Positions 1-64,000 of a stretch of 64,000 bases of DNA are shown in pieces. Origin of the DNA: Pseudomonadota bacterium (GTDB taxonomy: Bacteria; Pseudomonadota; Gammaproteobacteria; UBA12402). How positions within the stretch are numbered: position 1 is the stretch's first letter; each line of letters opens with the position of its first letter. The notes under the pieces are model-generated. The model had not been told where the DNA came from. It ran no database searches and saw only the letters and a program-made list of their open reading frames with translations. Made by a program: the position numbers and the translations under genes. Where the stretch lies: contig JBBTCW010000006.1 in NCBI GenBank assembly GCA_038043025.1, positions 26,710 through 90,709 of the forward strand, in the 5' to 3' direction.

Positions 1-2
1 AT

Positions 3-551
3 ACCGATCGGGCGACGATTAAAGGTTGTTTAACCATGAATTTAAATTATATGATAGAGGCGTCGACAGGCTCCTTGGGGCATGGCTTACCGATCGCAGT
101 GGGGATGGCTCAGGCATTTAAAATGCAACGAATGGATAATAAAGTAATTTGCATTGTTGGCGATGGAGAGATGCAAGAAGGGAGTAATTACGAGGCACTT
201 CAGTTGGCCTATCGATTTAAACTGAACAATTTACTTATTATGGTGGATGCTAATAACTTGCAAGCGATGGATAGAGTTGAAGATGTGGCGCTTGATAATA
301 ATAAGCTGTCCAGTATTTTAAAAAATTATGTGAATCCTTGTGCGTTCCTGGATATTGATGGGCATAGCGAAAATGCATTACAGAAATCACTGAAACAGTT
401 TTTTCATTCACAAAACGATTCTTTTTCGATTATTTTTTGTAGAACGGTTAAGGGGAAAGGATTGTCGCTTATAGAAAATTCAATTAAACATCATTTTAGA
501 TGTCCTGTTGAAGATGGTTATCAAATAGAGGAATGTGAAGAAAATGTTTGA
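3..551 (+). CDS. Transketolase N-terminal (ThDP-binding) subunit, 5' end cut by the window edge
   Basis: ORF 36..551 stays open in frame back to base 3 with no stop. The GDGEMQEGSNYEAL ThDP-binding motif and a GSLGHGLP motif fit the transketolase N-terminal half. Confidence 0.7.
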   Translation, partial: TDRATIKGCLTMNLNYMIEASTGSLGHGLPIAVGMAQAFKMQRMDNKVICIVGDGEMQEGSNYEALQLAYRFKLNNLLIMVDANNLQAMDRVEDVALDNNKLSSILKNYVNPCAFLDIDGHSENALQKSLKQFFHSQNDSFSIIFCRTVKGKGLSLIENSIKHHFRCPVEDGYQIEECEENV

Positions 552-1035
552 AGAAACAGCGAGTAAGAACATATTGATGCAATCGCTTTACCCATATTTT
601 AAGTCAGATGAAAAGATGGCATTATTAGTTGGCGACATGGGGTTTGCGGTATTGGATGATTATTTTAATCATCATGCTGAACGAGTATTCAATATTGGGA
701 TTGCTGAGCAGGCGATGGTTAGTATGGCGGCCGGAATGGGGCTGGCCGGATTAAAGCCTATTATATATACACAGATACCGTTTTTGACCATGCGCGCTTT
801 CGAACAAATACGTTACGATATATGCGAACATAAATTGAATGTTAAGATGATTGGTATCGGCGCTGAAAATTATTTTAATGTGTTGGGGCGTAGTCATTGT
901 GTGGATGAAGATGATGTAAAAATTATGTCGATTTTTAAATCTTTATTAATTTTATTACCGACAGCTGCTACGATACAAGATGATTTGAAAAAATGTTTTG
1001 AGTATGATGGTCCGGTTTACATTCGTTGTAAATAA
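535..1035 (+). CDS. Transketolase C-terminal-subunit-like protein (pyrimidine-binding domain only, unusually short at 166 aa)
   Basis: Translation resembles the transketolase central pyrimidine-binding domain (GDMGFAVLDD, IAEQAMVSMAAGMGLAG). It overlaps the upstream tkt N-subunit gene by 17 nt. The gene is too short to include the usual C-terminal domain. Confidence 0.55.
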   Translation: MKKMFEETASKNILMQSLYPYFKSDEKMALLVGDMGFAVLDDYFNHHAERVFNIGIAEQAMVSMAAGMGLAGLKPIIYTQIPFLTMRAFEQIRYDICEHKLNVKMIGIGAENYFNVLGRSHCVDEDDVKIMSIFKSLLILLPTAATIQDDLKKCFEYDGPVYIRCK

Positions 1036-1098
1036 TATCGTGATTTACCAGAGCATCATCGTTTGAAAGATTAACCTTATAATTATCAGGGTGCGTGC

Positions 1099-2229
1099 AT
1101 GAGCAAATTAATGTTAGATGAGGAAAGCGAGTTAATATTAGATGGCTCTAAAATAATCTGGCATCAAGAGCGGTTAGAGCAATGGAAAAGAGGTGAGCGT
1201 TTTGCGCCGATCACTATTGACATGGCGTTGACTCAAGCTTGTCAATATAATTGTGAATTTTGCTATGCAAAATTACAACAAAATAAAGGTCATCGCATTA
1301 CGTTTGAGATCATGAAAAATTTTATCGATGATTGCGCCGAAATTGGGGTCAAAGCAATTAGTTTAGTCAGTGACGGAGAAAGTACCGCTAACCCTATTTA
1401 TCAGGATGTTATTGTTTATGGTCATGAAAAGGGGCTCTCTATGGCGTTAGGGACGCATGGGCATACACTGACGGAAGATGTGCTCGAAAAAATATTACCT
1501 GCGTTGACGTATATTCGTGTGAATTTTACAGCAGGTGAAGCGGATCGATACGCAAAAATACATGGTGTGCCCGAAAGTTATTTCTATGATGTTGTTGAGA
1601 ATATTAAGACAGCCATGCGGTTAAAGAAACAACATGGGTTAGATGTAACGATCGGCATGCAAATGGTGTTGATGCCTGAATATGCAGATCAAATTTTACC
1701 CTTGGCGAAGCTAGGAAAAGAAATTCGTCCGAATTATTTAGTTATTAAGCATTGTTCGGATGATGAAATGGGGTCTCTTGGCGTTAATTATGACGGATAT
1801 GAGCGGCTTTTTAATCTTTTAAAAGAAGCGGAAAGTTATACGGATGATGAATATTTGGTAAAGGTAAAATGGTCTAAGATTAAATCGGCAGGTAAGCGTT
1901 CATATAGTTGTTGTTATGGTCCGCCATTTCATTTGCAAATGTCCGGTTCTGGTTTGATCGCGCCATGCGGTAGTTTCTTTCATCCCCGATATGCAAGATA
2001 TCATATTGCGCATATTGATCAAGGAGACAGACTAAAAGATGTAGTGTTTAGTGATCGATACTGGGATGTCATGAATGAGTTAGCGTCAGAAAAATTTGAT
2101 GCTAAGACGATGTGTGCTGCGCTGTGTTTACAGCATAAGACAAATGAAGTTCTGGACGGCTATAAGAAAAATAAAATTTCCTTGGATAAGCCAACGGGTA
2201 AAAAACCACAACATATTGATTTTATTTGA
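1099..2229 (+). CDS. Radical SAM protein
   Basis: CQYNCEFCYA matches the CX3CX2C radical SAM cluster motif near the N-terminus. 376 aa, with GESTANP nearby. Confidence 0.6.
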   Translation: MSKLMLDEESELILDGSKIIWHQERLEQWKRGERFAPITIDMALTQACQYNCEFCYAKLQQNKGHRITFEIMKNFIDDCAEIGVKAISLVSDGESTANPIYQDVIVYGHEKGLSMALGTHGHTLTEDVLEKILPALTYIRVNFTAGEADRYAKIHGVPESYFYDVVENIKTAMRLKKQHGLDVTIGMQMVLMPEYADQILPLAKLGKEIRPNYLVIKHCSDDEMGSLGVNYDGYERLFNLLKEAESYTDDEYLVKVKWSKIKSAGKRSYSCCYGPPFHLQMSGSGLIAPCGSFFHPRYARYHIAHIDQGDRLKDVVFSDRYWDVMNELASEKFDAKTMCAALCLQHKTNEVLDGYKKNKISLDKPTGKKPQHIDFI

Positions 2230-2240
2230 TAAGGTGATGT

Positions 2241-3722
2241 ATGTTAATTGATAGTTGCGTGAATGTATTAGAAAATATAAAAAGCATCGCGGCTAGCCGA
2301 GATATTATCTTAATTTCGGGTAAATTTAACATATTACACCCCGGGCATATTCGCTTATTAAAATTTGCTAAGAGTTTGGGCGATTTTTTAGTGGTTGCTT
2401 TAGAGCCTGACATTTCCGATAAGACATTGTTGCCCTCGCATTTGCGATTGGAAGCCATTAATGCGACGCATTATGTCGATTATGCTTTTGTATTGCAGTC
2501 AAGCGCAACGGATTTTATTGCGGAATTAAGACCCCATATCGTTGTGAAAGGCAGCGAATTTGAGGCGAGACATAACCCTGAAGAAGCGGTGTTAGCTTCT
2601 TACGGGGGAAAATTGGTTTTTGGTTCGGGCGACATTCGATTTTCCTCCTTGGATTTATTAAAAAAAGAGTTCAGTCAATTTGAATTATCCACCATTGAGA
2701 AACCACTGGATTATCCGCGTCGACATAATTTTAATTTTAATGATTTAACGGCGCTTATTAATAAATTTTCTTCTCTGAATGTACTAGTGATTGGCGATAC
2801 GATTGTGGATGAATATGTGATGTGTGATCCGCTCGGCATGAGTCAAGAAGACCCCACGATTGTGGTCACCCCTATCTCATCGAATAAATTTTTGGGTGGC
2901 GCGGGTATTGTGGCGGCGCATGCGCGTGGATTAGGGGCTCATGTGAGCTTTTATTCGATATTGGGCGATGATCAATTATCTAACTTTGTCGAAGAAAAAA
3001 TGCAGGAATATCGTATTGATGCGCATTTATATACGGATAAAACAAGAGAAACTACGCATAAACAGCGTTTCCGAGCCAATGGCAAGACGTTATTAAGAGT
3101 CAACCGATTAAAACAGCATTATATCGATAATGAGTTGCAGGAAACAATACTTCAAGATATTCGCCATCATTTAGATAAAATAGATTTATTAATTTTTTCT
3201 GATTTTAGTTATGGCTGTTTACCAAAAAAATTGATTGCAAGTATATCGGCGCTTGCGTTAGAACATAATATTATTGTTACCGCAGATAGTCAGTCGTCTT
3301 CACAAATGGGGGATATTTCGCGGTTTAATAACATGTCATTGGTCACCCCGACAGAAAGAGAAATTCGATTGGCGGTGAAAGATTTTGAATCGGGATTAAT
3401 TGTGTTGGCGGATAAGTTGCGGCAGAAAATTCATCCGGCGAATATTGTTATTACGCTAGGCGCAGAAGGGATGATTATTAATGAGATGCGAGATCCCGCC
3501 GCTGACTTATTAACGGATCGATTGCCGGTGTTTAATAAAGCGCCCAAGGATGTCGCTGGCGGTGGCGATGCTTTGCTCGTCGGAACCTCGCTTGGGCTGG
3601 CGGCAGGCGCTGATATTTGGCAAAGCGCTTATGTCGGCGCACTTGTAGCGGCTTGTCAGGTGGGACGATTAGGAAACTTACCCTTGCAGCAAAAAGAAAT
3701 TCTAAAAGAGATCATGAGTTAA
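2241..3722 (+). CDS. Bifunctional cytidylyltransferase-like / pfkB-family sugar kinase (HldE-like domains in reversed order)
   Basis: N-terminus has the nucleotidyltransferase HxGH motif (GKFNILHPGHIRLL). C-terminal half is a pfkB carbohydrate kinase (LVIGDTIVDEY; DVAGGGDALL signature near the C-terminus). Confidence 0.6.
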   Translation: MLIDSCVNVLENIKSIAASRDIILISGKFNILHPGHIRLLKFAKSLGDFLVVALEPDISDKTLLPSHLRLEAINATHYVDYAFVLQSSATDFIAELRPHIVVKGSEFEARHNPEEAVLASYGGKLVFGSGDIRFSSLDLLKKEFSQFELSTIEKPLDYPRRHNFNFNDLTALINKFSSLNVLVIGDTIVDEYVMCDPLGMSQEDPTIVVTPISSNKFLGGAGIVAAHARGLGAHVSFYSILGDDQLSNFVEEKMQEYRIDAHLYTDKTRETTHKQRFRANGKTLLRVNRLKQHYIDNELQETILQDIRHHLDKIDLLIFSDFSYGCLPKKLIASISALALEHNIIVTADSQSSSQMGDISRFNNMSLVTPTEREIRLAVKDFESGLIVLADKLRQKIHPANIVITLGAEGMIINEMRDPAADLLTDRLPVFNKAPKDVAGGGDALLVGTSLGLAAGADIWQSAYVGALVAACQVGRLGNLPLQQKEILKEIMS

Positions 3723-4424
3723 ATGAAAGCGCTATTATTAGCCGCGGGCTTTGGTAATCGATTAAAGCCGATTACAGATTACATGCCAAAATGCTTGGTT
3801 CCTATCAATGGGAAACCATTATTAGCATATTGGATAGAAAATTTAGTCGCTGCGGGCGTTCAAGAAATATTAATTAACCTACATTATAAAGCTGACCAGG
3901 TTCAAGCGTTTGTTGATCATTCTCCCTATAAAACGATTATTAAAACCGTTTATGAAGAAGAATTATTGTTAACGGGCGGAACGTTACATAGGAATAGAAA
4001 TTTTTTTGGTCATGATGATGTGTTAATGGCGCATGCGGATAATCTTTGCATCTGTGATTTTAAAAAATTTATGCAAACTTATTATGACCGCCCAAAAAAT
4101 GTTGATATGACGATGATGACGTTCAACACGGATAATCCGACATCTTGCGGCGTCGTTGAATTAAATAATAATATTGTTGTTGGTTTTTATGAAAAGGTAA
4201 AAAATCCTCCCAGTCATTTAGCCAATGGCGCTGTATATATTCTTTCACAAGAGGTGTTGGGGTTTTTGGAAGGATTGGGCAAGGAAAAAATTGACTTTAG
4301 CACAGAAGTGATTCCTCATTTTCTAAATCGAATCAATACGTTTCATAACAGCATTTACCATCGAGATATTGGTACGCTAGAAAGTTACGCGCTGGCTCAA
4401 CTAGAGGTGGAAAAATTATTATGA
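3723..4424 (+). CDS. Sugar-phosphate nucleotidyltransferase (NTP-transferase family)
   Basis: LLAAGFGNRLKPIT is a GxGxRL pyrophosphorylase motif. 233 aa. Start abuts the upstream stop. Confidence 0.6.
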   Translation: MKALLLAAGFGNRLKPITDYMPKCLVPINGKPLLAYWIENLVAAGVQEILINLHYKADQVQAFVDHSPYKTIIKTVYEEELLLTGGTLHRNRNFFGHDDVLMAHADNLCICDFKKFMQTYYDRPKNVDMTMMTFNTDNPTSCGVVELNNNIVVGFYEKVKNPPSHLANGAVYILSQEVLGFLEGLGKEKIDFSTEVIPHFLNRINTFHNSIYHRDIGTLESYALAQLEVEKLL

Positions 4425-5719
4425 GCAGAAAAAGCTTTATGGTTGTTTTTAATGATGACCTTAATATTGGGAATTTTTCAGAAAACTTACATTATACGTT
4501 ATTTAAAGCTGAGCGATTAAACAAAAAGGTGAAGCTTATAAGAAAGCGCATGTTTTTTGAGAAGTTTTTGAAAAAAGTTTTTAATCGTAAGCAGCTTACG
4601 GGAGTATATCGATTACATGGAGCACTTATTGATTCTCATTATACGCTGATAGATAGAGCGCTAGAGTTATTTTATGGATTTTATTTTTGGAGTAATTTAA
4701 TTAGTCGAGCGATTTTGTGGAAGTTAAAAATTTTACGCAAATTGGAACTAAAAACGATAAGTCGTGGCGAGACAGATATATTTAATATTGAAAATAAAGG
4801 TATTTTTGATGTCGGTTCAATGGGTGCTGTTAATTGGTCATCGCTTTTGGAAAAAAAACAAGATTTATTTTTTTGTTCAAAAGATGAAAAAAAATGTCAG
4901 GAAAATTTACGACAATTAGGGGTTGGAGAAGGTCAATGGTATGTGTGTTTGCATATTAGAACTAGTTTTTATCATAGCAGTTATATGGATGAACATCGAA
5001 ATTCTAGTGTCGAGAATTATTTAGAAGCCATCAATTATATACATTCTTTAGGTGGTGTCGTAATTAGGTTAGGTGATCCCGTGTTCTTGGGCTATGAGGA
5101 CGCTTATATTGACTATCCTAATACCTCTTTTAAATCTGAATTAATGGATTTATTTTTAATAAAAAATTGTAGATTTTTTTGGGGAACAAATTCTGGAATT
5201 TTTGATACGGCTTTATTATTTGGTGTGCCGACACTGGCGGTTAATGTCTCTGATTTTTTGTTTATTCGTCCTTACAAATCGGCGGATAGGATAATCTATA
5301 AACCCATATTGTCGAGAGAAGAAGGGAAGATTATGTCATTTGAAGAGGTTTTTCGCCATACTGACAGCATTATGATGTCTAATATTGGATTGTCAGGCTT
5401 TGAAGCATTTGATAAAGATTACAAAATGGTGGAGAATACATCAGATGAAATCCGGCAAGTTATTGAGGAAATGTGCGTTGGATTTGAAAATGACTTGCCA
5501 GAAACCTATTTTCAACAGGCATTTAAAGCGCAATTAAACATAGCCGCTATTCGATGGGCGACTCAAAAATTTTCTGATCGTCATTTGAATAATGCTTATA
5601 GAATAGCGGCCAAGACATATTTCAGCGGTCGCATTGGTCGGCATTTTGCAGAAAAATATTTATATGGCACGCCGGATTTGCCGCATGACAAAGAGAGGTG
5701 TTATGAAGCTGAACAATAA
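4421..5719 (+). CDS. Hypothetical protein, possible GT-B-like glycosyltransferase of unknown family
   Basis: 432-aa ORF in operon context. C-terminal half (IRLGDP...NCRFFWGTNSGIFDTALLFGVPTLAVN) vaguely resembles GT-B nucleotide-binding domains. No firm motif. Confidence 0.3.
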   Translation: MSRKSFMVVFNDDLNIGNFSENLHYTLFKAERLNKKVKLIRKRMFFEKFLKKVFNRKQLTGVYRLHGALIDSHYTLIDRALELFYGFYFWSNLISRAILWKLKILRKLELKTISRGETDIFNIENKGIFDVGSMGAVNWSSLLEKKQDLFFCSKDEKKCQENLRQLGVGEGQWYVCLHIRTSFYHSSYMDEHRNSSVENYLEAINYIHSLGGVVIRLGDPVFLGYEDAYIDYPNTSFKSELMDLFLIKNCRFFWGTNSGIFDTALLFGVPTLAVNVSDFLFIRPYKSADRIIYKPILSREEGKIMSFEEVFRHTDSIMMSNIGLSGFEAFDKDYKMVENTSDEIRQVIEEMCVGFENDLPETYFQQAFKAQLNIAAIRWATQKFSDRHLNNAYRIAAKTYFSGRIGRHFAEKYLYGTPDLPHDKERCYEAEQ

Positions 5720-6713
5720 GAAAATATTAGTAACCGGTGCCGATGGTTTTATCGGCTCGCATTTAGTGGAACGTCTCATCGCATTAAATTATGATGTGCG
5801 GGCATTTGTTTTATATAATTCTTTTAATAGTTGGGGGTGGTTGGATGCTTTGCCGGCCGCCACTAAAAAGAATTTGGATGTGTTTGTCGGCGATGTGCGT
5901 GACCCAAATGGTGTGCGCCATGCCGTTAAAGATTGTCAAATTATCATGCATTTGGCTGCATTGATTGGTATTCCGTATTCGTATTATTCGCCGGATTCTT
6001 ACGTGGATACCAATATTAAAGGAACGTTAAATGTTTTGCAGGCGGCAAGAGACTCTGGCGTTGAAAAAATTATTCATACGTCAACGAGTGAGGTATATGG
6101 TACGGCGCAGTTCGTGCCGATCACAGAAGATCATCCTCTGCAAGGACAGTCGCCTTATTCTGCGACAAAAATTGGAGCGGATCAATTAGCGCTTTCTTTT
6201 TATAATGCATTTGATACGCCGGTGAGCGTGATTCGCCCTTTTAATACTTATGGGCCGCGTCAATCGGCGCGGGCAGTGATTCCGACGATTATTACGCAAG
6301 TGGCGGCAGGGACGAGTGAGATTAAATTAGGTGCTTTGTCGCCCACGCGAGATTTTAATTATGTGAGCGATACAGTAAATGCGTTTATTGCGATGGCGGA
6401 ATCTGATCGCGTGATGGGCGAAGTGGTGAATATTGGCAGTAATTATGAGATTTCCATTGAAGATCTGGTTAAGTTGATTGCTGCTTGTATGAATAAAAAA
6501 ATCACGTTGAGTGAGGATGCGCAGAGGATGCGGCCAAAAAAGAGTGAGGTAGAGCGATTATGGGCAGATAACGCTAAAGCAAAAGCATTATTAGATTGGA
6601 CACCGGCGTATGCTGGGTTAGAGGGGTTGCAGAAAGGGTTGCAAAGAACCATCGAATGGTTCTCGCATTCAGAAAATCTTAAGCATTATAAGTGTGGGAA
6701 ATATGTCGTTTGA
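5703..6713 (+). CDS. NAD-dependent NDP-sugar 4,6-dehydratase/epimerase (SDR, LegB/PseB-like)
   Basis: Start set at the ATG at 5703 (MKLNNKKILVTGADGFIGSHL, Rossmann GxxGxxG) after a GAGAGG RBS. YSATK catalytic YxxxK is present. Confidence 0.65.
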   Translation: MKLNNKKILVTGADGFIGSHLVERLIALNYDVRAFVLYNSFNSWGWLDALPAATKKNLDVFVGDVRDPNGVRHAVKDCQIIMHLAALIGIPYSYYSPDSYVDTNIKGTLNVLQAARDSGVEKIIHTSTSEVYGTAQFVPITEDHPLQGQSPYSATKIGADQLALSFYNAFDTPVSVIRPFNTYGPRQSARAVIPTIITQVAAGTSEIKLGALSPTRDFNYVSDTVNAFIAMAESDRVMGEVVNIGSNYEISIEDLVKLIAACMNKKITLSEDAQRMRPKKSEVERLWADNAKAKALLDWTPAYAGLEGLQKGLQRTIEWFSHSENLKHYKCGKYVV

Positions 6714-7890
6714 TCCTCGTTTATTTATTACAACGTTAAAAAATTGCTTGCCAAGCGCTCAGGCGAGTATTGCATTGCATGAACCGTTATTTGCTGGCAA
6801 TGAATGGCGTTATGTTAAAGAATGTTTGGATACTGGCTGGGTCTCTTCGGGTGGAAAATTTGTGGATCGATTTGAATATGATTTGGCAGCGTACACTGGC
6901 GCGAAACATTGTGTGGTTGCCGTGAATGGTACTGCGGCGTTGCATATTATTTTTTTGTTGGCGGGCATCAAGCCAAATGATGAAGTATTGGTGCCAGCCT
7001 TGACATTTATTGCCACCTGTAACGCGATCGCCTATTGTGGCGGCGTTTCTCATTTTATTGACAGTGAAGAATCTCATTTAGGCATCGATTTTAAAAAATT
7101 GGAACGTTATTTATCTGACATAACAGAAATCAAAGACAATGTTTGTTACAATAAATTAACTAAGCGGCCGATTCGTGCGTTATGTGTAATGCATACGTTT
7201 GGTCATCCCGTGGATTTAGATGCGGCGATGGCTTTATGTGATCGTTATCATTTGAAGTTGATTGAAGATGCGGCTGAAGCATTGGGTTCTTTTTATAAAG
7301 GTCAGCATGTGGGACATCATGGTTTTGCCGGGGCATTAAGTTTTAATGGAAATAAAATCATTACGACAGGTGGCGGCGGAGCAATCGTCACGGATGATGA
7401 AAGCGTGGCTAAAAAAGCGAAGCATATCACGACAACGGCCAAACTGCCGCATCATTGGAAATATGATTATGATTGCATCGGTTATAATTATCGCTTACCG
7501 AATATTAATGCGGCGCTGGGATGTGCGCAGTTAGAAAAACTACCTGAATTTCTGCAGAAAAAACGCCAACTGACAGAACGATATGAAAAAACATTTAAAC
7601 ATTATGATGGATGCCGGTTTATCGAAGAGCCGAAAGAGGCAAAAAGCAACTGTTGGTTAAATGCGATATTGTTGGACAATTCCAGCCAGCATCTTCGCAA
7701 TGATATTTTAGAATTAGCGATTAAAAATAATATTTTTTTGCGGCCGGTGTGGGAGTTGATGGATACATTGCCGATGTATCAACATTGTCCGCGCATGGAT
7801 TTGTCGGGGGCGAAAAGTATCGCTGCTCGATTAATTAATATTCCGAGCAGTGTTTGTTTAAGTGAGGAGCCGGCGTGCGAAAAATATTAG
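6694..7890 (+). CDS. DegT/DnrJ/EryC1/StrS-family PLP-dependent sugar aminotransferase
   Basis: Family-typical layout with SFNGNKIITTGGGGAIVT (PLP lysine), EDAAEALGS and CVMHTFGHP. Confidence 0.75.
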   Translation: MGNMSFDPRLFITTLKNCLPSAQASIALHEPLFAGNEWRYVKECLDTGWVSSGGKFVDRFEYDLAAYTGAKHCVVAVNGTAALHIIFLLAGIKPNDEVLVPALTFIATCNAIAYCGGVSHFIDSEESHLGIDFKKLERYLSDITEIKDNVCYNKLTKRPIRALCVMHTFGHPVDLDAAMALCDRYHLKLIEDAAEALGSFYKGQHVGHHGFAGALSFNGNKIITTGGGGAIVTDDESVAKKAKHITTTAKLPHHWKYDYDCIGYNYRLPNINAALGCAQLEKLPEFLQKKRQLTERYEKTFKHYDGCRFIEEPKEAKSNCWLNAILLDNSSQHLRNDILELAIKNNIFLRPVWELMDTLPMYQHCPRMDLSGAKSIAARLINIPSSVCLSEEPACEKY

Positions 7891-9023
7891 TCATGACCTG
7901 CGCGCGCTCCGACTACGGGTTGTTGTATGGGTTGATGCGAGAGATACAGCAAGATTCATCGCTGCAATTGCAAATAGTGGTGATGGGGATGCATCTCGAA
8001 GAGAAATTTGGATTGACCTATAAGCAAATTTTAAAAGATGGTTTTAAGATTGATGCCAAAGTGAAAATGAATTTATCCTCTGATAAAGAGGAGACGGTTG
8101 CTAAGGCCGTTAGTTTAGGAGTGGCCGGTTGCGCAAAAGCCTATAAGAAATTAAAGCCCGATATTATTGTATTATTGGGCGATCGATTTGAAACATTTGC
8201 GGCCGCCAGTGCGGCACTGTTTATGCGGATTCCGATTGCGCATATTCATGGTGGCGAAGTCACGGAAGGGGCTTATGATGATGCTGTTCGGCATGCGATT
8301 ACTAAAATGGCGCATTGGCATTTTGTGGCGCATAAACAATATGCGAAGCGCGTTGTTCAATTAGGTGAAAATCCTAATCGAGTATTCTGCGTGGGGGCGG
8401 TGGGCTTGGATTCTATTAAGCGGACAAAACTATTGGACAAAAACGAACTCGAGAGGCAGCTGGGGTTTTCCATTAATAACAATACAGCGTTAGTGACGTA
8501 TCATCCGGTGACGCTAGAAAAGAGTATGGCTGCGCGCCATATTAAGTCTTTATTAAAGGCATTGGAACAATTTAATTTTCAATATATTTTTACGATACCC
8601 AATGCCGATGCCGAGAATACAAAAATTTTTAAAGCATTAAAAAGATTTATGCAGCGACATCCATCGGCGAAAATTTATGCCTCGCTGGGGACTCAGAAAT
8701 ATTTTTCTTTAATGAAATATGCGGGGTTAATGATCGGTAATTCATCGAGTGGCGTGATCGAAGCGCCATCGTTTAAGTTGCCCGTTGTCAATATTGGTTC
8801 GCGACAAATAGGGCGGTTGATGTTTGATAATGTTATTAATTGTTCTGATGATGCAGGTTTGATACAAAGAGCTATTAAAAAAGCACTGTCAATATCTTTT
8901 CGAGAAAAATGTCGGCAGCTTAAAAAAAGTGATTTGGATCAAGGGAGTACGAGTAAGAAAATTAAGAACCTTTTAAAAAGAGTAACATTGAGTGATTTGG
9001 TAAAAGGTTTTTATGACTTATAA
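7875..9023 (+). CDS. UDP-N-acetylglucosamine 2-epimerase (hydrolysing), NeuC/LegG-like
   Basis: N-terminus MRKILVMTCARSDYGLL and LLGDRFE are characteristic of NeuC-type hydrolysing 2-epimerases. Confidence 0.7.
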   Translation: MRKILVMTCARSDYGLLYGLMREIQQDSSLQLQIVVMGMHLEEKFGLTYKQILKDGFKIDAKVKMNLSSDKEETVAKAVSLGVAGCAKAYKKLKPDIIVLLGDRFETFAAASAALFMRIPIAHIHGGEVTEGAYDDAVRHAITKMAHWHFVAHKQYAKRVVQLGENPNRVFCVGAVGLDSIKRTKLLDKNELERQLGFSINNNTALVTYHPVTLEKSMAARHIKSLLKALEQFNFQYIFTIPNADAENTKIFKALKRFMQRHPSAKIYASLGTQKYFSLMKYAGLMIGNSSSGVIEAPSFKLPVVNIGSRQIGRLMFDNVINCSDDAGLIQRAIKKALSISFREKCRQLKKSDLDQGSTSKKIKNLLKRVTLSDLVKGFYDL

Positions 9024-9036
9024 TGGGGGTGCGAAA

Positions 9037-10110
9037 ATGGCCAAGACAATAATTATTGCTGAAGCGGGTGTTAATCATAATGGATCGTTAGATTTGGCTT
9101 TTGAATTGATTGATCAAGCCGTGGCAGTTGGTGCTGATATCGTCAAATTTCAAGCCTTTAATTCTTCTCAGATTGTTACTCAATCTTTATCTAAGGCATC
9201 TTATCAAAAAGTAAATACAGGTGGACAAGATTCGCAGTTGGCCATGTTGAAAAAATTGGAATTAAGTCGCGCGGATCATGAGCGGCTCATCGAGCATTGT
9301 CAAAAAAAATCCATTAAATATTTATCATCAGTTTTTGATCTGCAAAGTTTGAATGATTTGGTTAATTATTTTGGCATTACCGAGGTCAAACTGGGTTCTG
9401 GTGAGATAACGAATGGTCCTTTATTACTAAAAATAGCGCAATTGCAATGTGATGTTATCTTATCAACGGGCATGTGTGATTTGGTAGATATTCAGCGGGC
9501 ATTAAGTATTTTGGCTTTTGGGTATTTGGATAGAAGCGAATATCCAACCAGAGCGACTTTTGAAGCGGCTTTTAATTCCGTAGAGGCACAGAAAATTTTA
9601 AAAGAGAAGGTTGTTTTATTGCATTGCACAACAGCCTATCCTGCGCCCATAAACGATATTAATCTGTATGCGATGGATACTATGCGCAATACTTTTTTGT
9701 TGCCGGTAGGCTATTCAGATCATTCATTGGGGATTAATATAGCTATTGCTGCAGTTGCGCGTGGTGCGATTATGCTTGAAAAACATTTTACGCTAGATAA
9801 AAATTTACCCGGACCCGATCATAAAGCATCGCTTGATCCTCGAGAGTTTGCTCGAATGGTGACGGCTATCAGAGAAGTGGAGGTCGCGTTGGGTAATGCA
9901 GAAAAAAAAGTTACCCCGTCAGAGCTTGATCATTTTGATATTGTGCGCAAGCATTTGGTTGCGGCTCAAACGATCAAGAAAGGTGAAAAATTCACCGAGC
10001 GCAATATTGCAGTTAAGCGTTCGCAAGGGAAAATATCTCCAATATATTTCTGGGAGATTCTGGGAGAGACCGCCGACAAAGATTATGTCATTGATGATGT
10101 TATATCATGA
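9037..10110 (+). CDS. N-acylneuraminate (nonulosonic acid) synthase, NeuB/LegI-like
   Basis: IIIAEAGVNHNGSLDLAFELID is the NeuB-type PEP-condensing TIM-barrel N-terminus. A C-terminal SAF-like domain is present. Start taken at the second ATG, which has a GGGGG RBS; the ORF could start at 9013. Confidence 0.75.
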   Translation: MAKTIIIAEAGVNHNGSLDLAFELIDQAVAVGADIVKFQAFNSSQIVTQSLSKASYQKVNTGGQDSQLAMLKKLELSRADHERLIEHCQKKSIKYLSSVFDLQSLNDLVNYFGITEVKLGSGEITNGPLLLKIAQLQCDVILSTGMCDLVDIQRALSILAFGYLDRSEYPTRATFEAAFNSVEAQKILKEKVVLLHCTTAYPAPINDINLYAMDTMRNTFLLPVGYSDHSLGINIAIAAVARGAIMLEKHFTLDKNLPGPDHKASLDPREFARMVTAIREVEVALGNAEKKVTPSELDHFDIVRKHLVAAQTIKKGEKFTERNIAVKRSQGKISPIYFWEILGETADKDYVIDDVIS

Positions 10111-10935
10111 GTTTTTTGTAAATACTCTAAAGAGTAAGGGTGAATAGTTTCCAATAGCTGGCGGGAATGCCGCATCGAGAAATTTCACAAATTCAGTGTT
10201 TCTGATAGGCGCATTTTCTGGTCGTAGAGATTCATGCAATACTCTTGCCGTAAAATAGTGGGTGGATAAATAATTTTGAGGTATTGAAGTATTTATTTCG
10301 GTAAACCCTGTATTTTTCATTTCATCTATAATAGATTCGCTTAAATAATTATTATGATATGCTGGTTTCATTTCCGTTAGGCATAGTTCTTGCTGTGCTT
10401 TATTTAAGTTGACCAAGGGTTCGATAAAGGATTCTATCATGATGAAGATGCCATCTGTGTTCAAAATAGTATATATTTTTTCAATTGCCGTTATTTGATC
10501 TTCCTTAGAGAGTAGATTGATTAAGACTCTTTCGGAAATCACTATATCAAAAGAATTTGGCTTGAAGTTATCTTTCCTGCAGTCGTCTTGAATGAGTTGA
10601 ACATTTTTTAATGTTCTTTCGCTGGCTAATTTATATAATTCTTTATTGAATTCTAATCCATGAAATTTGAAGTCAGGATATCTTGCGGATAATTGCGACA
10701 AGAGATAGCCATTTCCACAACCCACATCTAATATGGTTAGATTTTTATCTTGTTTTTTATACGTCTTGTCTATTGTGTTAAAAATAAATTCAATTTCTTT
10801 ATCTCGTATAAAAATATCATGCATAGTGGATTCTTTTGAGCTGCCCTTGTTGGTTGCTTCTTTGTTATAATGTGTTTGAATAACATCATGAGGGTTCATA
10901 ATATTCCTTTTGATAAGAGTTTGATGAAAGGACAA
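10105..10935 (-). CDS. Class I SAM-dependent methyltransferase
   Basis: ILDVGCGNGYLLSQL glycine-rich motif I. 276 aa on the minus strand. Confidence 0.6.
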   Translation of the reverse strand: MSFHQTLIKRNIMNPHDVIQTHYNKEATNKGSSKESTMHDIFIRDKEIEFIFNTIDKTYKKQDKNLTILDVGCGNGYLLSQLSARYPDFKFHGLEFNKELYKLASERTLKNVQLIQDDCRKDNFKPNSFDIVISERVLINLLSKEDQITAIEKIYTILNTDGIFIMIESFIEPLVNLNKAQQELCLTEMKPAYHNNYLSESIIDEMKNTGFTEINTSIPQNYLSTHYFTARVLHESLRPENAPIRNTEFVKFLDAAFPPAIGNYSPLLFRVFTKNS

Positions 10936-11059
10936 GATTATTCAGATTATTGTAGCGATTGATATTGCTAATACAAGAAAAATATAGGGCGTTAAGGAGG
11001 GTAAGGGCCGCATTTGTTCATATTTTGAACACGTTATTATTAGTTGTTGCAAATGCTTT

Positions 11060-12190
11060 ATGGTAATATACATCCTCAAATCGGTTGCCATTGCTGGTAG
11101 CGGAGATGGGTCGATTAATATTCTTGTGAGGTTGTTTGTGTACGATGTAGAATGGAAAAAACTTTTAGTTAATCCAGATTGTACATTAGAAAACGCCATT
11201 CGCGTGATTAATCAGGGTGCTTTGGGCACCGTGTTTGTTGTCGATCATGATTTAAAATTATTGGGTGTAGTGACGGATGGCGATGTGCGTCGTGGTTTAT
11301 TGCGACATGTTACGCTGGATCAGCCTGTTTTTTCCGTGATGAATGATCAGCCGAGGATGGCCATGCGCAATATAGATGTTGCCGAATTGATTACCATGAT
11401 GGAAGAACAGTCGATACGTTGTGTGCCGATTGTGGATGAAAATCAATGCATGATTGACGTAGAAATTTCACCGTATTTGCGTCGCGAGGCTAAAAATACG
11501 AATTGGGTGTTTTTAATGGCCGGTGGTTTTGGCACGCGATTAAAGCCATTAACCGACGATTGCCCGAAGCCATTATTGAAAATTGGCGGGCGTCCCGTTT
11601 TAGAAAATATTATTCAACAGTTTAAATTGAATGGGTTTCAGAAATTTTTTATGTCCGTTCATTATAAATTGAATATGGTGAAAAGTTATTTTGGTACGGG
11701 GGAACAGTTTGGCGTTGATATTAAATATCTTGAGGAAGAGGAGCCGTTGGGGACGGGTGGATCATTGGGCTTGTTACCCGAAATATCCCAGCCTTTAATC
11801 GTGATGAATGCCGATGTGTTAACGAAGGTGAATTTTCGTCAATTATTACAGTTTCATCTGGATTCAAAAGCTGCAGTGACGATGTGTGTGCGTGAATATG
11901 GTATGCAGGTGCCTTATGGTACCGTTCAGATCGATGGGCATGTTGTCACAGAAATTATTGAAAAACCCTCGTATCAATTTTTTATTAATGCGGGTATTTA
12001 TGTGTTATCGCCGGATGTCGTTAATGGGATTCAGGGAAAAAATAATTTTGATATGCCAACATTATTTAATCGGTTGATTCAAGAAGGCAAGACCGTAGTG
12101 ACCTTTCCCATACATGAATATTGGTTGGATATGGGCAAGATGGAAGATTTTAAACGTGCGCAAATAGATATTTCACCCTTTGTATCATGA
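11060..12190 (+). CDS. CBS-domain-containing sugar-phosphate nucleotidyltransferase (PtmE-like)
   Basis: N-terminal CBS-pair-like region, then an NTP-transferase domain (MAGGFGTRLKPLT, GxGxRL). This architecture is known from legionaminic acid pathways. Exact start uncertain. Confidence 0.6.
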   Translation: MVIYILKSVAIAGSGDGSINILVRLFVYDVEWKKLLVNPDCTLENAIRVINQGALGTVFVVDHDLKLLGVVTDGDVRRGLLRHVTLDQPVFSVMNDQPRMAMRNIDVAELITMMEEQSIRCVPIVDENQCMIDVEISPYLRREAKNTNWVFLMAGGFGTRLKPLTDDCPKPLLKIGGRPVLENIIQQFKLNGFQKFFMSVHYKLNMVKSYFGTGEQFGVDIKYLEEEEPLGTGGSLGLLPEISQPLIVMNADVLTKVNFRQLLQFHLDSKAAVTMCVREYGMQVPYGTVQIDGHVVTEIIEKPSYQFFINAGIYVLSPDVVNGIQGKNNFDMPTLFNRLIQEGKTVVTFPIHEYWLDMGKMEDFKRAQIDISPFVS

Positions 12191-13197
12191 TAGAAACCAT
12201 ACACAAACCCGTCATATTAGTTGTCGGTCTGGGCAGTATCGGCAAGCGGCATGTGAAAAATCTTCGTGCACTTTTTCCTGATGCGTATATGGTTGTGTGT
12301 CGACATGCGCCGACGGAGCATGATCAAGATTTTGTGACGCAATATATTGATAAAGTTGTGTATGATCTGAATGAAGCGATTGCGTTAAAACCGATGGCAG
12401 CTATTTTGTGCAATCCGGCGGTTTATCATGTTTCGATTGCACTGCAATTGGCAAAAAATGACATTCATCTGTTTATTGAAAAGCCGTTGTCGAATACGTT
12501 AACAGATGTGGAAGCTCTCATTACTCTATGTCGTCAGAAAAAATTAGTGTTCATGGTGGGTTATAATCTTCGCTTTTCAAAGACATTAGATCGCGCGAGG
12601 GAACTCATAAAGCGCGGAGCAATCGGTGATATCCTGTCTGCGCAGGTCAATACAGGGCAATATTTACCGGATTGGAGGCCGGGTGCTGATTATCGAAAAA
12701 CCGTGTCAGCGCAACAGAAAATGGGCGGCGGTGTTTTGTTAGAACTCAGTCATGAGTTAGATTATATGTGTTGGTTATTGGGCAAGCCTGTCGAGGTTTT
12801 TGCGCGATTGACCTCGAGTGGTTCATTGGAGATTGATGTAGAAGATAATGCGGATGTCTTTTTAACGTTTCAAAAGAATTTAATGGTGAGTATTCATCTT
12901 GATATGTTACAGCGTACCGCTTGTCGCCAGTGTAAGGTTGTGGGTGCGTTGGGTACAATAATTTGGGATGGTGTTGAAGATAAACTCATTGTTCAGTCTG
13001 AAAAACAAGAATTTTCGCAGAGTTTTTGCGGGGCAGAGGATAAAAATGAAATGTATAAACGAGAAATAAAACATTTTTTTGATTCTATTCGTAAAGGATC
13101 TCCTGCTATGGTTACAGGGGTTGATGCGTTGGAGAGTTTAAAGATTGTGTTGGCTGCAAGAAAATCAAATCAAACACGAGAAATTGTGCCATTATGA
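12187..13197 (+). CDS. Gfo/Idh/MocA-family NAD(P)-dependent oxidoreductase
   Basis: ILVVGLGSIGKRH Rossmann N-terminus; EKPL motif. Confidence 0.6.
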   Translation: MIETIHKPVILVVGLGSIGKRHVKNLRALFPDAYMVVCRHAPTEHDQDFVTQYIDKVVYDLNEAIALKPMAAILCNPAVYHVSIALQLAKNDIHLFIEKPLSNTLTDVEALITLCRQKKLVFMVGYNLRFSKTLDRARELIKRGAIGDILSAQVNTGQYLPDWRPGADYRKTVSAQQKMGGGVLLELSHELDYMCWLLGKPVEVFARLTSSGSLEIDVEDNADVFLTFQKNLMVSIHLDMLQRTACRQCKVVGALGTIIWDGVEDKLIVQSEKQEFSQSFCGAEDKNEMYKREIKHFFDSIRKGSPAMVTGVDALESLKIVLAARKSNQTREIVPL

Positions 13198-13895
13198 AAG
13201 CGTTGAATTGTTTTGCATTTATTTTTGCGCGAGGAGGCTCGAAAGGCATTCCGCGAAAAAATATTACATTGTTAAATGGCAAACCATTGATTGCATATTC
13301 GATCGAAACCGCGTTAGCCTGTCCATCGATTAGTCGTGTCATAGTGTCGACCGATGACGAGGAGATTGCATTGGTTGCTAGGCAGTATGGCGCAGAAGTG
13401 CCTTTTATGAGACCAAAAGAATTGGCGCAAGATAATAGTTCAGAGTGGCAAGCGTGGCAACATGCGATTCGGTTTATGCAGAAATGCGATGCATTTGATG
13501 TGTTTGTGAGCTTGCCTGCAACGGCGCCTTTGCGAAATGTAGAGGATGTGGAAAAATGTATTAACCTTTTATCACATGCAGATACCGATATTGTCGTGAC
13601 CGTTAAGCCAGCAGAGCGTAATCCCTATTTTAATATGGTGAAGGTTGATCGTGATGGTTTTTCGCATTTGGTTTGCAAAGGAGATGATGTCGTTTATAAT
13701 CGTCAAGTGGCGCCGATGCTTTACGATATGACGACGGTGGCTTATGTGGCAAAGCCGGATTTTATATTGAACGCGACCAGTATATTTGAAGGGCGTGTTC
13801 GTTCGGTCGTTGTTCCCGCCGAAAGAGCCATTGATATTGATACGCCATTTGATTTAAAAATAGCAGACATGTTAATGAAGGAGTCTGTGCAATGA
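13194..13895 (+). CDS. Acylneuraminate cytidylyltransferase (CMP-nonulosonic acid synthetase, NeuA/LegF-like)
   Basis: IFARGGSKGIPRKNI is typical of CMP-NeuAc/CMP-Kdo synthetase-type cytidylyltransferases. 233 aa. Confidence 0.7.
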   Translation: MKALNCFAFIFARGGSKGIPRKNITLLNGKPLIAYSIETALACPSISRVIVSTDDEEIALVARQYGAEVPFMRPKELAQDNSSEWQAWQHAIRFMQKCDAFDVFVSLPATAPLRNVEDVEKCINLLSHADTDIVVTVKPAERNPYFNMVKVDRDGFSHLVCKGDDVVYNRQVAPMLYDMTTVAYVAKPDFILNATSIFEGRVRSVVVPAERAIDIDTPFDLKIADMLMKESVQ

Positions 13896-14689
13896 CGATA
13901 CATGAACAGATGAGTTTAGCCGGTCGTGTGGCATTGATTACGGGTGGTGCGGGACATGTTGGGCGCATGGCCGCCGACATATTAGCAGAGCTAGGTTCAC
14001 ATATTGTTATATTGGATAATGATCGAAAGGCGGCAGAAACGGTTGCGCAAGCCATTCAAGAAAAATATGCTGTGCAAAGCATTCCTATTGTAGTGGATTT
14101 AGAAGAAGATAATTTTGTTTTAAACGTGATGCCGGTGATTCAAAAAAAATTCGGACGTTTAGATATTTTAATTAATAATGCGGCGTTTACGGGCGTTTCT
14201 GGTTTAAAAGGTTGGGCAGTTGGTTTTAAGGAACAGCATGTGGATACTTGGCGTCGTGCATTGGAAGTGAATTTAACAGCGCCATTTGCATTGATCCAGT
14301 CTTGTGTTGATTTGTTAAAAGCGAGCAAAGGTGTTGTCATTAATATGGGTTCAATTTATGGAGTGTTAGGCCCTGATATGAATTTGTATCAAGGAACGAG
14401 CATGGGCAACCCTGCCGCTTATGCAGCCAGCAAAGGTGGATTGCTTCAGTTGACGCATTGGTTAGCCACTGTTTTAGCGCCCGATATTCGTGTTAATATG
14501 ATTTCGCCGGGTGGGATTTTTCGCCATCAGCCGAAAGATTTTTGTGAGCGTTATATCCAAAAGACGCCTTTAAAAAGAATGGCGACGGAAGAAGATTTAA
14601 AAGGAGCCATTGCTTATTTTGCAACGGATTTATCGCTGTATGTGACGGGACAAAATTTATTGGTGGATGGTGGTTGGACAGCTTGGTAA
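13892..14689 (+). CDS. Short-chain dehydrogenase/reductase (SDR)
   Basis: ITGGAGHVGR Rossmann motif, NNAA motif and YAASK catalytic YxxxK. Confidence 0.65.
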   Translation: MTIHEQMSLAGRVALITGGAGHVGRMAADILAELGSHIVILDNDRKAAETVAQAIQEKYAVQSIPIVVDLEEDNFVLNVMPVIQKKFGRLDILINNAAFTGVSGLKGWAVGFKEQHVDTWRRALEVNLTAPFALIQSCVDLLKASKGVVINMGSIYGVLGPDMNLYQGTSMGNPAAYAASKGGLLQLTHWLATVLAPDIRVNMISPGGIFRHQPKDFCERYIQKTPLKRMATEEDLKGAIAYFATDLSLYVTGQNLLVDGGWTAW

Positions 14690-14710
14690 TTATTTATAGA
14701 GCAAGAAAAA

Positions 14711-15898
14711 ATGTTTAATAAAGTTATTTTTTTGGTGTATTCCTATCATCACTCAATCGAGCATGAGCGCTTTGGTGTTTATGAGTTTGAAAAAAATAAT
14801 TTTTCAGTAGAGATTTGGATTTTGGCAAAAATTTTTTTGCCCGATAGGGAAACAAAATATTTATATGAAGAAAATGCCAATACTCAGAATATTAAAGTTT
14901 TTCATAACAAGGCTGAGTACAAAAATGCAATGAGATATTTGGATAAAAAGACTATCGTCATCAGTTATATTCCCTATGCGATCTCTTGTTATTTTATTTA
15001 TAGAGCCTTAACCAAATACCGCGTTACCTACATGTTGAACTCATGTTGTCATGTGCCTTCGTCAGAGGGGAGCCGACAGGTTTATGATAGTTGGTGGCAT
15101 TTTATATCTGCTAAGCTACAAGGTAAATTTTTTTTACGTTGCATGGAATGGGTGTTTCGTAAAATGCCAGGATATTTAATTGGAATTCGGCCGGCCAATG
15201 CCGCCTTGTTGGGAGGAATAAAAACATGGGGTGTGCATCGACCCGTCGGTCATCGCACGTTGCGATGGTATTTGCATGAAGATGATTATGAACGATTTTT
15301 AAAAGAAAATAAAACGCCATGCCAAGTAGATGAATCACTGTGTGTTTTTTTAGATTCGTATATTCCCTATCATCCGGATATGTCGTTTATGGGAGCGAGC
15401 GGGTCTATTGATCCCCAAAAATATTATCGTAAATTATGCTGTTTTTTCGATTATTTAGAACAAACTTATCATTATCATGTGGTCATTGCAGCGCATCCGC
15501 GCTCCAGATATCATGAGCATCCTGATTGTTTTGGTGGACGGGAAGTCATAAAAGGAAAAACAGTTTCATTGGTGAGAGCAAGCGGATTAGTCTTGGGTGA
15601 TGCAAGTGCATCAACAAGTTTTGCTGTCCTTTATAAAAAACCCATTATTTTTTTAATGATGGACATGTTAAAGCCCCACAAAATATATGAAAATTCTAAA
15701 AAATTTGCGGTCGCATTAGGCACGGAAATATTAAACTTGGATAATGATTTTAGTCATTTTGATTTAACGTCGAAGCTGCACATTAATCGAAATGCCTATA
15801 AAAATTATTTGGAAAATTATATTAAGGTTTCGGGTTCACCGGATACTTTATTTTGGGAATCTGTGCTAGACAAGCTCCATGCAGGCGCTTTGGGTTAG
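14711..15898 (+). CDS. Hypothetical protein, possible GT-B-fold glycosyl/nonulosonate transferase
   Basis: 395-aa ORF directly after the CMP-NulO module. C-terminal region (HVVIAAHPRS...LGDASASTSFAVLYKKPIIF) looks like a GT-B nucleotide-binding domain. No firm family call. Confidence 0.3.
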   Translation: MFNKVIFLVYSYHHSIEHERFGVYEFEKNNFSVEIWILAKIFLPDRETKYLYEENANTQNIKVFHNKAEYKNAMRYLDKKTIVISYIPYAISCYFIYRALTKYRVTYMLNSCCHVPSSEGSRQVYDSWWHFISAKLQGKFFLRCMEWVFRKMPGYLIGIRPANAALLGGIKTWGVHRPVGHRTLRWYLHEDDYERFLKENKTPCQVDESLCVFLDSYIPYHPDMSFMGASGSIDPQKYYRKLCCFFDYLEQTYHYHVVIAAHPRSRYHEHPDCFGGREVIKGKTVSLVRASGLVLGDASASTSFAVLYKKPIIFLMMDMLKPHKIYENSKKFAVALGTEILNLDNDFSHFDLTSKLHINRNAYKNYLENYIKVSGSPDTLFWESVLDKLHAGALG

Positions 15899-15919
15899 CG
15901 ACTATAATTATTTGGATGA

Positions 15920-16663
15920 CTATAGATCTGATATTTTCCACACGCCAATTTTTTTATCGGGACGAGAACAATATTTTGGGTCGATATCTTCATTAATATA
16001 TTGTAGCGGCGGGGGAAAACAAAAAGGGGGCTGTAAAAAATTTATCGTATGATGTGATCCAGTAATAATGTCGGTATTTTTTTTTAATTGACTAAACGTA
16101 GATGTGGCGAGATAGGTAGAGCCGCTTTTTTTAATATTGGCCAGACTTTTATAAATATCTTGAAATGAGAAGTGAATAAAAATATCTCGGCAAAAAATTA
16201 AATCGACTTTAGGAAGATTATCAGACAAAATATCGATAACTTGAAATTGTCTTTTTGTGTTTTCATATAACTTTTTATTGGTTTCTATTAATTCTTCTAC
16301 GATATCTGCTCCGATGTAATGATCCAAATTTAAAGGCATCTCATTCATCCAGAGAAAATCACCGCAGGGGATATCCAGCATAGTTTTTATGTTTAATTTT
16401 TTTAGCAATAAGAGCAATTCTGATCGCAGTGTTTTTGTTCTGTTGATGGTTGAGCTGGCGCCCGATATCGATTCACTATCCCCCCATCTATTTTTTTTAT
16501 AATAGGTAGTAAAAATTTGTTTAACGGAGTGATTTTTTAGGGTTGTTTTTAGCTGACGCTCATGCGATAGCTCTGTATAAAAATGTTTGGGGTGCCGCAC
16601 GGTATATAAAAAATGATAGAGCAGAGGAAGTCGATATTTTAGAAATAATCCTGCTTTGCTCAT
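15920..16663 (-). CDS. Class I SAM-dependent methyltransferase
   Basis: MLDIPCGDFLWMNE motif I. Start placed at MSKAGLF. The longer ORF to 16816 runs into a GC-rich palindromic intergenic element and gives an artefactual Arg/Pro-rich extension. Confidence 0.55.
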   Translation of the reverse strand: MSKAGLFLKYRLPLLYHFLYTVRHPKHFYTELSHERQLKTTLKNHSVKQIFTTYYKKNRWGDSESISGASSTINRTKTLRSELLLLLKKLNIKTMLDIPCGDFLWMNEMPLNLDHYIGADIVEELIETNKKLYENTKRQFQVIDILSDNLPKVDLIFCRDIFIHFSFQDIYKSLANIKKSGSTYLATSTFSQLKKNTDIITGSHHTINFLQPPFCFPPPLQYINEDIDPKYCSRPDKKIGVWKISDL

Positions 16664-16709
16664 TATTAAAAATCTCTCAATCAATGGGGTTAGTAAAATG
16701 TGAATATTT

Positions 16710-16880
16710 CCCCGCGGCTTGCCGCGAGGGACATTGCGCCTGGGGATTCTCAAGGGGAGCGGGCGTTCGCTCCCCTTGAGTCGCCGTCCGCGCGGGTTTC
16801 CCGCGCAGGCGATCAATAAAAGAAATAAAAATACCCCGTCCGCTTGCGGCGGGGATTTTTATTAAAAATTTCCGCCGCAA
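16710..16880. repeat. GC-rich cluster of 4 hairpin-forming palindromes
   Basis: Visible inverted repeats: CGCGGcttgCCGCG; a perfect 13-bp stem CTCAAGGGGAGCG-6 nt-CGCTCCCCTTGAG (16749-16780); CCGCGCGGGtttCCCGCGCaGG (16788-16809); CCCCGTCCGCttgCGGCGGGG followed by ATTTTTA (16834-16861). Sits in an AT-rich divergent intergenic region. Confidence 0.6.
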
Positions 16881-17132
16881 ATTGCTTCACATTATATGCT
16901 GTTATTGGTTGCGCAAAAAGAAGTTTTTTGGAAAAGATGGTTAGGGATGCTTTGGTTATCGAGTCGGGCAAATTTTGCCCATTCGCTGATTTTCAAAAAA
17001 TATTGATATTGAAGGCGAAAACCATTTATTTCATCCTGGTTATCATGGATTTTTGTTGGAATCAGTTTATAATTTGGCGATATTTTAAAGAAGATTGATA
17101 AATGTTGGCAGAAATATCGAGGCAGTTTTTTT

Positions 17133-18476
17133 ATGATATCCCCTATCATGCATAAAAAAAAACGTCTGCTCTATTATACGGGTCATTGTGAAATTGTGGG
17201 TGGCGATGTTAAATATCTATTTGAGTTATTGCAACATCTGGATAGCCATCAATTTGATATCACGATTTATGCGGATAAAAACAAAGAGTTTTCCAGAAAA
17301 ATTGCCATTGACTTTCCTGAGTTTGTGTCACAAGTGAAATACTTAGAGACAGCGCCAACATTGTTTCATCAGAACTTTTTGGAGCGCTATTATATTTATT
17401 TATCTCAAAAACAAAATAGTTTTTTGTTTAAAGTGCTTAATTGGAAGGTAAAAGGAAAAAGTTTGTTCCAAGCCGTCAATTTTTTATATACGTGTGCTTC
17501 TTTTAAATATTTAAGAGATCACGTTAGAAACTTTTTTGTGTTTTATCAACTTTTTTCAAACAAATGTAAAGACGTTGATATTGTTCATTTTAATAATGGA
17601 GGCTATCCGGGTAAGCTGGCGGGAGGGATGGCTATTGTTGTGGCACATTTTTTCGGCATTAAAAAGATCATCATGACCGTGCATAATGAACCGGTTGAAC
17701 GTCGATGGTATAGGGTTTCTGATTTTCTGTTGGATTATGGTGTTGCAAAATATTGTGATGATCTGTTAGTGCCTTCTGCTATTATTAAACAACAGTTGAT
17801 TGATTTGCGTGGGTTGCCATCGGATAAAATTCATGTCATTCAGTGTGGATTAAAAGATGAACCATTATATTCCGATCAAATGATTTATTTAAAGCGTCAG
17901 GCGCTGGGATTGATCCCAGAGCATTTGGTGCTGCTTATCGCGGGCAATTATGAAGATCCTCGAAAAGGTCATCATCTACTCTTATTGGCCTTAGCTGAAA
18001 ATATTACAAACTTTCCTACTTTAAAATTATTGATCGTTGGGGATGGATCTTTACAAAGAAAACAGGTATTGGATGATTTAGTTGATCGTTTGGGATTGGA
18101 TGATTATGTGGAGTTTTTGGGTTATCGCACGGATATGCATGCATTAAATTCGATTGCAGATGTCGTTGTCGTGCCGTCTATACAAGGGGAGGCAACACCC
18201 TATACAATCAAAGAAGCCGCGCGAGCGGGACGCCCCGTGATTACCTCAACGGCGGGCGGATGCGCGGAAGCTGTCGAACATAATGTATCCGGCTTGCTTG
18301 TGCCAGCGGGCGATATGAAAGCATTGTCGAGAGCATTAACTGTTTTATTGAAAGATGCGCGTTTGCGAAAAAAAATGGGCGAGCAGGCGAAATCATTATT
18401 TTTAGAGCGTTTTTTATTGCAAGATCGAGTAGAAGATGTTATTCAGTTGTACGCTGAACAAGTGGATGATACATGA
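17133..18476 (+). CDS. Glycosyltransferase family 4 (GT-B, group 1)
   Basis: C-terminal EX7E-type region PSIQGEATPYTIKEAARAGRPVITSTAGGCAEAVEHNVSGLLV. Confidence 0.7.
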   Translation: MISPIMHKKKRLLYYTGHCEIVGGDVKYLFELLQHLDSHQFDITIYADKNKEFSRKIAIDFPEFVSQVKYLETAPTLFHQNFLERYYIYLSQKQNSFLFKVLNWKVKGKSLFQAVNFLYTCASFKYLRDHVRNFFVFYQLFSNKCKDVDIVHFNNGGYPGKLAGGMAIVVAHFFGIKKIIMTVHNEPVERRWYRVSDFLLDYGVAKYCDDLLVPSAIIKQQLIDLRGLPSDKIHVIQCGLKDEPLYSDQMIYLKRQALGLIPEHLVLLIAGNYEDPRKGHHLLLLALAENITNFPTLKLLIVGDGSLQRKQVLDDLVDRLGLDDYVEFLGYRTDMHALNSIADVVVVPSIQGEATPYTIKEAARAGRPVITSTAGGCAEAVEHNVSGLLVPAGDMKALSRALTVLLKDARLRKKMGEQAKSLFLERFLLQDRVEDVIQLYAEQVDDT

Positions 18477-18503
18477 ATTATGTGAAAAAGGGGCTTGTTT
18501 TAT

Positions 18504-19601
18504 ATGTTTAATAATGTGTATAAAAATCGTCGCGTTTTTGTTACGGGTCACACCGGGTTTAAAGGGAGCTGGTTAACGCAGTGGTTGTTAAATTTAGGGG
18601 CGGATATAGCCGGTTATTCTGTCGATATTCCCTCGCAACCCTCTTTGTATGAATTACTTCATTTAAAGGAAAAAATACGACAAGATTATAGGGACGATAT
18701 TAGAGATATTGATCGATTATCCCAGGCGATGGCGGATTTTCAGCCGGAAATTGTTTTTCATTTGGCGGCACAGCCAATTGTGCGTACATCGTTGGCAGAA
18801 CCCAAGTTAACATTTGATGTTAATTTAGGGGGAACAGTTAATATATTAGATGCGATACGTCATATTGATTCTATTGTTGCTGCAGTATTTATTACCAGCG
18901 ATAAATGTTATGAAAATGTAGAATGGGAATATGGTTATCGTGAAACAGATGTGTTGGGAGGAAAAGATCCTTATAGTGCATCGAAGGCGTGTGCTGAAAT
19001 GGCCATTAGTGCTTATGAGCGTTCGTTCTATCAAGATTCAAATCAGGCGCTGGTGTCAGCGCGAGCGGGTAATGTTATTGGCGGAGGAGACTGGGCTAAA
19101 GATCGCATTGTGCCTGATTGCATGCGTGCGTGGGCCAAAGGAGAAACTGTCGAAGTGCGACGACCTACAGCCATTCGACCTTGGCAACATGTGCTAGATC
19201 CATTGGGCGGCTATTTGGATTTGGGTGCGCGGTTGTATGCAAAAGATAAAGATGTGATTGGCGAGGCGTTTAATTTTGGTCCGTTGTCAGAAACGTATTT
19301 AACGGTAGGCGAGTTAGTGAAAAGGTTGAGTAACGTTTGGGGCGAGTCTGCGCATTCAAAATTGTTTAATTGCGAAATGCAAAGTCGTGAGGCAGGTTTA
19401 TTGAAACTATGCTGTGATAAGGCGTTGGCGCGACTTAATTGGTCCGCCACCTTAAGTTTTTCTGAAGCGATCATGTTTACGGGAGAGTGGTATCGTGATT
19501 ATTATCGGTCTTCTAAAGAAAGCATGGTAGACATGACTAATGCTCAAATTGAAAAATATGTACATTTAGCAAAAGAGCGAGGTCGATTTTGGGCGCAATA
19601 G
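18504..19601 (+). CDS. rfbG: CDP-glucose 4,6-dehydratase
   Basis: N-terminus MFNNVYKNRRVFVTGHTGFKGSWLTQWL is diagnostic of CDP-glucose 4,6-dehydratases. YSASK YxxxK present. Start at the second ATG of the ORF. Confidence 0.8.
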   Translation: MFNNVYKNRRVFVTGHTGFKGSWLTQWLLNLGADIAGYSVDIPSQPSLYELLHLKEKIRQDYRDDIRDIDRLSQAMADFQPEIVFHLAAQPIVRTSLAEPKLTFDVNLGGTVNILDAIRHIDSIVAAVFITSDKCYENVEWEYGYRETDVLGGKDPYSASKACAEMAISAYERSFYQDSNQALVSARAGNVIGGGDWAKDRIVPDCMRAWAKGETVEVRRPTAIRPWQHVLDPLGGYLDLGARLYAKDKDVIGEAFNFGPLSETYLTVGELVKRLSNVWGESAHSKLFNCEMQSREAGLLKLCCDKALARLNWSATLSFSEAIMFTGEWYRDYYRSSKESMVDMTNAQIEKYVHLAKERGRFWAQ

Positions 19602-20059
19602 AAATAAATCAGCCCATGATCGATGGGGTCTATGTTACACCGCTTAAAAAATTTACGGATGAGCGGGGGATGGTGATGCATATATTGAGTGATATGCAAT
19701 TATCTACTGTTCGAGAAGTCTATGCATCGCTTATCAAAAGCACGGCGATCAAAGCCTGGAAGCGTCATCATAAGATGGTGCAACATTATGCCGTTCCGAT
19801 TGGTAAAATTAAATTAGTATTATTTGACAATCGTCTGAATTCTTCTACCCATAATAGGGTTCAGGAAATAGTGACAGGCATTGATTATTATGGTCTCATT
19901 CAAATTCCGCCCATGGTTTGGTATGGTTTTGAAAGTTTATCAGATGGAGATTCGTTGATTGTTAATGGCGCTTCTTTGCCACATGACCCAAATGAGGTTG
20001 ATTGCTTAGATAAAAATACTCGGGAAATTCCGTATGTATGGGGTGATAATTTAAATTGA
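19589..20059 (+). CDS. RmlC-like cupin NDP-sugar epimerase/isomerase (dTDP-4-dehydrorhamnose 3,5-epimerase family, short form)
   Basis: YVTPLKKFTDERGMVMHIL resembles the RmlC/FdtA cupin family. 156 aa, overlaps the rfbG stop. Confidence 0.5.
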   Translation: MGAIEINQPMIDGVYVTPLKKFTDERGMVMHILSDMQLSTVREVYASLIKSTAIKAWKRHHKMVQHYAVPIGKIKLVLFDNRLNSSTHNRVQEIVTGIDYYGLIQIPPMVWYGFESLSDGDSLIVNGASLPHDPNEVDCLDKNTREIPYVWGDNLN

Positions 20060-20084
20060 GAAATCTCCGCCGCTTGCGGCCGAG
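20051..20084. repeat. 34-bp dispersed hairpin repeat, copy 1 (TTAAATTGAGAAATCTCCGCCGCTTGCGGCCGAG)
   Basis: Near-identical copy at 50987-51020. Contains the imperfect hairpin CTCCGCCGC-ttg-CGGCcGAG. Begins at the stop codon of the upstream gene. Confidence 0.6.
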
Positions 20085-20195
20085 TTGTTGAAAAAATATA
20101 TCCAAGACCTAAGCTCGTAAATTTTACCGCTTTAAAATCGTGGGTTCCCGCTAGATGCTTGTCGGTGTTAATGGTTATTTGAGGGAGGGGAGTAA

Positions 20196-21884
20196 ATGAA
20201 GAACTGGTTACCTACGTTCCAGATGAACACTCGTAAGGGCGTGTTATTGCCGGTTTTTTATCTGTTTTTGGCGACATTGATATTTCATGGATTGACGCTG
20301 TTCAATAATGGAATTTTTTCGGATGGTTGGATAGGCTATATAATATTTATTGAGCATAATTTTGTTTGGATGAAAGCGGTTGACTCTGCAATGGGATTGC
20401 CCATTGACTATTATATTGATTGGGTTTCAATGTTGTTAGGATATGGGTTCATTATTAATTTGACTGGGTTTTTATCTGTTTTTATCGCTTCTTTATGTGT
20501 TTATTTGTCTTTGAGATTATTCAAGTCAATATCGTCTTCAATTGCCTTATTGGCTGCTTACGTTGTTATTATTTACCCGGGGGCGCTAACGACATTTTTT
20601 GGAGATGTGAATAATAATCATGTTTGTTATATATTGTTTTTTGTGGCGAGCTATTTTGGGCTTAAAAGTCAATCCATTGGTCAGTATAATATTTTTTCTA
20701 TCGCGCTGAGAGTTGGCAGCCTGTTGCTTTTTTTTATTAGTTTTTTCTTAAAATCTTTGCTTTGTTATTATGCTGTTTTTTTTGCGGCGCTGTATTGCTT
20801 GTCAATTCGAGATCAAAAAATCTTGTCGTTTAGAGCAAATATGAAATTTTTACTGCGAACATTAGATTTCTTTATTCTGCCGTTTTTGTTTTTTGTAATA
20901 GTGAGCGTTTTTTTTCCGGCTCATGGTGTTTATGCGGGGTATAATACGATTGCGTTTCCGGGATATTTTCTTTTTATTTATTGGCATTTACACTCGTTTT
21001 TTAATATTATTTTCTTTTCATGGGTTGTTGATTGTCTGTATGTGTTGTTTTTAATAGCGGGCGTTGTATGGGTGCTGCTTAAGCAAATACCCGTTTCGGT
21101 AATAATGAATTTAATGAAAAGACCATTAACCGATAAATGGTTTTTTCCCTACGGCGTGCTTTTGATTGTTGGTTTTGTGGCGTTGTGGATGGCCGTATTT
21201 CCCTATATTATGGTGCATATCGTGGTTGATAGTACGCGGGCAATAGGGACGTCCCATTATTCACTTTTGGTGCCCAGCGCAATGGCGATATTATTTGCAG
21301 GTATTTGGGGGTTGTGGTTTCAAAATAGTGATGGGCGGATTACTTCTGTTGGAAAAATTATATTTGTCGCATTGGCATTAGTATATGGCATTTTTTGGTA
21401 TCGAGGTTATTTACAATTGAGTGCTGAATCTGCCTTACAAAAAACCTTGATAAAACAATTTCAGAAGCATCCCGGCTGGGGAAATTATTCGATTTATTGG
21501 ATTCGGATATATTTTGACGGGGTACAACCCGTCTATAGCGGATATGAGTGGAGCGGTATCTTGAGTTATGTCTATGGCGGACATTCTCGATATGGTGAAT
21601 CATATAAATCGCGACAAACCTATAATTCAGTCTATTGGGACAAAACTTTTACGCCATTGGTTCGACAATTGTATAATATTGAAAAGTGGGATGAAAATGG
21701 CTGTCAAGCAACTATAAAAATTATTCCATTGAGCGAAGGTAAAAATCCCTATGTCATAGGAAGTTTATATTTATACTATAGGCTTTTAGATAAAAAACAA
21801 TTATCATCTTTTTTGGATCATTTGATGCAGGTAGAGGTTCGTCCCTATCAGTCTATAGAGGCAACACATTGTAAAAAAGTATAG
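20196..21884 (+). CDS. Polytopic integral membrane protein (candidate GT-C glycosyltransferase or O-antigen polymerase-like)
   Basis: 562 aa with many hydrophobic helices (FYLFLATLIFHGLTLF..., WVLLKQIPVSVIM...) and a hydrophilic C-terminal domain. No specific motif recognised. Confidence 0.4.
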   Translation: MKNWLPTFQMNTRKGVLLPVFYLFLATLIFHGLTLFNNGIFSDGWIGYIIFIEHNFVWMKAVDSAMGLPIDYYIDWVSMLLGYGFIINLTGFLSVFIASLCVYLSLRLFKSISSSIALLAAYVVIIYPGALTTFFGDVNNNHVCYILFFVASYFGLKSQSIGQYNIFSIALRVGSLLLFFISFFLKSLLCYYAVFFAALYCLSIRDQKILSFRANMKFLLRTLDFFILPFLFFVIVSVFFPAHGVYAGYNTIAFPGYFLFIYWHLHSFFNIIFFSWVVDCLYVLFLIAGVVWVLLKQIPVSVIMNLMKRPLTDKWFFPYGVLLIVGFVALWMAVFPYIMVHIVVDSTRAIGTSHYSLLVPSAMAILFAGIWGLWFQNSDGRITSVGKIIFVALALVYGIFWYRGYLQLSAESALQKTLIKQFQKHPGWGNYSIYWIRIYFDGVQPVYSGYEWSGILSYVYGGHSRYGESYKSRQTYNSVYWDKTFTPLVRQLYNIEKWDENGCQATIKIIPLSEGKNPYVIGSLYLYYRLLDKKQLSSFLDHLMQVEVRPYQSIEATHCKKV

Positions 21885-21909
21885 AGCCAGGTTATTTTGA
21901 GGTAGAATA

Positions 21910-23238
21910 ATGACTAAAGCAGATCAATTAAAACAAGAAATACTCGATAAAGTGGCGGAGTATTATCAGTATGCTTTTAATCAAGCGCCCAAGCAGAATC
22001 GCATCTCTTATGCGGGTCGTGTGTTTGATGAGCGGGAAATGTTGAATTTAGTGGACGCATCGCTAGAGTTTTGGTTGACGGAAGGGCGATACGCGCAAGC
22101 ATTTGAAAAGAAATTCTCTGGCTTTTTAAACGTTAAATATACCGCATTAGTTAATTCAGGTTCTTCGGCTAATTTGCTTGCCTTTGCAACGTTGACATCA
22201 CCTTTGTTAAAGGATCGACAAGTTTTACCAAAGGATGAAATCATTACGATTGCGGCTGGGTTTCCGACAACAGTGACCCCTATTATTCAATATGGCGCGA
22301 CACCTGTTTTTGTCGATGTTGTATTAGCCGATGGGACGTACAATGTTGATTGTGCGCAATTAGAACAGGCGTTGTCAAATAAAACTAAAGCAGTGATGTT
22401 GGCGCATACATTAGGGAATCCATTTGATTTATCAAAAGTATTGGGGTTTTGTCAGAAAAATAATCTATGGTTAATTGAAGATAATTGTGATGCGCTTGGC
22501 TCTAAATATAATGGAAAATATACAGGAACTTTTGGCGATATTGCTACTAGTAGTTTTTATCCGCCGCATCATATTACCATGGGCGAAGGCGGCGCGGTTT
22601 ATACGAATAATCCATTGCTAAATAAGATTATGCGTTCCATGCGTGATTGGGGGCGTGATTGCTATTGTCATTCAGGCAAAGATAATAGCTGTGGAAAGCG
22701 ATTTGGGCAGCAACATGGCGAGTTACCTTATGGGTATGATCATAAATACGTGTATTCACATTTTGGTTATAACCTCAAGGCGACTGATTTGCAGGCAGCG
22801 ATTGGTTGTGCGCAATTAGAAAAATTAGATGGCTTTATAAAACGGCGTCGAGAAAGTTGGCAATATTTGAGAGATGCGCTGTCGATGTTTGATAAATATT
22901 TTATTTTGCCTAATGCAACGCAGAAGAGTGAGCCAAGTTGGTTTGGTTTCTTGATGACGGTTAAAGAAAACGTCGGCTTTTCGCGCGCAGACATGGTGAC
23001 TCATTTAGAAGAACACAATATTCAAACGCGCATGTTGTTTGCAGGGAATTTAATTCGCCATCCTTGTTTTGATCAGCTGAGAGCAAAAGGAGTCGACTAT
23101 CGAGTGATCGGAAATTTAAAAAACACCGATGATATTATGAATAACACTTTCTGGATTGGCGTGTATCCGGGATTAGGTAAAGCGCAGCTGGATTATATGA
23201 TTCAAACGATTTCGCAATTTATCCAATCCATCCAATAG
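21910..23238 (+). CDS. rfbH: CDP-6-deoxy-D-xylo-4-hexulose-3-dehydrase (E1, DegT-fold PMP/[2Fe-2S] enzyme)
   Basis: 442-aa DegT-fold protein with a clustered cysteine motif WGRDCYCHSGKDNSCGKRFG, typical of the E1 iron-sulfur site. Size and N-terminus fit RfbH/DdhC. Confidence 0.7.
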   Translation: MTKADQLKQEILDKVAEYYQYAFNQAPKQNRISYAGRVFDEREMLNLVDASLEFWLTEGRYAQAFEKKFSGFLNVKYTALVNSGSSANLLAFATLTSPLLKDRQVLPKDEIITIAAGFPTTVTPIIQYGATPVFVDVVLADGTYNVDCAQLEQALSNKTKAVMLAHTLGNPFDLSKVLGFCQKNNLWLIEDNCDALGSKYNGKYTGTFGDIATSSFYPPHHITMGEGGAVYTNNPLLNKIMRSMRDWGRDCYCHSGKDNSCGKRFGQQHGELPYGYDHKYVYSHFGYNLKATDLQAAIGCAQLEKLDGFIKRRRESWQYLRDALSMFDKYFILPNATQKSEPSWFGFLMTVKENVGFSRADMVTHLEEHNIQTRMLFAGNLIRHPCFDQLRAKGVDYRVIGNLKNTDDIMNNTFWIGVYPGLGKAQLDYMIQTISQFIQSIQ

Positions 23239-24731
23239 GTCATTTTTGTTTTGCGCTGTTTATTTTCAAGTACTTTTTTATCTTGATAAAAGCTATCATC
23301 AGTATAATGCGTAGTAGATATTTCTTCGAAGATGGCGCCGTTGTTGGATTTAAAGTTATGATCTACGCCACGCTCAACGGTGACCATTTCGCCCGTGCTA
23401 ACTTCTTTGCTCGCGCCATCCAGCTCGACCGCCATATCGCCATAAAGCAGATGAAATGTTTCTTCTTTCTTTTTATGATGATGTACCGGGTGTTTTTGTC
23501 CGGGTAATAAAATAATTAATTTTTTACAGTATTCTCGGTTAATACAATTGATAATGGCGGCGCCATATTCTTCATAGCGATCAATGCCGTAATGGTGCGA
23601 GAGCTCAAGCTCCAGTTGGTTGGGCAAGGCTATTTTGCTGGCCGCCAATATTTTTGTAATTTTTTTGATGATGTTTACAACGGTTGTTCGTGAGTTTTTA
23701 ATAATGAGATCATTGTAAGTGATGGCGGTTTTTTCTGTTACATCATTTTGTAGCGTGTAATCAGTGTATTTTGAAAACTCATTAGAAACAAGTTGCGCGT
23801 CGATATTGGGTATGGCATAAAAGATATTATCGGTTGTTAATTTATCACCTTTTTTTAAGTTGGATTTTGCAAAAACCCCGCGCTTTAAACCGCGTAAATC
23901 ATTGCCTTCTTTTTCCGAGATGGCTCGCCGTTTGTGAGTGACGCCGCATATGTCATAAGTTTCTTTTGCTGCTTGTAGCCATTGCTCGATTTGTTCAGGG
24001 GTTGAAGAATAAGCGTTTAATTCGTAGCGATCTGTGGCTAAACCGACATGGCGTTCAAAAAGTCCAGCGCCTTTTGCAATGGCGATTTTAATGGGGTCGA
24101 AATTATTGGGTGCTTCATGGGTCGAAAAACCAATGGAAATTTTTGAATAACGGTTTCTGAAAAAATCAATTTGGTTGAGCTCTAAATCTTGATTGGGTGT
24201 TGGATAAGCGCCAATGCAATGCATGAGCGCAAATTCTTTTTTTCGATGTTCAAAGAATGAGACAACTTTGTCAATATCTTCAAGTGAGGCGCCGGCGGTT
24301 GATGCAATAATAGGTTTGCTGGTTTGCGCAATTTTTTCTAATAAGGGCCAGTCGGTAAAAGAGCAACTGGCGATTTTAATGATGTCAAAGTCATGTGCTT
24401 CAATTAAGTCCACAGAGTTCTCATCAAACGGCGTGCAAATGGCGGTAAATCCATTATTAACGATTTCATCTTTGAGCGATTTTAAGTCATCGCGGTCTAA
24501 ACGTGTTTCAGAAAATCGTTTAATATATTTAATATCTTGTCGATGTTTGTAGTCAGGATGAATGAAAGTATCGAGGTCGCGGTATTGTAGTTTAAAGCCA
24601 AATTTGAAGGGAAATTTATGTTTAATTTTTCCCAGTTGTTGAATAATGGCTTTTCCATGCGCAACATCACCCATATGGTTGTTGGCCATTTCGAAGATAA
24701 AGAGTTGGTGAAAAATATCTGACGATGACAT
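23202..24731 (-). CDS. NeuB-family PEP-condensing synthase fused to SAF and C-terminal cupin domains
   Basis: N-terminus IFEMANNHMGDVAHGKAIIQQL (NeuB-type); SAF-like FAKSNLKKGDKLTTDNIFYAIP; C-terminus HPVHHHKKKEETFHLLYGDMAVELDG (cupin). 3' end convergently overlaps rfbH by 37 nt. Confidence 0.55.
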   Translation of the reverse strand: MSSSDIFHQLFIFEMANNHMGDVAHGKAIIQQLGKIKHKFPFKFGFKLQYRDLDTFIHPDYKHRQDIKYIKRFSETRLDRDDLKSLKDEIVNNGFTAICTPFDENSVDLIEAHDFDIIKIASCSFTDWPLLEKIAQTSKPIIASTAGASLEDIDKVVSFFEHRKKEFALMHCIGAYPTPNQDLELNQIDFFRNRYSKISIGFSTHEAPNNFDPIKIAIAKGAGLFERHVGLATDRYELNAYSSTPEQIEQWLQAAKETYDICGVTHKRRAISEKEGNDLRGLKRGVFAKSNLKKGDKLTTDNIFYAIPNIDAQLVSNEFSKYTDYTLQNDVTEKTAITYNDLIIKNSRTTVVNIIKKITKILAASKIALPNQLELELSHHYGIDRYEEYGAAIINCINREYCKKLIILLPGQKHPVHHHKKKEETFHLLYGDMAVELDGASKEVSTGEMVTVERGVDHNFKSNNGAIFEEISTTHYTDDSFYQDKKVLENKQRKTKMTYWMDWINCEIV

Positions 24732-24910
24732 ATGAAAGATCTCTTCTGTAGTCGTATTAAAAGAGCCATTTTATATTCTTCCATCAAATAGTCAATTAAG
24801 GAGCGGTTCTGTTCGTTATTCAATTTTGTTTTTTTGTGATTGATATTTAGAACATTGTCTTGACAATGGCGCTATTTTTTTGTCCAATTTTATCTTTCTA
24901 AGGGTTTTTT

Positions 24911-26047
24911 ATGGCGATTACAGAATGCAGGGTTTGTGGTTATGGTTTTTTTGATGAGCCATTGCTGCAATATGCTAATATGCCAAAATCTGCTCAATTT
25001 TTACCCGTTGCGGCTTCTTTGAAAAATGATGAGGGTGTCGATCTAAATGTCTATCAATGCGCAGCTTGTGGTTTAGTGCAGTTGAATAGTCATCCAGTGC
25101 ATTATTACAGGGATGTCATACGTGCAGCCGCCTTTTCAGAGGAAATGAGAAAATTTCGATTGGATCAATTCGCTGGGTTTATCAAGCAGCACAATCTTGT
25201 TCAAAAAAAAGTCATCGAGATTGGGTGTGGGCGAGGGGAGTATTTATCACTTATTCGTGATTGTCATGTGGATGCTTATGGAATAGAAAATTCTGCAGCG
25301 TCAGTGGCATATTGCATTAAACATAAACTTAATGTTTTTCAAGACTTTATTGAGAGCAATGAACAGAAGGTTGCGCATGCTCCATTTGATGCGTTTTTGA
25401 TGTTAAGTTTTTTAGAACATCTGCCTCAGCCCAATGCGATACTTCAAGGAATATGCCGAAATTTGGCTGATGATGCCGTCGGGATTGTGGAAGTGCCAAA
25501 TTTTGATATGATTATTAAAAAGAAGCTTTTTTCTGAATTTATCAGTGATCACCTGTTTTATTTTACGCGAGATACGTTAATTGCGATCCTACAGTTAAAT
25601 GGATTTGACGTATTGGAATGTAAAAATGTGTGGTATGATTACATCCTTTCCGCAGTTGTCAAAAAACGAACACGTATGAGTTTGTCAGTGTTTTATAAAT
25701 CGCAAGAACAGTTGCAACAACGGGTTAGTGATTATCTGGATGGCTTTGGCGATCAAAAGGTAGCCATCTGGGGGGCGGGGCATCAGGCATTAGCGATGAT
25801 GTCTTTGATGCGCTTAGAAGATAGAATCAAATATGTGGTTGATTCTGCGCCGTTTAAGCAGGGCAAATATACCCCTGCCACGCATATCCCTATTGTGTCG
25901 CCTGAAATGTTGAATGTCGATCCTGTTGATGCGGTGATTGTAATGGCAGCCAGTTATTCAAATGAAGTTGTGCAAACATTGCGAAAAAATTTCAATAAAA
26001 ACTTAAATGTTGTTGTGTTAAAAGAGCATGATTTAGTAACAGCGTGA
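24911..26047 (+). CDS. NDP-hexose C-methyltransferase (TylC3-like; Zn-ribbon + SAM MTase + C-methyltransferase C-terminal domain)
   Basis: N-terminal Cys pairs CRVCG...CAACGLVQL typical of the TylC3 family zinc-binding domain. SAM motif VIEIGCGRGEY. C-terminal Rossmann-like IWGAGHQALAMMS. Confidence 0.65.
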   Translation: MAITECRVCGYGFFDEPLLQYANMPKSAQFLPVAASLKNDEGVDLNVYQCAACGLVQLNSHPVHYYRDVIRAAAFSEEMRKFRLDQFAGFIKQHNLVQKKVIEIGCGRGEYLSLIRDCHVDAYGIENSAASVAYCIKHKLNVFQDFIESNEQKVAHAPFDAFLMLSFLEHLPQPNAILQGICRNLADDAVGIVEVPNFDMIIKKKLFSEFISDHLFYFTRDTLIAILQLNGFDVLECKNVWYDYILSAVVKKRTRMSLSVFYKSQEQLQQRVSDYLDGFGDQKVAIWGAGHQALAMMSLMRLEDRIKYVVDSAPFKQGKYTPATHIPIVSPEMLNVDPVDAVIVMAASYSNEVVQTLRKNFNKNLNVVVLKEHDLVTA

Positions 26048-26103
26048 GATTTTTTAAAGAGAGAAATTTTCATTGCGTGTGGTTGAGTTGTTGAAAAATT
26101 AAT

Positions 26104-27216
26104 GTGAGGCATAAAGTGTTAGATCAAAATTTACGTCAGAGTGAAATAGAAAAGCGTAATCAATTACAACATAACAAGCCGCGTGTTTATGAGAAAATTA
26201 CACGGTTTAAAGATAAAGTTGAACGAGGAGAAAGTATTGCTATTATTCAATTTCAATATAATTATCAATGCAATTTTCGTTGTGAGCATTGTTCAATAAA
26301 AGGGTTTCAAGGCAAACAGGACAAGAGAAAATTTACGATAGAAGATGTAAAAAAGCTTTCATATGAGGCGGATGAAATGGGTTTGGCGCATTTGGTGATT
26401 ACGGGGGGGGAGCCGTTAATTTTTAAAGATTATGATGCATTGATAGCGGCTATTGATCCCAGCAAATTTTATATTAGTTCTGATACAAATGGTTGGTTTT
26501 TAGATGCTGAAAGAGCGCGTCATCTTAAAGAGATTGGCGTGGATAAAATTCAATTGAGTCTTGATAGCCTTGATGCGGATTCTCACGATGCGTTTAGAGG
26601 AGCGCCCGGATCACATGCGCGCGCGTTACGTGCGATTGATGCAGCGCAGAATGCTGGCTTAAATATTATTGTACAAACGGTTGTCACAAAGACCCGATTG
26701 CATACGGATGAATTTATTCGTTTTTTAGAGTTTTTAAATGCTAAAAATGTTGGCGTATTTGTGACTTATGCCAAACCTGTAGGCGCGTGGGAAGGGCATT
26801 TTGAAGAATTGGTTGATCTTGATGACATGGCTTATATGCGAGAGCTCGAGAAAAAACATAATGTATTTACGCATTTAACGCCGTCTTATGGATTGGATTT
26901 AGGTTGCTTAGCAGTTAAGCGAATGATTTCTGTTACACAATACGGTGATGTTTTGCCTTGCCCATATATTCATACATCGATAGGGAACGTATTTCAAGAG
27001 TCATTACAAAAGATTATTAATCGAGGGTTAAGTATTAAATATTTTGGCGAATATGTGGAGACTTGTTTGATCGCAGAAGATAGAAAATTTATCCATGATT
27101 ATGTGGTGAAAAAAATATATGGCAAGCCATTACCTGTTCCATATGATGAGGTGTTTGATGCGGAGAGCGATTATATAAAAGATAAGGTTGATGCGGCTTG
27201 GGTAGAGGTAGAGTAG
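26104..27216 (+). CDS. Radical SAM protein with SPASM/twitch-like C-terminal domain
   Basis: CNFRCEHC (CX3CX2C) and GGEPL motifs. C-terminal GDVLPCPY is SPASM-like. Apparent GTG start. Confidence 0.65.
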   Translation: MRHKVLDQNLRQSEIEKRNQLQHNKPRVYEKITRFKDKVERGESIAIIQFQYNYQCNFRCEHCSIKGFQGKQDKRKFTIEDVKKLSYEADEMGLAHLVITGGEPLIFKDYDALIAAIDPSKFYISSDTNGWFLDAERARHLKEIGVDKIQLSLDSLDADSHDAFRGAPGSHARALRAIDAAQNAGLNIIVQTVVTKTRLHTDEFIRFLEFLNAKNVGVFVTYAKPVGAWEGHFEELVDLDDMAYMRELEKKHNVFTHLTPSYGLDLGCLAVKRMISVTQYGDVLPCPYIHTSIGNVFQESLQKIINRGLSIKYFGEYVETCLIAEDRKFIHDYVVKKIYGKPLPVPYDEVFDAESDYIKDKVDAAWVEVE

Positions 27217-28286
27217 TGGAAAATTTAATAACGGTCATCGTTCCTGTTTATAATGCAGAGCAATATTTGCATCAGTGTTTGAGCAGCGTTGTGTGCCAGA
27301 CTTATCGCAATATAGAAGTGGTGCTGGTGGATGATGGATCCACCGATGGTGGCAGCAAAATATACAATGAATATGCGCTTGATGATAATCGAATTAAGAT
27401 AATTCGTACAGAAAATAATGGCCCCGCATCGGCCAGGAATCGGGCAATAAAAATTGCGCGTGGTGAATTTTTGTTTTTTCTTGATGCAGATGATTTTCTT
27501 GAACGAGATTCGCTAGCTGTATTGATTGAGTGGCATAAAGAAACGGGCGCTGATGTGATTATTGGTGGGTTCAATAAAATCAGAAATGACCATAGTGTTG
27601 TGCCTCAGAATATTTATTTAGATAAACAATTATTAGATTTATCGAGTGTTGCGCGGTATGCGATGCAATATTTGGAGAGACCTAATCGATTTTTGCTATT
27701 TGCCTATTCTTGGGGGAGGTTGTTTAAGACATCTATTGTGGAAGATAATAACATATTGTTTGATGCCGCGTTGCATACGTTTGAAGATGTAAAATTTAAT
27801 TTCGCATATTTACAATATGCAAAGAAAGTTTTTTATTCGGATAAGATTGTTTATAACCACTTAGCCCATGATAATTACGCATCGGCCACCATGGCAGTGT
27901 GCGATAATCCAAAAAAATTATTGGGATACCAACAGGCATTGAACGGCATAGAAGATTTCTTGAAAAGTCAGGGCGTTAATGAGGGCGTTAGAAAACAAAA
28001 AATGGGGCATGCATATATTTATTTAACTATTATTCAGTTAGTCCGTCTATGCGGGCAAATTACGACGCATAACCGGGGAAATATTTTTTTGCTGGTCAAG
28101 CAAGTGATTAATGATCCGCTGCTTCAGGTATATTTGCCCTGTTATTCTCCGTCTGGAAAAGATAGTCGAGTGCTTCCTGCATTAATGAAGTTAAAATTGA
28201 CATCGGCAATTATATGGCTTTGCCAATATAAGGCACAGAAAAGATATCAGAAAGCGGGTGTTGTTGGTACATGTGAGCGAAGGTAA
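27198..28286 (+). CDS. Glycosyltransferase family 2
   Basis: VIVPVYNAEQYL...VVLVDDGSTDG and LDADD (DXD) motifs. Confidence 0.7.
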   Translation: MGRGRVVENLITVIVPVYNAEQYLHQCLSSVVCQTYRNIEVVLVDDGSTDGGSKIYNEYALDDNRIKIIRTENNGPASARNRAIKIARGEFLFFLDADDFLERDSLAVLIEWHKETGADVIIGGFNKIRNDHSVVPQNIYLDKQLLDLSSVARYAMQYLERPNRFLLFAYSWGRLFKTSIVEDNNILFDAALHTFEDVKFNFAYLQYAKKVFYSDKIVYNHLAHDNYASATMAVCDNPKKLLGYQQALNGIEDFLKSQGVNEGVRKQKMGHAYIYLTIIQLVRLCGQITTHNRGNIFLLVKQVINDPLLQVYLPCYSPSGKDSRVLPALMKLKLTSAIIWLCQYKAQKRYQKAGVVGTCERR

Positions 28287-28290
28287 GTCG

Positions 28291-29496
28291 ATGTTGCAAT
28301 TTATTGAGGATATTAAAAGTCAAAAACGCCCCGTCGTAATATTTGGTGCAGGTATTGTAGGCGAAGTATTGTTTTGGGCGTGTCAACATTTTAAGTTAGA
28401 GGTGCACTCTTTTTGTGATAATAATGTTAATAAAACAAAAAGCACTTTATGCGGTATTGATGTTATTCTTACATCTGAATTAAGTGCGAAACATAATAAT
28501 CCCATTATCCTGATATCTGCTGCAGACATTCAAGATGTTGTTTTGCAATTACAGGAATTGGGATATGAAGAGTGGTATTCTTGCGCTTCTTTTTTAAGAG
28601 CATTTGATGTCTTTCAATACAAATTTAGTGCGCCATCCGATTTTGCTGACTATGCTGTTGCGACAGCCATCTTGTGTCATGATAGTTATCTAACGCCAGA
28701 CAAGCTTTTTTTGAGAAGCGTTGATATTGTTATCACTGAGCGCTGCTCTTTGAAATGTAGACATTGCTCAAATCTAATGCAATATTATAAGCACCCAAAA
28801 GACTGTAGCATGGAAGAGGTATTGCGGGATATTAATGCTTTTTGCTCAGTTGTGGATGAGGTGAATGAGTTTCGTTTAATAGGTGGTGAGCCTTTTATGA
28901 ATAAGGATTTCCACGTGATATTAGATAGGTTGGTCAATGAGGCAAAAGCAAAAAAGGTGGTTATCTATACGAATGGCACCATTATTCCCCAGACGCATCA
29001 GCTTGAATCTTTAAAGGATAAAAAAGTGCTGGTTATCATTACGGATTATGGAGAATTGTCTAGAAACTTACAGAAATTGCTTGATGTGTTAAAAGTTAAC
29101 ACTATTAATTTTTATTTGCATAAGGTAGAAGGATGGACAGATTGCGCAAGCATCGTGAAACATGCGCGCGCACTCGTGCAGCAAAAAGAACTGTTTAGGA
29201 AATGCTGTGCAAAAAATACGACGACTTTATTGGGAGGAAAATTATATCGCTGTCCTTTCGCTGCCAATATTCATCGGCTTGGGGCAGTGTTGAATTGTAA
29301 GCATGATTATATTGATTTTTTTAAAGAACCTCAGGCTCTTGAGTTTATGAAAAAGAGTATTAAAGAATATTTGTTGCAAAAAGAATTTCTTGAGATATGT
29401 GACTATTGTGATGGGCGATCTTTTGGGGACGCAGAGATCGCGCCGGCGGCACAAATCAAGCAGCCTTTGGTGTGCGATGAAATTGAAACATTTTAA
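28291..29496 (+). CDS. Radical SAM protein with N-terminal Rossmann-like domain and Cys-rich C-terminus
   Basis: VVIFGAGIVGEVL N-terminus; CSLKCRHC (CX3CX2C); IGGEPFMN; additional C-terminal Cys residues (CPFAAN, CDYCDG). Start chosen at an internal ATG with an RBS; the ORF could begin at 28258. Confidence 0.55.
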   Translation: MLQFIEDIKSQKRPVVIFGAGIVGEVLFWACQHFKLEVHSFCDNNVNKTKSTLCGIDVILTSELSAKHNNPIILISAADIQDVVLQLQELGYEEWYSCASFLRAFDVFQYKFSAPSDFADYAVATAILCHDSYLTPDKLFLRSVDIVITERCSLKCRHCSNLMQYYKHPKDCSMEEVLRDINAFCSVVDEVNEFRLIGGEPFMNKDFHVILDRLVNEAKAKKVVIYTNGTIIPQTHQLESLKDKKVLVIITDYGELSRNLQKLLDVLKVNTINFYLHKVEGWTDCASIVKHARALVQQKELFRKCCAKNTTTLLGGKLYRCPFAANIHRLGAVLNCKHDYIDFFKEPQALEFMKKSIKEYLLQKEFLEICDYCDGRSFGDAEIAPAAQIKQPLVCDEIETF

Positions 29497-29514
29497 GATA
29501 GAGGGTTATATAAA

Positions 29515-31227
29515 TTGAATATACTGTTTATTTTTCCGCTTAATGAGCCATATAATAGCATAGTAAATGCGACTCAAACGCCGTGGAAATCCAAATTAAG
29601 CGCATATAAAAACATAAAAAAACTAGATTGCGCCTATCCAACCGGATTATTGTCTATTGCGGCGTATGTTAAAAAAAGTATTCCGGATGTTAATATAAAG
29701 ATTTTAGACATTAATGCGGTGATGGTTCGTGTCGCACAGAGAAAAAATGAGTGCTCGGAGAGCTTTGACGAATATACACGTGAAGATTTGTTAAAAGAAG
29801 CTTTATCTAATCTTGATGGCTTTGCTCCAGATATTATCGGGATTTCTTTGTTGTTTTGTAGTAATTATCGGGATTTGGGCGCGCTGGCATTTTTTTTGCG
29901 AAAAGCATATCAAGAAAGTTTGATTGTTTGTGGTGGGCACCTAGCCTCGGCGAGCTATGATCGTATATATGAGGATGATTTTGAAATTGATGCAATTGTA
30001 TTTGGTGAGGGTGAGCGGCCGTTGCTTGAACTGACACAAGCCAGGCTAGAGGAGAAGCAAGTACAATATTTAGAGGAAAGCCCCTCATGGGTGACAAAAG
30101 AAAAAGCGCAGTCGAAATCGAAGTTTATTCCTGAGAATAAAGTGATTGTTGATTTGGATGAGATTCCTCCTTTTGATTTAAGTATGTTGATATTTTCTGA
30201 TGTCTATTTTAATTCGACAAGATATTTTTTTGTCATTGACTCTCAATCCAATCACAATGAAATGTTTATATTTTCAACACGCGGGTGTCCTTATAAATGT
30301 GTATTTTGTGCGTCTCAAAATGTACACGGCCATAAAGTAAGATCTTATAGTGTAGATAGGATAAAACAAGATATTTTGTATTATCATGAAAAATATAATA
30401 TCGATAGATTTATTTTTTATGATGACCATTTTTTAATTTATAAAAAAAGAGCTATCGAGATATTAAATTTCATTTCACAAAAACATCTTATTGCCGAAGT
30501 TCCTACGCCAGCTTTTTTTTCGATTAATAAAGAAACCGCTGCAGCCATGCGGCAAGCGGGTATAAAAGAAGTGAACATTACGATTGAAAGCGGCAATAGT
30601 GATACGTTAAAAAATATTATACATAAACCGGGGGATTTAAAGAGGGCAGAGGAGGCAGTCGATTGTCTTCATCGAGAAGGCATTGTGGTTGTTTCGAATA
30701 TTTTGATTGGGTTGCCGGGCGAAACAGCGCAATCGATTGATAAGGGATTGGCATATTTAATGACAACCGAGATCGATTGGTTTCAATGTTTTGTTGTTGC
30801 GCCGCTTCCCGGGAGTGAATTATATAAAATCTGCGAAGAAAATGATTATTTGGTTAGGAATTATGATTTATCCACAATGGATTACAAAAAATGTTTAATT
30901 AAAACTAAGGATTTTGATCCAACATATATTGAAAACAAAGCATATGAGATGAATTTAATCCTAAACTTTGTCAATAATTACAATATGCGACAAGGAAAAT
31001 ATGATTTGGCATTGCGACTTTTTGAAAGAGTGATTAATACTGTAATAGATACACATGCCTTTGCATATTATTATGCGGCCATATGTTGTAAACAATTAAG
31101 TTTAGACGATAAATATCTTGTGTATAAAAGGAAATATGAGGAAATGATTGAAAGATTTATATTTTGGAACGCTTATGCTGACAAGTTTAAATTAAAACAA
31201 TTAAGTTCTATTGATGTTTTGATGTGA
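29515..31227 (+). CDS. Cobalamin-binding (class B) radical SAM protein
   Basis: N-terminal B12-binding-like domain followed by STRGCPYKCVFCAS (CX3CX2C... wait: CPYKCVFC). 570 aa. Confidence 0.65.
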   Translation: MNILFIFPLNEPYNSIVNATQTPWKSKLSAYKNIKKLDCAYPTGLLSIAAYVKKSIPDVNIKILDINAVMVRVAQRKNECSESFDEYTREDLLKEALSNLDGFAPDIIGISLLFCSNYRDLGALAFFLRKAYQESLIVCGGHLASASYDRIYEDDFEIDAIVFGEGERPLLELTQARLEEKQVQYLEESPSWVTKEKAQSKSKFIPENKVIVDLDEIPPFDLSMLIFSDVYFNSTRYFFVIDSQSNHNEMFIFSTRGCPYKCVFCASQNVHGHKVRSYSVDRIKQDILYYHEKYNIDRFIFYDDHFLIYKKRAIEILNFISQKHLIAEVPTPAFFSINKETAAAMRQAGIKEVNITIESGNSDTLKNIIHKPGDLKRAEEAVDCLHREGIVVVSNILIGLPGETAQSIDKGLAYLMTTEIDWFQCFVVAPLPGSELYKICEENDYLVRNYDLSTMDYKKCLIKTKDFDPTYIENKAYEMNLILNFVNNYNMRQGKYDLALRLFERVINTVIDTHAFAYYYAAICCKQLSLDDKYLVYKRKYEEMIERFIFWNAYADKFKLKQLSSIDVLM

Positions 31228-31269
31228 AAAGTAATTTAGTTTTTAAAAATTTATAATTAGGAGGGAATC

Positions 31270-32820
31270 ATGCGAATATTGTTTATTAGGAATTCTTGTA
31301 CGCTCATGTCGCATTCTCAGCTAGGCTACGGTATGGGCATCGTGGCGACGATAGCGCATGCGGCCGGACATGAGGTAAAGGCAATAGACAATAATACATT
31401 ATACAAATTTTATAAGAACAAAGATTTTTTTAAGATAATAAAATCATATAAACCAGATATTATTGCCTATGGGCTAACATTGCATAATGCTTATGAGACC
31501 TATCAACAAATTTCAAAACTTAAAATTAAGTTTAAAAATATAACCATTATTGCTGGTGGGATACATATGAGGCATTGTTTTGACGAGGCTTTGCGTCATG
31601 GTGTTGATGTGGTGGTGAATAGGGAGGGGGAAAAAGTTATTGTGCCTCTCTTAGAGCATTTGGAACGGCACGGGGAGGATTATAAAAATGATCTCGATTT
31701 GATTGCTGGAGTTTCCTTTGTGCGCCAGGATGGGCGGTTTCATTTTTCCAAAGAATATCCTGCCGTAGAAAACTTAGATGATGTTCCTGTGGTAAATTAC
31801 GAGTTGTTTAATATTCAGGATTTTATAAAAACGGGGACAGAGGCGGGATTGTTTTATTTTACGGGACAGAGGGGCTGTCCATTTAAATGCACGTTTTGTT
31901 CTGATGCAGTTCATAATTTAGATAAAAGATGTTCTTCTGCGGACTGGTTGTTTAAGAACGTTCGTTATTTGCATGAGAAATATCAAGTGAGTTATTTGCT
32001 TATTGCAGATAATAATTTTACCTTTCCTCGGAAGCGGGCGGTTGAGTTTTGTAGAAAAATGATCGATTCTGGGTTAAGTAAAAAATTGACATTTTCTTGT
32101 CAAACAAACACACGATTTCCATTGGATGAGGAGCTTGTTTGTTTGATGAGGGAGGCAGGGTTCTGTAGAATTAATTTTGGGTTAGAGCGCCTAACGACTT
32201 ATTCATTGCAAAAGATAAACAAAATGCAACCTTTTCAAGGGGTGCACGATGCGTTGACGTTGGTTTCTAAGCATAATATAGACCCGTCAATTTTCATGAT
32301 GATTGGTTTTCCTTTTGAAACTGAAGAGTTATTAGAGCAAGAGAAAGAATTGTTCTTAGATCTCAAAAAATATACGCATCGATTGTTTCTTTCAGTATTA
32401 TGTCCTATGCCTGGCACTATGTATTATGATGGCTCGCCAAAAATTAAAGAGTGGTATTTAAATCGAGATGCATATTTAATGTTTCGGGCATATTTTACGA
32501 ACGTGTTAGATATGCATACATTTAACACTATTGAGAGAAACTTTTTTAACCTATCTAAGCCTGTTCAGCACGCGCTTAAGAATTATTATTTGCTATTTAA
32601 AAAGATAACCCACGGCTCTGTTTTTAATAAAAAAACGCCGCTATTGTCATTATGTTTAAACTTAGATTTTTTGGTTGCTAAAATATCTCAAGCTTGCTTT
32701 TATTTTTCCCCCTCGCTTGAGTTCTTTATTTTCAATCATATAAAATCCTTGAGATATTATGCGGGTAATTATTTTCTTTCCGGCTATATGTTAAAAAAGA
32801 ATCTGGTAGCTGACGAATAA
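31270..32820 (+). CDS. Cobalamin-binding (class B) radical SAM protein
   Basis: GQRGCPFKCTFCSD radical SAM motif after an N-terminal B12-binding-like domain. Paralogous in layout to the upstream gene. Confidence 0.65.
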   Translation: MRILFIRNSCTLMSHSQLGYGMGIVATIAHAAGHEVKAIDNNTLYKFYKNKDFFKIIKSYKPDIIAYGLTLHNAYETYQQISKLKIKFKNITIIAGGIHMRHCFDEALRHGVDVVVNREGEKVIVPLLEHLERHGEDYKNDLDLIAGVSFVRQDGRFHFSKEYPAVENLDDVPVVNYELFNIQDFIKTGTEAGLFYFTGQRGCPFKCTFCSDAVHNLDKRCSSADWLFKNVRYLHEKYQVSYLLIADNNFTFPRKRAVEFCRKMIDSGLSKKLTFSCQTNTRFPLDEELVCLMREAGFCRINFGLERLTTYSLQKINKMQPFQGVHDALTLVSKHNIDPSIFMMIGFPFETEELLEQEKELFLDLKKYTHRLFLSVLCPMPGTMYYDGSPKIKEWYLNRDAYLMFRAYFTNVLDMHTFNTIERNFFNLSKPVQHALKNYYLLFKKITHGSVFNKKTPLLSLCLNLDFLVAKISQACFYFSPSLEFFIFNHIKSLRYYAGNYFLSGYMLKKNLVADE

Positions 32821-32830
32821 CGGAGCGGGT

Positions 32831-33772
32831 ATGTCAAAAAAATTAATTAGCATTATGAGTAATTGTTATAACGAAGAAGAAAATGTTGATGAATTCTATC
32901 AGCAAATTAAAGAAATCATGATGTCCTATCAAGATAAATATGAGTATGATCATCTTTTTATGGATAATTCTTCAACGGATGGAACGGTAAAAAAAATTAA
33001 AGCTATTATTGAAAAAGATAAACATGTGCGACTCATCGTAAATACACGAAATTTTGGACAGATCCGTTCCCCTTATTATGGGATATTGCAAGTAAAGGGA
33101 GATGCTGTTGTGAGCTTGGCAACCGACTTTCAAGATCCTCCGTATTTGATTAGGGAATTTATAGCGAAGTGGGAAGAGGGATATAAAAATGTTATTGGGG
33201 TGAAACATAAAAGCAAAGAAAATAAAATAATGTTTTTTATTAGAAAGTTTTTCTATCGCTTGATAGCGAAAATATCCGAAGTAGATCTGGTTGAAAACTT
33301 TACTGGTTTTGGTCTTTATGACAAACAGTTTATTGATGTTTTACGCGGTCTTGATGATCCTTATCCTTATTTTCGTGGATTGATTGCTGAATTAGGGTTT
33401 AGTCGTGCTGAAATATCATATGCTCAGCCGAAACGAGAGAGAGGGACATCGACTAATAATTGGTATAGTTTATATGATCTTGCTATGCTGGGTTTTGTGA
33501 ATCATTCGAAGTTGCCTCTGCGTTTGTCGAGTTTTTTAGGATTTTTTGTATCATTTGTTTGTGTTGTTATTGCAATAGTTTATTTTATTTATAAGCTGCT
33601 TTTCTGGTCTTCTATTCAGATGGGTATTGCACCACTTATTATTGGTATGTTTTTCTTTGGTGGCGTGCAATTATTTTTTCTTGGTATTATTGGTGAATAT
33701 GTGGGGGCAATATTTACGCAGGTAAAAAATCGTCCGTTGGTTATTGAAAGGGAGCGGGTTAATTTTGATTAA
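32831..33772 (+). CDS. Polyprenyl-phosphate glycosyltransferase (GT2, GtrB/ArnC/DPM1-like) with C-terminal TM helices
   Basis: ISIMSNCYNEEENV...DNSSTDGT GT2 signature. Two C-terminal hydrophobic helices, typical of GtrB-like enzymes. Confidence 0.65.
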   Translation: MSKKLISIMSNCYNEEENVDEFYQQIKEIMMSYQDKYEYDHLFMDNSSTDGTVKKIKAIIEKDKHVRLIVNTRNFGQIRSPYYGILQVKGDAVVSLATDFQDPPYLIREFIAKWEEGYKNVIGVKHKSKENKIMFFIRKFFYRLIAKISEVDLVENFTGFGLYDKQFIDVLRGLDDPYPYFRGLIAELGFSRAEISYAQPKRERGTSTNNWYSLYDLAMLGFVNHSKLPLRLSSFLGFFVSFVCVVIAIVYFIYKLLFWSSIQMGIAPLIIGMFFFGGVQLFFLGIIGEYVGAIFTQVKNRPLVIERERVNFD

Positions 33773-34250
33773 TACAATAAAAAAACATATTTTTAACGAA
33801 CGATTTTCTAAATTCTTTTTAATCGGCATTTGGAACGCGGCATTTGGTGTCGGTGTTTTTTCCTTATTATATTATTGGTTTCATCAATATGTTAATTATA
33901 TGATTTTAGTGATCATCACTAATATTTTAGCCATTACTAATGCATATATCTGTTATAAGTTAGTTGTTTTTAAGACGAAGGGCAACTATGTTAAGGAGTA
34001 TTTAAGGTTTTATATCGTGTACGGTTTTGCATTTGCTGTGAGTTTATTGCTTTTCCCGCTTTTTATGGAAGTGGTCTTTCCTTTTTTGGCAGCGCATATG
34101 CCAAATTATTATGGTATCTTTAATTACAAGGCTTATTTGTCGCAACTTGTCATTACTAGTATCACCATGTTTGTCAGTTATTTTGGGCATCTTAAGGTTT
34201 CTTTTCGTGAGGAAGCCTCTTCAGAGGTGTTGCCCGATGGAGAAGGTTGA
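33744..34250 (+). CDS. GtrA-family small membrane protein
   Basis: 168 aa with about 4 TM helices (FLIGIWNAAFGVGVF...). Positioned after a GtrB-like gene. Confidence 0.55.
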   Translation: MKGSGLILINTIKKHIFNERFSKFFLIGIWNAAFGVGVFSLLYYWFHQYVNYMILVIITNILAITNAYICYKLVVFKTKGNYVKEYLRFYIVYGFAFAVSLLLFPLFMEVVFPFLAAHMPNYYGIFNYKAYLSQLVITSITMFVSYFGHLKVSFREEASSEVLPDGEG

Positions 34251-36055
34251 AAGTTATGATTAAACTATCGGATTATGTTGCAAAATTTATTGTAGATAAA
34301 AAAATAAAAAATTTGTTTTTATTGCCGGGTGGCGGATGTATGCATTTAGTTGATTCATTTGGTTGTCGTTCGGAGATTAAAAAGATTTGTTGTCTTCACG
34401 AGCAGGCGGCAGTCATCGCGGCAGATGCATGTAGTCAATACACCAATGATTTTGGCGTTGCGCTGGTGACAACAGGCCCGGGCGCGACAAATGCGATTAC
34501 AGGTGTTGCAGGGGCTTGGATCGATTCGGTTCCGATGATGGTGATTTCAGGCCAAGTGAAACGGCAAGACATGATGGGTCAGAGCAGATTGCGACAAAAG
34601 GGCGTTCAAGAAGTCGATATTATTACGATGGTGAAATCAATTACTAAATATGCTGTGACCGTGATGGATCCACAGCGCATTCGATATCATTTAGAAAAAG
34701 CCTATTGTTTAGCGCGCACGGGTTGTTCGGGTCCTGTTTGGATTGATATTCCATTGGATGTGCAGGGTGCAATGATCGAGGAGGATGCGTTAGAGCAGTT
34801 TATTCCTGCGCAAATCACTCGGCCGGATTTATCAGATCAAATAGATCATGTAGTCGATTTATTAAATCAGGCTAAACGACCGGTTCTTTTGGTTGGGAAT
34901 GGTGTGCGTTTGTCACATGGCATGTCAGAATTTTATGAATTAATTGACGCATTGAACATTCCTGTGTTAACCACTTGGAAATCAATCGATTTTTTATCGG
35001 AAGACCACCCGTTATTTTTTGGTCGCCCCGGGTCGATTGGACAACGTTATGCGAATTTGATTCAGCAAAATAGTGATTTATTCATAACCATTGGTGCGCG
35101 TCTTGATTTGGCGCAGATTGGTTATAATTATGGATGGGTCGCGCGTGAAGCGAGAAAAGTAGTGGTCGATGTTGATCAAGCGCAAATTGATAAAATGAGT
35201 GACATGCATATTGATGTGAGTGTTTGCGCGGACGCAAAGAATTTTATTAATCATCTGCTGGTAAAACAAAATGTAATCAATCGGTCGGATAGAAAAAAAT
35301 GGTTTGATCAATGCAAGATATGGAAGCAAAAATATCCCGTCATATTGTCAGCTTATTATGATGAGAAAAATTATGTTAATACCTATGTGTTGGTTGATAT
35401 CTTATCTGAACTATTGACAGAAGATGATGTGTTGGTGCCCGGAAGTTCAGGGAGTTGTAGTGAAATATTATCACAAGCATTTAAGGTGAAAAAAGGACAG
35501 CGAATTTTTAATAATCCGGGTTTAGGATCAATGGGATATGGATTGCCGGCGAGCATGGGTGCATGTGTTGCGAGCGGTAAGCGGACGATTACCGTGATTG
35601 GAGATGGTGGTTTGCAGCATAATATTCAAGAGTTGGAGACGATCCATCGATTGCAATTGCCGTTGAAAATATTTATTTTAAATAATAATGGTTATGCGTC
35701 GATTCGAAATATGCAGCGCAATTATTTTGATAAAAATTATATGTGCTGTGATCCATCGTCTGGCTTAACGGTGCCAAATACTTGTGATGTTGCATCGGCG
35801 TATAAAATCGCAACAACCCGAATTTATAATCATGAAAACATGAAAGAAAAAATAATGGCGGTTTTGCAAAGCAAGGGACCGATGATATGCGATGTGATGG
35901 TGAATCCTGATTTAATTACAGCGCCGCGTTTGTCTTCTGAAGTTAATAAAGATGGAAAAATCACATCGAAGCCGCTCGAAGATTTATGGCCATTTTTGGA
36001 TCGAGATGAATTTTTAGCGAATATGTTGGTGCCGGTGCTTGAGGCAAGTGAATGA
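34247..36055 (+). CDS. Thiamine-diphosphate-dependent enzyme of the acetolactate synthase/YerE-like family
   Basis: 602 aa. ThDP motif GDGGLQHNIQELETI...NNNGY. N-terminal TPP_enzyme_N-like TTGPGATNAITG. Confidence 0.7.
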   Translation: MKVMIKLSDYVAKFIVDKKIKNLFLLPGGGCMHLVDSFGCRSEIKKICCLHEQAAVIAADACSQYTNDFGVALVTTGPGATNAITGVAGAWIDSVPMMVISGQVKRQDMMGQSRLRQKGVQEVDIITMVKSITKYAVTVMDPQRIRYHLEKAYCLARTGCSGPVWIDIPLDVQGAMIEEDALEQFIPAQITRPDLSDQIDHVVDLLNQAKRPVLLVGNGVRLSHGMSEFYELIDALNIPVLTTWKSIDFLSEDHPLFFGRPGSIGQRYANLIQQNSDLFITIGARLDLAQIGYNYGWVAREARKVVVDVDQAQIDKMSDMHIDVSVCADAKNFINHLLVKQNVINRSDRKKWFDQCKIWKQKYPVILSAYYDEKNYVNTYVLVDILSELLTEDDVLVPGSSGSCSEILSQAFKVKKGQRIFNNPGLGSMGYGLPASMGACVASGKRTITVIGDGGLQHNIQELETIHRLQLPLKIFILNNNGYASIRNMQRNYFDKNYMCCDPSSGLTVPNTCDVASAYKIATTRIYNHENMKEKIMAVLQSKGPMICDVMVNPDLITAPRLSSEVNKDGKITSKPLEDLWPFLDRDEFLANMLVPVLEASE

Positions 36056-36927
36056 AGATATTGATTACAGGGGGCGCTGGTTTTATTGCAAAAAGTTTGT
36101 TTGATGAGCTTAATCAATTGTACGATGTAATTCTTTGTTCTCGAACAGATCTTGATTTGCTGGAGCCACAAGCCGTTTTTGAATATATTAAACGCTTTCA
36201 GTTTGATGTTGTTATTCATGCGGCGACTTATGATGCCGCGCCAACCTGTTCGATAAAAAATCCAAGCAAAGTATTAGAAAATAATTTGAAAATGTTTTTT
36301 AATATTGTGCGTTGTCAGAATTATTTTGGGAGATTAATTTATTTTGGCTCAGGAGCTGAATATGATCGTAATTATTGGGTGCCTAAAATGAAGGAAAGTT
36401 ATTTCGATCGACATATCCCGACTGATCAATATGGGTTTTCAAAATATATTATGACTAAATATATGCAGCACAGTAAAAATATTTATAATCTCAGGTTGTT
36501 TGGTGTGTTTGGGAAATACGATGATTGGCGCTATCGTTTTATTCCCAATGCTTGTTGCAGAGCTTTATTGGGTCGGCCTATTGTGATCCGTCAAAATAAG
36601 ATGTTTGATTTTATGTATATTGATGATTTAGTGGAAATAGTAAAATGGATTATATTGGCTCAGCCAATAGAAAATATATATAATGTTTGTTCAGGTCGGG
36701 CGCTTGAACTAAAGGCAATAGCCAAAACAATTGTAGAGGTGTCTGGGAAGCAGTCAGAAATCATTTGTTTGGAGTCGCAATTAGCCAGCGAATATAGTGG
36801 AGATAACGCTTTGCTTTTAAGTGAGCTAAAGGATTTTAGATTTTATGGGATAGAACAGGCCATTCAGAATTTGTATGATTGGTATGCAAGTAATGTATCT
36901 TTAATTTGTGAGGATCAATTGTGTTAA
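36052..36927 (+). CDS. NAD-dependent epimerase/dehydratase/reductase (SDR family)
   Basis: ITGGAGFIAKSL Rossmann motif. 291 aa. YxxxK-like YIMTK. Confidence 0.55.
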   Translation: MKILITGGAGFIAKSLFDELNQLYDVILCSRTDLDLLEPQAVFEYIKRFQFDVVIHAATYDAAPTCSIKNPSKVLENNLKMFFNIVRCQNYFGRLIYFGSGAEYDRNYWVPKMKESYFDRHIPTDQYGFSKYIMTKYMQHSKNIYNLRLFGVFGKYDDWRYRFIPNACCRALLGRPIVIRQNKMFDFMYIDDLVEIVKWIILAQPIENIYNVCSGRALELKAIAKTIVEVSGKQSEIICLESQLASEYSGDNALLLSELKDFRFYGIEQAIQNLYDWYASNVSLICEDQLC

Positions 36928-37439
36928 ATAATATTACGATACATGATGCCATTGCGTTTTTGGAACATCAAGTTGTGAATTCGTCCAAAGGGTTGCCGCA
37001 GGAATTATTTTTCTTTGTGACTCGAATGACGCCTATGGTAAATGTTGATTTGTTGGTGAGAGATGAAACAGGGCGAATTTTATTGGCGTGGCGCGATGAC
37101 CAATTTGCTGGAGCAGGTTGGCATGTTCCCGGAGGCATTATTCGGTTTAAAGAAACGATGATGACGCGTTTGTTAAAGATAGCTGACACTGAAATTGGTG
37201 CTGTTGTTGAACTAGATGCAGCGCCCATTGCCATTAATGAAGTTATTTGTGAACATGACACGCGAGGACATTTTATTTCTGTTTTATATCGAGGATATCT
37301 ATCGAGTAAATTTGAACCTAAAAATATGGGTTTGAAAGATACGGATCCTGGTTATCTGGCGTGGCATTCAGTATGTCCTAATAATCTTGTGACGGTGCAT
37401 GAGATGTATAGAATTTATTTGAACAATGAAAAATGTTAG
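36921..37439 (+). CDS. Nudix-hydrolase-like protein (degenerate Nudix box)
   Basis: GGIIRFKETMMTRLLKIADTEIG approximates the Gx5Ex7REUxEExGU Nudix box. Size about 170 aa, similar to GDP-sugar hydrolases. Confidence 0.4.
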   Translation: MLNNITIHDAIAFLEHQVVNSSKGLPQELFFFVTRMTPMVNVDLLVRDETGRILLAWRDDQFAGAGWHVPGGIIRFKETMMTRLLKIADTEIGAVVELDAAPIAINEVICEHDTRGHFISVLYRGYLSSKFEPKNMGLKDTDPGYLAWHSVCPNNLVTVHEMYRIYLNNEKC

Positions 37440-38733
37440 GGTTGTTATAATGCTTAAAAATGCATTGTCTTTTTTCATACCACATAAGCGATTCAATATT
37501 TTTTCGGGGACGAATACTTGGAAAGAGTGGAGGATGTTTTTTTGTTCTTATTTTACATTCGGGTCTTATCAGGATGAGTCTGTAATTGATGATTATGAAA
37601 AAGCGTTTGCAAAAGCATCGGATACTATTCATGCGATTAGTTTTGGCGCGGGTCGCATGGGGTTATATGCTATCTTAGAGGCGTTGGGGTTGCAGATGGG
37701 CGATGAAATTATTCTGCCAGCATTTACTTGCGTGGTCGTGCCCAATGCCATTATCTATCGAGGACTTAAGCCCATTTATGTTGATATTGATCCCGTTACG
37801 TTTAATATAGATGTTTCAAAAATAGAAAAGGCCATTACGTCTCGTACACGTGCGCTATATATTCAACATACGTTTGGTATTATTTGTGATATTGAGAAGG
37901 CGCGAGAAATTGCTGATCGATATAAATTATATCTTGTCGAGGATGCGTGCCATGCGTTGGGCGCTACTTATAAAGGAAAGAAAGCAGGCTCCTTGGCCGA
38001 TGTTGCCTATTTTAGTACGGATCATTCGAAAGTGATCAGTACGGTTTTGGGCGGTATGGTGACAACAAACAATGATGAGTGGGCAACAAAAATACGTGCT
38101 ATTCAGCAATCCTCGCCTTTTTTAACGCGAAAAATGGTTCACAGAGTTATATTAGCTTTTTTAACCGAGTATATGTTGCTTTCTCCTTATGGTGTTTGGT
38201 TGGGACGAAAGTTTTTCGCCGCGCTAGTAAAATTCAAAATGATTTTCTTTTATCATGATGAATTGAAAACAGAGAGGCCGACGGATTATCCTTATCCTTG
38301 TCGGTTGTCGTCGATTCAGGCAAAACTGGGCTTGTCTCAATTGGCTGATTTGGATCGCAATTTAGACTATCGTCGCAAAATAGCATTGTGGTTAGAATCA
38401 AGAATTAAGTGGTATGATGATTTACCTCAAGAATTTTTGCTACAACAAACGTGGATTCGTTATTCTTTTTTAGTGGCGGATAGAAAAAAATTTGAGGCGC
38501 TTTTTTGTCATCATTTTGATTTAGGTATTTGGTTTACGAGTATTTTGCATGGGCGAGTTGATGATTTGGATCAACTGGGTTATATTCAGGGATCATGCCC
38601 GGTGGCAGAATTTGTCGCGCAACATATTGTGAATTTTCCGACACATTTGCGTATTCCTTTAAAATTTTTACAAGATAATTGGTTAGAGTATGAGAAGGTG
38701 GTTTTAACTATGTTGGATAGGACGGTAGTATGA
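37426..38733 (+). CDS. DegT/DnrJ/EryC1-family PLP/PMP-dependent enzyme
   Basis: EDACHALGATYKGK, YFSTDHSKVIS (Lys) and HTFGIICD. Start uncertain; N-terminus atypical. Confidence 0.55.
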   Translation: MKNVRVVIMLKNALSFFIPHKRFNIFSGTNTWKEWRMFFCSYFTFGSYQDESVIDDYEKAFAKASDTIHAISFGAGRMGLYAILEALGLQMGDEIILPAFTCVVVPNAIIYRGLKPIYVDIDPVTFNIDVSKIEKAITSRTRALYIQHTFGIICDIEKAREIADRYKLYLVEDACHALGATYKGKKAGSLADVAYFSTDHSKVISTVLGGMVTTNNDEWATKIRAIQQSSPFLTRKMVHRVILAFLTEYMLLSPYGVWLGRKFFAALVKFKMIFFYHDELKTERPTDYPYPCRLSSIQAKLGLSQLADLDRNLDYRRKIALWLESRIKWYDDLPQEFLLQQTWIRYSFLVADRKKFEALFCHHFDLGIWFTSILHGRVDDLDQLGYIQGSCPVAEFVAQHIVNFPTHLRIPLKFLQDNWLEYEKVVLTMLDRTVV

Positions 38734-39878
38734 TTCGTTTGTCGAAATCTGTTGTGGGAGACCAGGAAGCGATCGCGCTTTCAAAGGTTGTAGCTCATGG
38801 TTATTTAGGGATGGGAGTAGAGGTTCAATTATTTGAGCAAAAATTGCAAGACTATCTGGATTGTTCGGACAGGAAAGTGGTTTGCGTTAATTCCGGGACT
38901 GCGGCATTACATTTAGCGTTACAAGCGTTGGGGCTGGGGGTGGGGGACGAAGTGTTAGTGCCCGCGATGACTTATATCGCTTCTTTTCAAGCGGTTTCTG
39001 CGACAGGTGCAACACCGGTTGCTTGTGATGTACGTTTAGAGAATGGGTTGTTGGATTTGAAAGATGCTCAGAAACGGTTAAGTCCAAAAACCAAAGCACT
39101 CATGTTTGTTCATTATGCGAGTTATTGTGGCGATCTGCAATCTGTTTATGATTTTGCAAAGCAATATAAATTAAGAGTAGTTGAAGATGCAGCACATGCG
39201 TTTGGCTCAATCTATCAAGGCAAAAAAATTGGTAGCTTTGGCGATGTGGTTTGTTTTAGTTTTGATGGGATTAAAAACATTACCTGCGGGGAGGGGGGTG
39301 CCATTGTAAGCGCGGATAGTGCAGTTATTAATAAAGTATTAGATGCACGATTGTTGGGTGTGCATAGAGAGAAGATTGAAAAACTTTCTTCAATGCAATG
39401 CAGTGGTGATTTTGATGTGATGGAGCAGGGATTTCGATATCACATGAGCAACTTAATGGCAGCGATTGGTATCGTGCAATTGAACCGGTTTGAAAAAGAA
39501 TTTAAACCGGCGAGAAGACAGCTGATAAGCTATTATTATGAGCGATTGAAAAATATCCCGGGGATTCAGTTATTGCAAATGGATTTAGATGATATTGTGC
39601 CACATATTATGCCGATGAGGGTTTTGAATGGTCAGCGTGATCGGTTAGGGATATATTTAAAGCAGCATGCAGTCGAGGTTGGAGTTCATTATAAGGCAGC
39701 TCATTTATTGTCCAAATACGGCCATGGTAGACCCCGGTTACCGGCTGCAGAACAATTGGCTGTCGAATTATTGACCTTGCCATTACATCCAGAGCTGAGC
39801 AAGCGGGATATTGATTATATTGTCGATTTAGTGCAGATTTTGTTGTGTGAAAAATCATGTGTTATGAGTGAAAATTGA
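38730..39878 (+). CDS. DegT/DnrJ/EryC1-family sugar aminotransferase
   Basis: SFDGIKNITCGEGGAIV (PLP lysine), EDAAHAFGS and NSGTAALHLAL. Confidence 0.7.
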   Translation: MIRLSKSVVGDQEAIALSKVVAHGYLGMGVEVQLFEQKLQDYLDCSDRKVVCVNSGTAALHLALQALGLGVGDEVLVPAMTYIASFQAVSATGATPVACDVRLENGLLDLKDAQKRLSPKTKALMFVHYASYCGDLQSVYDFAKQYKLRVVEDAAHAFGSIYQGKKIGSFGDVVCFSFDGIKNITCGEGGAIVSADSAVINKVLDARLLGVHREKIEKLSSMQCSGDFDVMEQGFRYHMSNLMAAIGIVQLNRFEKEFKPARRQLISYYYERLKNIPGIQLLQMDLDDIVPHIMPMRVLNGQRDRLGIYLKQHAVEVGVHYKAAHLLSKYGHGRPRLPAAEQLAVELLTLPLHPELSKRDIDYIVDLVQILLCEKSCVMSEN

Positions 39879-39932
39879 CGATGATAGGTTTTTATGGCAT
39901 AGTGGAAACCTTTGAAAAATAGTCATCATTTT

Positions 39933-40049
39933 ATGTTCAATGGCATCTATCAAAATCGTCGCGTGTTGATTACGGGGCATACTGGCTTTAAAGGTAGTTG
40001 GCTCGCGCAATGGTTATTGGATTTAGGCGCTGAATGGGATAAATCATGA
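39933..40049 (+). pseudogene. Remnant of a second CDP-glucose 4,6-dehydratase gene (38-codon N-terminal fragment, then stop)
   Basis: Translates as MFNGIYQNRRVLITGHTGFKGSWLAQWLLDLGAEWDKS*, closely paralleling the N-terminus of the intact rfbG at 18504 (MFNNVYKNRRVFVTGHTGFKGSWLTQWLLNLGAD). Ends at the start of the next GT2 gene. Confidence 0.7.
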
Positions 40050-40969
40050 AGGCTACACCCTCCGTCAGTGTTGTGATGAATTGTTACAATAGCGATCGCT
40101 ATTTAAAAGAAGCGATTGATTCAGTTTATGCGCAAACTTTTTTGGATTGGGAAATTATCTTTTGGGATAATGCGTCAACAGATCATAGCGCAGAGATCGC
40201 AAAATCTTATGATGATAAGTTACTGTATTTTTTAGGGGATCAACATGTTTCGCTCGGAGCGGCTAGAAATTTAGCGTTGAAGCAATGTCATGGAAAATAT
40301 ATTGCTTTTTTGGACTGCGATGATTTATGGTTGCCAACGAAATTAGAGAAACAAGTTGCGTTGTTAGAGCAAAATCCATCATTAGGAATGGTTTATTCGG
40401 ACTCGTATTTTTTTAATGAACGAGGAAATATTCGATGCTTATACCACGACAAAAAAACGCTTTGTGGAAATGTTTTTAAAGAATTGTTTGCCAATTATTT
40501 TTTGGATATTGAAACAGTTATTATTGTGCGATCAATTTTGGATAAATTGCCAGAGTGGTTTGATCCACGCTTACATGTCATGGAAGACGCTGATTTGTTT
40601 TTGAGAATTGCTTATGATTATCCCATTGACTGTGTGAATGAGCCGCTATCGAGATGGCGCGTGCATAAAAACAGTGATACATTTAGGCGGCATGAATTGT
40701 TTGCTAAGGAAAGCAGTCTGATTTTAGATAAATTAATGGCAGTAGATGAGAATTTTAAAGATCAATTTGGCGAAGAAATAAAATCATATCGTCGACATAT
40801 TATATGGTTAGAGGCCTTATCTCTCATACGAGCAGGTCAGTCAAGGCAGGGTCGTTTGCTATTGAGACCCTATTTGCTTAAGAGTAAGTCTTTTTTTCTT
40901 CTATATTGCTTAAGTTTTCTAGGGCAAAAATTATTCTGTTATTTATGGAATAAACGAGTGGGTTTTTAG
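40046..40969 (+). CDS. Glycosyltransferase family 2
   Basis: VSVVMNCYNSDRYL and FLDCDD (DXD) motifs. Confidence 0.7.
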   Translation: MKATPSVSVVMNCYNSDRYLKEAIDSVYAQTFLDWEIIFWDNASTDHSAEIAKSYDDKLLYFLGDQHVSLGAARNLALKQCHGKYIAFLDCDDLWLPTKLEKQVALLEQNPSLGMVYSDSYFFNERGNIRCLYHDKKTLCGNVFKELFANYFLDIETVIIVRSILDKLPEWFDPRLHVMEDADLFLRIAYDYPIDCVNEPLSRWRVHKNSDTFRRHELFAKESSLILDKLMAVDENFKDQFGEEIKSYRRHIIWLEALSLIRAGQSRQGRLLLRPYLLKSKSFFLLYCLSFLGQKLFCYLWNKRVGF

Positions 40970-41607
40970 AATATATAACCCAGGCCTAAACCTACAAATT
41001 TTACTGATTTAAAGTCATGGTTATTCGTGTAATATTGTGCGCTGATGTCGGTATAGAAATTGGGTGAAACATTCCAGTAAAGTCCTGCGCCTATGGTGGG
41101 GACGTAGGTTCCGCCATTTGATTGGCTATTGAGTAAGGTGTTGTTGATGGTGACAGCAACTTCTTTACGATACATATAGGCGATGCCTGGTTTGATAAAC
41201 AGGCCGAATTTTTTGGGCCATACAGGTAAAGAGACTTTGGCGACGAGATCAACAATTTGTTCTCTAAAGCCCGCATCTGTTTTTGAGTTGTTAATATTAT
41301 TAAACATGATCTTGGGTAGATACAGATAACCTGCTTCGATGGCGAGGTAAGGGTTAACATCATAGCCGGCGCCGAAGCGCGCGCTATATCCGGCACGGTC
41401 TGTGCTGGTGACGGATGTGAAGCCGGCTTTGCTCGTGAGCCAATTATTGGAGTAATTGGTGTATGCATAGCCGAGTTGTGCTACGACATGCCACGTTGGA
41501 TAGTTGGTTTGGTTGTCGTTGATTAAATCGTTTGTGGCAGCCAAAAGGACGCCGCTTGTCGTGGTAAGCAAAATGATTAATGTGACTTTTTTCAATAAAT
41601 AATGCAT
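40966..41607 (-). CDS. Outer-membrane beta-barrel protein (OmpA/Opa-like small porin family)
   Basis: Signal peptide MHYLLKKVTLIILLTTTSGVLLAA. Alternating amphipathic strands. C-terminal aromatic end ...GLGYIF. Confidence 0.55.
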   Translation of the reverse strand: MHYLLKKVTLIILLTTTSGVLLAATNDLINDNQTNYPTWHVVAQLGYAYTNYSNNWLTSKAGFTSVTSTDRAGYSARFGAGYDVNPYLAIEAGYLYLPKIMFNNINNSKTDAGFREQIVDLVAKVSLPVWPKKFGLFIKPGIAYMYRKEVAVTINNTLLNSQSNGGTYVPTIGAGLYWNVSPNFYTDISAQYYTNNHDFKSVKFVGLGLGYIF

Positions 41608-41807
41608 ATCGAGCCCCCCGTCTACTGTTTATTGTACCGAGTTGACATAAAAATGCTAGCCGAATATTGAGCCGAATATTGAGGGTTTCGAAGTCGGGTA
41701 ATATTTGCCCAGTCGATTGTGCAGGGGATAGATAATGTTTGCAGGGCTTTTCTTGGCATTTCTCTGTTGATACAGTAAAATGATGCTTTTTTCGCGAGCA
41801 AACTTCT

Positions 41808-42722
41808 ATGTTGATACCTGTCATATTGGCCGGTGGTATAGGCAAGCGTTTATGGCCTTTATCCACGCCGAAACGACCCAAGCAATTTCTGCCGCTGTTG
41901 AGTGACAAAAGCTTATTACAAGAAACGATGGCTCGTATTGCGCATTATCCAGAGATGTCTTTGCCAATGGTGATAGGCAGTTTGTCACATCGCGCTTTGT
42001 TGAACGAGCAATTAATAGGTGCTCAAGCGACTATAATTTTGGAACCATTTGGACGCAATACGGCGCCAGCGATTGCGATTGCTGCTTTAAGAGCGATGGA
42101 AAGTGGGCAAGATCCTATTTTATTTGTATTGCCTTCTGATCATGTGATTCAGAATCCAGATATATTTTATAAAGCGATAGCGATTGCTTGTGCGCACGCA
42201 GAAAAAAATAAATTAGTAACGTTTGGCATTGTGCCTCACGCACCAGAAATAGGTTACGGATATATTGAAGCGGGGGAGCGTTGTGATGATGCCTATGTCA
42301 TTAAACGATTTGTAGAAAAACCCCCGAAACAATTAGCCGAACAATATTTGGCGCAGGGCGGATATTATTGGAACAGTGGGATGTTTGTCTTTCGGGCGTC
42401 ATCGATTTTACAGGCGATTGAAACATATGCGCCAAACATTTACGCGGCTTGTCAGGAGACGTTAAAAAATAGTCGAAAGGATAAGAGGTATATTTATCTC
42501 AATGAAATACAATTTGCGCAATGCCCAAAAGAATCCATCGATTGTGCGGTCATGGAGAAAACAAAGGATGCAGTGGTGGTGCCGTTAGATGCCGGTTGGT
42601 CGGATGTGGGTTCGTGGCATGTGTTATGGTCGTTGATGCGTAAAAATCAACATGGCTACATGAAGCTTGCTACTCTATTTTTGAGAAATATCATGAGTCG
42701 ATTAAAAAAGGATCCTCAATGA
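41808..42722 (+). CDS. Mannose-1-phosphate guanylyltransferase-like nucleotidyltransferase (no C-terminal cupin/PMI domain)
   Basis: N-terminus MLIPVILAGGIGKRLWPLS is classic for ManC/GMP-type enzymes. 304 aa. Confidence 0.65.
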   Translation: MLIPVILAGGIGKRLWPLSTPKRPKQFLPLLSDKSLLQETMARIAHYPEMSLPMVIGSLSHRALLNEQLIGAQATIILEPFGRNTAPAIAIAALRAMESGQDPILFVLPSDHVIQNPDIFYKAIAIACAHAEKNKLVTFGIVPHAPEIGYGYIEAGERCDDAYVIKRFVEKPPKQLAEQYLAQGGYYWNSGMFVFRASSILQAIETYAPNIYAACQETLKNSRKDKRYIYLNEIQFAQCPKESIDCAVMEKTKDAVVVPLDAGWSDVGSWHVLWSLMRKNQHGYMKLATLFLRNIMSRLKKDPQ

Positions 42723-43504
42723 AAACGGTTATTTTATGTGGAGGGCAAGGCACGAGAATTCGCGGAGTTGTGGAGAATATTCCTAAGCCAATGATCCCGG
42801 TGGGTGCTTTCCCCATTCTTTGGCATATCATGAAATACTATGCGTGCTGGCGGCATAAAGAATTTGTGCTGTGTTTAGGATATCAGGCTGATGTAATTAA
42901 GGATTTTTTTCGTAATTACAAAGCACATATGTGTGATTATACTGTTTTTTTAGGGGATTCGAAGCGAGTTGAATATCATGGGAAGCATGATGAAGCGGAT
43001 TGGCAGGTGACGTTGGCAGAAACGGGGTTGAACGCAATGACGGGTGTTCGTATTAAGCGGATTAAAAAATATATCGCGGAGGACGAACATTTTATGCTGA
43101 CCTATGGGGATGGGGTGGGTGATGTTGATTTAGATAAGTTACTCGCGTTTCATTTATCTCACGGAAAAATTTTAACCATGACCGGCGTGCATCCCCCGGG
43201 TCGTTTTGGTGAGTTAATGAGTGACGCCAAGGGATTGGTCACTGAATTTAACGAAAAACCGCAATCCACGGGTGGTTGTATCAATGGCGGTTTCTTTGTC
43301 TGTCGTCGTGAAATATTTGATTATTTAAGTGACGATGAATCTTTAGTGTTTGAGCAAGAACCGATAAAAAAATTAGTCGCTGATCGGCAGATGATGTTGT
43401 ATGAACATGGTGGTTTTTGGCAGCCGATGGATACCTATCGCGAATATTCTTTACTAAATGGATTGTATGATGCGGGTAAAGCGCCTTGGGTCATTTGGAA
43501 ATGA
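42719..43504 (+). CDS. rfbF: Glucose-1-phosphate cytidylyltransferase
   Basis: MKTVILCGGQGTRIRGVVENIPKPMIPVG is diagnostic of RfbF/DdhA. 261 aa. Confidence 0.8.
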   Translation: MKTVILCGGQGTRIRGVVENIPKPMIPVGAFPILWHIMKYYACWRHKEFVLCLGYQADVIKDFFRNYKAHMCDYTVFLGDSKRVEYHGKHDEADWQVTLAETGLNAMTGVRIKRIKKYIAEDEHFMLTYGDGVGDVDLDKLLAFHLSHGKILTMTGVHPPGRFGELMSDAKGLVTEFNEKPQSTGGCINGGFFVCRREIFDYLSDDESLVFEQEPIKKLVADRQMMLYEHGGFWQPMDTYREYSLLNGLYDAGKAPWVIWK

Positions 43505-44484
43505 GCGCTATGGATGCATTATTGCAACATCGGCGTATTTTAATTACAGGAGGCTTGGGCTATGTGGGCGGCAGAGTAGCTCAGTATTTTTCTAAGAATC
43601 ATCCCGAGGTGAATTTGCGTTTAACCACGCATAGACGGGGCGTGCAAAAACCAGATTGGCTCGTCAAGGGCGACGTGGTCGAGATGGATATTGTTAATGA
43701 TGATGATATTGAACGAGCCTGTCAGGACGTCGATGTCATTTTGCATTTAGCTGCATTACATGAAGTCGATTGTGAGAAGGACGCCAAATATGCGGTTAGA
43801 GTGAATGAGCGCGGGACGTTTAAAATACTTGAAAGTGCCAAACGTTGTAAGGTTAGACGATTTATTTATTTTTCTACGGCGCATGTGTATGGAACTCCTT
43901 TGGTGGGTGAAATTAATGAATTAACCGTCACGCAACCGGTAGGGGTATATGCGGTTACGCATAAAGAGGCAGGAAGGCATGTGTTAGTGGCGGCTCAACG
44001 TAAAGAAATAGAAGGGATTGTTGTGCGGCTATCCAATGGGATTGGCGCGCCTGTTTTGGAATCCCGTGGGCGATGGACGCTTGTTGTGAATGATTTATGT
44101 CGACAGGCAGTAATGAATAAGCAATTAACATTGCGGTCAGCAGGATTGCAATATCGAGATTTTATCACATTAACGGATATCAGTAGAGCCGTGTCGCATT
44201 TAGTTGAGTTGCCGAGTGATCAGCTGCGCGATGGCCTTTTTAATTTAGGCGGTGAATGTTCGATGCAAATTAAAGAGATTGCAGAATTAATTCAAAACCG
44301 TTGCGAGATGCTTTTTGGATATAAACCGCCTTTGCGCGTGGGTGTTCAATCGTCGGTGGATAAAACAGACCGACTGACATATAACATTGATAAGTTAAAG
44401 TCGACGGGATTTAAGTTAACACAAAAAATTGATGATGCGATTGATGAAACGCTGTTGTTTTGTGACAAGCAATTGAAGAAGTAA
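43486..44484 (+). CDS. NAD-dependent NDP-sugar epimerase/reductase (SDR)
   Basis: ITGGLGYVGGRVAQYF Rossmann motif. 332 aa. Confidence 0.55.
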   Translation: MGHLEMSAMDALLQHRRILITGGLGYVGGRVAQYFSKNHPEVNLRLTTHRRGVQKPDWLVKGDVVEMDIVNDDDIERACQDVDVILHLAALHEVDCEKDAKYAVRVNERGTFKILESAKRCKVRRFIYFSTAHVYGTPLVGEINELTVTQPVGVYAVTHKEAGRHVLVAAQRKEIEGIVVRLSNGIGAPVLESRGRWTLVVNDLCRQAVMNKQLTLRSAGLQYRDFITLTDISRAVSHLVELPSDQLRDGLFNLGGECSMQIKEIAELIQNRCEMLFGYKPPLRVGVQSSVDKTDRLTYNIDKLKSTGFKLTQKIDDAIDETLLFCDKQLKK

Positions 44485-44492
44485 TTGATAGT

Positions 44493-46253
44493 ATGATAGA
44501 TGATATTTCAGTATCCATTGTTATTCCGACCTATAATCAAGCGCAATATTTGAAAATATGCCTTCAGTCGGTTCTTGAGCAAACGCGAACAGATTGGGAA
44601 GTGATTATCATTAATAATTTTTCGAATGATAATACCGTTGAGATTGTGCAGGCGATGCGGGATGAGCGCTTTACCCTGATTAATTTTGATAATAAAGGGA
44701 TTATCGGTGCGGCTAGAAATGAAGGAGTGCGTCACGCGCGCGCACCGTTAATTGCTTTTTTGGATTCGGATGATGGGTGGGAAAAAAATAAATTAGAGGT
44801 TATTTTAAATTATTTTAACGAACACACTGATGTTGATTTGGTTTGTCACGATGAATGGTTATATGTCGGGAATAAAAAAACAAAGATTTTAAAATACGGC
44901 GCACACTCCGATTATAGGAACTTGTTATTTAAAGGCAATGCTTTATCGACGTCGGCGGTGACGCTTAAAAAAAATAGTTTTTGGCGTGTGAATGGTTTTT
45001 CGGAAGAGTCGTGTTTGGCGGGCGTAGAAGACTATGATTTGTGGCTTCGCTTAGCGCGGAAGGGTTGTAAGATGGCTTTTGTGCGGGATGTTTTAGGATA
45101 TTATAGAACGCACGATGATAGCTTTTCGGCGAAAATTGAAAAACATTGTGCGCATCTCACCTATTTGTTTGATCAGCATTTTAGAGATTGGCAACCGAAA
45201 AACTTATATTATCGTTTTTTGATGAGAGGCTGTTACGCCAATGCCAATAGGATATGCGGAAAAATGCTCATGAAGGGAAAAGGGCAGCGACATAATGCTA
45301 GAAAATATTTGCGCCGTGCGCTTGGATATAATCCGTTGTCATGGAAAGCGTGGGTTCATATGTGCATGTGTTTAGGAGGGTTAATAGGGGAAGCGCTGAT
45401 GCGATTTCGTCATTTACTCGCCTATTCATTGCCTTTTTTGTTGGGGCTTAAGCGGTGCCAGTCAATGGTTAATCCGTTGATGAATAACTCTTTAAGCATT
45501 TTGCTTTATCACGATATTCCAAATCATTTGTTTGATTCTTTCAGGGCGCAAATGCAATTTTTGCAAAAACATTATCAATTTATTACACCGAACGAATTTG
45601 AGCAAATGGCACGAGGAGACAAAATGATCGTCGGGCATCAACTGCTATTAAGCTTTGATGATGGCTTTAAGTCAAATTTTTATGTGGCGAAAGAAATTTT
45701 AACCCCGCTTAACATTAAAGCGCTATTTTTTATATCGCCGGGCTTTGTGGATTGTACTGATCGTGCAACGCAAATAGCTTTTATGCAAAATAGACTACGG
45801 CTTCAGGCGATGGATATTTCGAACAATATGGCACCGATGAACTGGGAGGATTTACACTGGCTTATTCGATCGGGTCATACGATTGGTTCGCATACCCTGA
45901 CGCACGCGTGTTTGTCGAAAATGATATCGCCGGAAGAGTTATTTTCTGAGGTGGTGCAAAGCAAAAAAATACTGGAAGCGCGACTGCAGCAATCGATTAC
46001 GCATTTTGCGTATCCACGGGGGGATATTGATAGCATTGATTCTGCCGCATTATCTTTGGCATTAAAGCATTATCGATATGTTTATTCCGGTGTTCGAGGG
46101 AGCTGTTGTGTGCGATCTCGCGTGTTTTATCGCGAATGTATGGATCTTGGTTCGGGGGTCCATTATGCGCGTTTTTTAATAGAGGGCGGCTTGAGGTTTC
46201 ATTATAAGCGTGCGCGGAAAAAGTTAGATTCGATGGCGGAAAAATCATGTTGA
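44493..46253 (+). CDS. Bifunctional GT2 glycosyltransferase / polysaccharide deacetylase (NodB-homology) protein
   Basis: N-terminus VSIVIPTYNQAQYL...LDSDD (GT2). C-terminal half LLLSFDDGFKSNF...HTLTH (NodB deacetylase motifs). Confidence 0.6.
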   Translation: MIDDISVSIVIPTYNQAQYLKICLQSVLEQTRTDWEVIIINNFSNDNTVEIVQAMRDERFTLINFDNKGIIGAARNEGVRHARAPLIAFLDSDDGWEKNKLEVILNYFNEHTDVDLVCHDEWLYVGNKKTKILKYGAHSDYRNLLFKGNALSTSAVTLKKNSFWRVNGFSEESCLAGVEDYDLWLRLARKGCKMAFVRDVLGYYRTHDDSFSAKIEKHCAHLTYLFDQHFRDWQPKNLYYRFLMRGCYANANRICGKMLMKGKGQRHNARKYLRRALGYNPLSWKAWVHMCMCLGGLIGEALMRFRHLLAYSLPFLLGLKRCQSMVNPLMNNSLSILLYHDIPNHLFDSFRAQMQFLQKHYQFITPNEFEQMARGDKMIVGHQLLLSFDDGFKSNFYVAKEILTPLNIKALFFISPGFVDCTDRATQIAFMQNRLRLQAMDISNNMAPMNWEDLHWLIRSGHTIGSHTLTHACLSKMISPEELFSEVVQSKKILEARLQQSITHFAYPRGDIDSIDSAALSLALKHYRYVYSGVRGSCCVRSRVFYRECMDLGSGVHYARFLIEGGLRFHYKRARKKLDSMAEKSC

Positions 46254-48325
46254 CGCAGGCGCCGCTGCCAAAATTAAAACATTTACTGTTAGCTGTTTTT
46301 AAAAGCGCGCCATCCGATGATCAGTTATCGGCATGTTGGCAAACGCCGGGAGGAAAATCTTTTTGGTTATCACGCTCGAGTTGGGCATTAAAAGCGATTG
46401 TGCTTTGGTGGGAGAAGACGTTTGATCGAGCACCGATTATTTGGTTTCCAGATTATTTTTGTAATGAAGCATTAAGTTTAGTGCGTACCACATCCGCGAC
46501 GATCAAGTTTTATTCTGTCGATAAAAATTTAATGCCCAAATGGGATGTATGTCATGCCTTAGCGAAAACGGCAAAGCCCGATATTTTTGTGTTAGTGCAT
46601 TATTTTGGACAACCATCGGATCTTGTTGGCGCCAAACAATTTTGCGAAGCATATCAATCGTTAATCATTGAGGATGCAGCGCATGTACTTTGTCCAACGG
46701 CTGACATTGGAAGTGTGGGGCATTTTACGCTTTATAGCCCACATAAATTGTTAGCGGTTCCGCATGGTTCGATTTGCGTGATGTCTCCGAAAAAAATTAA
46801 GCGATTATATCCAAGTCCGAGCAACTCGGCAGGGATAATGACTAACGTGATAGAAGGTTTTGGTCATCATGCGCCGGCTGTTTTTCCGTGGATTTTAAAA
46901 CGATTGATTCAGAAAGTTGTCCCTTCATTTTTTATCTATCGTAAAACGCCGGTACAAACATCCGTACAGTGTTGTTCGACCTTGCCTGCCCTGCATCCAT
47001 TTATTAAAAAATTATTGTATATTGAGTTACGAGAAATGAGTGCCGTTGAAAAATGGCGCCGTGAAAATCGGCAATTTTATGATATGTTGATAAATCTTGA
47101 AGGGAATGGTTCTTTAATAGGGGATGACAAACATATTCCGTATTTGGCTGTTTTTACGGGTATTGAGCAGCATGGTTTTAACAAGGCGTTAACATACTTG
47201 ATGCAAAAATGGCCTGATTTGCCGCCAGAAGTGGTACATGAGCCATTGTTACACGCGGATGCGATACAATTTTATTCATCGATGATTGCTTTTCCGGTGC
47301 ATCAGTCATTAACATTATCTCATTATTTTAAGCACTATCTTAAAAAGAATATAAAGTCTAAGTTAAAACGTATTTTACCCCTGTATTCGCTGAGACAGGA
47401 TCATCCGGACGAGTATAAAAAACTGTTTCATCATGTTCCCTATTCTAATTTGTTGCAATCATCGTTGTATGGTGAAGCGAAGCATCATGCAGAAGCGTGG
47501 GACGTGAGTCATTTGATTATATTGAAAAATAAAATGCCATTGGCTATTTGTCAGTTATTGCAAAAAAAGCTGTTTGGTTTTTTTTGCTTGTATCGTATTA
47601 ATCGAGGACCTGTTTGGCTGTCATCAAGCGTGGGGTATTTTGATAAAATAGCCTGTTTATCTTTATTGAAAAAAAGATTTTCTGGTATCTTCAGTAGAAA
47701 AATTTTAAGTATTGCGCCGGAGTTATCTGAGAACATTGATCATTATTATTTATTGTCGCTTTTAGGCTATCATCACGTGAAGAAACAACCCTATTCTTCA
47801 GCGATGATAGATTTATCTCAATCGGAAGATTTTTTGCGTAAACAATTGTCGGGGAAATGGCGAAATCAACTTTGTTCCGCAGAAAAATTAGATATATTGA
47901 TTGAGATTGAATCGGGGATTGATGCCTTAATGTGGCTATTAAAAAAATATCATGAGTTTAAAAAAAGCAAAGATTTTTCGGGCGTTTCAGAAAAGCTTAT
48001 TCATTATATGGCTCAACAATCTTTTGATCCAGAGTGTTTTGTGACATTGCGCGCAAGCTATCAAGATGAATATGTTGCGGGCATCTTGGTGTATCGACAT
48101 GGACAAACGGCAACGTATTTTATTGGCTGGAATGGTGAAGTGGGTCGAAAAATTTATAGTAATAACTTATTATTATGGCGCGCCATATTGGAGTTAAAAT
48201 CTATCCATTGTTCTTATTTTGATTTAGGCGGCATTGATGCGAAAAATACGCAGGCGATTAGCCATTTTAAACAAGGCGTTAGAGGCAAGGATTACTCGTT
48301 GTTAGGGGAGTTCGTTTGTTTATGA
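46247..48325 (+). CDS. Fusion: DegT-like PLP-fold domain (N-terminal) + FemAB/GNAT-type acyltransferase domain (C-terminal)
   Basis: N-terminal half has IIEDAAHVLCP and YSPHKLLAVPHGS, matching DegT-fold positions. C-terminal YFIGWNGEVGRKIYSNNLLLWRAILELK is typical of the FemAB/Acetyltransf_6 family. Confidence 0.45.
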   Translation: MLTQAPLPKLKHLLLAVFKSAPSDDQLSACWQTPGGKSFWLSRSSWALKAIVLWWEKTFDRAPIIWFPDYFCNEALSLVRTTSATIKFYSVDKNLMPKWDVCHALAKTAKPDIFVLVHYFGQPSDLVGAKQFCEAYQSLIIEDAAHVLCPTADIGSVGHFTLYSPHKLLAVPHGSICVMSPKKIKRLYPSPSNSAGIMTNVIEGFGHHAPAVFPWILKRLIQKVVPSFFIYRKTPVQTSVQCCSTLPALHPFIKKLLYIELREMSAVEKWRRENRQFYDMLINLEGNGSLIGDDKHIPYLAVFTGIEQHGFNKALTYLMQKWPDLPPEVVHEPLLHADAIQFYSSMIAFPVHQSLTLSHYFKHYLKKNIKSKLKRILPLYSLRQDHPDEYKKLFHHVPYSNLLQSSLYGEAKHHAEAWDVSHLIILKNKMPLAICQLLQKKLFGFFCLYRINRGPVWLSSSVGYFDKIACLSLLKKRFSGIFSRKILSIAPELSENIDHYYLLSLLGYHHVKKQPYSSAMIDLSQSEDFLRKQLSGKWRNQLCSAEKLDILIEIESGIDALMWLLKKYHEFKKSKDFSGVSEKLIHYMAQQSFDPECFVTLRASYQDEYVAGILVYRHGQTATYFIGWNGEVGRKIYSNNLLLWRAILELKSIHCSYFDLGGIDAKNTQAISHFKQGVRGKDYSLLGEFVCL

Positions 48326-49452
48326 GATTAGGTATTGATGCATCCAATATTCGCAGTGGTGGTGGGGTTGTGCATCTTGTTGAGCTTTTAAATAATTTAG
48401 ATCCTCATTCCTATGGTATAAATAACGTTATCGTTTGGGGAGGAGAGACTTTGTTATCTCAGTTGCCCAAAAAAGATTGGTTGCAGTTGCAGTTCGTACC
48501 GATATTAAATCGACATGTTTTGTATCGCAGTTTATGGCAGCGATTTAGCTTGCCCAAGCTGGCAGAGCAACAGTGCGATATCTTATTTGTGCCAGGCGGC
48601 ATTTGTTATGCGCGACGATTGCCTTACGTTGTTCTATGTCAAAATATGCTGCCGTTTTTATGGAAAGAAATTTTTAGTTATGTAAGATATTTTCGGTTTT
48701 TTCGGTTGTTGTTATTGCGATATGCGCAGATACGATCTTTTAAAAAAGCCAGCGGCGTTATTTTTTTAACGGATTATAGTTTGGAGATTGTACGAAAAAA
48801 AACGCATATTACAATGAATAAATCTTGTGTCATTCCTCATGGAATCAATCCAGATTTTTATGTTGAACCCCGGCATCAAAAACCGATTAAACATTATAAT
48901 GCTGAAAATCCGTTCGAATTATTATATGTTTCAACGATTGATTTTTATAAACAGCAGGATCAGGTGGTGAAGGCCGTTGTTAAATTAAGGAAATGTGGGT
49001 ATCCGGTGATATTGCGTTTAGTGGGTGCCGCATATCCGCCCGCGTTGAGGCGTTTGCAGAAGTTATTAAATAAAGTTGATCCACAGCATAAAACAGTGAT
49101 ATATGAGGAGGGAGGGCAATATCCCCATATCCGAGATTTTTATCGCAGAGCGGATTTATTTATTTTTGCGTCTCGTTGCGAAGCTTTTGGTAATACATTG
49201 TTGGAAGCGGCCGCATCGGGGTTACCGATTGTTTGTTTGAAAGGGCAGCCTATGCAAGAACTCTTGCAGAATGCGTGCGAATACTTTACAGTTGCCGATG
49301 CGGATGAGATTTGCTGTGCGATTAAAAAGTTACTCGACGATGAATCGTTGCGTTTTCAATATGCTCAAAAAGCATATCAACGGGCAAAAAACTATTCTTG
49401 GAATAAAACGGCAGAAAAAACGGGCAGATTTATTAACGCGAGTTTTGGATAG
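48316..49452 (+). CDS. Glycosyltransferase family 4
   Basis: RCEAFGNTLLEAAASGLPIVC EX7E-type motif. Confidence 0.65.
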   Translation: MFMRLGIDASNIRSGGGVVHLVELLNNLDPHSYGINNVIVWGGETLLSQLPKKDWLQLQFVPILNRHVLYRSLWQRFSLPKLAEQQCDILFVPGGICYARRLPYVVLCQNMLPFLWKEIFSYVRYFRFFRLLLLRYAQIRSFKKASGVIFLTDYSLEIVRKKTHITMNKSCVIPHGINPDFYVEPRHQKPIKHYNAENPFELLYVSTIDFYKQQDQVVKAVVKLRKCGYPVILRLVGAAYPPALRRLQKLLNKVDPQHKTVIYEEGGQYPHIRDFYRRADLFIFASRCEAFGNTLLEAAASGLPIVCLKGQPMQELLQNACEYFTVADADEICCAIKKLLDDESLRFQYAQKAYQRAKNYSWNKTAEKTGRFINASFG

Positions 49453-49531
49453 GCGAAAGTCGCTATTAATTGCCTGATTAAAGGTGGCTTTGCCTGGTGA
49501 ATTATCCCAAATAGATAGAGGCAGAAAGATA

Positions 49532-50950
49532 ATGAAACTAACAGAAATCGAAACTCTGGCAAAAAAAGGCGAGTCTGATGCTTTAGAATTTAAAAAATCT
49601 ACTGCGCAGCTGAAAAGTGCGGGTGAAACACTGTGTGCATTTTTGAATAATCATGGCGGGATAATTTTCATTGGCGTTAATGATCATGGTGCAATCATTG
49701 GGCAACAAGTAACAGAGCATACAAAACGAGAAATCGGTAGCATTTTAGCTAAAGTAGCTCCAGAACATAATGTCGATGTTCTATATGTTGATATTAATAA
49801 AACTAAACAGGTCATCGTGTTGCGAGCAACGCCTCACATAGATTTACAGCCATATACATTTGATAGCAAAGCGTATGTTCGCGTTGAATCAAGCACCTAT
49901 CCTATGTCTCGAGATCAATATCAAAGAATGAGTTTAAACTATATGCAACAGCACCGTAGCTGGGAGAATGGGATTATAAAAGATGCTTCAATAGAGGATT
50001 TAGATGCTGAAGAAATTATGAGGACAATAACTGAAGGAATCGCTAATAAAAGAATACCTGCTGATCAAGCGGCCAGCAGTCCTGAAAGGGTGTTAAAACG
50101 ACTTGGGCTGCTCAAGAATAACCAGATAACCAATGCGGCCATTGTATTATTTGCCAAAGAGCCAACCCAGCGGCTTCATCAATGCTCTATTCGTTTAGCC
50201 CGATTTAGAGGGTTAGATAAATCAGAATTTGTGGATAGCAAGGTAGTAGATGGCAATGCTTTTACTTTAATTAATGCTGCCATGTCTTTTGCTGATTTAT
50301 ACTTGCCCGTCAGCAGTAAGTTTGGCTCAGGAAAAATCGAAAGAATTGATGAGCCATTATTTCCGATAGATGCGTTAAGAGAGGTGTTTGCTAATGCGGT
50401 TGGCCATAGAGACTATGCTATGCATACCGCGACGCTCAGTTTTGCGATTTATGAAAATCGACTTGAAATTTGGTCGCCGGGTTTACCGCCCGATGGGGTG
50501 ACTTTCGAGAATATTAAAACCCTGCACGAATCCATACCCAGAAACCGACTGATCACAAAAGTACTTTATTATCGCAAACTTTTTGAGTCATGGGGAAGGG
50601 GAATTCAAAAAATTATAACCCTATGCACGGAAGCCGGCCATCCAGAGCCGGAATTTGTTGAAAGAACCGGTGGGGTATGTGTAATTTTAAAGTCAAAACA
50701 ATCGATAGGCGCGCCAATAATATATGATAAGCAAACAGAAGAAAGAATTAAATTAACTGATAGACAAAAAGAAATTTTATCTATTATTAAGGAAAAGCGT
50801 CAAGCGACATTGCCAGAAATAATTCAAGCTTTAACAGATAAAGCAGCCAAACGCACAGTGCAACGCGAATTAGCTAGACTTAAAGATTTTGGTCTGATTT
50901 CATTGAGGGGAGGAACAAAGGGATCTGTATGGGAAATAATTGCGCCATAA
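49532..50950 (+). CDS. AlbA_2 (Schlafen-like) DNA-binding domain + HATPase_c_4 + C-terminal wHTH protein (putative regulator/ATPase)
   Basis: N-terminus KKGESDALEFKKS...AFLNNHGGIIFIGVNDHG is typical of AlbA_2 'divergent AAA' proteins. C-terminal HTH-like segment. Start at MKLTEIE (RBS GAAAGA). Confidence 0.5.
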   Translation: MKLTEIETLAKKGESDALEFKKSTAQLKSAGETLCAFLNNHGGIIFIGVNDHGAIIGQQVTEHTKREIGSILAKVAPEHNVDVLYVDINKTKQVIVLRATPHIDLQPYTFDSKAYVRVESSTYPMSRDQYQRMSLNYMQQHRSWENGIIKDASIEDLDAEEIMRTITEGIANKRIPADQAASSPERVLKRLGLLKNNQITNAAIVLFAKEPTQRLHQCSIRLARFRGLDKSEFVDSKVVDGNAFTLINAAMSFADLYLPVSSKFGSGKIERIDEPLFPIDALREVFANAVGHRDYAMHTATLSFAIYENRLEIWSPGLPPDGVTFENIKTLHESIPRNRLITKVLYYRKLFESWGRGIQKIITLCTEAGHPEPEFVERTGGVCVILKSKQSIGAPIIYDKQTEERIKLTDRQKEILSIIKEKRQATLPEIIQALTDKAAKRTVQRELARLKDFGLISLRGGTKGSVWEIIAP

Positions 50951-50986
50951 TTGCGCCACATTTACGACACAATTGCGCCATTGTAT

Positions 50987-51020
50987 TTAAATTGAGAAAT
51001 CTCCGCTGCTTGCGGCGGAG
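50987..51020. repeat. 34-bp dispersed hairpin repeat, copy 2 (TTAAATTGAGAAATCTCCGCTGCTTGCGGCGGAG)
   Basis: 32 of 34 positions match the copy at 20051-20084. Preceded by three copies of AATTGCGCCA (50938-50980). Confidence 0.6.
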
Positions 51021-51068
51021 TCAAGGGCGATGGGGAATCAATTAAGGAAACAAAATATTGAGATCATT

Positions 51069-52199
51069 ATGATGAAATTATTAGTTATATTTGGCACGCG
51101 ACCTGAAGCGATTAAACTGGCGCCTGTTATCCATGCGGCTCGTCTCGATGCGCGTTTTGATGTGCAAGTTTGCGTGACGGGTCAACATCGCGAGATGTTG
51201 GATCAGATGTTAGCATTATTTGACATCAAACCCGATTATGATCTCGATATTATGTTGAGTAATCAGCATGTCTTGGATATGACGAGTCGTATTTTATCGG
51301 GGTTGAAGTCAGTTTTGTTTCGCGCACAACCTGATTATATTATTGTGCAAGGTGACACGACCAGTGCGTTTATGGGTGCATTGGCCGGATTTTATTTCAA
51401 AATTCCTGTGGGACATGTGGAAGCAGGATTGCGTACGCACGATTTATATTCGCCTTTTCCGGAAGAAGCGAATCGAACATTGATCACACGATTAGCGCAT
51501 CATCATTTTGCGCCGACTAAAAAAGCGTATGATAACTTGGTGCGAGAAAATATTGCGGTGGATTGTATTACCGTGACAGGAAATACGGTCATTGATGCAT
51601 TGTTATGGGTTTGTAAAAAAAATAAATTAAAAACGGATTGGAGTGATGTTTTTGGCTCAATTTATAAAGTGCTGCAGCCGAAAAAACCCATTATTCTGGT
51701 GACCGGGCATCGTCGAGAGAGTTTTGGACAAGGGTTTTTAAATATTTGTAAAGCATTGGCAACGATTGCTGAAAATCATCCTGATTGGCATATCATTTAT
51801 CCGGTACATTTAAATCCACATGTGCAAGAGCCCGTGCGGGGAATGCTTGATAAATATGATAATGTTCATTTACTTGCGCCATTGGAATATGCGCCTTTTG
51901 TTTATTTGATGCAGCAAGCGCATTTAATTTTGACCGATTCTGGTGGGATACAAGAAGAAGCACCGGCATTAGGCAAGCCGGTGTTGGTGATGCGTGATGT
52001 GACAGAGCGACCCGAAGCCATTGAAGCAGGCACAGCCATTTTGGTGGGAACCGATGCGGCGCGCATTATTGCTGAAGTAGAGGATTTAATGCATAATGCA
52101 GCGCGATATGAAGCAATGGCGCGAATCAATAATCCCTTTGGTGATGGGTGTTCAGCGCGGCGTATTTTAGATAAAATTTTGGAAACATCAGATGAATAA
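51069..52199 (+). CDS. UDP-N-acetylglucosamine 2-epimerase (non-hydrolysing), WecB-like
   Basis: MMKLLVIFGTRPEAIKLAPVI N-terminus is characteristic of WecB/MnaA. Confidence 0.7.
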   Translation: MMKLLVIFGTRPEAIKLAPVIHAARLDARFDVQVCVTGQHREMLDQMLALFDIKPDYDLDIMLSNQHVLDMTSRILSGLKSVLFRAQPDYIIVQGDTTSAFMGALAGFYFKIPVGHVEAGLRTHDLYSPFPEEANRTLITRLAHHHFAPTKKAYDNLVRENIAVDCITVTGNTVIDALLWVCKKNKLKTDWSDVFGSIYKVLQPKKPIILVTGHRRESFGQGFLNICKALATIAENHPDWHIIYPVHLNPHVQEPVRGMLDKYDNVHLLAPLEYAPFVYLMQQAHLILTDSGGIQEEAPALGKPVLVMRDVTERPEAIEAGTAILVGTDAARIIAEVEDLMHNAARYEAMARINNPFGDGCSARRILDKILETSDE

Positions 52200-53439
52200 T
52201 TTTCAGATTAACAAAATTGCAGTGATGGGCTTGGGTTATATCGGATTGCCGACAGCGACCTTGTTTGCAAACCAAGGCATTCCAGTGCTGGGCGTTGATA
52301 TTAACAAGACTATTGTCGATACCGTTAATCAAGGCAAAATTCATATTGTTGAGCCTGATTTAGATAGAATGGTTGAGGCGGTGATTCGAGCAGGTCGGCT
52401 TCGAGCTACAACAGAATGTGAGCCGGCAGATGTTTTTATTATTGCTGTGCCCACGCCATTTAAAGGTGATCATAAGCCTGATCTGTCTTACATTGAATCG
52501 GCCGCAACGATGTTGGCGCCAAAATTAGTCAAGGGAAATTTGGTGATTTTAGAATCTACGTCGCCGGTTGGAACATCCGAGCAGTTGGCGCGTTGGTTAT
52601 CTCAAGATCGTTCGGACCTTTCGTTTCCATTATCATCCGATGATCCGGATATTAATATTTGTTATTGTCCCGAGCGCGTGATTCCGGGAAAAGTGTTGCA
52701 TGAATTAACAATGAATGATCGTATTTTGGGAGGCATGACGCCACGGTGTGCGCAAAAAGCAAAACAAGTCTATGAGCTGTTTGTCAAAGGAGAGTGTTTG
52801 ACGACGGATGCCAAGACAGCAGAATTAGCGAAGCTGACAGAAAATTCTTATCGTGATGTCAACATTGCTTTTGCGAATGAAATGTCATTGGTTTGCGATC
52901 GTTTAGGCGTGGATATATGGGAGTTGATTCGATTAGCGAATCATCATCCGCGTGTGAATATATTGCAACCGGGTGCTGGCGTGGGTGGACATTGTATTGC
53001 GGTGGATCCTTGGTTTATTGTGGATAGCGCGAAGAACATTACGCCGTTGATACAAGCCGCAAGACAAGTCAATAATTTTAAGCCGCAGTATATTCTAAAA
53101 CAGATTGAAAAATTATTAATGCAGCATCCCCATTCGATAGTGGCTTGCTTGGGGTTGTCATACAAACCCGACATTGACGATTTAAGAGAAAGTCCAGCGA
53201 TCAAGATAGTTAACGCATTATCAAAACAAACAGCGATTAAAGAATTATTGGTCGTTGAACCGCATGTTACTGCGTTGCCAGCTTCATTAAAGGGCAAAAT
53301 AGAATTAACCGATGGTCGATCCGCTATTGAACGTGCAAATATTATTGTTGTTTTGGTGCCGCATACGGCATTTAATCAAATCGATCAGACGACATTAAAA
53401 GACAAGCTTCTTATTAATCCAACCCCTCTTTGGCGATAA
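52192..53439 (+). CDS. UDP-N-acetyl-D-mannosamine (UDP-sugar) 6-dehydrogenase, WecC/UDP-glucose dehydrogenase family
   Basis: IAVMGLGYIGLPTATLFANQG Rossmann N-terminus. Catalytic-Cys region GGHCIAVDP. Confidence 0.7.
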   Translation: MNNFQINKIAVMGLGYIGLPTATLFANQGIPVLGVDINKTIVDTVNQGKIHIVEPDLDRMVEAVIRAGRLRATTECEPADVFIIAVPTPFKGDHKPDLSYIESAATMLAPKLVKGNLVILESTSPVGTSEQLARWLSQDRSDLSFPLSSDDPDINICYCPERVIPGKVLHELTMNDRILGGMTPRCAQKAKQVYELFVKGECLTTDAKTAELAKLTENSYRDVNIAFANEMSLVCDRLGVDIWELIRLANHHPRVNILQPGAGVGGHCIAVDPWFIVDSAKNITPLIQAARQVNNFKPQYILKQIEKLLMQHPHSIVACLGLSYKPDIDDLRESPAIKIVNALSKQTAIKELLVVEPHVTALPASLKGKIELTDGRSAIERANIIVVLVPHTAFNQIDQTTLKDKLLINPTPLWR

Positions 53440-53440
53440 T

Positions 53441-55348
53441 ATGTGTGGTATTGCCGGTTTTTCCGGGCATTTCTCACAAGCATTACTGGTTAGCATGATC
53501 GAAACCATTTCGTATCGTGGCCCCGATCACCAGGCTGTCTATTATAATGCATCTTCACAAATTGGATTGGCGCATCGCCGATTATCGATTATTGATGTCT
53601 CCGCAAAGGGCAATCAACCCATGTGGGATGCCAGCCATACCGTTTGTATTGTGTTTAATGGTGAAATCTATAATTTTCAAAAATTGCGCAAAGAATTGGT
53701 CGAAGAAGGGTTTAAATTTAACAATGACACGGATACGGAAGTTATATTAAATTTATATTTACGCGACGGCATTGAATTATTCAAAAAATTAAATGGTATT
53801 TTTGCATTTGCAATTTATGATACGCGAAACCAACAGATTTTGTTGGCGCGCGATCATTTCGGCGTTAAGCCGTTGTATTATGCACAAACTAACGCAGGTT
53901 TTTTATTTGCGAGTGAATTAAAATGTTTGTTAAAAGAATCATCCGTGTCGCGCGAATTAAATCCCATGGCGATTCATAATCATCTACGCTATCTCTGGTC
54001 GCCTTCGCCGGATACGATGTTAAAATCCATCAAAAAATTATTGCCAGGACATGCCTGCTTGATTAAAGCAGGCACCATGCAAAAACAATGGTGCTATTAT
54101 GATTTGCCGTATGATCAGCCGATTAAACCGTATTCGGTAAATGAAGCCGTATCATTATTGCAGACTAAATTAAAACAAGCGGTCGAGCGACAATTGATTT
54201 CGGATGTGCCCGTCGGGGCGTTTTTATCAGGCGGGCTAGATTCAAGCGCCATTGTTGCGATGGTAAAAGAGATTGATCCCGCACGAAAATTGCCTTGTTT
54301 TACGATGCGATTTGCCGATCAGTTTGGTCGCTCTGAAGGAACGGTTGAAGATTTGCCCTACGCCGAAAAAGTGGCAAAGTATTTAAATGTTCCGCTGCAC
54401 GTAATCGATGTTCACGCTGATATGATCGATCAATTGCCGATGATGATTGAGCATTTAGATGAGCCGCAAGCGGATCCTGCCGCACTCAATACATTTTTTA
54501 TTGCGAAATTAGCACGCGATCAGGGAATGAAAGTTTTATTATCGGGCGCGGGCGGCGACGATATTTTTTCAGGGTATCGACGTCATTATGCGCTCATGCA
54601 AGAGCGATACTGGGCATGGTGGCCAAAAGGTATTCGTCGGCAGTTTAGGGTATTGACACAAAAATTTCCCGAAAATAAATTGCGTCGATTTAAAAAAGCA
54701 TTCGCATACGCGGATGTTGATCGCACACAGCGCATCGCCAGTTATTTTTATTGGTTGCAACCTGATATTCAATGTGGTTTGTATAGCAATGATTTGAGTC
54801 GGCAATTAATTTCAGCAGAACAAGACGATGCTCTACTGAATACGTTATGTCAGTTGCCAAAAGAGATGCCCGACTTGAATAAAATGTTATATTTAGAAAC
54901 AAAATATTTTTTAGCGGATCACAATTTAAATTATACTGACAAAATGAGCATGGCGGCGAGTGTTGAGACACGTGTGCCGTTTTTAGATTTGGATTTGGTT
55001 GAATATGCCGCATCATTGCCGATTGCCTTTAAGCAAAACGGGAACGTGGGCAAATGGATATTAAAAAAAGCGATGAAAAACTATTTGCCACAGGATGTTA
55101 TTTATCGCAAAAAAACAGGCTTTGGGGTGCCATTGCGCTTTTGGTTAAAAAATAATTTGCGAGCCATGGTAGTTGATTTGTTGTCCGAGCAGTCGATTAA
55201 TCAGCGGGGGTTGTTTAATGCAGGGGCTGTTAAAAAATTGATAGCCGACAATCAAACCGGAAAAATTGACGCAACCTATCCGATTTTTTCTTTGTTATGT
55301 ATTGAATTGTGGTGTCGCCGTTTTCTTCAATTCTCAGCCCAGAGGTAA
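53441..55348 (+). CDS. Asparagine synthase (glutamine-hydrolysing)-family amidotransferase (WbpS-like)
   Basis: MCGIAGFSG N-terminal nucleophile. SGGLDSS PP-loop. 635 aa. Confidence 0.7.
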   Translation: MCGIAGFSGHFSQALLVSMIETISYRGPDHQAVYYNASSQIGLAHRRLSIIDVSAKGNQPMWDASHTVCIVFNGEIYNFQKLRKELVEEGFKFNNDTDTEVILNLYLRDGIELFKKLNGIFAFAIYDTRNQQILLARDHFGVKPLYYAQTNAGFLFASELKCLLKESSVSRELNPMAIHNHLRYLWSPSPDTMLKSIKKLLPGHACLIKAGTMQKQWCYYDLPYDQPIKPYSVNEAVSLLQTKLKQAVERQLISDVPVGAFLSGGLDSSAIVAMVKEIDPARKLPCFTMRFADQFGRSEGTVEDLPYAEKVAKYLNVPLHVIDVHADMIDQLPMMIEHLDEPQADPAALNTFFIAKLARDQGMKVLLSGAGGDDIFSGYRRHYALMQERYWAWWPKGIRRQFRVLTQKFPENKLRRFKKAFAYADVDRTQRIASYFYWLQPDIQCGLYSNDLSRQLISAEQDDALLNTLCQLPKEMPDLNKMLYLETKYFLADHNLNYTDKMSMAASVETRVPFLDLDLVEYAASLPIAFKQNGNVGKWILKKAMKNYLPQDVIYRKKTGFGVPLRFWLKNNLRAMVVDLLSEQSINQRGLFNAGAVKKLIADNQTGKIDATYPIFSLLCIELWCRRFLQFSAQR

Positions 55349-55454
55349 GCGAAGTGTTCTTCGAATTGAGACTTGGTTATCAGCGAGGCAAGGCATTGAA
55401 CCTGCTTGCCAAAAGCTATATACTGCCAAAGTTGTCTTAAAAGGAGCATGATCT

Positions 55455-56921
55455 GTGAGTATAGCCGGTTTAGATTGTTTATTGGTTTCGCCGTCGACGG
55501 TGTGTCGAGATTCTGGCAATATGTGGAAAGAGATCAACTCGAATTTTCCTCCTTTGGGATTAGCCTCTTTGGCTGGCTATGTGAGAGAGAAAGGTTTTTC
55601 GGTTAAAATCATTGACGGCAATATTCAATGCCCCTTTGAAGAAGATTTCCATCATTTTTTTAAAGAGAATTTTTGCGATAAATTTTCAGATATAAAATTA
55701 ATTGGTTTTACGACGATCACTTGCACCATTAAAAAAGCGTTTAAAATGGCTAAAATGTGCAGGCAGCTTTATCCAAATGCATTAATTGTTTTTGGCGGGG
55801 TACATGCGACGTTTATGACGGATGAAGTTATAAATAATGAATGTGTGGATGTGGTGGTTAAAGGTGAAGGCGAATTAACCATGCATGATTTGCTTTCGGG
55901 CAAGGCATTATCGGACATTCCAGGCATTTGCTATAAGAAACAAGATAAAGTGTTTATGACAAAGCCTCGTGAGCGAATTATTGACTTAGATGCATTGCCG
56001 ATGCCAGCATATGATCTTTTGCCGATTGGGCAATATAGACCCGCAAAAGGTTCTTATAAGCGGTTACCTGCGATGAGTATGATGACCTCTAGGGGCTGTC
56101 CGGGTAGATGTACTTTTTGTAGCAAGACGTTGGGAAATAAATTATTTTTTAAATCAGCTAAACAGATCGTCAAGGAATTAGAATACTTAATAGCTCACTA
56201 TAAGATAAAAGAGATATTGTTTTATGATGATACTTTTACGGTCAACAAAAAAAATGTCATGGAGTTTTGTGATCTTATCATTCAAAAAAACATCGACGTT
56301 ACTTGGACATGTTTTGCGAGAGTCGATTTTATTACCTTAGAAATGTTGAAAAAGATGAAGCGTGCGGGTTGCCATCAAGTCATGTACGGGGTTGAAAACA
56401 TTGATGAGGAAGTGCGGAAAAACATCAAAAAACACATTAATGTTGAACAAGTTGTTCATGCGACACAATGGACTAAACAGGTTGGCATAGAGTGTCGTTT
56501 AGCTTTTATGATAGGGAATCCCGGGGATACCAAAGAAATTATTTTGAAAAACATAGAGTTTATAAATAAGCTCGATCCGGATATTTTGGTGGTCAATATC
56601 ACAACTCCTTTCCCTGGAACTGAAATGTTTGCTTGGGCAAAAGCAAAGGGATTAATTTTAACCTATGACTGGGATGATTACACGTTAGCAAAACCGGTGA
56701 TGCGCTTAGAGAATCTGACAGAGCAAGAGATTCACTCCTTATATAATCTCATGTACAAGCGATTTTATTTGAGACCACGGTTTATATTGAAAAAGGCGTT
56801 ATCTATTAGAAATATAAATGATTTAGGTATATTACTGGGTGGTTTTAAGGCTGTGTTGAGTTTTTTAGGTGGTTCAAAAAAATGTATCAAAGCTGCAGAT
56901 AAAGAGGTTATTTCTAGCTGA
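55455..56921 (+). CDS. Cobalamin-binding (class B) radical SAM protein
   Basis: B12-binding-like N-terminus and SRGCPGRCTFCSK. GTG start after an AAAGGAG RBS. Confidence 0.6.
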   Translation: MSIAGLDCLLVSPSTVCRDSGNMWKEINSNFPPLGLASLAGYVREKGFSVKIIDGNIQCPFEEDFHHFFKENFCDKFSDIKLIGFTTITCTIKKAFKMAKMCRQLYPNALIVFGGVHATFMTDEVINNECVDVVVKGEGELTMHDLLSGKALSDIPGICYKKQDKVFMTKPRERIIDLDALPMPAYDLLPIGQYRPAKGSYKRLPAMSMMTSRGCPGRCTFCSKTLGNKLFFKSAKQIVKELEYLIAHYKIKEILFYDDTFTVNKKNVMEFCDLIIQKNIDVTWTCFARVDFITLEMLKKMKRAGCHQVMYGVENIDEEVRKNIKKHINVEQVVHATQWTKQVGIECRLAFMIGNPGDTKEIILKNIEFINKLDPDILVVNITTPFPGTEMFAWAKAKGLILTYDWDDYTLAKPVMRLENLTEQEIHSLYNLMYKRFYLRPRFILKKALSIRNINDLGILLGGFKAVLSFLGGSKKCIKAADKEVISS

Positions 56922-58009
56922 TGAATAAATATAAATTAACTGTCATTGTGCCCTGTTATAATGAAGAGAAAACCCTGGCGTTTTGTCTTCAGCGAGTATT
57001 AGAAATACAAAGCGACCTGATTTCATTAGAAATTATTATTGTCGATGATTGTTCATCTGATCACAGTATGCGGGTTGCCAAATCACTGTCTGAAAAACAT
57101 CAAGAAATCGTTGTTGTTTCGCATTCAAAAAATCAAGGTAAAGGTGCGGCAATTAGAACGGGGATGCAACATGCTTCAGGGGATTTTGTAGCTGTGCAAG
57201 ATGCTGATCTTGAATATAACCCGATAGAATTGATCAAACTTTTGCAGCCGATCATTAATGATGTTGCAGATGTGGTGTTAGGATCTCGGTTTGTGACGAG
57301 TCAAGAACATCGCGTTTTATATTTTTGGCATAGTCTGGGTAATAAATTTTTAACGTTGCTTTCTAATATGTTCACCGACTTAACTCTTAGTGATATGGAA
57401 ACTTGTTACAAGGTTTTTCGGCGTGATAAAATTCAAGATATTATCATCGAAGAAAATCGTTTTGGATTCGAGCCAGAAATTGTTGCTAAAATAGCACAGA
57501 AAAAATTGCGTATTTATGAAATGGGTATTTCTTATCATGGGCGTACCTATGAAGAAGGGAAGAAGATTGGTTGGAAAGACGGGTTGCGAGCTTTTTATTG
57601 CATTTTTCATTATAACGCTCCACAGTTGCCGGCACCCATGCAGTTTTTTATATATTTTTTTATTGGTGGTTTTTCAGCAATTATCAATATTGCAACGTTC
57701 TCTTTTTTATATGCGATGGGGAGGGGCATTATTTCTTCAGCAATAATATCTTTTTCTATTTCTGCGATAGTGAATTATATCTTATGTGTCAAATGGTTGT
57801 TTAGACACCAGTCAAGATGGCGCGCTTGTTTAGAAATATTATTCTACATCATCTTTGTTGCTCTGATCGGTGTTATAGATGTATCTCTTACCCTTTCATT
57901 GTCAAAAACCTTGCGTCCCGTTTTTGCTATAACAATCGCGAGCACAGTGGTATTTGTTGTGAACTTTTTCACAAGAAAATATTTTATTTTTGGCGAAAAA
58001 AAGAGTTAA
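56921..58009 (+). CDS. Polyprenyl-phosphate glycosyltransferase (GT2, DPM1/ArnC-like) fused to a GtrA-like TM domain
   Basis: LTVIVPCYNEEKTL...IIVDDCSSD, VQDADLE. C-terminal 100 aa hydrophobic (FFIGGFSAIINIATFSFLYAMG). Confidence 0.65.
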   Translation: MNKYKLTVIVPCYNEEKTLAFCLQRVLEIQSDLISLEIIIVDDCSSDHSMRVAKSLSEKHQEIVVVSHSKNQGKGAAIRTGMQHASGDFVAVQDADLEYNPIELIKLLQPIINDVADVVLGSRFVTSQEHRVLYFWHSLGNKFLTLLSNMFTDLTLSDMETCYKVFRRDKIQDIIIEENRFGFEPEIVAKIAQKKLRIYEMGISYHGRTYEEGKKIGWKDGLRAFYCIFHYNAPQLPAPMQFFIYFFIGGFSAIINIATFSFLYAMGRGIISSAIISFSISAIVNYILCVKWLFRHQSRWRACLEILFYIIFVALIGVIDVSLTLSLSKTLRPVFAITIASTVVFVVNFFTRKYFIFGEKKS

Positions 58010-59811
58010 TGGATTAATTTTATCAGATAAAATGTTTGTTGTTGAACCGTATTTCGTATTCGCGAAAAAGATAAGTTTTCAGTATGCGCAAAAATATGTT
58101 TCGCATAATGTTCTTTGATTAAATTATCCAATAGCTTGTCCATGTTTGCACCGCCTGGAATATTGCTCCAATGTTTTTCATAAAAGATATAGTTAATGTT
58201 GAAATTTTTTAAAATTTTAACGAGCTGTTTTGTGTTCGTTATATCTTGCCAATCAATTAATCCCGAGAGATTGGGTTCTGCACTTAAATAAGGACGATCA
58301 AGATAATAAGTTTGACCGGCGCGTAAGATGCATAAAATTTTGGCGTTTTTCGCCGTATGTTGTTTGATCCATTGATAATCACCATAATTCCACGTGTATT
58401 GATGGTATTGATCGAGATTGGGATGGAAATAATATTTGATATAAAAAATAGAATAATAAGGCGCTAAGACTATAAAATAGCTCAGTGTGATGACTAAAAT
58501 TACATTACAGACTAATTTTTCTGATTTGTTTTGCAAGTTATCATAATATTTAATGGCAATCAATAATCCAATGGGTAGCGCGTAGAAAGCAAAACGGATA
58601 TAAAAAGTCGGTTCGACGATCCACCAAAGCATAAAGTAAGTAATTAACCCTAATCGTATTTGTAGTTTTTTGATCCGTGTAAATATTGCGCCAGCGATAA
58701 TTAAGATCCATAATGTGACCGGAATTAAGGGGTCGAGCAGAAATGCTTTAATATCAACAATAATGCTATTTATATTGTGATGACCGCTCACATCACTTGT
58801 GAATTTTTGGGCCATAATTTGTATGCTGTGAGAAGATGATCCAAAAATATTTTGCGCGAGCGGCCAAACAGGATTGCCCAAATTAATATAGTTTCTGATA
58901 TAGCAAGGCGATGCGATAAGCGTCATCAGTATCAGCGCATTGATGAGGGGTGTCTTTTTTTCTTTTTCTAATTGTGTATAAGCCAGTATGATATACCAAG
59001 GGATAAACAAGATGCTTTGGTATTTTACGCCTAGAGCAAAGCCAAGCGCAGCAAATGCGATATAGATACTGCTTTTTTTATGCGAGTCGGTTGTTAAAAA
59101 CAGAAAACCGATCAAACTATAAAATATAACTATCCAGTCATTGGTGACAATATGTGCTTCGTGATAAGCGAGCGGCGTTAGAAATAGGATAATAAAAAAT
59201 AATCGCGTATGCTTTAGGTTAACTCGAGCTGCTAAGTATTGTAGAATGAGCAGTGAAAATAAAAAATATAAACAAACGGCCAATTCCACACCTACTCCGC
59301 CAAATAAAATAAAGGAAGGCAAAAACATCAGATGAAAAAAAATCGGGAAGTTATAATGTATATAGGGTCTGAAGACAAAGCCGTGATTTAATACGATATC
59401 TTTCATTTGAGCTAAATGGTAACGCATGGCATCAGCGGATCGCTCTGGCGTGTATGCCAATAAAATAATCCATACAATTAAAAAAATGAGTGTGCCTATA
59501 AAATATACGCTCCACCGATCCTGTTTGATTAAATGTTCTCTTAAAAAGCAGCCAATGGATTTTAGTGTCGTCCATAATGTTTTTATATAAAATGATGCGA
59601 TAATCAGCGAGAGCAGGGTGAAACCTAAAATATATCCGGGGGTTGCGAGCATCCATTCTGTCACGAAGAACAGATAAAATGCGGTGATGATAGAGCCAAA
59701 CAGAAAGCCGGCAATGAGCTTTTGAAAGGGATCGCATTTTAATCGTGCCGCGAGCGGCATTCCCAACCCACAGATGGTTAAAAAATATACTAAATTAAAA
59801 ATGAGTGCCAT
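58006..59811 (-). CDS. GT-C-fold membrane glycosyltransferase (ArnT/PMT-like, GT39/GT83-type)
   Basis: 601 aa, more than 10 TM helices, convergent with and adjacent to the polyprenyl-P GT2 gene. ArnT/PMT-like topology with a periplasmic C-terminal domain. Confidence 0.5.
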   Translation of the reverse strand: MALIFNLVYFLTICGLGMPLAARLKCDPFQKLIAGFLFGSIITAFYLFFVTEWMLATPGYILGFTLLSLIIASFYIKTLWTTLKSIGCFLREHLIKQDRWSVYFIGTLIFLIVWIILLAYTPERSADAMRYHLAQMKDIVLNHGFVFRPYIHYNFPIFFHLMFLPSFILFGGVGVELAVCLYFLFSLLILQYLAARVNLKHTRLFFIILFLTPLAYHEAHIVTNDWIVIFYSLIGFLFLTTDSHKKSSIYIAFAALGFALGVKYQSILFIPWYIILAYTQLEKEKKTPLINALILMTLIASPCYIRNYINLGNPVWPLAQNIFGSSSHSIQIMAQKFTSDVSGHHNINSIIVDIKAFLLDPLIPVTLWILIIAGAIFTRIKKLQIRLGLITYFMLWWIVEPTFYIRFAFYALPIGLLIAIKYYDNLQNKSEKLVCNVILVITLSYFIVLAPYYSIFYIKYYFHPNLDQYHQYTWNYGDYQWIKQHTAKNAKILCILRAGQTYYLDRPYLSAEPNLSGLIDWQDITNTKQLVKILKNFNINYIFYEKHWSNIPGGANMDKLLDNLIKEHYAKHIFAHTENLSFSRIRNTVQQQTFYLIKLIH

Positions 59812-59871
59812 AGATCTGCTCTTTTTTGAGAGAGGTTAGAATAGCGTAAATGAGGTTGATTTTCTATATAT

Positions 59872-59883
59872 CTTGATATCAAG
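59872..59883. promoter_or_regulatory. Perfect 12-bp palindrome CTTGATATCAAG in divergent promoter region
   Basis: Seen directly. Lies between the divergently transcribed genes ending at 59811 (-) and starting at 60005 (+). Confidence 0.3.
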
Positions 59884-60004
59884 TAGGAGGTGGATCACAT
59901 AGAACTGGTTCTGTAAAAAGCAAAAAGAATGTTTACTTCTCCAAAACAGCGGGCTATACTGGTTCAGTGGAATCGTTTTTTGTAATTGACAGAACAGAGA
60001 CGTT

Positions 60005-61432
60005 ATGACGAAATTCATTGGGCGCGAGAAAGAATTGAGCCTTTTAAACCGATTTTCTAAAAAGCGATCAGCGTCTTTTCTGATTGTGCGAGGTCGTCGC
60101 AGAATCGGAAAAAGTCGTCTAATTGAGGAATTTGCAAAACCATATAAGTTTTATACCTTTTCAGGTATTGTTCCGACAGAAAAAACCACAGCACAATCAC
60201 AGCGAGACGAATTCGCAAGTCAACTCAGTCAGCAAGACTTTCCAAAAGTGAAAGCGCAGGACTGGAATGATTTGTTTTGGCTTTTGGCGGATAAGGTGAA
60301 AAAGGGTAAGGTCGTTATTTTGTTGGATGAAATATCTTGGATGGGCGACAAAGATCCTGATTTTTTGGGCAAACTCAAAAATGTTTGGGAGCAGCATTTT
60401 AAAAAAAACAACCAGCTCATTCTCATTGTCTGTGGATCGGCATCATCCTGGATAGAAAAAAATGTTTTAAGTAGCACAGGGTTTGTGGGTCGCATTTCGT
60501 TTGTATTAACCTTAGAGGAGTTGCCGTTAAAGGATTGTCAAGATTTTTGGCGTCAAGCAGCTGCACATATTTCTGCAATGGAAAAATTAAAGATGTTATC
60601 GGTGACCGGTGGAGTACCACGGTATTTAGAGGAAATTGACCCGGCATTAAGCGCAGAAGCCAATATTAAAAATATGTGTTTTACCAAGGGTGCTTTTTTA
60701 GTTGACGAATTTGAGAGAATTTTTTCAAATCTTTTTTTAAGAGACAGCGAGGCCTATAAAAAAATAATAGAGGTGTTGGCGACGGGGAGTAAAGAATTCA
60801 AGGAAGTGAGCCAATTGCTGGGTACTGATATGTCGGGTAGAACATCAGATTATCTGGACGAGCTAATATTGGCAGGATTTGTCAACCGAGATTATACGTG
60901 GCATTTAAAAGATGGCAAAGATGCCAAGCTGAGCAAATTCAGGCTGAGGGATAACTATTTGCGTTTCTATTTAAAATATATCCAAAAATATAAAACAAAA
61001 ATAGAACGAAATGCATTTGATTTTAAGTCTCTTTACGCTTTGCCCGGCTGGGATGCAATCATTGCGTTACAGTTTGAGAATTTAGTTTTAAACAATCGGC
61101 ATTTTTTATGGGAAAAACTTTCAATCAGATCCGAAGATATTTTGTCAGAAAATCCATTTTTTCAACATAAAACAGCCACACAATTGGGTTGCCAAATAGA
61201 TTATTTAATTCAAACACGTTTTGGCACGGCGTATATTTGTGAAATCAAATTTTCTAAAAACAAAATCACTGAACGCGTCATAGAGGAAGTGCAAGAAAAG
61301 ATCTTAAGGTTAAAACGCCCTAAAGGCATGTCGTGTCGATCGGTGTTGATTCACGTGAATGGTGTTGAAAATAATTTAATTGAACAGGAATATTTTTCAG
61401 ATATCATTGATTTTAGCGAAATCCTGAAATAA
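60005..61432 (+). CDS. AAA+ ATPase (Arch_ATPase-type) with DUF234-like C-terminal domain
   Basis: MTKFIGREKELSLLNRF...LIVRGRRRIGKSRLIEEF is typical of the archaeal-type ATPase/DUF234 family. Confidence 0.55.
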   Translation: MTKFIGREKELSLLNRFSKKRSASFLIVRGRRRIGKSRLIEEFAKPYKFYTFSGIVPTEKTTAQSQRDEFASQLSQQDFPKVKAQDWNDLFWLLADKVKKGKVVILLDEISWMGDKDPDFLGKLKNVWEQHFKKNNQLILIVCGSASSWIEKNVLSSTGFVGRISFVLTLEELPLKDCQDFWRQAAAHISAMEKLKMLSVTGGVPRYLEEIDPALSAEANIKNMCFTKGAFLVDEFERIFSNLFLRDSEAYKKIIEVLATGSKEFKEVSQLLGTDMSGRTSDYLDELILAGFVNRDYTWHLKDGKDAKLSKFRLRDNYLRFYLKYIQKYKTKIERNAFDFKSLYALPGWDAIIALQFENLVLNNRHFLWEKLSIRSEDILSENPFFQHKTATQLGCQIDYLIQTRFGTAYICEIKFSKNKITERVIEEVQEKILRLKRPKGMSCRSVLIHVNGVENNLIEQEYFSDIIDFSEILK

Positions 61433-61446
61433 AAATTCACTTATTC

Positions 61447-61461
61447 TGTGACAGACCCTTA
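61447..61461. repeat. Left arm of a 15-bp inverted repeat (TGTGACAGACCCTTA) flanking the 61600-62541 gene
   Basis: Exact reverse complement (TAAGGGTCTGTCACA) occurs at 62545-62559. Confidence 0.6.
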
Positions 61462-61599
61462 GCAAGCTGCAGGGCATTATCCGATTCTGTTCAAAACTTA
61501 AGCAATTAAAAATTTTAGTCTTAGCTTGTTCGGAGCTCGCGTTTTAAGAATAGATTCTGATAATATGTCCCATTGTTTTTGACCAAAGGTTGTTTATTT

Positions 61600-62541
61600 A
61601 TGAGGCGAATTTTAGTAACAGGTGGCGCAGGTTTTTTAGGTTCTCATTTATGTCGGCGTCTGTTGACGGAAGGTCATGATGTGTTATGTGTCGATAATTT
61701 TTATACCGGCACAAGAAATAATATTTTGCCTTTGCTATCCAATCCACATTTTGAAGTATTGCGACATAATATAACCGAGCCGCTTAAAGTAGAAGTGGAC
61801 GAGATTTATAATTTAGCGTCACCCGCTTCGCCGGTGCATTATCAAAATCGTCCGGTGCAAACAACGATTACGAATGTGCATGGATCGATTAATGTTTTAG
61901 ATTTAGCGGTGCGTTTAGGGAAGGTAAAAGTTTTTCAAGCGTCGACCAGTGAGGTTTATGGTGATCCTGCCATTCACCCGCAAGTCGAAGATTATTGGGG
62001 AAATGTAAACCCGATTGGTCCGCGCGCTTGTTATGACGAAGGCAAGCGGTGCGCTGAAACATTATTTTTTGATTATTGGCGGCAATATGAATTGCCCATC
62101 AAAGTGGCTCGTATTTTTAATACCTACGGCCCCAATATGTGTTTAAATGATGGGCGTGTGGTATCTAATTTTATTGTGCAAGCTTTAAAAGGCGAGCCGA
62201 TTACGATTTACGGTGATGGATCGCAAACGCGCTCTTTTTGTTACGTCGATGATTTGATTGAGGGCTTTATTAGAATGATGGCAACGGATCGCGATGTTAC
62301 CGGTCCGATTAATTTGGGAAATCCGAATGAAATTACGATTAAAGAGCTAGCGCAGAAAATCATAGAAATGACCGGTGCCAAATCGCAATTAATTTGTAAG
62401 TCGTTGCCCGCTGATGATCCAAAACAGCGCAAGCCCGACATTACAAAGGCCAAACATGTTTTAAATTGGGCGCCCAAGGTTTCGATTGAGGATGGACTCA
62501 CAAAAACCATTCATTATTTTGAAAAAATATTGGAGATGTAG
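61600..62541 (+). CDS. UDP-glucuronate decarboxylase-like SDR (UDP-xylose synthase/ArnA C-terminal family)
   Basis: [22 protein letters not shown]...[10 protein letters not shown] (the DNFFTG-type motif of UXS enzymes). YDEGKR YxxxK. Start at the ATG at 61600. Confidence 0.7.
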
Positions 62542-62544
62542 ATT

Positions 62545-62559
62545 AAGGGTCTGTCACAT
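62545..62559. repeat. Right arm of the 15-bp inverted repeat
   Basis: Reverse complement of 61447-61461. Confidence 0.6.
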
Positions 62560-62695
62560 GGGATAGATTGTAGTAGCCCAGCCCAACCTACGTGCATTTC
62601 GAATCCCGCCAAAGGCGTGACCGTTCTTTTTTTTCTGATAATCATTTCGAACGCCATCCCTGGGATTGTCCTCTGAGCTGAGGATCATATAAAGT

Positions 62696-62738
62696 ATCCG
62701 TGTGATTTTATCCTTTAATATATAAAATTACACGGATA
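62696..62738. promoter_or_regulatory. Imperfect 16-bp inverted repeat (ATCCGTGTGATTTTAT...ATAAAATTACACGGAT) upstream of the ygiQ-like gene
   Basis: Arms match at 15 of 16 positions with an 11-nt AT-rich spacer. Located 36 nt upstream of the ATG at 62774. Candidate operator or terminator. Confidence 0.35.
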
Positions 62739-62773
62739 ATGACAGTCCACGGTCTTTCCCGTAAACTTCCGGT

Positions 62774-64000
62774 ATGACTAAATTATTTTCCTATCGACCT
62801 TATTGGGCGAAGCGGTTTGGCGTTGCGCCGGAATTGCCGATGTCGCGTGCGGAAATGGAAAGTTTAGGCTGGGACAGTTGCGATATCATTATTGTGACGG
62901 GTGATGCGTATGTGGATCATCCGAGTTTTGGGATGGCGCTTATTGGTCGGCTTCTTGAAGCGCAAGGCTTTCGTGTGGGCATTATTAGCCAGCCGGATTG
63001 GCAAAGCGCTTCGCCGTTTCAAATATTAGGTGAACCGAATTTATTTTTTGGCATTACATCCGGCAATATGGATTCGATGGTGAATCACTATACGGCCGAT
63101 CGCAAAGTGCGTTCGGATGATGCCTATACGCCAAATGCAGAACCGCATAAACGTCCTGATCGTGCTGTATTAGTTTATTCACAACGTTGTCGAGAAGCAT
63201 ACCCAAAAACACCGATTATTATTGGTGGCATGGAAAGCTCATTGCGTCGCGCTGCGCATTATGATTATTGGTCGGACAAAATGCGCCGCTCAATTTTGAT
63301 CGATTCAAAAGCGGATATGTTGATTTATGGAAATGCAGAGCGTGCGATCGTAGCGATTGCGCATCGACTAGGAAAAAAAGAAAACATTGCGGATATCACA
63401 GATTTGCGTGGCACGGTTGTGATTAAAAAAGAGTTGAGCGGTGACGCCGTTTCATTGCCCTCATTTGAAAAAGTAAAAGCATCGCCGTTGTTATATGCGG
63501 AATCAGTGCGTGCACTGCAATTAGAAACTAATCCGGGCAATGCAAAATCTCTCGTGCAGCAGCATGGCGATCGATTTGTTTGGATGAATCCACCGCCATT
63601 GCCGTTAGAGACGCCAGAGCTCGATGCGCTTTATGCGCTGCCTTATACACGTCGACCACATTCTTCGTATGGTGATGCCAATATTCCGGCATATGAAATG
63701 ATTCGGTTTTCGATTAATATTATGCGTGGGTGTTTCGGAGGATGTACGTTCTGCTCGATTGCCGCGCACGAGGGACGTATTATTCAAAGCCGTTCGGAAG
63801 AATCGGTGTTGCATGAAATCGAAGACATTCGCGATAAAACGCCAGGTTTTACCGGTATTATTTCTGATCTGGGCGGTCCCACCGCTAATATGTATCGATT
63901 AAAATGTAAAGATCCTAAAATCGAATCCCTCTGTCGACGACTTTCTTGTATTTATCCGAAGCTGTGTAAAAACATGAATACGGATCATGGTCCGCTGATT
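62774..64000 (+). CDS. ygiQ: YgiQ-family (UPF0313) radical SAM protein, 3' end cut by the window edge
   Basis: Open frame from the ATG at 62774 to the window end. Translation [53 protein letters not shown] and the later [13 protein letters not shown] are typical of YgiQ. Confidence 0.65.

Follow-up and report, generated by a model that had tools for sequence, protein, structure and literature searches.

Few biocatalysts can turn unactivated ketones into chiral tertiary alcohols, and YerE-like ThDP enzymes belong to them. YerE is a flavoprotein, crystals of the related JanthE contain FAD, and ErwE rejects pyruvate. To our knowledge, natural substrates have been established for just a handful of these enzymes. 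Every member of the clade characterised so far is a carboligase that accepts ketones (PMC12247030). JanthE, a ThDP/FAD carboligase from Janthinobacterium sp. HH01 (PDB 8RPH/8RPI/8RPJ), takes pyruvate too, and the literature describes its physiological substrates as unknown (PMC12188165). A "unifying scheme" has been put forward for the long acyl-branched sugars erwiniose, caryophyllose and gastriose, and the ErwE cluster carries a pyruvate aldolase pair (PMC9306805).

In its own genome, JanthE has RfbF-RfbG-RfbH in front and an SDR gene behind, in an erwiniose-type cluster with a DmpF/DmpG-like aldolase pair. The protein family described here shares the order of RfbF-RfbG-RfbH ahead of the carboligase, and in the locus itself an SDR gene likewise comes next. 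This locus appears to follow the logic of the clusters for erwiniose (ErwE/ErwF/ErwI/ErwJ), caryophyllose (MMAR_2332) and gastriose (MyGE), with CDP-ketosugar genes, a candidate enzyme for making a functionalised alpha-keto acid, a ThDP enzyme of the YerE-like kind, a candidate reductase dependent on NAD(P)H and, as an option, a SAM methyltransferase. The YerE/YerF system of Yersinia pseudotuberculosis, which makes yersiniose A and for which PpYerE (5AHK) serves as structural proxy, resembles it in its clade within the AHAS-like decarboxylase superfamily, in the likely acceptor pathway (CDP-4-keto-3,6-dideoxy-D-glucose from DdhA/B/C) and in the gene directly downstream, which here encodes a candidate reductase.

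Gene pair and immediate neighbours

The window is a stretch of 64,000 nucleotides of the gammaproteobacterial contig JBBTCW010000006.1. An earlier note on this DNA had read two of its genes, an acetolactate-synthase-family ThDP enzyme and the SDR behind it, as a candidate two-carbon, yersiniose-type branching step in a CDP-deoxyhexose cluster, with GtrB/GtrA genes in front. The immediate gene order is as it described:

32831..33772, + strand: GT2 polyprenyl-phosphate glycosyltransferase-like protein (ArnC/GtrB/PgfS-like; Pfam Glycos_transf_2)
33744..34250, + strand: GtrA-family small membrane protein (Pfam GtrA_DPMS_TM 8e-11; 3 TM helices)
34256..36055, + strand: ThDP-dependent YerE/JanthE-like carboligase (599 aa; the longest ORF opens at TTG 34247)
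36052..36927, + strand: extended SDR, NAD(P)H-dependent reductase/epimerase-type, candidate YerF-like keto-reductase (291 aa)
36921..37439, + strand: Gmm-like NUDIX hydrolase, candidate NDP-sugar hydrolase releasing free sugar (Pfam NUDIX)
37426..38733, + strand: DegT-family PLP aminotransferase (Pfam DegT_DnrJ_EryC1 5.6e-62; ORF of 435 aa, called at 427 aa elsewhere)
38730..39878, + strand: DegT-family PLP aminotransferase, 382 aa (Pfam DegT 8e-90; NCBIfam PseC/ArnB-like, under the cut-offs)

Both genes of the pair are real. The ThDP gene encodes all three TPP domains, found by Pfam in the ORF at 34247-36055 (+) as TPP_enzyme_N (E 6e-31), TPP_enzyme_M (1e-32) and TPP_enzyme_C (2e-34). Its start is almost certainly ATG 34256 rather than TTG 34247, since public assemblies record the protein from 34256, its homologues begin with MIKLSDYV, and the Shine-Dalgarno-like sequence GGAGAAGG lies about 10 nt 5' of this ATG. 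The SDR gene comes right behind, its start overlapping the ThDP stop at 36052-36055, in the position that YerF has relative to YerE. Its product matches Epimerase (6.5e-30) and RmlD_sub_bind (8e-13) in Pfam, has a GGxGFI Rossmann motif and retains an intact S100/Y127/K131 triad. The split SDR present in two other assemblies (L001 and L003) was set aside as an artefact; relative to the window, these assemblies differ almost wholly by the loss of 1-2 bases from homopolymers, apart from a few substitutions.

Immediately upstream of the ThDP gene lie the GT2 and GtrA genes. The GT2 protein carries two C-terminal TM helices and matches PgfS (2.5e-54) and ArnC (2e-30) of NCBIfam, both under cut-off. 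The NUDIX protein matches the NCBIfam GDP-mannose mannosyl hydrolase (3e-11) and is 34% identical to E. coli Gmm over 77 aa, the variant Nudix box included. By their coordinates, the genes from 32831 to 39878 abut or share 4-10 nt and therefore look co-transcribed.

Family of the ThDP enzyme

Among PDB sequences, the ThDP protein scores highest against JanthE (8rph, 402 bits), followed by PpYerE (5ahk, 288 bits) and the best AHAS (251 bits); identity is 35% to JanthE and, in the alignment to YerE that the earlier note had called for, 32% to PpYerE. The characterised YerE-like members compared were these two only, with YpYerE, ErwE and MMAR_2332 left aside. In a neighbour-joining tree that included E. 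coli IlvB, E. coli IlvI and Arabidopsis AHAS, the protein grouped with JanthE (8RPH) and PpYerE (5AHK), to the exclusion of AHAS, in 100/100 bootstraps. An AF2 model (pLDDT 83, pTM 0.85) gave a TM score of 0.92 to JanthE 8rph versus 0.82-0.83 to AHAS, which makes JanthE the best match in fold as well as in sequence. A 6-residue insertion ahead of the FQE motif is common to the protein, JanthE and PpYerE, and a C-terminal PLEDLxP tail is shared with JanthE and missing from PpYerE.

Some features are shared with the AHAS large subunit (IlvB/IlvI/IlvG or plant AHAS). Pfam and the AF2 model agree on the three-domain PYR/middle/PP fold of AHAS-like ThDP enzymes; in the alignment, the catalytic Glu is kept (LHEQ), as are the ThDP and Mg sites, with the ThDP-binding GDG-X(24-27)-NN motif intact as GDGGLQHNIQELETIHRLQLPLKIFILNNNGY, where JanthE has CDG in place of GDG. 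An FAD site is probably shared too. The middle domain is present, and the motifs GNG (the G-x-G loop), GARLD (GxRxD) and VDVD (DxD), which align with the FAD-binding segments of AHAS, are invariant in the protein's family. The protein probably also contains FAD, although Y268 and P293, which stabilise FAD in JanthE, are replaced by Ile and Ala.

The names might suggest acetolactate/acetohydroxyacid synthase proper, or sulfoacetaldehyde acetyltransferase, lying in a glycan island by chance, for the top NCBIfam entries are acetolactate synthase large subunits and public annotations read likewise. Every score, however, lies under the curated cut-offs: TIGR00118 gives 372.4 bits against a cut-off of 538.35, and the other AHAS equivalogs of NCBIfam are all missed by far. 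The RFDDR segment of Arabidopsis AHAS aligns with RLDLA, so that Ala stands at the equivalent of R377 and Met at that of W574; we take these two residues to bind the acceptor keto acid in the plant enzyme, R377 being the Arg that holds the acceptor carboxylate. No ACT-domain small subunit (IlvN/IlvH) was found beside the ThDP gene, where the neighbours are GtrA and SDR, or among the window ORFs scanned, whereas a small subunit does adjoin the large one in E. coli ilvIH and ilvBN and in the genuine AHAS pair on contig L097. Shut out of the AHAS clade and held in a gene context that is kept across 83 loci, the protein is a member of the YerE-like branch of the ALS/AHAS superfamily and not a true AHAS. 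The synthase reading has a negligible probability and is effectively refuted already. The earlier note's placement of the enzyme was therefore borne out, and of the two observations that it had named as contrary, grouping with acetolactate synthases and an adjacent small subunit, neither was made.

A conserved cassette and its copy in the window

The ThDP protein belongs to a large, tightly conserved family, sister to JanthE, whose members share 54-72% identity across phyla. We compared 83 related loci from many phyla, 40 of them complete. Their conserved order is RfbF-RfbG-RfbH-[NeuB+cupin]-[HAD]-ThDP, and RfbF, RfbG and RfbH adjoin the ThDP gene in most relatives. The cassette occurs in at least 456 species-level genomes, from Omnitrophota, Nitrospirota, Planctomycetota, Chloroflexota, Cyanobacteria, Bacillota, Bacteroidota and Desulfobacterota as well as some archaeal MAGs. 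A NeuB+cupin gene stands upstream of ThDP, directly or one HAD gene away, in 62 of the 83 loci. Sampled in reverse, from cupin homologues, the ThDP gene was beside the cupin in only one of the three loci.

The remaining window genes assigned to the pathway are the following:

18495..19601, + strand: CDP-glucose 4,6-dehydratase (RfbG/DdhB; TIGR02622 465.6 bits, cut-off 278)
21910..23238, + strand: CDP-6-deoxy-4-hexulose 3-dehydrase E1 (RfbH/DdhC; NF011936 722 bits, cut-off 423)
23202..24731, - strand: fusion of a NeuB-family synthase with a D-lyxose-isomerase-like cupin (509 aa; Pfam NeuB 3e-40 and Cupin_2)
24911..26047, + strand: NDP-hexose C-methyltransferase (TylC3/TcaB9-like; Pfam Methyltransf_13/14/23)
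26104..27216, + strand: radical SAM/SPASM enzyme, conserved cassette member (Pfam Radical_SAM and SPASM)
29515..31227, + strand: probable C-methyltransferase of the B12-binding radical SAM type, found in the cassette now and then (Pfam B12-binding and Radical_SAM)
42719..43504, + strand: glucose-1-phosphate cytidylyltransferase (RfbF/DdhA; TIGR02623 305.4 bits, cut-off 300.25)

The CDP-deoxyhexose cluster of the earlier note stood in part. RfbF, RfbG and RfbH all exceed their curated cut-offs, and homologues occur in 30, 31 and 32, respectively, of the 40 complete loci; window RfbH is 56% identical to the RfbH gene immediately upstream of JanthE and shows the His-for-Lys exchange (HHIT) and a C..CxCx7C motif in the alignment. 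None of the three is adjacent to the ThDP gene, however: RfbG and RfbH are 11-16 kb in front of it and RfbF is 7 kb behind, and the E3 reductase (DdhD), which the YerE/YerF system has, was found neither in the window nor in any of the 83 related loci.

The NeuB+cupin fusion matches the orphan structure 3g8r with 399 bits, and the model of its cupin domain (pLDDT 93) has the D-lyxose isomerases 2y0o and 7nzq as best fold matches. The C-methyltransferase matches the mycarose 3-C-methyltransferase of the PDB (7e-22). Homologues of the other window genes recur across the 83 loci to differing extents: the C-methyltransferase in 53, the radical SAM/SPASM enzyme in 46 (at 55-74% identity in most), the NUDIX protein in 39, the GT2 protein in 23 and the B12-binding radical SAM enzyme in 19. 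The 38730..39878 aminotransferase has a homologue in two, and none was detected for the 37426..38733 aminotransferase. From its gene content, the window appears to contain the whole of a widespread sugar-branching cassette in dispersed form.

Acceptor, donor and the role of the SDR

We judge it reasonably probable that the two genes contribute to this cassette a ThDP carboligase of the YerE/JanthE type and an SDR that depends on NAD(P)H, which would act as follows. RfbF, RfbG and RfbH (E1), whose gene identities are established and whose E3 partner was not found, would convert glucose-1-phosphate to CDP-4-keto-3,6-dideoxy-D-glucose. Clade membership and the conserved gene context suggest that the ThDP enzyme decarboxylates an alpha-keto acid and adds the acyl carbanion to the C-4 ketone of this sugar, which would yield a tertiary alcohol with an acyl branch. 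The SDR would reduce one keto group of this alcohol; the simplest choice is the carbonyl in the branch, which is also where YerF acts. Tailoring may fall to the radical SAM enzymes and the C-methyltransferase, joined in this window alone by the two aminotransferases. The ArnC/GtrB-like GT2 protein and GtrA would then move the sugar onto polyprenyl phosphate for transfer to a surface glycan. We know of no enzyme of this ThDP clade that has been assayed with a sugar substrate.

The alpha-keto acid may be a 3-deoxy-2-ulosonic acid that the NeuB+isomerase fusion at 23202-24731(-) makes from PEP and a lyxo/manno-configured aldose. As donor, this acid is the leading but tentative candidate, and pyruvate seems rather unlikely. 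The fusion occupies the position that a pyruvate aldolase pair has in the clusters of JanthE and ErwE: JanthE would be supplied through a DmpF/DmpG-like acetaldehyde dehydrogenase and aldolase pair and the erwiniose, caryophyllose and gastriose enzymes through a class II pyruvate aldolase, whereas the candidate here is a PEP-dependent NeuB-family synthase with a sugar isomerase, joined in the related loci by the HAD protein. Compared with the erwiniose-type aldolase, it would yield ulosonic acids that are longer (8-9 carbons) and polyhydroxylated.

The two-carbon step of the earlier note is the direct competitor. Here, the ThDP enzyme would use pyruvate to place an acetyl branch on CDP-4-keto-3,6-dideoxyglucose, and the SDR, acting as YerF, would turn this into 1-hydroxyethyl. 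The order of ThDP gene and SDR with its stop/start overlap matches yerE-yerF, RfbF, RfbG and RfbH are present, and pyruvate is also accepted by JanthE (PMC12188165). The window's NeuB+cupin gene lies 9.5 kb from the ThDP gene on the opposite strand, and the HAD phosphatase of the related loci has no homologue in the window. Moreover, 5 of the 40 complete loci lack NeuB+cupin; two of these, L066 and L079, show only RfbF, a 4,6-dehydratase-type SDR, RfbH, ThDP and GT2. The ThDP enzyme can therefore work without NeuB+cupin, perhaps with a common keto acid. Against this stand the low identity to PpYerE, the position of JanthE, the nearest characterised relative, whose preference is for longer donors and whose cluster is of the erwiniose type with its aldolase pair, and the linkage in complete loci, where NeuB+cupin is found in 35/40 and the SDR in 11/40. 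The window cassette further differs from the YerE/YerF system in its C-methyltransferase, radical SAM, NUDIX and NeuB+cupin genes and in its donor, which is probably not pyruvate. A YerE-like enzyme with an SDR behind it thus remained of the earlier proposal, while the two-carbon branch lost support through the modest identity to both characterised enzymes and a tight partner that is the NeuB+isomerase fusion and not the SDR; we regard such a branch as unlikely. The linkage counts and the aldolase pair that JanthE has in the NeuB slot make a long-branched 3,6-dideoxyhexose, built with a NeuB-made ulosonic acid as donor, the likeliest product.

The same linkage could be read without any branching of a nucleotide sugar. 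NeuB+cupin-HAD-ThDP is the tightest association in the set, and no CMP-activating enzyme for the ulosonic acid is conserved in the cassette across the 83 related loci, so that this acid must be consumed somehow. The ThDP enzyme might decarboxylate it, or ligate it to a small aldehyde, in a separate chain-extension pathway, the CDP-sugar genes serving another sugar. This is improbable, as the order RfbF-RfbG-RfbH 5' of ThDP is common to the JanthE locus, Pseudomonas extremaustralis and the majority of the 83 related loci, the minimal loci L066 and L079 retain CDP-sugar genes and ThDP without NeuB, and ketone-accepting carboligation is the activity of every characterised clade member (PMC12247030).

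The role of the SDR is less firmly placed. Instead of a YerF-like branch reductase, it may be an enzyme of the Prt/Abe, RmlD or Fcl kind, reducing the C-4 ketone of a different intermediate or epimerising it; it could, for instance, make a 3,6-dideoxyhexose that the Gmm-like NUDIX protein then frees as a substrate for NeuB. Its best family matches are generic (heptose epimerase, RmlD, GDP-fucose synthase), its gene overlaps the NUDIX gene, and it is missing from most loci. The comparison partner was the SDR beside JanthE, with the YerF and ErwF sequences left aside; identity is 23% over 134 aa, which suggests a different subfamily, and on this sequence the window SDR is not an orthologue of the JanthE-side reductase. 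Its position, however, is coupled to the ThDP gene: in 24/28 cases, SDR homologues start between a 66 nt overlap and a 77-nt gap around the ThDP stop. Three SDR types exclude one another: they were counted at 18, 7 and 12 loci, and no two were seen together among 54 loci. One of the two alternatives to the window type is homologous to the SDR beside JanthE, and this exclusion suggests that it and the window type fill the same step. Given its absence from most loci and its distance from the JanthE-side SDR, the window protein could as well be a C-4 reductase or an epimerase; we give such a role a fairly low probability and keep YerF-like reduction as the proposal.

What is new here is that the window protein belongs to a large sister clade of JanthE, which itself sits in an erwiniose-type cluster, and that the conserved NeuB+isomerase partner predicts a new class of donor. 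Should the donor be pyruvate, the locus would be an ordinary new member of the yersiniose-type systems. In a fuller and quite tentative form of the preferred reading, the bifunctional isomerase/NeuB-type synthase, usually with a HAD phosphatase, would supply an 8-9-carbon KDN-/KDO-like acid, which the JanthE-like ThDP enzyme would decarboxylate and graft onto C-4 of a CDP-4-keto-3,6-dideoxyhexose, giving very long-branched (13-14 carbon), C-methylated surface sugars. If true, a sialic-acid-type synthase would for the first time be seen to supply the donor of a ThDP carboligase, and the cassette would point to long-branched surface sugars as a family so far overlooked in many uncultivated lineages, with concrete candidate substrates.

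The ThDP enzyme and its neighbouring genes

The earlier note had read this region as a candidate two-carbon branching step of the yersiniose type, catalysed by a YerE-like ThDP flavoenzyme and a short-chain dehydrogenase (SDR). The gene pair is present behind a GT2 and a GtrA gene, as the domains and the adjacent open reading frames confirm.

Genes around the ThDP enzyme (window coordinates)
32831-33772: GT2 glycosyltransferase (ArnC/GtrB/PgfS type) carrying two membrane helices at its C-terminus
33744-34250: GtrA-family protein
34247-36055 (+): ThDP enzyme reading frame (TPP_enzyme_N 6e-31, TPP_enzyme_M 1e-32, TPP_enzyme_C 2e-34)
36052-36927 (+): extended SDR, 291 aa (Epimerase 6.5e-30, RmlD_sub_bind 8e-13)
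36921-37439 (+): NUDIX protein, 34% identical over 77 aa to E. coli GDP-mannose mannosyl hydrolase

The ThDP gene almost certainly begins with the ATG at 34256. Searched for exactly, the 602-aa protein opening at the TTG had no match in public records, and the 599-aa product is on record from 11 public contigs; in addition, homologues open with MIKLSDYV, and GGAGAAGG lies just 5' of this ATG. From 32831 to 39878, the genes for GT2, GtrA, ThDP enzyme, SDR, NUDIX protein and two DegT proteins abut or overlap by a few bases, which is consistent with a single transcription unit. A scan for consensus promoters and terminators gave the same counts as shuffled sequence.

Proteins identical to those of the window are found both in metagenomes of Hainich groundwater and in a MAG that bears the label "Pseudomonadota bacterium". 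Two other assemblies, L001 and L003, differ from window positions 24256-46055 almost entirely by homopolymer shortenings of one or two bases, with a few substitutions besides. As a result of these shortenings, the genes for the SDR, a GT2 and a B12 radical SAM enzyme are split. Given the nature of the differences, the split genes are sequencing artefacts, and pseudogenisation or phase variation of the SDR was rejected.

The ThDP enzyme is YerE-like and not an acetolactate synthase. NCBIfam labels it after acetohydroxyacid synthase (AHAS), but all scores fall far below the curated cut-offs (372 versus 538 bits for TIGR00118). The best sequence match in the PDB is the carboligase JanthE of Janthinobacterium sp. 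HH01 (8RPH, 402 bits), followed by PpYerE (5AHK, 288 bits) and plant AHAS (at most 251 bits); identities are 35% to JanthE, 32% to PpYerE and 29.5% to AtAHAS. A neighbour-joining tree combined 13 proteins related to that of the window and two paralogues with JanthE, PpYerE, Arabidopsis AHAS and the E. coli proteins IlvB, IlvI and Gcl. In this tree, the window protein, JanthE and PpYerE form one clade that leaves all AHAS outside (100/100 bootstraps); JanthE and PpYerE are the two characterised YerE-like references of the set. In the alignment, the catalytic Glu is kept and the GDG..NN ThDP motif is intact, AHAS Arg377 (of RFDDR) is replaced by Ala and Trp574 by Met, a six-residue insertion ahead of the FQE motif is common to the YerE-like sequences only, and the C-terminal tail (SKPLEDLWPFLDR) is found in JanthE as well. 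JanthE is also the closest structural match of the AlphaFold model (pLDDT 83), at a TM of 0.92 versus 0.82-0.83 for AHAS. For a possible FAD site, the middle domain keeps the glycine loop and the GxRxD and DxD motifs but lacks two residues to which FAD stabilisation in JanthE has been ascribed.

Grouping with genuine acetolactate synthases, with a small subunit alongside, had been named beforehand as the outcome that would speak against a YerE-like enzyme. Scores, tree, alignment and model all place the protein elsewhere, and no ACT-type small subunit adjoins its gene. One contig with the same gene set (L097) carries a separate, genuine AHAS large and small pair. A second, PpYerE-like ThDP paralogue with 33-36% identity to the window protein occurs in two related loci (L013, 10594-12378; L030, 15778-17538, minus strand); in L030, a homologue of the window SDR with 43% identity lies behind it.

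The CDP-deoxyhexose cassette

The CDP-deoxyhexose context claimed in the earlier note holds for the gene content, as RfbF, RfbG and RfbH (DdhA, DdhB and DdhC) all pass curated cut-offs. The genes are, however, dispersed rather than clustered.

CDP-deoxyhexose genes of the window (score against curated equivalog cut-off)
42719-43504: glucose-1-phosphate cytidylyltransferase, 305 bits against 300
18495-19601: CDP-glucose 4,6-dehydratase, 466 bits against 278
21910-23238: E1 3-dehydrase RfbH, 722 bits against 423

The RfbH protein has the E1 hallmarks, with the PLP lysine replaced by His and a CxCx7C iron-sulfur motif, and is 56% identical to the RfbH encoded directly upstream of JanthE. An E3 reductase (DdhD/AscD, with Fer2, FAD and NAD domains) was not found in the whole window or in any of the related loci L006-L088; the locus of Pseudomonas extremaustralis has one (L093, 4025-5014).

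Searching a single genome for each GTDB species yielded 456 loci with the ThDP family. At 54-72% identity, it extends over Omnitrophota, Nitrospirota, Planctomycetota, Chloroflexota, Cyanobacteria, Bacillota, Bacteroidota, Desulfobacterota and archaeal MAGs and, judged by sequence, is very large and tightly conserved. Window proteins were mapped onto 83 related loci, and all their reading frames were clustered. The conserved order is RfbF - RfbG - RfbH - [NeuB+cupin] - [HAD phosphatase] - ThDP - [SDR] - [NUDIX] - C-methyltransferase - [B12 radical SAM] - radical SAM/SPASM - [ArnC-like GT2 - GtrA], where NeuB+cupin denotes a NeuB-family synthase fused to a cupin.

Cassette members in the 40 loci that have 8 kb or more on each side of the ThDP gene
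NeuB+cupin: 35
RfbH: 32
RfbG: 31
RfbF: 30
HAD phosphatase: 28
radical SAM/SPASM: 25
C-methyltransferase: 21
NUDIX: 20
window-type SDR: 11

Immediately upstream of the ThDP gene, 47 of the 83 loci have the HAD gene and 15 have NeuB+cupin. In those 47 loci, for example at 9415-9993 in L008 and 7095-7679 in L044, this HAD/NT5C-like phosphatase of roughly 194 aa with a DxDD motif separates NeuB+cupin from ThDP. The window has every cassette member except the HAD gene, of which no homologue was found anywhere in it, and their order is rearranged.

The JanthE locus of Janthinobacterium (L092, 6805-15782) reads RfbF - RfbG - RfbH - JanthE - SDR - acetaldehyde dehydrogenase (DmpF-like) - 4-hydroxy-2-oxovalerate aldolase (DmpG-like) - SDR - GT2. 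This is the architecture published for the erwiniose cluster (ErwE/F/J/I), in which an aldolase makes the donor 4-hydroxy-2-oxopentanoate (PMC9306805). The physiological substrates of JanthE have been reported as unknown; the erwiniose-type cluster around it suggests that they are 4-hydroxy-2-oxopentanoate and CDP-4-keto-3,6-dideoxyglucose. In the window family, the slot of the aldolase pair is taken by NeuB+cupin, usually with the HAD phosphatase, and no DmpF/DmpG pair was found in the window.

YerE-like branching enzymes are a known kind, and the general scheme of a keto-acid-forming enzyme, a ThDP enzyme and a reductase acting on a CDP-ketosugar is already published. We found no description of the clade linked to NeuB and an isomerase, or of a NeuB, ThDP and CDP-glucose cassette, in the searchable literature; searches on aurantose and caryophyllose returned nothing beyond the two Müller-group papers.

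Further sugar genes of the window

A split transketolase lies at 36-1035 (+), with an N-part of 171 aa and a C-part of 166 aa, followed at 1099-4424 by a radical SAM enzyme, an RfaE-like kinase/cytidylyltransferase and an NTP-transferase. Split transketolases also adjoin the ThDP cassette in L011, L027, L041 and L067. The set may represent a second, transketolase-type sugar-branching system, of which the predicted examples so far are all from Streptomyces (review PMC12247030).

A nonulosonic acid pathway of the legionaminic acid type lies at 5634-14689. In it, LegB (525 bits) and LegC (523 bits) exceed the NCBIfam cut-offs and are accompanied by a 2-epimerase, NeuB, a CBS-NTP transferase (PtmE-like), a GFO oxidoreductase, a PseF/LegF-like cytidylyltransferase and an SDR. 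Two 11-TM membrane proteins without a Pfam match (20196-21884, plus strand; 58006-59811, minus strand), the second adjoining a GT2-GtrA fusion (56921-58009), are candidates for GT-C transferases, polymerases or flippases of polyprenyl-linked sugar. The glycan island also encodes a 692-aa protein with a short DegT-like segment and a FemAB/GNAT-type C-terminus (46247-48325, +), a Schlafen AlbA_2/HATPase_c_4 protein (49484-50950, +) and an archaeal-type ATPase_2 protein (60005-61432, +).

Donor, reductase and proposed route

The NeuB+cupin gene (23202-24731, minus strand) converges on RfbH, and their 3' ends overlap by 37 nt. Its NeuB part scores 399 bits against 3G8R, an uncharacterised orphan structure; sialic acid synthases reach only some 80 bits. 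The metal-binding cupin, with an HxH..E..H motif and a D-lyxose-isomerase fold (model pLDDT 93), matches D-lyxose isomerases over its full length (2y0o, 7nzq), including complexes with mannose and fructose. Of three loci sampled from cupin homologues, only one had the cassette; of the other two, one had a cupin on its own and one a NeuB/cupin pair interrupted by an IS, which shows that the cupin also occurs outside the cassette. The NUDIX protein shares its variant Nudix box with E. coli GDP-mannose mannosyl hydrolase. A mannose-1-phosphate guanylyltransferase is encoded at 41808-42722.

KdsD-KdsA-KdsC and KDN-9-phosphate synthase with its phosphatase are analogues of such a module. By this analogy, NeuB+cupin, usually with the HAD phosphatase, could convert PEP and a ketose or released aldose to a free 3-deoxy-2-ulosonic acid which, as an alpha-keto acid, would be a plausible donor for the ThDP enzyme. 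Whereas the YerE-like assignment of the earlier note stands, the comparative context (NeuB+cupin in 35 of 40 loci, the window-type SDR in 11) changes its two-carbon interpretation. As donor, a NeuB-derived ulosonic acid is tentatively considered likelier than pyruvate, although each of the two is judged less likely than not.

The SDR has a Rossmann motif and a Ser-Tyr-Lys triad, of which Tyr and Lys are each kept in 26 of 29 family members, and it starts within 77 nt of the ThDP stop codon in 24 of 28 cases. It is only 23% identical, over 134 residues, to the SDR adjoining JanthE, homologues of which occur in seven related loci. Another SDR, at 61573-62541 (+) and 25 kb from the ThDP gene, is 34% identical to the one directly behind the JanthE-like enzyme of P. 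extremaustralis (L093, 11854-12897). In the 54 loci that have 8 kb or more downstream, the window-type SDR is found in 18, the JanthE-type in 7 and a third type in 12, and no locus carries more than one of them (uncorrected for shared ancestry). This pattern would be expected of enzymes that replace one another in a single reductive step. The SDR is most simply read as YerF-like; it may instead be a C-4 reductase or epimerase.

From the gene families, clade membership and conserved gene order observed here, a route can be proposed. The ThDP enzyme would decarboxylate an alpha-keto acid, possibly the NeuB-derived ulosonic acid, and transfer the acyl unit to C-4 of a CDP-4-keto-3,6-dideoxyhexose acceptor, and the SDR would reduce the branch carbonyl. 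C-methylation and radical SAM chemistry would follow, with transamination in this window only, before the GT2/GtrA pair would transfer the sugar to polyprenyl phosphate.

Follow-up and report, generated by a model that had tools for sequence, protein, structure and literature searches.

Between a sugar aminotransferase gene and a glycosyltransferase gene, the window (the whole stretch of 64,000 nucleotides of DNA that was analysed) holds an open reading frame (ORF) of 38 codons whose TGA stop overlaps the ATG of the glycosyltransferase gene (ATGA, 40046-40049). A NUDIX gene and two genes for DegT-family aminotransferases (435 and 382 aa) lie upstream of this ORF; downstream follow the family-2 glycosyltransferase gene (GT2), a minus-strand OmpA-like gene, a mannose-1-phosphate guanylyltransferase-like gene encoding the transferase domain only, and rfbF, and past rfbF come an SDR gene, a GT2-deacetylase fusion, a FemAB-like gene and a GT4 gene. 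The features on which our analysis draws are the following:

38730-39878, plus strand: DegT/DnrJ/EryC1-family sugar aminotransferase of 382 aa (henceforth DegT382; PF01041, E=8e-90), left anchor of the proposed ancestral cassette

39879-39932, plus strand: spacer of 54 nt from the DegT382 stop to the ATG of the fragment, tentatively a 3' remnant of rfbF

39933-40049, plus strand: ORF of 38 codons with an ATG start, translation MFNGIYQNRRVLITGHTGFKGSWLAQWLLDLGAEWDKS followed by the stop

39933-40034, plus strand: 5' remnant of a CDP-glucose 4,6-dehydratase gene (rfbG), codons 1-34, with the GHTGFKG NAD-binding motif

40035-40049, plus strand: last four codons (WDKS) and stop of a lost cupin gene (henceforth X), sequence TGGGATAAATCATGA

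40046-40969, plus strand: family-2 glycosyltransferase GT2 of 307 aa (PF00535, E=1e-30), right anchor of the proposed ancestral cassette

42719-43504, plus strand: rfbF, glucose-1-phosphate cytidylyltransferase, the only intact one in the window (TIGR02623, 305 bits, cut-off 300)

18443-37411, no strand: 19-kb block that is in the window and absent from its closest relative, delimited by a break in blastn synteny between L086 and the window

18504-19601, plus strand: intact resident rfbG, CDP-glucose 4,6-dehydratase (TIGR02622, 466 bits, cut-off 278)

19589-20059, plus strand: intact resident X, a sugar-isomerase/epimerase-like cupin of 156 aa, 51% identical to the X of locus L087

The original prediction, made from the letters of the DNA, had taken all 38 codons for the N-terminal fragment of a CDP-glucose 4,6-dehydratase gene, and two kinds of search agree on the identity of that gene. 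The ORF at 39933-40049 matches positions 1-30 of the 352 positions of the NCBIfam profile TIGR02622 (E=4.4e-13, 49.1 bits), and tblastn aligns it to the intact resident RfbG with 26/34 identities (E=1e-13) and to the RfbG of L087 with 24/34. At the nucleotide level 76 of 102 positions are identical to the resident rfbG (18504-19601), or 74.5%. The extent of the dehydratase part has to be corrected: homology to rfbG ends past codon 34 and the frame stops at residue 38, such that codons 1-34 (39933-40034) are dehydratase, but codons 35-38 and the stop come from the cupin gene X, as set out below. No additional rfbG-like sequence was found by tblastn near the fragment in any frame.

As a member of its family, the fragment is a typical RfbG/DdhB (TIGR02622) N-terminus of the extended short-chain dehydrogenase type over residues 1-34 (26-28/34 identity), with the glycine-rich NAD-binding motif GHTGFKGSW present and intact. 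Extended SDR dehydratases carry a catalytic Tyr-x3-Lys and the Asp/Glu dehydratase residues in their central domain. With homology ending at residue 34, the fragment lacks these central-domain residues; it differs from RfbG/DdhB in comprising about 9% of the protein, with neither the Tyr-x3-Lys nor the substrate-binding domain, and its 49.1 bits do not reach the curated TIGR02622 cut-off of 278, set for proteins of some 350 residues. The fragment cannot work as an enzyme.

The junction itself is real, since it recurs in the assemblies of four Hainich groundwater samples (ERZ1292621, ERR3858111, ERZ1292633 and ERZ1292635), which rules out an assembly chimera or artefact. In the NCBI record of this 'Pseudomonadota bacterium' MAG, a 45-codon, TTG-start version of the fragment is entered as the hypothetical protein AABY34_00800. 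This annotation, along with the intact ORF and its ATG start, would suit a functional small protein of 38 residues, an explanation to which we give almost no credence: the peptide amounts to half a Rossmann beta-alpha unit with no catalytic residues, its ATG has no Shine-Dalgarno (SD) sequence (see below), the only close relative lacks it, no recorded gene product is identical to the 38 aa, and other short RfbG-like ORFs in the databases lie mostly on short contigs. The 38-codon ORF had been expected to recur in related genomes if it were an independent small protein, and the closest relative does not have it. A protein search with the 45-aa version matched only other short ORFs, many from short contigs, and one of these (P0002, locus L005) sits amid fragmented gene calls in an unrelated organism. 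Four public short ORFs (P0010, P0006, P0017 and P0030), most of them from short contigs, correspond to the RfbG N-terminus; in P0010, RfbG homology is also lost directly past 'LGAE'.

We asked how the fragment relates to the intact rfbG of the same window, of which it had been called a decayed paralog, though not a recent duplicate. The last point holds. The differences between the two fall on codon positions 1, 2 and 3 in the ratio 7:1:18 (chi-square p=2e-4), and synonymous sites are saturated (pS=0.75, with pN=0.13). The divergence therefore accrued while both genes were functional, and a recent copy of the resident gene is ruled out. Paralogy is not supported: many unrelated RfbGs match the fragment as well as the resident one does (26/34 identities), with 14 of 120 RfbG homologues reaching at least 27/34. 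Nor does the surviving part look decayed, as it scores 58.3 bits against an RfbG profile on which functional N-termini score 56.7±2.2 (range 50.5-60.5). With no drift away from a functional score, the truncation is recent. No repeats flank the scar. We consider it highly probable that the fragment is a non-functional remnant of a dead gene, of an ordinary kind and no new element.

If a gene was truncated here, its intact counterpart should be visible in related loci. A metagenome scan with GT2 returned one close relative, locus L007, whose GT2 shares 92% amino acid identity with that of the window, and many distant loci. L007 is part of MGXQ01000012.1 (L086), a contig of the Rifle MAG 'Gammaproteobacteria bacterium RIFCSPHIGHO2_02_FULL_42_13'. 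In at least 15 of the distant loci, X and rfbG lie directly 5' of the GT2 homologue, often with homologues of DegT382 and rfbF alongside. The GT2 homologues of L074, L018, L010, L066, L045, L033, L047 and L023, which have an intact rfbG and an X of about 150 aa directly upstream, are 42-55% identical to the window GT2, and homologues of DegT382 with 50-62% identity adjoin rfbF, rfbG, X and GT2 in many loci. The closest non-trivial DegT382 homologue (62%) stands in the order DegT-rfbF-rfbG-X-GT2-deacetylase-FemAB, which is the order of the window minus the gap. An intact rfbG occupies the place between DegT/rfbF and X-GT2 in L087, L074, L018, L010, L066, L045 and others, and the interval from DegT to GT2 measures about 2.1-2.3 kb in intact cassettes versus 167 nt in the window. 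The intact rfbG thus sits exactly between the orthologous DegT and GT2 genes, in line with the deletion scar that had been predicted. We infer the ancestral state from cassettes of 42-62% protein identity; in the searched collections L007/L086 is the sole close relative, no intact cassette with near-identical flanks was found, and searching the genome collection with DegT382 gave no relatives.

The closest relative has lost the same genes and retains a different piece of them. Its DegT382 and GT2 genes, together with 54 nt at the start and 14 nt at the end of its spacer, are about 85-90% identical to the window at the nucleotide level, with a value of about 88% for the DegT-GT2 flanks; where the window has 103 nt of rfbG, the relative has about 80 unrelated nt and no piece of rfbG. 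We built a profile from the X genes of the related cassettes, and with that profile only, homology became apparent in one frame of the relative's spacer (E=4.8e-9), reading SIIINRAFLAHDLGEIDHLDQHTYQVPYAWDKS up to its stop and corresponding to about 33 C-terminal codons of X; NCBIfam gave no match to the ORF of this spacer or to its reverse frame. The whole DegT-GT2 spacer of the relative (L086 11147-11295, equal to L007 5856-6004) is one open frame of 48-50 codons that begins 2 nt past the DegT stop and ends at the GT2 ATGA, its last 33 codons being the X remnant. This remnant scores 17.3 bits, compared with 28.9±5.9 for real X C-termini (the lowest among them 17.4), and looks more decayed.

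The relative also reveals the origin of the last codons of the window's ORF. The sequence TGGGATAAATCATGA is identical in L007/L086, where it ends the 33-codon X remnant with QVPYAWDKS and the stop. The X proteins of other cassettes share a conserved end of the form PHDPxExE.L......IPYxW.., with IPYxW(E/K).. at the terminus, and the X stop in these cassettes abuts or overlaps the ATG of GT2, by the same ATGA in L074 and L023. Since the spacer of the relative matches the X profile and has the same end, the WDKS and stop of the window are the end of X and not of rfbG. An SD-like GGGAU belonging to GT2 lies within the 14 nt of X preserved unchanged in both lineages, and these last 14 nt, as the ribosome-binding site of GT2, are probably the sole part of the remnant still working. 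As the window and its relative keep different pieces of one rfbG-X pair, the pair was lost by different deletions in the two.

We then considered the 54-nt left flank, which is common to the window and its relative (40/48 nt identical to L007). HMMER comparisons of this flank alone with RfbF and X were uninformative, and it was next analysed with ungapped and frameshift-aware PSSMs. The residues FLWHSGN (39889-39909) fit the RfbF C-terminal consensus LWESGNAPWKVW, and the flank scores 15.9 bits against a PSSM of RfbF C-termini (p=0.003 against random window segments), in a register that puts the expected rfbF stop at the rfbG ATG. Read in another frame, the flank resembles the WYGFKG part of X, with p=0.007-0.02 only if an adjacent X remnant is imposed. 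Were the flank derived from X, the pieces would not be colinear and the history would be more complex: the flank would be an older X remnant and the 5' piece of rfbG would lie inside an X remnant, either because a cassette replacement left X'-rfbG-X-GT2, from which the relative then deleted the DNA between the X repeats, or because DNA repair copied in a patch of rfbG. This dead but non-colinear arrangement gains from the fact that the relative's whole spacer is one open frame aligned to X profile positions 109-150, to which the left 16 codons add 5.4 bits, a gain equalled by 4/200 shuffles and 20/3000 random window segments. Yet the X-likeness of the flank is not significant without the adjacency constraint (p=0.07-0.5), and the same DNA in its other frame fits the RfbF C-terminus better and in a register that ends at the rfbG ATG, colinear with the common DegT-rfbF-rfbG-X-GT2 order. 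The non-colinear history also requires more events, and we regard it as unlikely. The left flank is a probable rfbF stub on these profile scores, which favours the colinear reading DegT-rfbF'-rfbG'-X'-GT2.

We therefore propose that the ancestor carried the widespread cassette of a DegT aminotransferase, rfbF, rfbG, X (a small cupin) and GT2, in which the X stop would have abutted or overlapped the GT2 start. In this lineage, deletions would have removed rfbF, rfbG and X from a surface-polysaccharide gene cluster, and with them the synthesis and isomerisation of CDP-4-keto-6-deoxyglucose, leaving the probable 3' stub of rfbF (39879-39932), rfbG codons 1-34 (39933-40034) and the end of X (40035-40049). 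The deletion from rfbG to X would have fused codon 34 of rfbG to X at its fourth codon from the end, by chance in frame, so that the 38-codon ORF ends at the old X stop, atop the GT2 ATG. The closest relative would have lost the same genes through a different deletion that kept some 33 codons of X and no piece of rfbG. Loss in the window may have been tolerated because intact rfbF, rfbG and X are present elsewhere in the same cluster, and the branch-specific genes on both sides of the scar would have stayed functional. Taken as a whole, this colinear deletion history is one that we hold with considerable confidence: its demonstrated elements are that each piece has its homologue, that the cassette is intact elsewhere, that the relative has a different remnant and that the neighbours are under purifying selection, and the order and number of deletions, as well as redundancy as the reason for tolerance, are the parts that we reconstruct.

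An intact ORF ending on the start codon of the next gene also suggests regulation, and the fragment had been proposed to serve as a short leader or to couple translation into GT2 through the TGA/ATG overlap. We used the energy of the duplex with the anti-SD sequence as a computational proxy for initiation. This energy is +0.4 kcal/mol at the fragment ATG (39933), -3.3 at the alternative TTG (39912) and -4.0 at GT2, against a median of -4.8 for the genes of the window and a mean of -2.1 kcal/mol for random positions; the SD of the fragment ATG is weaker than that of 94% of the window's genes and weaker than at random positions. Of the two features expected of a coupled pair, the overlap of stop and start is thus present (ATGA, 40046-40049), but by this proxy the upstream ORF has no initiation signal of its own at ATG 39933. 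The region of the fragment has no Rfam match at E<=1, which together with a fold z-score of -1.56 rules out a structured RNA. Promoter-like sites in the spacer number 5, not clearly above the 2.8±1.6 of shuffled sequences, and a terminator-like site occurs solely on the minus strand, such that neither a promoter nor a terminator was accepted.

A co-opted short upstream ORF that delivers ribosomes to the GT2 start would explain why the deletion is in frame with the stop on the GT2 ATG, why the relative's unrelated ORF of 48-50 codons also runs from the DegT stop to the same ATGA, and why the fragment has not decayed. In-frame joining has a chance of one in three, recency accounts for the absence of decay equally well, the open frame of the relative that ends at the same ATGA is an in-frame X remnant as expected from ancestry, and the ATGA overlap was inherited from the X-GT2 junction of other cassettes. 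The peptide sequence is not common to the relative, and GT2 possesses an SD close to the median in strength, whereas the fragment ATG has none. We consider co-option improbable, and we give a similarly low rating to the notion that the deletions in both lineages were selected to keep a frame open from the DegT stop region into the ATGA. If the latter were true, a pseudogene remnant would have been co-opted as a coupling leader, and the rfbG stub of the window and the X stub of the relative would be relay ORFs coupling GT2 to the upstream operon. Compared with translationally coupled pairs that share an ATGA overlap, the stub is alike in that its stop overlaps the GT2 start, as it does for intact X and GT2 in L074 and L023; it differs in that no initiation signal can be detected for it, and GT2 is provided with one. 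The apparent coupling is therefore left over from the lost gene, with no demonstrated function, and the stub is likely silent or irrelevant, its non-expression being judged from these sequence signals.

We wished to determine what was lost with the deletions, as the scar had been taken to mark the removal of a second CDP-hexose branch. Over the whole window, the tblastn matches are to a single rfbF, a single rfbG and a single X plus the fragment, with no other close rfbF match. The resident X has as its closest solved relative PDB 3EJK, a 'dTDP sugar isomerase' (E=7e-27). Compared between window and relative, dN/dS is 0.11 for rfbF (42719-43504), and 0.14 for both DegT382 (90% amino acid identity) and GT2; across ten flanking genes it is 0.11-0.27, with no internal stops. 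The flanking genes are thus under purifying selection and, as judged from these substitution ratios, the aminotransferases and transferases of the branch are still in use. Contrary to the removal of a branch, only the shared early genes rfbF, rfbG and X were lost, and the branch-specific genes (the two DegT genes, GT2 and the genes downstream) are intact. The loss is one of redundant shared early steps and not of a whole branch. On the strength of their sequences, the resident rfbG and its companions can be predicted to supply the early steps in trans in the window genome. Neither rfbG nor X was found in the 21 kb of L086, and the protein database gave no close RfbG orthologue from the relative; redundancy therefore cannot explain the tolerated loss there.

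The prediction that the locus is mosaic was borne out: relative to its closest relative, the window has a 19-kb block (18443-37411) and two extra genes. The block opens with the intact rfbG-X pair and holds a true RfbH (21910-23238; NF011936, 722 bits). It also contains a minus-strand NeuB-cupin gene, genes for a C-methyltransferase, a radical-SAM/SPASM protein, two B12-binding radical-SAM proteins, two GT2 enzymes and a GtrA protein, an acetolactate-synthase-like TPP enzyme (34247-36055), an epimerase and a NUDIX protein. The gene content of the block suggests a pathway that makes a modified or branched 3,6-dideoxyhexose and may resemble yersiniose synthesis.

The extra genes lie farther downstream. 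One is the OmpA-like beta-barrel gene (40966-41607, minus strand) between GT2 and the guanylyltransferase-like gene, part of an insertion at about 40969-41689 and absent from the relative, which has a 165-nt spacer at that place. The other (49484-50950, plus strand) encodes 488 aa with precomputed AlbA_2 and HATPase_c_4 matches and no NCBIfam family; it stands between the GT4 gene and a UDP-GlcNAc 2-epimerase-like gene in the window and not in the relative. A GC-rich short hairpin, CTCCGCTGCTTGC(A/G)GCGGAG, is found with conserved flanks at about 51001-51020 of the window and about 12230-12266 of L086, lying 3' of GT2 in the relative and 3' of the window-only gene 49484-50950 in the window; it is possibly a palindromic repeat of small size or the end of a transcript. 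Between conserved adh_short and GT4 genes, window 14694-17110 and L086 2800-7350 carry different genes, the former a 395-aa ORF and a minus-strand 298-aa ORF without Pfam matches, the latter a 395-aa ORF, a B12 radical-SAM gene and a Methyltransf_21 gene. The cluster has another replacement point here.

The mannose-1-phosphate guanylyltransferase-like gene (41808-42722, plus strand) covers positions 1-286 of the 467 positions of TIGR01479, without the isomerase/cupin domain, and its stop overlaps the rfbF ATG. As the relative has the same 304 aa with a dN/dS of 0.22, it is probably a working transferase-only enzyme and not a second scar. The SDR gene (43486-44484, plus strand), which adjoins rfbF, was considered as a replacement dehydratase and dropped: its product reads by eye STAHVYG...YAVTHK, with STAHVYG where 4,6-dehydratases have an Asp-Glu pair, and the match to TIGR02622 is at E=9e-4. 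An epimerase or reductase acting on a CDP-sugar appears more likely from these residues.

These findings are of value mainly for annotation and for tracing how the locus evolved. AABY34_00800, the 45-codon 'hypothetical protein', should be marked as an rfbG pseudogene remnant, and from the three stubs and the relative one can read a dated series of events in which a conserved DegT-rfbF-rfbG-X-GT2 cassette lost its sugar-activation genes, copies of which are present elsewhere in the cluster. The finding raises no new question; it extends to an uncultured aquifer lineage a pattern known from the O-antigen clusters of enterobacteria.

Remnants at the junctions of O-antigen gene clusters are well documented, and the fragment adds one from an uncultured lineage. 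In Salmonella, serogroups B1 and D1 have distinct wzy remnants, produced by different serial deletions after a new wzy had been gained elsewhere (PMC3715488), and in E. coli 9 of 178 O-antigen serogroups have anomalies listed as gene remnants, which are taken as signs of recent events (PMC7685785). The fragment described here has the features of such a remnant: its counterpart is intact at the same position elsewhere, it is not conserved in the relative, and its neighbours are functional. As in those clusters, a truncated pathway gene lies between intact genes where differently related blocks meet, one ancestral gene set has left different pieces in related lineages through different deletions, and the original has been lost, with another functional copy elsewhere. 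The differences are that the host is an uncultured groundwater gammaproteobacterium, that genes of sugar-nucleotide synthesis (rfbF, rfbG and the cupin gene) were lost here instead of wzy, that the junction has no IS or H-repeat element, as judged from the ORF lists, and that what survives of rfbG is by chance part of an intact ORF.

Follow-up and report, generated by a model that had tools for sequence, protein, structure and literature searches.

A tandem array of short units at the 3' end of the gene travels with the Schlatpase-HTH family of prokaryotic Schlafens as a conserved part of the cassette, as comparison of loci from many phyla demonstrates at the sequence level. The member described here lies in a gammaproteobacterial contig, in a stretch of 64,000 nucleotides that was analysed as a whole (the window). 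The class itself, a common bacterial relative of the antiviral Schlafen RNases of humans, is already known, and taken alone the Schlatpase-HTH gene is an unremarkable representative of a very large family; the array is a new result, and it offers a simple sequence signature for annotating such cassettes and their boundaries. No mention of a 3' array was found in the literature open to search, including PMC13056530 and bioRxiv 10.64898/2026.05.29.728809. The first-pass annotation had treated the direct repeats behind the gene as an incidental flank, a view that the family comparison overturns. The features of the locus are as follows, in window coordinates.

48322..49452, + strand: GT4 glycosyltransferase gene, 3' end altered by the insertion
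49435..51056, + strand: inserted cassette of about 1.62 kb, both junctions placed by alignment with the empty site L091:6980-7200
49435..49531, + strand: leader of 97 nt, from sequence, promoter scan and leader alignment
49532..50950, + strand: Schlatpase-HTH gene, 472 aa plus stop
49532..49951, + strand: SLFN_AlbA_2 nuclease-type domain, residues ~1-140 (Pfam and Foldseek)
49571..49594, + strand: candidate catalytic motif E14-SDAL-E19-F-K21 (Ex4ExK), from homologue invariance
50339..50701, + strand: GHKL/Bergerat-type ATP-binding domain (PF13749), residues ~270-390
50744..50947, + strand: C-terminal winged HTH (wHTH), residues ~405-472 (AF2, Foldseek, weak Pfam)
50936..50981, strand not assigned: tandem array of 11-bp units, ATAATTGCGCC / ATAATTGCGCC / ACATTTACGAC / ACAATTGCGCC (TRF)
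50984..51021, + strand: hairpin element of 38 nt, TATTTAAATTGAGAAATCTCCGCTGCTTGCGGCGGAGT, its local stem visible in the fold
51069..52199, + strand: wecB-like UDP-GlcNAc 2-epimerase gene (Epimerase_2), start by comparison with L091

The tandem array at the window locus and across the gene family

At the window locus, TRF detects the array at 50936-50981 with a period of 11, 4.2 copies, and a score of 57. The array spans the stop codon of the gene, with the first unit encoding I-I-A-P and the stop lying within the second, and the insert runs for a further 75 nt past the array end. Outside the array, the 64-kb window contains no exact copy of the 10-mer core, and matches to it with one mismatch remain at chance level (13 vs 11.7 expected). 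The array region gave no Rfam match at E <= 1, and the region 50925-51068 folds no more stably than shuffled sequences do (z = -0.30). The 38-nt hairpin element is part of the insert, yet it is not found in the cassettes of relatives; a second copy lies at 20048-20085, where shuffles expect 0 copies. The 79-bp upstream gap, the direct repeats (now delimited by TRF), and the dispersed hairpin had all been recorded in the first-pass annotation and are indeed present.

The 3' ends of the 81 family loci were compared with 771 control ORF ends from the same loci. A tandem-repeat score of at least 15 was reached by 53% of the family ends vs 1.3% of the controls (Mann-Whitney p = 1e-40). We relied on this gapless tandem score because a count of 8-mer words with one mismatch did not discriminate, its background being too high (at least four words in 95% of family ends vs 43% of controls). 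The 42 clean arrays have a period of either 10 (n = 28) or 11 (n = 14) and no other, although periods of 8-13 were allowed, and same-strand unit spacings peak at 10 (139) and 11 (80). Their median copy number is 3.9 (range 2.6 to 10), and 32 of the 42 begin at most 12 nt after the stop codon. Among cultured organisms, arrays are carried by Rhodothermus marinus DSM 4252 on pRMAR01 (L101), Propionispora sp. 2/2-37 (L024), and Mycoavidus cysteinexigens (L043 and L064). An upstream operator was rejected: in the 220 nt ahead of the start codon, words of the array show no clear enrichment (18 vs 11.7 expected), and inside the gene they occur about as often as expected (69 observed vs 72.2 expected).

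The unit sequence is lineage-specific, whereas position and period stay fixed across phyla, and lineages with a common recognition helix (H3 of the wHTH) have a common unit. Unit ATAATTGCGCC is identical in the window and in two other loci (L003 and L008), the proteins being 76-78% identical, the contexts unrelated, and the leaders unalignable. Partial Mantel correlations were significant both for H3 given the N-terminus (r = 0.39) and for the N-terminus given H3 (r = 0.43), so this covariation of unit and recognition helix is compatible with recognition and inseparable from co-descent. Twelve viral-contig relatives that are 33-37% identical in the Schlatpase part and end in another C-terminal domain have no array (scores of at most 6), and an HTH-less version on an IncC plasmid also has none; L104, which shares the wHTH type, carries seven copies. 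The array is missing in some members with the same wHTH type (L106, L074, and L084), and relatives at about 26-30% identity are mostly devoid of one (L095-L098). Its orientation is forward in most loci. All 13 units of L067 lie on the opposite strand, and the units of L069 are reversed, although its H3 shares 93% identity with the helices of L025 and L026, where the array runs forward.

Domain composition of the gene product

The protein is a free-standing prokaryotic Schlafen of the 'Schlatpase-HTH' or 'pSlfn-HisKinase-HTH' class, with the wHTH on a flexible linker. The mechanically called ORF extends from a GTG at 49484 to 50950; the ATG at 49532 agrees with the N-termini of all homologues, and the product from this ATG is 100% identical to a database protein of 472 aa (P0001). 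The AF2 model of this protein (pLDDT 87.9) contains both the Schlafen and the PF13749 fold, which follow each other in one chain. The AlbA_2/Schlafen, HATPase_c_4, and HTH architecture read from the sequence in the first-pass annotation was correct, as Pfam domain search, AF2, and Foldseek all agree. Its label as an ATP-dependent DNA-binding regulator is out of date, as the family members are now regarded as prokaryotic Schlafen RNases that a GHKL domain switches by ATP (PMC13056530; bioRxiv 10.64898/2026.05.29.728809).

The SLFN_AlbA_2 domain (PF04326) is matched by residues 14-126 (E 1.3e-20, 74.5 bits vs a cut-off of 25.3), and its fold resembles SLFN12/11/13/14/5 and the SAMD9 tRNase domain (Foldseek). 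Residues E14, E19, and K21 do not vary among 44 homologues (42-80% identity) and form a candidate Ex4ExK motif, assigned from the sequence motif and homologue invariance; the Ex4(E/D)xK motif has been defined as catalytic for pSlfn/SLFN11 (PMC13056530). HATPase_c_4 (PF13749) covers residues 304-386 (E 5.7e-20), with CpxA, PDK2, and ThkA kinase domains as fold matches. In the homologue alignment, the N-box residues (R283, E284, N288, H292, R293, and Y295), G317, and E352-x-W354-G355-x-G357 are all invariant, and a canonical G1-box aspartate is not evident, the sequence there being SPG. A disordered linker (residues 395-404) precedes the wHTH, for which the AF2 secondary structure gives helices H1 (410-422), H2 (427-433), and H3, the recognition helix (440-452), followed by a wing (456-469). 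Pfam yields only sub-threshold matches here (residues 407-460, Penicillinase_R and LexA_DNA_bind), and Foldseek matches the fold to MecI/BlaI, the Fur DBD, and BpsR with an rmsd of 1.5-2.7 A.

PADLOC found no complete defence system and only partial matches of the Schlatpase part to pAgo/Aga models, with model PDLC02394 aligning to residues 31-318, along with weak HTH matches to CARF/Csa3 regulators. Among prokaryotic Schlafens, Schlatpase and Schlatpase-HTH proteins are the most numerous. In one census, SLFN plus GHKL accounted for 58.6% of 103,533 prokaryotic SLFN-domain proteins, and most of these SLFN-GHKL proteins end in an HTH. 'HisKinase-HTH' fusions make up 19.2% of 5,930 pSlfns, the second commonest composition (PMC13056530), and most Schlatpases are small proteins with a terminal HTH (bioRxiv 10.64898/2026.05.29.728809).

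Insertion site and genomic neighbourhoods

Comparison with the related contig L091, whose GT4 is 87% identical and whose gene order is that of the window but without the Schlatpase-HTH gene, shows that the cassette landed between GT4 and wecB of a surface-glycan gene cluster and parted two genes that were translationally coupled at their junction. The stop codon of GT4 and the start codon of wecB overlap in L091 (ATGA at 7134-7137). The cassette replaces about 9 nt of this junction and recodes the last GT4 codons, the C-terminus reading GRFINASFG in the window vs GIFIDEVLRSL in L091. On the downstream side, translation of wecB probably starts from the ATG at 51069 (MMKLLVIFG) and not from the mechanically called 51030, the in-frame extension from 51030 being inserted DNA. 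At the insertion ends, neither a target-site duplication nor a recombinase was seen. The gaps of 79 nt before the gene (49453-49531) and between the gene and the mechanical ORF start at 51030 are of equal length. In the leader, a GAGG ribosome-binding site precedes the ATG by 11-14 nt, and a consensus scan found no convincing sigma-70 promoter or other promoter-like site on the leader's + strand and no terminator-like site after the gene. The leaders of the four closest relatives cannot be aligned, and the leader is not conserved among them. The insertion illustrates how such cassettes can disrupt translationally coupled operon junctions, and the position within the glycan cluster is an accident of insertion.

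That this is a non-glycan gene between a GT4 and the wecB module was correctly recognised from the sequence, the neighbours being GT4 upstream and, downstream, the wecB-like Epimerase_2 gene and a UDP-sugar dehydrogenase gene. The neighbourhood comparison that had been proposed was carried out and revealed neither conserved synteny nor a conserved partner gene among the homologues; even those with 57-80% identity sit in unrelated contexts. Relatives adjoin ParDE, HicAB, RelB/YafQ, a Gabija-like OLD-TOPRIM and UvrD pair, and integrases. The 130 immediate neighbours match 184 Pfam families, with Phage_integrase the commonest (5/130); most are ordinary genes, and defence genes are occasional. In the window, PADLOC picks out a candidate defence gene, PDC-S27 (E 5e-86), 9 kb downstream. 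The suggestion of a hitch-hiking, defence-associated gene thus gains support from the empty site in L091, the absence of synteny, the toxin-antitoxin, Gabija-like, and integrase neighbours of homologues, and PDC-S27.

Relatives were also found in 189 plasmid and 40 phage records, the matches listed being about 36% identical or less. These plasmid- and phage-collection relatives served mainly as distant controls.

Possible control of the cassette and related systems

The reading we favour, with slightly better than even confidence, is that the wHTH docks on the double-stranded array and so may control an ATP-switched Schlafen RNase cassette with an RNA-cleaving output. The H3 recognition helix would read the array as dsDNA, one protomer per helical turn, and such tandem docking would resemble OmpR/PhoB-type binding or SopB on sopC. 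Double-stranded DNA is preferred to RNA because of the reversed arrays in L067 and L069, the B-DNA-like period, and the likeness of the wHTH to DNA-binding repressors. The link to the wHTH is drawn because the viral relatives with another C-terminal domain and the HTH-less IncC version have no array, and because a shared helix goes with a shared unit. A docking site linked in cis would set either the amount or the oligomeric state of the protein. The amount could be set if docking formed a roadblock where the protein's own ORF ends, an arrangement workable behind any promoter; the neighbour upstream is co-directional in 49 of 71 loci and the one downstream in 35 of 72, which is not decisive for this idea. 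The state could be set by a tethered inactive row, as opposed to an ATP-driven tetramer of the kind that activates the Schlafen nuclease in RzAgo, where PF13749 binds ATP and thereby drives tetramerisation and the cleavage of tRNA (bioRxiv 10.64898/2026.05.29.728809). Once freed or activated, the Schlafen domain would cleave tRNA or other RNA, and the cassette would act as an abortive-infection-type defence or addiction module. The results are compatible with a roadblock, a tether, or an activator. Against the favoured reading count the members that share the wHTH type but have no array, the array-poor relatives at about 26-30% identity, the scarcity of defence genes among immediate neighbours, and the negative phage assays of HisKinase-type pSlfns.

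A more specific version of the docking model, which we put forward tentatively and consider possible though rather unlikely, treats the array as a DNA-level 'antitoxin' or tether of the most common bacterial Schlafen class: a row of wHTHs may block the active tetramer, or a roadblock at the stop codon may throttle synthesis, and array DNA that is destroyed, occupied, or lost would release the protein for tRNA cleavage. Phage nucleases, DNA mimics, or loss of the cassette could bring this about. If true, the sensor would respond to whether one particular piece of self DNA is intact, a kind of control that we know of in no toxin-antitoxin or defence system. The array in any case gives a testable handle on what Schlatpase-HTH proteins sense and how they are kept off, and may explain why constructs fail when cloned without the 3' flank or with only part of it.

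Other readings concern the protein itself. A genuine RecG-type DNA helicase, or another housekeeping repair protein, is refuted at the domain level and keeps next to no probability. Source names ('ATP-dependent DNA helicase RecG') and PHROG 12156 (labelled 'DNA helicase') would speak for it, but the name stems from the historical title of PF13749, no helicase motor (DEAD/ResIII, Helicase_C) or wedge domain was found in Pfam or NCBIfam at E <= 0.1, and the only folds are Schlafen, GHKL, and wHTH. The first-pass annotation had considered that a homology search might place the gene in such a family with conserved synteny, and this came out negative on both counts. That annotation had also raised regulation of the surrounding glycan cluster, and a transcriptional regulator would agree with the HTH, with the same-strand position inside the cluster, and with a distant Parabacteroides family member that likewise lies between glycosyltransferase genes. 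However, L091 maintains the same gene order and the coupled GT4-wecB junction without the gene, close homologues never occur in glycan clusters (glycosyltransferases account for 2 of 130 immediate neighbours), and the array core offers no further site in the window beyond chance matches, so that this reading is largely refuted and very improbable. A non-catalytic, autoregulated DNA-binding protein, as in the old COG2865 'predicted transcriptional regulator', whose Schlafen domain binds rather than cuts and which has no defence role, is a doubtful alternative. AlbA_2 can be a DNA-binding module (the SAMD9 DBD-DNA structure 7ksp is among the fold matches), and although 69.6% of pSlfns lie within 10 kb of known defence genes, 30.4% are not near any, and in E. 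coli the HisKinase-type pSlfns that were assayed did not protect against the phages of the chosen panel (PMC13056530). The invariance of E14, E19, and K21 argues against it, as does the homologous Schlatpase module of RzAgo, which is an ATP-dependent tRNase.

The remaining readings concern the array. It may act as RNA, with the Schlafen RNase binding or cutting 3'-UTR repeats that serve in cis as an antitoxin or a regulatory element like ToxIN, which we judge unlikely. In its favour, the partner domain is of RNase type, the array overlaps the stop codon and its first units, at the least, belong to the mRNA and are translated, most arrays run forward, and RNA binding holds the Schlafen domains of RzAgo in an inactive filament (bioRxiv 10.64898/2026.05.29.728809). 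On the other hand, a period of 10-11 nt in all lineages is a property of the DNA helix, the arrays of L067 and L069 are fully or mostly reversed while the recognition helices are conserved, array presence tracks the wHTH type, the Rfam search and the ordinary RNA stability give no sign of a structured RNA, and the units are far shorter than the 34-45-nt repeats of type III antitoxins. It is quite improbable that the array is a functionless by-product of mobility or replication slippage, such as a recombination or attachment scar at the cassette edge. Its place at the 3' border of what is conserved in the cassette, its variable copy number (2.6 to 10), integrases as the commonest neighbour, and the lack of a recombinase and of a target-site duplication at the insertion are counted in favour of such an origin. 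Nevertheless, the units differ by lineage while position and period are fixed, a unit is 100% conserved between proteins of just 76-78% identity, the window insert extends 75 nt beyond the array, and equally mobile viral-contig relatives with other C-terminal domains have no array.

Docking of the wHTH on the array invites comparison with the plasmid partition loci sopB-sopC of F and parB-parS of P1, in which the gene for an HTH centromere-binding protein is followed by its tandem-repeat site, and array and protein co-evolve and move together. The cassettes likewise place a gene for a DNA-binding protein directly before a tandem array that it is predicted to bind, and array and protein move together. 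In contrast to partition loci, they are chromosomal single-gene cassettes with an RNase-type effector domain and units of 10-11 bp (vs 43 bp in sopC), and they have no ParA/SopA-type ATPase partner and no conserved gene among the neighbours. In the type III toxin-antitoxin systems (ToxIN, CptIN, and TenpIN), repeats of 34-45 nt lie upstream of the toxin gene and give a processed, strand-specific RNA. ToxIN shares with the cassettes an RNase-type gene linked to short tandem repeats, a compact mobile module, and an abortive-infection logic, which for the cassettes is a proposed one. A ToxIN-like system was nonetheless rejected, as the Schlatpase-HTH units are short, lie downstream, are flipped in L067 and L069, track the DNA-binding domain, and show no RNA structure signal.

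Among Schlafens, human SLFN11/13/14 and the SAMD9 tRNase domain have a homologous nuclease fold and motif and are controlled through an ATPase and nucleic-acid sensing, as the window protein would be. The latter, however, is limited to the C-lobe-like AlbA_2 unit, carries a GHKL instead of an SF1 ATPase, and ends in a wHTH. Among solved structures, a single full-length relative was found by fold, the Corynebacterium diphtheriae protein DIP2311 (PDB 3LMM), which Foldseek aligns over ~490 columns with E 1.9e-20. This uncharacterised structural-genomics entry has 13-17% identity to the window protein and is also its only match to a solved structure by sequence, at a marginal E of 0.055. The pSlfns RorSlfn5 and EcoSlfn7 (PMC13056530) similarly combine an Ex4(E/D)xK Schlafen nuclease domain with a C-terminal 'sensor' in a single gene scattered in variable regions; unlike the window protein, these proven pSlfns use Ig-like or DUF262 sensors, with no DNA repeat described. 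Finally, RzAgo, the SLFN-pAgo of Runella zeae, has the same order of SLFN_AlbA_2 (PF04326) and GHKL PF13749, but where it has an Argonaute core and a guide-RNA sensor, the window protein has a wHTH and a cognate-looking DNA array instead.

Domain architecture and class membership

The Schlafen gene, the array over its stop codon, and a dispersed hairpin element occupy the following positions:

49484 (GTG)–50950, + strand: open reading frame as called mechanically
49532 (ATG)–50950, + strand: Schlafen gene, 472 aa
50936–50981: tandem array (TRF; 11-bp unit, 4.2 copies, score 57)
50984–51021 and 20048–20085: two copies of the 38-nt element WATTTAAATTGAGAAATCTCCGCYGCTTGCGGCSGAGT

GAGG precedes the ATG at 49532, which corresponds to the N-terminal position of all homologues, and the identical 472-aa protein occurs in the public collection on three groundwater-metagenome contigs. 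The first-pass annotation had read an AlbA_2/Schlafen-like domain, HATPase_c_4, and an HTH from the sequence, and Pfam, AlphaFold2, and Foldseek agree on this architecture. The HMM search placed SLFN_AlbA_2 at residues 14–126 (E 1.3e-20) and HATPase_c_4/PF13749 at residues 304–386 (E 5.7e-20), both above threshold, with several winged-helix matches to residues 407–460, all sub-threshold in Pfam; an NCBIfam search gave no match above noise. The AlphaFold2 model, computed from 44 homologues, is confident (mean pLDDT 87.9): an alpha/beta domain at the N-terminus is followed by a helical middle region, a Bergerat-type domain, a linker predicted to be disordered (395–404), and a three-helix winged HTH (wHTH, 410–469). 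In Foldseek searches against the PDB, the whole chain resembles the uncharacterised DIP2311 (3LMM, E 1.9e-20), the N-terminus SLFN12/11/13/14/5 and the SAMD9 tRNase domain, the central part histidine-kinase and PDK catalytic domains, and the C-terminus MecI/BlaI, Fur, and MarR-type DNA-binding domains (~2 Å rmsd). Across 44 homologues (42%–80% identity), E14, E19, and K21 of the putative catalytic motif E14-SDAL-E19-F-K21 are invariant, as are R283, E284, N288, H292, R293, and Y295 of the GHKL N-box and the GHKL residues G317, E352, W354, G355, and G357.

The catalytic motif of prokaryotic Schlafens (pSlfns) has been defined as Ex4(E/D)xK, and "pSlfn-HisKinase-HTH" proteins make up 19.2% of 5,930 prokaryotic Schlafens; the HisKinase-type pSlfns that were assayed gave no defence in E. 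coli against the phage panel used (Perez Taboada et al., PMC13056530). A 2026 preprint named the SLFN+PF13749 pair the "Schlatpase" supradomain and found it in 58.6% of 103,533 prokaryotic SLFN proteins, most Schlatpases being small proteins with an HTH at the end (10.64898/2026.05.29.728809). PADLOC matches are limited to the Schlatpase part of SLFN-pAgo/Aga models. Given the described architecture and the conserved catalytic and GHKL residues, the protein is, judged from its sequence, a member of this known and very common class.

Insertion into the glycan cluster

As described in the first-pass annotation, a GT4 gene ends 79 nt before the Schlafen gene, the wecB/UDP-sugar dehydrogenase pair lies downstream, and direct repeats and the hairpin element follow the gene. 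The metagenome contig L091, a related glycan cluster, has the same gene order as window 42.7–55.3 kb (GT4 87% identical) without the Schlafen gene; there, the stop codon of GT4 and the start codon of wecB overlap in the sequence ATGA. Alignment of L091 with both window junctions delimits an insertion of roughly 1.62 kb (~49435–51056), which replaces ~9 nt, rewrites the last GT4 codons, and leaves the original wecB ATG intact at 51069; neither a target-site duplication nor a recombinase can be seen. The mechanically called wecB start (51030) falls in inserted DNA, the ancestral start from this comparison being the ATG at 51069 (MMKLLVIFG). Since the insertion destroyed the ATGA overlap, wecB and the genes further downstream may suffer a polar effect. 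Between 49001 and 51000, the AT skew is positive (+0.075, +0.124; negative in most of the window) and the GC skew falls to 0.11–0.17 from about 0.2, consistent with a foreign origin of the insert. The 38-nt element, which lacks a T-run and consists of an AT-rich arm and a GC hairpin of 8 bp, stands after unrelated genes in both its copies and is absent from all cassettes of the fetched relatives. It looks like a host-specific REP/terminator-like element, and as one copy lies inside the insert, it either entered with it or was added later.

The first-pass annotation left two alternatives, a regulator of the cluster or a hitch-hiking defence-associated gene, and the comparison of contexts bears on both. 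The five closest homologues with enough context (57%–80% identity) lie in five entirely different places: between pta and pepN, or adjoining ParDE, an OLD-TOPRIM/UvrD (Gabija-like) pair with HicAB, an integrase, or RelB/YafQ. The neighbourhood is thus not conserved among close homologues. The 130 immediate neighbours at 71 genome loci matched 184 different Pfam families, the commonest being Phage_integrase (5/130), and include no conserved partner gene. Together with L091 and a PADLOC candidate defence ATPase, PDC-S27 (E 5e-86), 9 kb downstream in the same glycan region, these contexts support the reading of the Schlafen gene as a hitch-hiker. A role as cluster regulator is not supported, given its absence from L091 and the lack of copies of the array core beyond chance: outside the array, no exact copy of the 10-mer core occurs in the 64-kb window, and its one-mismatch copies are at chance level (13 vs. 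11.7 expected). At the level of the gene itself the finding is ordinary: a known class gains a new member, and insertion accounts for where it lies.

The possibility of a housekeeping RecG with conserved synteny was likewise rejected, as the protein has no helicase domain and its close homologues are so scattered; "RecG" is a frequent database name because of the old title of PF13749.

Towards its end, the glycan region contains a second pair of non-glycan genes:

58006–59811, − strand: 601-aa protein without Pfam or PADLOC match
60005–61432, + strand: ATPase_2/AAA protein, the full-length PDC-S27 match

An epimerase gene follows at 61573, so this pair also looks like an insertion. Of the comparison loci L001 and L002, both identical to the window around the Schlafen gene, L002 has split or shortened neighbours relative to L001 (GT2 at 516–1438, radical-SAM, GT2/GtrA, 601-aa, and PDC-S27 genes); the glycan region has either undergone pseudogenisation at the strain level or been misassembled. 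A distant member in Parabacteroides distasonis (L097, NZ_OY725760.1, 1495–2826; 26% identical, without array) lies between glycosyltransferase genes and overlaps the next GT4 gene, with a second "RNA-binding domain-containing protein" gene beginning after another 1.3 kb; the Schlatpase-HTH family may land repeatedly in glycan loci. Another distant member (25% identical), gp31 of Mycobacterium phage Squirty (L098, 1441–2877), is annotated as "RecG-like DNA helicase" and lies, with no array after it, between the integrase region and gp29/gp30 (RelA/SpoT-like), the stretch of temperate mycobacteriophage genomes in which prophage-expressed defence genes occur.

A tandem array at the 3′ end of the gene

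The window array begins within the last four codons and reads ATAATTGCGCC / ATAATTGCGCC / ACATTTACGAC / ACAATTGCGCC. An array also occupies this position in homologues whose contexts are unrelated and whose leaders do not align.

Arrays of homologues in unrelated contexts (comparison locus, identity, unit)
L003, 76%: ATAATTGCGCC, four copies
L008, 78%: ATAATTGCGCC, five copies
L007, 76%: ATAATTACGAC, three copies
L005, 62%: a different 11-bp unit
L006, 60%: a 10-bp unit

The survey covered 80 loci of species-representative genomes (37%–76% identity) from Gamma-, Alpha-, and Deltaproteobacteria, Acidobacteriota, Planctomycetota, Verrucomicrobiota, one Firmicute, Parachlamydiaceae, and Legionellales. 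By eye, nearly all have 3–10 tandem units at or just after the stop. Under a strict criterion (gapless score ≥15), arrays were found at 53% of 81 family 3′ ends vs. 1.3% of 771 control ORF ends from these loci (Mann–Whitney p = 1e-40). The 42 clean arrays, searched for periods of 8–13, have a period of 10 (28 loci) or 11 (14 loci) and no other, with a median copy number of 3.9 (range 2.6–10.2); 32 of them start at most 12 nt past the stop codon. Among spacings between units on the same strand, 10 (139) and 11 (80) are the most frequent, and the unit sequence is lineage-specific (e.g. GAATAAGGCGG, ATATTCGGAC, GCTTCGGCAA, GAATCGTGCA, AAAGGCGGAG). The array is part of the gene family, which is the main new result of this analysis; it is not mentioned in PMC13056530, 10.64898/2026.05.29.728809, the serine-recombinase/Schlafen paper, or the open-access/bioRxiv literature retrieved by Pfam name.

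Relatives of about 26%–30% identity differ among themselves: four copies of AATTGGGCAAG span the stop codon in Rhodothermus marinus pRMAR01, units are dispersed and occur in both orientations in members from Rhizobium etli and Aeromonas, and the Hymenobacter, Mycoplasmopsis, Parabacteroides, and Squirty gp31 members lack a tandem array. Twelve viral-contig relatives (33%–37% identical in the Schlatpase region) with a different C-terminal domain ("..KYRLTEKG.." type) have no array (scores ≤6), nor does an HTH-less member in a type I R-M-like operon of IncC plasmids; locus L104, with the wHTH type of the window, has seven copies of a 10-bp unit. Lineages that share a recognition helix share the unit.

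Recognition helices and array units
RT[LF]RD[DE]LLHLK: GAATAAGGCGG
[AT]TVRDDLYHLK: AAT[GA]AGC[TC]GG
R[MT][IL]Q.[DE]LA.L: GAATAGCGCA
ERW[VL]RD.LNKLK: CTTCGG[CA]A
LRTVK.DL: AATCGTGCAG
Window clade: K440-RTVQR with TTGCGCC vs. Q-RTVQR with TTACGAC

Partial Mantel tests associated the unit with the helix (r = 0.39, 0/2000 permutations) and, equally significantly, with the N-terminal domains (r = 0.43), so that helix–unit covariation is inseparable from co-descent. That the array exists, is linked to the gene, is periodic, and depends on this type of wHTH is established.

The window array itself mixes two unit types, three with the TTGCGCC core common to the window, L003, and L008, and one with TTACGAC, the unit of L007, whose protein carries Q for K440 and VT for AA beside the recognition helix. 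The 3′ flanks of the Bryobacterales/Acidobacteriota loci L042, L052, L063, L065, L068, and L075 differ from a purely tandem array: two to three forward units GGCGGAATRAGGCGG are followed by a short spacer and two inverted units, a layout forming a long palindrome that could also serve as an RNA hairpin or terminator.

Proposed role of the array

Locus L067 has 13 units, all on the opposite strand; those of L069 are mostly reversed, even though its helix shares 93% identity with the helices of L025 and L026, whose arrays run forward; and in several Bryobacterales loci direct units precede inverted ones. The array period equals the B-DNA helical repeat, and the window array region has no Rfam match and no unusual RNA stability. 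These flipped units, the period, and the ordinary RNA features are evidence for an array that may act as double-stranded DNA rather than as sense-strand RNA. A classical promoter operator was rejected, since the sequence upstream of the gene shows no clear enrichment of units.

We regard as established the domain composition with its conserved catalytic and nucleotide-binding residues, the winged-helix fold of the C-terminus, the insertion event, and the absence of a conserved partner gene. Tandem OmpR/PhoB binding places one protomer per helical turn, and the wHTH on its flexible linker might dock on the array in the same register. The cis-linked array could then throttle synthesis through a roadblock at the ORF end, which would work behind whatever promoter the cassette lands at; this idea fits the unconserved leader and the overlap of the array with the stop codon. 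Alternatively, the array may hold protomers in an inactive row, competing with an ATP-driven tetramer like that which activates the nuclease in RzAgo, the SLFN-pAgo of Runella zeae (10.64898/2026.05.29.728809). The cassette would then cleave RNA/tRNA as a module of the abortive-infection or addiction type. With all these steps joined, we lean slightly towards an array-docked wHTH controlling a Schlafen RNase cassette with a defence or addiction output. Should the wHTH indeed recognise the array as its cognate site, the most common class of prokaryotic Schlafens would gain a component missing so far, and its regulation would become directly testable. In sopB-sopC and parB-parS, the gene for an HTH protein is followed by an array of its own sites, and the arrangement described here is similar, with an HTH protein gene directly before its putative own site array.

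Follow-up and report, generated by a model that had tools for sequence, protein, structure and literature searches.

Perfect inverted repeats around a UDP-glucuronate decarboxylase-like gene are probably decayed ISAzo13-family transposon ends

The window, the whole 64-kb stretch of DNA that was analysed, comes from an uncultured groundwater gammaproteobacterium and includes the edge of a cluster for surface-polysaccharide biosynthesis. At this edge lies a single gene resembling UDP-glucuronate decarboxylase (UXS), with an AAA ATPase gene upstream, ygiQ downstream (from 62776) and a short inverted repeat on either side. Profile matches of the UXS protein to PF01370 and PF16363 (E ~1e-52), together with thousands of homologues at 70-75% identity, many of which are named UDP-glucuronate decarboxylase, point to a UDP-glucuronate decarboxylase of the extended SDR type as the gene product. 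The features of the locus are given below, where L088 and L097 are the loci of the two closest UXS relatives (97% and 92% identical, respectively).

59900-61432, forward strand: inserted single-gene module with a PF01637 AAA ATPase (CDS 60005-61432) and ~105 bp conserved upstream of it; absent from the 97% relative
61436-61461, forward strand: left arm with its sub-terminal bases, matching the consensus of a truncated right end of an ISAzo13-family element, interior pointing left to the ATPase gene
61436-61446, forward strand: sub-terminal part of the left element end, TTCACTTATTC
61447-61458, forward strand: 12-nt core of the terminal inverted repeat (TIR) in the left arm, TGTGACAGACCC
61459-61461, forward strand: target-duplication triplet of the left arm, TTA
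61485-61599, forward strand: conserved UXS 5' region, common with L097 from 61485 and with L088 from 61551
61600-62541, forward strand: UXS, UDP-glucuronate decarboxylase-like extended SDR, 313 aa (Pfam Epimerase, GDP_Man_Dehyd)
62544-62558, forward strand: right arm, with a TAA triplet (62544-62546) and the 12-nt TIR core GGGTCTGTCACA (62547-62558), read as a left end
62568-62595, forward strand: degenerate REP-like palindromic element TTGTAGTAGCCCAGCCCAACCTACGTGC, at the junction where a downstream operon was lost

The left arm, TGTGACAGACCCTTA at 61447-61461 on the forward strand, and the right arm, its exact reverse complement TAAGGGTCTGTCACA at 62544-62558, enclose one gene, UXS (61600-62541). 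They pair over exactly 15 bp and no further, as the bases on either side differ. The end of the left arm is separated from the UXS ATG at 61600 by 139 bp, and the right arm starts 3 bp past the stop codon (62539-62541). The sequence-only reading that drew attention to this locus had reported such a perfect 15-bp repeat around a UXS-like gene, and its sequence, coordinates and both spacings were borne out. No further copies of the 15-mer were found in the window and the next 10 kb with up to 3-4 mismatches allowed, nor were further ends or partner ends found there using the 12-mer core with up to 2 mismatches. The ~74 kb of source genome thus covered contain two copies, the two arms. Perfect inverted repeats of at least 15 bp within 2 kb occur twice in the window against 0.27-0.40 expected from shuffling, and on these statistics alone the pair is unremarkable. 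The other such repeat (29646-29660 / 31381-31395, ATTATTGTCTATTGC / GCAATAGACAATAAT) is probably due to chance, as both of its arms are within long ORFs.

The identity of the repeat emerged from an exact-match scan of JGI metagenome contigs with the 15-mer, which returned at least 120 loci with one copy each. About 36 of the loci listed were conserved on one side only, reading ...TTATT[T/C]-TGTGACAGACCCTTA followed by variable, unrelated DNA, which is the signature of an element terminus. When an inverted partner end was sought on the conserved side among the loci listed, at least 15 complete elements were found, comprising 12 MITEs of 97-272 bp and three insertion sequences of 1293-1294 bp (L138, L150 and L183), whose termini are identical to the 12-nt core. 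The terminal inverted repeat of the family is GGGTCTGTCACA at one end and TGTGACAGACCC at the other, and both ends read GGGTCTGTCACA[A/G]AA[T/C]AA from the outside inwards. TTA was present directly outside both ends in 13/15 complete elements among the matches listed, indicating a 3-bp target-site duplication. The ~1.3-kb copies encode a protein of 403-404 aa that scored 594 bits on NF033519 (ISAzo13 family transposase; NCBIfam cut-off 200 bits) and 484 bits on PF07592. For ISAzo13 and its eukaryotic relative Zator, 3-bp duplications have been reported (PMC10045372). The same architecture is seen in an annotated ISAzo13 copy on the Mesorhizobium huakuii plasmid pMHa, whose transposase is 62% identical and whose ends read TAA-GGACACGTCGATAAAT...ATTATCGACACGTCC-TAA, with GG... 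termini, a sub-terminal ATAAAT and a TAA duplication. The GG... terminus, the A-rich sub-terminal ATAA motif and the 3-bp T(T/A)A duplication are thus common to both. To judge by these comparisons, the 15-mer consists of the outermost 12 nt of an ISAzo13-family TIR plus the 3-nt T(T/A)A target triplet, and the two arms correspond to the terminal 12 bp of such insertion sequences (an ISfinder family with NF033519 / PF07592 transposases, prokaryotic relatives of Zator). Because both arms are the terminus of a known transposable-element family, their pairing is not a matter of chance.

The IS/MITE family that has GGGTCTGTCACA as its terminus and makes a TTA duplication is widespread across metagenomes. 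Among the loci with the ISAzo13-type terminus (L105-L224), MITE subfamilies of 97-106, 145-179 and 222-272 bp were seen in very different metagenomes. As in other MITEs, which are non-autonomous deletion derivatives of insertion sequences (Correia, Nezha and RUP-type elements, for example), the same termini here bound TTA-flanked elements of 97-272 bp. The sequence-only reading had proposed that a common repeat unrelated to the presence of the gene would argue against its favoured cassette, and in spirit this is what the 15-mer has proved to be, a common transposon terminus across metagenomes.

We then considered how the two tips are placed relative to UXS. The left arm, read from the outside inwards, is TAA-GGGTCTGTCACAGAATAAGTGAA; it matches the family consensus over 18-23 nt and is identical over 24 nt to the element end in L205. 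The ATPase stop codon lies 3 nt before the start of this remnant at 61436. The right arm reads TAA-GGGTCTGTCACA-TGGGAT and has kept the 12-nt core alone, since the TGGGAT that follows the core mismatches the sub-terminal RAAYAA of the family. The cores of both arms are identical to the ends of L138, L150 and L183, and both arms qualify as ISAzo13 termini. The TTA and TAA triplets adjoin the arms, and each arm is a solo end without a duplicated pair; TAA, as found at the right arm, is the minority state for left ends (2/15 complete elements among the matches listed). The outer (GGG) ends of both tips face UXS and the interiors point away, giving the order right end of one remnant, UXS, left end of another. 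With the GGG and the 3-bp triplet of both tips turned toward UXS, the gene lies outside the elements and not inside one.

The arms do not delimit an intact IS or MITE of any family, as they face outwards and no partner ends within 2 mismatches of the core were found in the window and the next 10 kb. Neither a transposase gene nor an intact family copy was found in the 64-kb window and 10 kb beyond, and activity of the family in this genome is therefore unproven. Unlike an ISAzo13 insertion sequence, the window lacks both a transposase gene and a pair of ends facing inwards, and contains two truncated tips (~23 nt and 12 nt) that face outwards. It also differs from a MITE locus: no complete MITE is present in the window, and the 1.1 kb enclosed by the arms consists of ordinary resident DNA rather than the interior of a MITE. 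The left arm could nevertheless be the remainder of a MITE. The earlier suggestion of a MITE was close, in that the repeats come from a transposable element with MITE forms.

To place the gene in context, UXS was compared with its relatives. The searched collection contained only two close relatives of the UXS protein, P0002 at 97% identity (Gammaproteobacteria bacterium RIFCSPHIGHO2_02_FULL_42_13, loci L088-L096) and P0003 at 92% (locus L097), the next best being 75% identical. Both orthologues are 317 aa long, and the window UXS is 4 codons shorter through a premature TAG. In the 97% relative the upstream order is the same as in the window (epimerase, UDP-glucose dehydrogenase, asparagine synthase, a 605-aa membrane protein gene), and UXS directly follows the membrane-protein gene. 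Its UXS stop codon overlaps the ATG of a 715-aa ADH/GFO gene, from which a long operon continues with heparinase-like, GT4, WecA-like and nucleotidyltransferase genes and more; the same 3' overlap of the UXS stop with the next ATG is found in L097. In both relatives, UXS lies in this polysaccharide locus as the leading gene of an operon. The 15-mer is absent from both L088 and L097. Comparison of related strains had been suggested as a check for presence or absence of the bracketed gene, and it is the repeats that are absent from the 97% and 92% relatives, UXS being present in both. The comparison indicates that UXS is a resident of this locus and not cargo.

The exact UXS protein was found on 11 groundwater metagenome contigs (Hainich and others), one of 1.76 Mb. 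The population contigs are 99.8-100% identical to the window over 59000-63990, with the arrangement ATPase - UXS - YgiQ throughout. No inversion and no presence/absence variants were detected among 8-11 contigs from independent samples, which at the level of assemblies show one orientation and one arrangement. Together with the orientation of both ends, whose outer termini face the gene, the 97% relative with the gene in the same locus without repeats, and the lack of an adjacent UXS at any of the 120 other 15-mer loci listed, this argues against the mobilised single-gene cassette that the repeats had first called to mind. Within the conserved UXS 5' region, a conserved extended -10-like sequence, TGATAATAT, is located at ~61558-61566, and the left arm is ~95 nt upstream of this promoter-like block, which, to judge by its conservation and its match to the consensus, may serve as the UXS promoter.

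Both edges of the conserved UXS block are sites of lineage-specific rearrangement. On the left, nucleotide homology with L088 covers 58057-59867 and resumes at 61551-62542, and homology with L097 covers 61485-62538. The ~1.68 kb of window DNA missing from L088 on the upstream side of UXS is mostly the ATPase module. ATPase homologues at 78-88% identity have unrelated surroundings, such as fis or a plasmid-like region with ParA/TraG, and no conserved 3' flank. The left arm lies within a 52-bp stretch (61433-61484) that is common to neither the ATPase homologues nor L097. The ATPase gene with its ~105 bp of upstream sequence behaves like a roaming single-gene module, and a perfect 12-bp palindrome, CTTGATATCAAG, is present at its left junction (59872-59883). 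We considered the ATPase as element cargo bounded by the left arm and rejected it: the left boundary (59860-59910) is unlike an element end, with a score of 5 that is equalled by 75% of shuffles, and the homologues elsewhere are without the terminus. Further differences from L088 were noted within the cluster, namely an extra B12-binding radical SAM gene (55455-56921), an extra gene at 49484-50950 and a GT2-GtrA glycosyltransferase gene (56921-58009) that is on the opposite strand relative to L088 and ~72% identical. The difference over 55455-58009 is a further case of rearrangement or replacement within this cluster.

On the right, homology with L088 and L097 extends no further than the UXS stop codon; at this point these loci have GATG-TCGACA/GCTTTA-GTCACATGA and the window reads GATG-TAGATTAAGGGTCT-GTCACATGG. 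Compared with those of L088 and L097, the UXS 3' end has a single indel, which coincides with the right arm: the window has 14 nt there, including the premature TAG, against 6 nt. The last 6 nt of the right arm, GTCACA, are also present in the relatives at the UXS stop and next-gene ATG. Neither the window nor the next 10 kb contains the operon found downstream of UXS in the relatives; the right arm is followed by the REP-like element, a 17-bp hairpin and then ygiQ. Copies of the REP-like family are found at L081 15258-15297, L088 6957-6986 and L097 478-521. This family, TTGTTGGGC-loop-GCCCAACCTACGTRC, is found repeatedly between genes in this lineage of gammaproteobacteria and is separate from the 15-mer. 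A 20-nt stretch after the right arm looks like what is left of the next gene, an ambiguous assignment given its overlap with the REP-like element. A tRNA 3' end at this position was also considered and dropped, as tRNA and Rfam scans of the window were empty and the sequence is that of the REP-like element. A search with YgiQ gave no close relative with usable context, the 92% identical P0242 included.

Two further observations concern the DNA on this side. A strong hairpin at 62695-62738 (TATCCGTGTGATTTTAT / ATAAAATTACACGGATA, 17-nt arms, 94% complementary, 10-nt loop) is located ~40 nt upstream of ygiQ; it has no Rfam match and could be an operator or a leader structure. Downstream of ygiQ, ~4-7 kb past the right end of the window (L081 15499-18738), are an HTH/RelE toxin-antitoxin-like pair and an IS630-family (DDE_3) transposase gene, suggesting that mobile DNA is generally abundant in the flank of the polysaccharide cluster.

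We consider it likely, at a probability of about 0.8, that the two arms are decayed solo ends of ISAzo13-family transposons at two rearrangement junctions. The arms sit in window-specific DNA at both edges of the conserved UXS block, as this reading would have it. ISAzo13-family elements would have come to both sides of a resident UXS at the edge of the polysaccharide-biosynthesis cluster, one upstream of the UXS promoter region and another in the last UXS codons. Both would later have been truncated from the interior side. On the left, the ATPase module would thereby have come to adjoin 18-23 nt of element end; on the right, the 12-nt core would have survived beside a junction at which the ancestral operon gave way to the REP-like element and ygiQ. 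The deletions that eroded the elements may also account for the arrival of the ATPase module to the left of UXS and for the loss of the operon to its right. We infer this order of events, and likewise the way in which the right arm shrank to 12 nt. The perfect 15-bp complementarity of the arms would follow from their being two ends of one family, with near-identical termini and a near-palindromic target triplet. As the tips point away from UXS, the gene is not part of a transposable unit delimited by them, and no function has been demonstrated for them.

At the right arm, the last 6 nt (GTCACA) are ancestral and only the core is left, so that a simple second insertion would need a coincidence or a microhomology-driven event. 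One option is that a second element inserted at T(T/A)A and was later lost by deletion or near-precise excision, with the repeat's GTCACA and the ancestral GTCACA beside it as end points. Solo IS ends and near-precise excision scars at IS-associated deletions are classic for Tn10 and Tn5. The right junction resembles such scars in having a short inverted-repeat fragment beside a deletion junction and microhomology (GTCACA) at the boundary; it differs in that the event here is deduced and not observed, and in that no intact donor copy is identified.

The same features allow a different origin of the right arm, in which only the left arm is a real insertion and the right arm arose by templated copying, through template switching or filler synthesis. 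A nascent TGTGAC end, the complement of the ancestral GTCACA, would have mispaired with the TGTGAC of the left end 1.1 kb away, copied AGACCCTTA and returned, leaving an 8-nt insertion, a perfect 15-bp inverted repeat and a disrupted frame at the UXS 3' end. GTCACA is indeed ancestral at that position in both relatives. The window differs from them by exactly +8 nt (14 versus 6), so that a change of 1 nt into 9 copied nt suffices without a further indel. The TAA of the right arm is the exact complement of the left-arm TTA, when independent left ends mostly have TTA (13/15 among the matches listed), and the right arm is without any sub-terminal RAAYAA motif. On the other hand, a distance of 1.1 kb is long for template switches, which normally have a short range, copying must have stopped exactly at the boundary between element and duplication, and no intermediate genome is available. 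We therefore regard templated copying as a serious but clearly less probable alternative. Slightly less probable again is the more specific proposal that the right arm is a long-range (1.1 kb) template switch on 6-nt microhomology and not an insertion relic, which would mean that transposon termini can template the reshaping of neighbouring genes without transposition. If that were true, a single event would have produced the perfect inverted repeat, stopped UXS prematurely and uncoupled it from the operon downstream. In a weaker variant, the outward-facing ends might still be bound by a transposase supplied in trans and might have driven the loss of the downstream polysaccharide operon.

An origin of UXS as cargo of a composite transposon, past or present, with the arms as the surviving inner ends of two full copies, is highly improbable. 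The geometry of right end, gene and left end would fit the inner ends of direct IS copies, and the conserved UXS block common with L097 (61485-62542) is bounded within 24 nt by the arms. However, the 97% relative has UXS in the same place, beside the same membrane-protein and sugar-nucleotide genes, without the element, and UXS is translationally coupled to the downstream operon in both relatives, which implies that the single-gene state was derived by loss and not by capture. Outer ends and transposase genes are absent from the window and the next 10 kb, and UXS is beside the terminus at none of the other loci listed. A single gene bracketed by repeats recalls composite transposons and integron gene cassettes, but the locus departs from both: complete flanking IS copies are lacking and UXS is syntenic with relatives that have no repeats, and by inspection the arms contain no attC-type site (GTTRRRY core), nor is there an integrase among the neighbouring genes with Pfam matches.

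It is, if anything, more doubtful still that the arms function as a pair, either as a long-range RNA stem in an ATPase-UXS read-through transcript (affecting stability or processing) or as recombination sites of an invertible segment. For a single RNA carrying the two arms, a 15-bp helix is predicted in both the MFE and the centroid structure, and a search for intrinsic terminators found none separating UXS from the ATPase gene, nor any flanking UXS. The long-range stem-loop proposed by the sequence-only reading is thus thermodynamically possible, but the left arm is located upstream of the conserved promoter-like block, both relatives have the same gene without the arms, and Rfam gave no match. 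As for inversion, there is no recombinase gene nearby, only one orientation was seen in all assemblies (8-11 contigs), and the neighbours are an ATPase, a membrane protein and YgiQ, so that the locus does not behave as an inverton or shufflon. The sequence is, moreover, fully explained as a transposon terminus. Least credible is pure chance without shared origin, since, although one perfect repeat of at least 15 bp within 2 kb occurs in about 25-30% of shuffled 64-kb windows and the second pair at 29646/31395 is evidently a coding-region example, the left arm matches a transposon end over 23 nt and a chance second copy of the 12-15-mer within 2 kb has p ~1e-5 to 5e-4 (8000 positions / 4^15 or 4^12).

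With the arms read as decayed transposon ends, the finding is one of ordinary genome scarring in a rearrangement-prone polysaccharide locus. For annotation, it shows that a tidy gene between perfect inverted repeats was here a transposon scar and not a mobile cassette, and that an exact-match metagenome scan with one short repeat can expose the identity of that repeat. For the organism, it records how the edge of a surface-polysaccharide cluster was remodelled in association with transposons: an ATPase gene was gained, the operon downstream of UXS was lost and UXS was truncated by 4 codons. Such remodelling is the expected behaviour of surface-polysaccharide loci.
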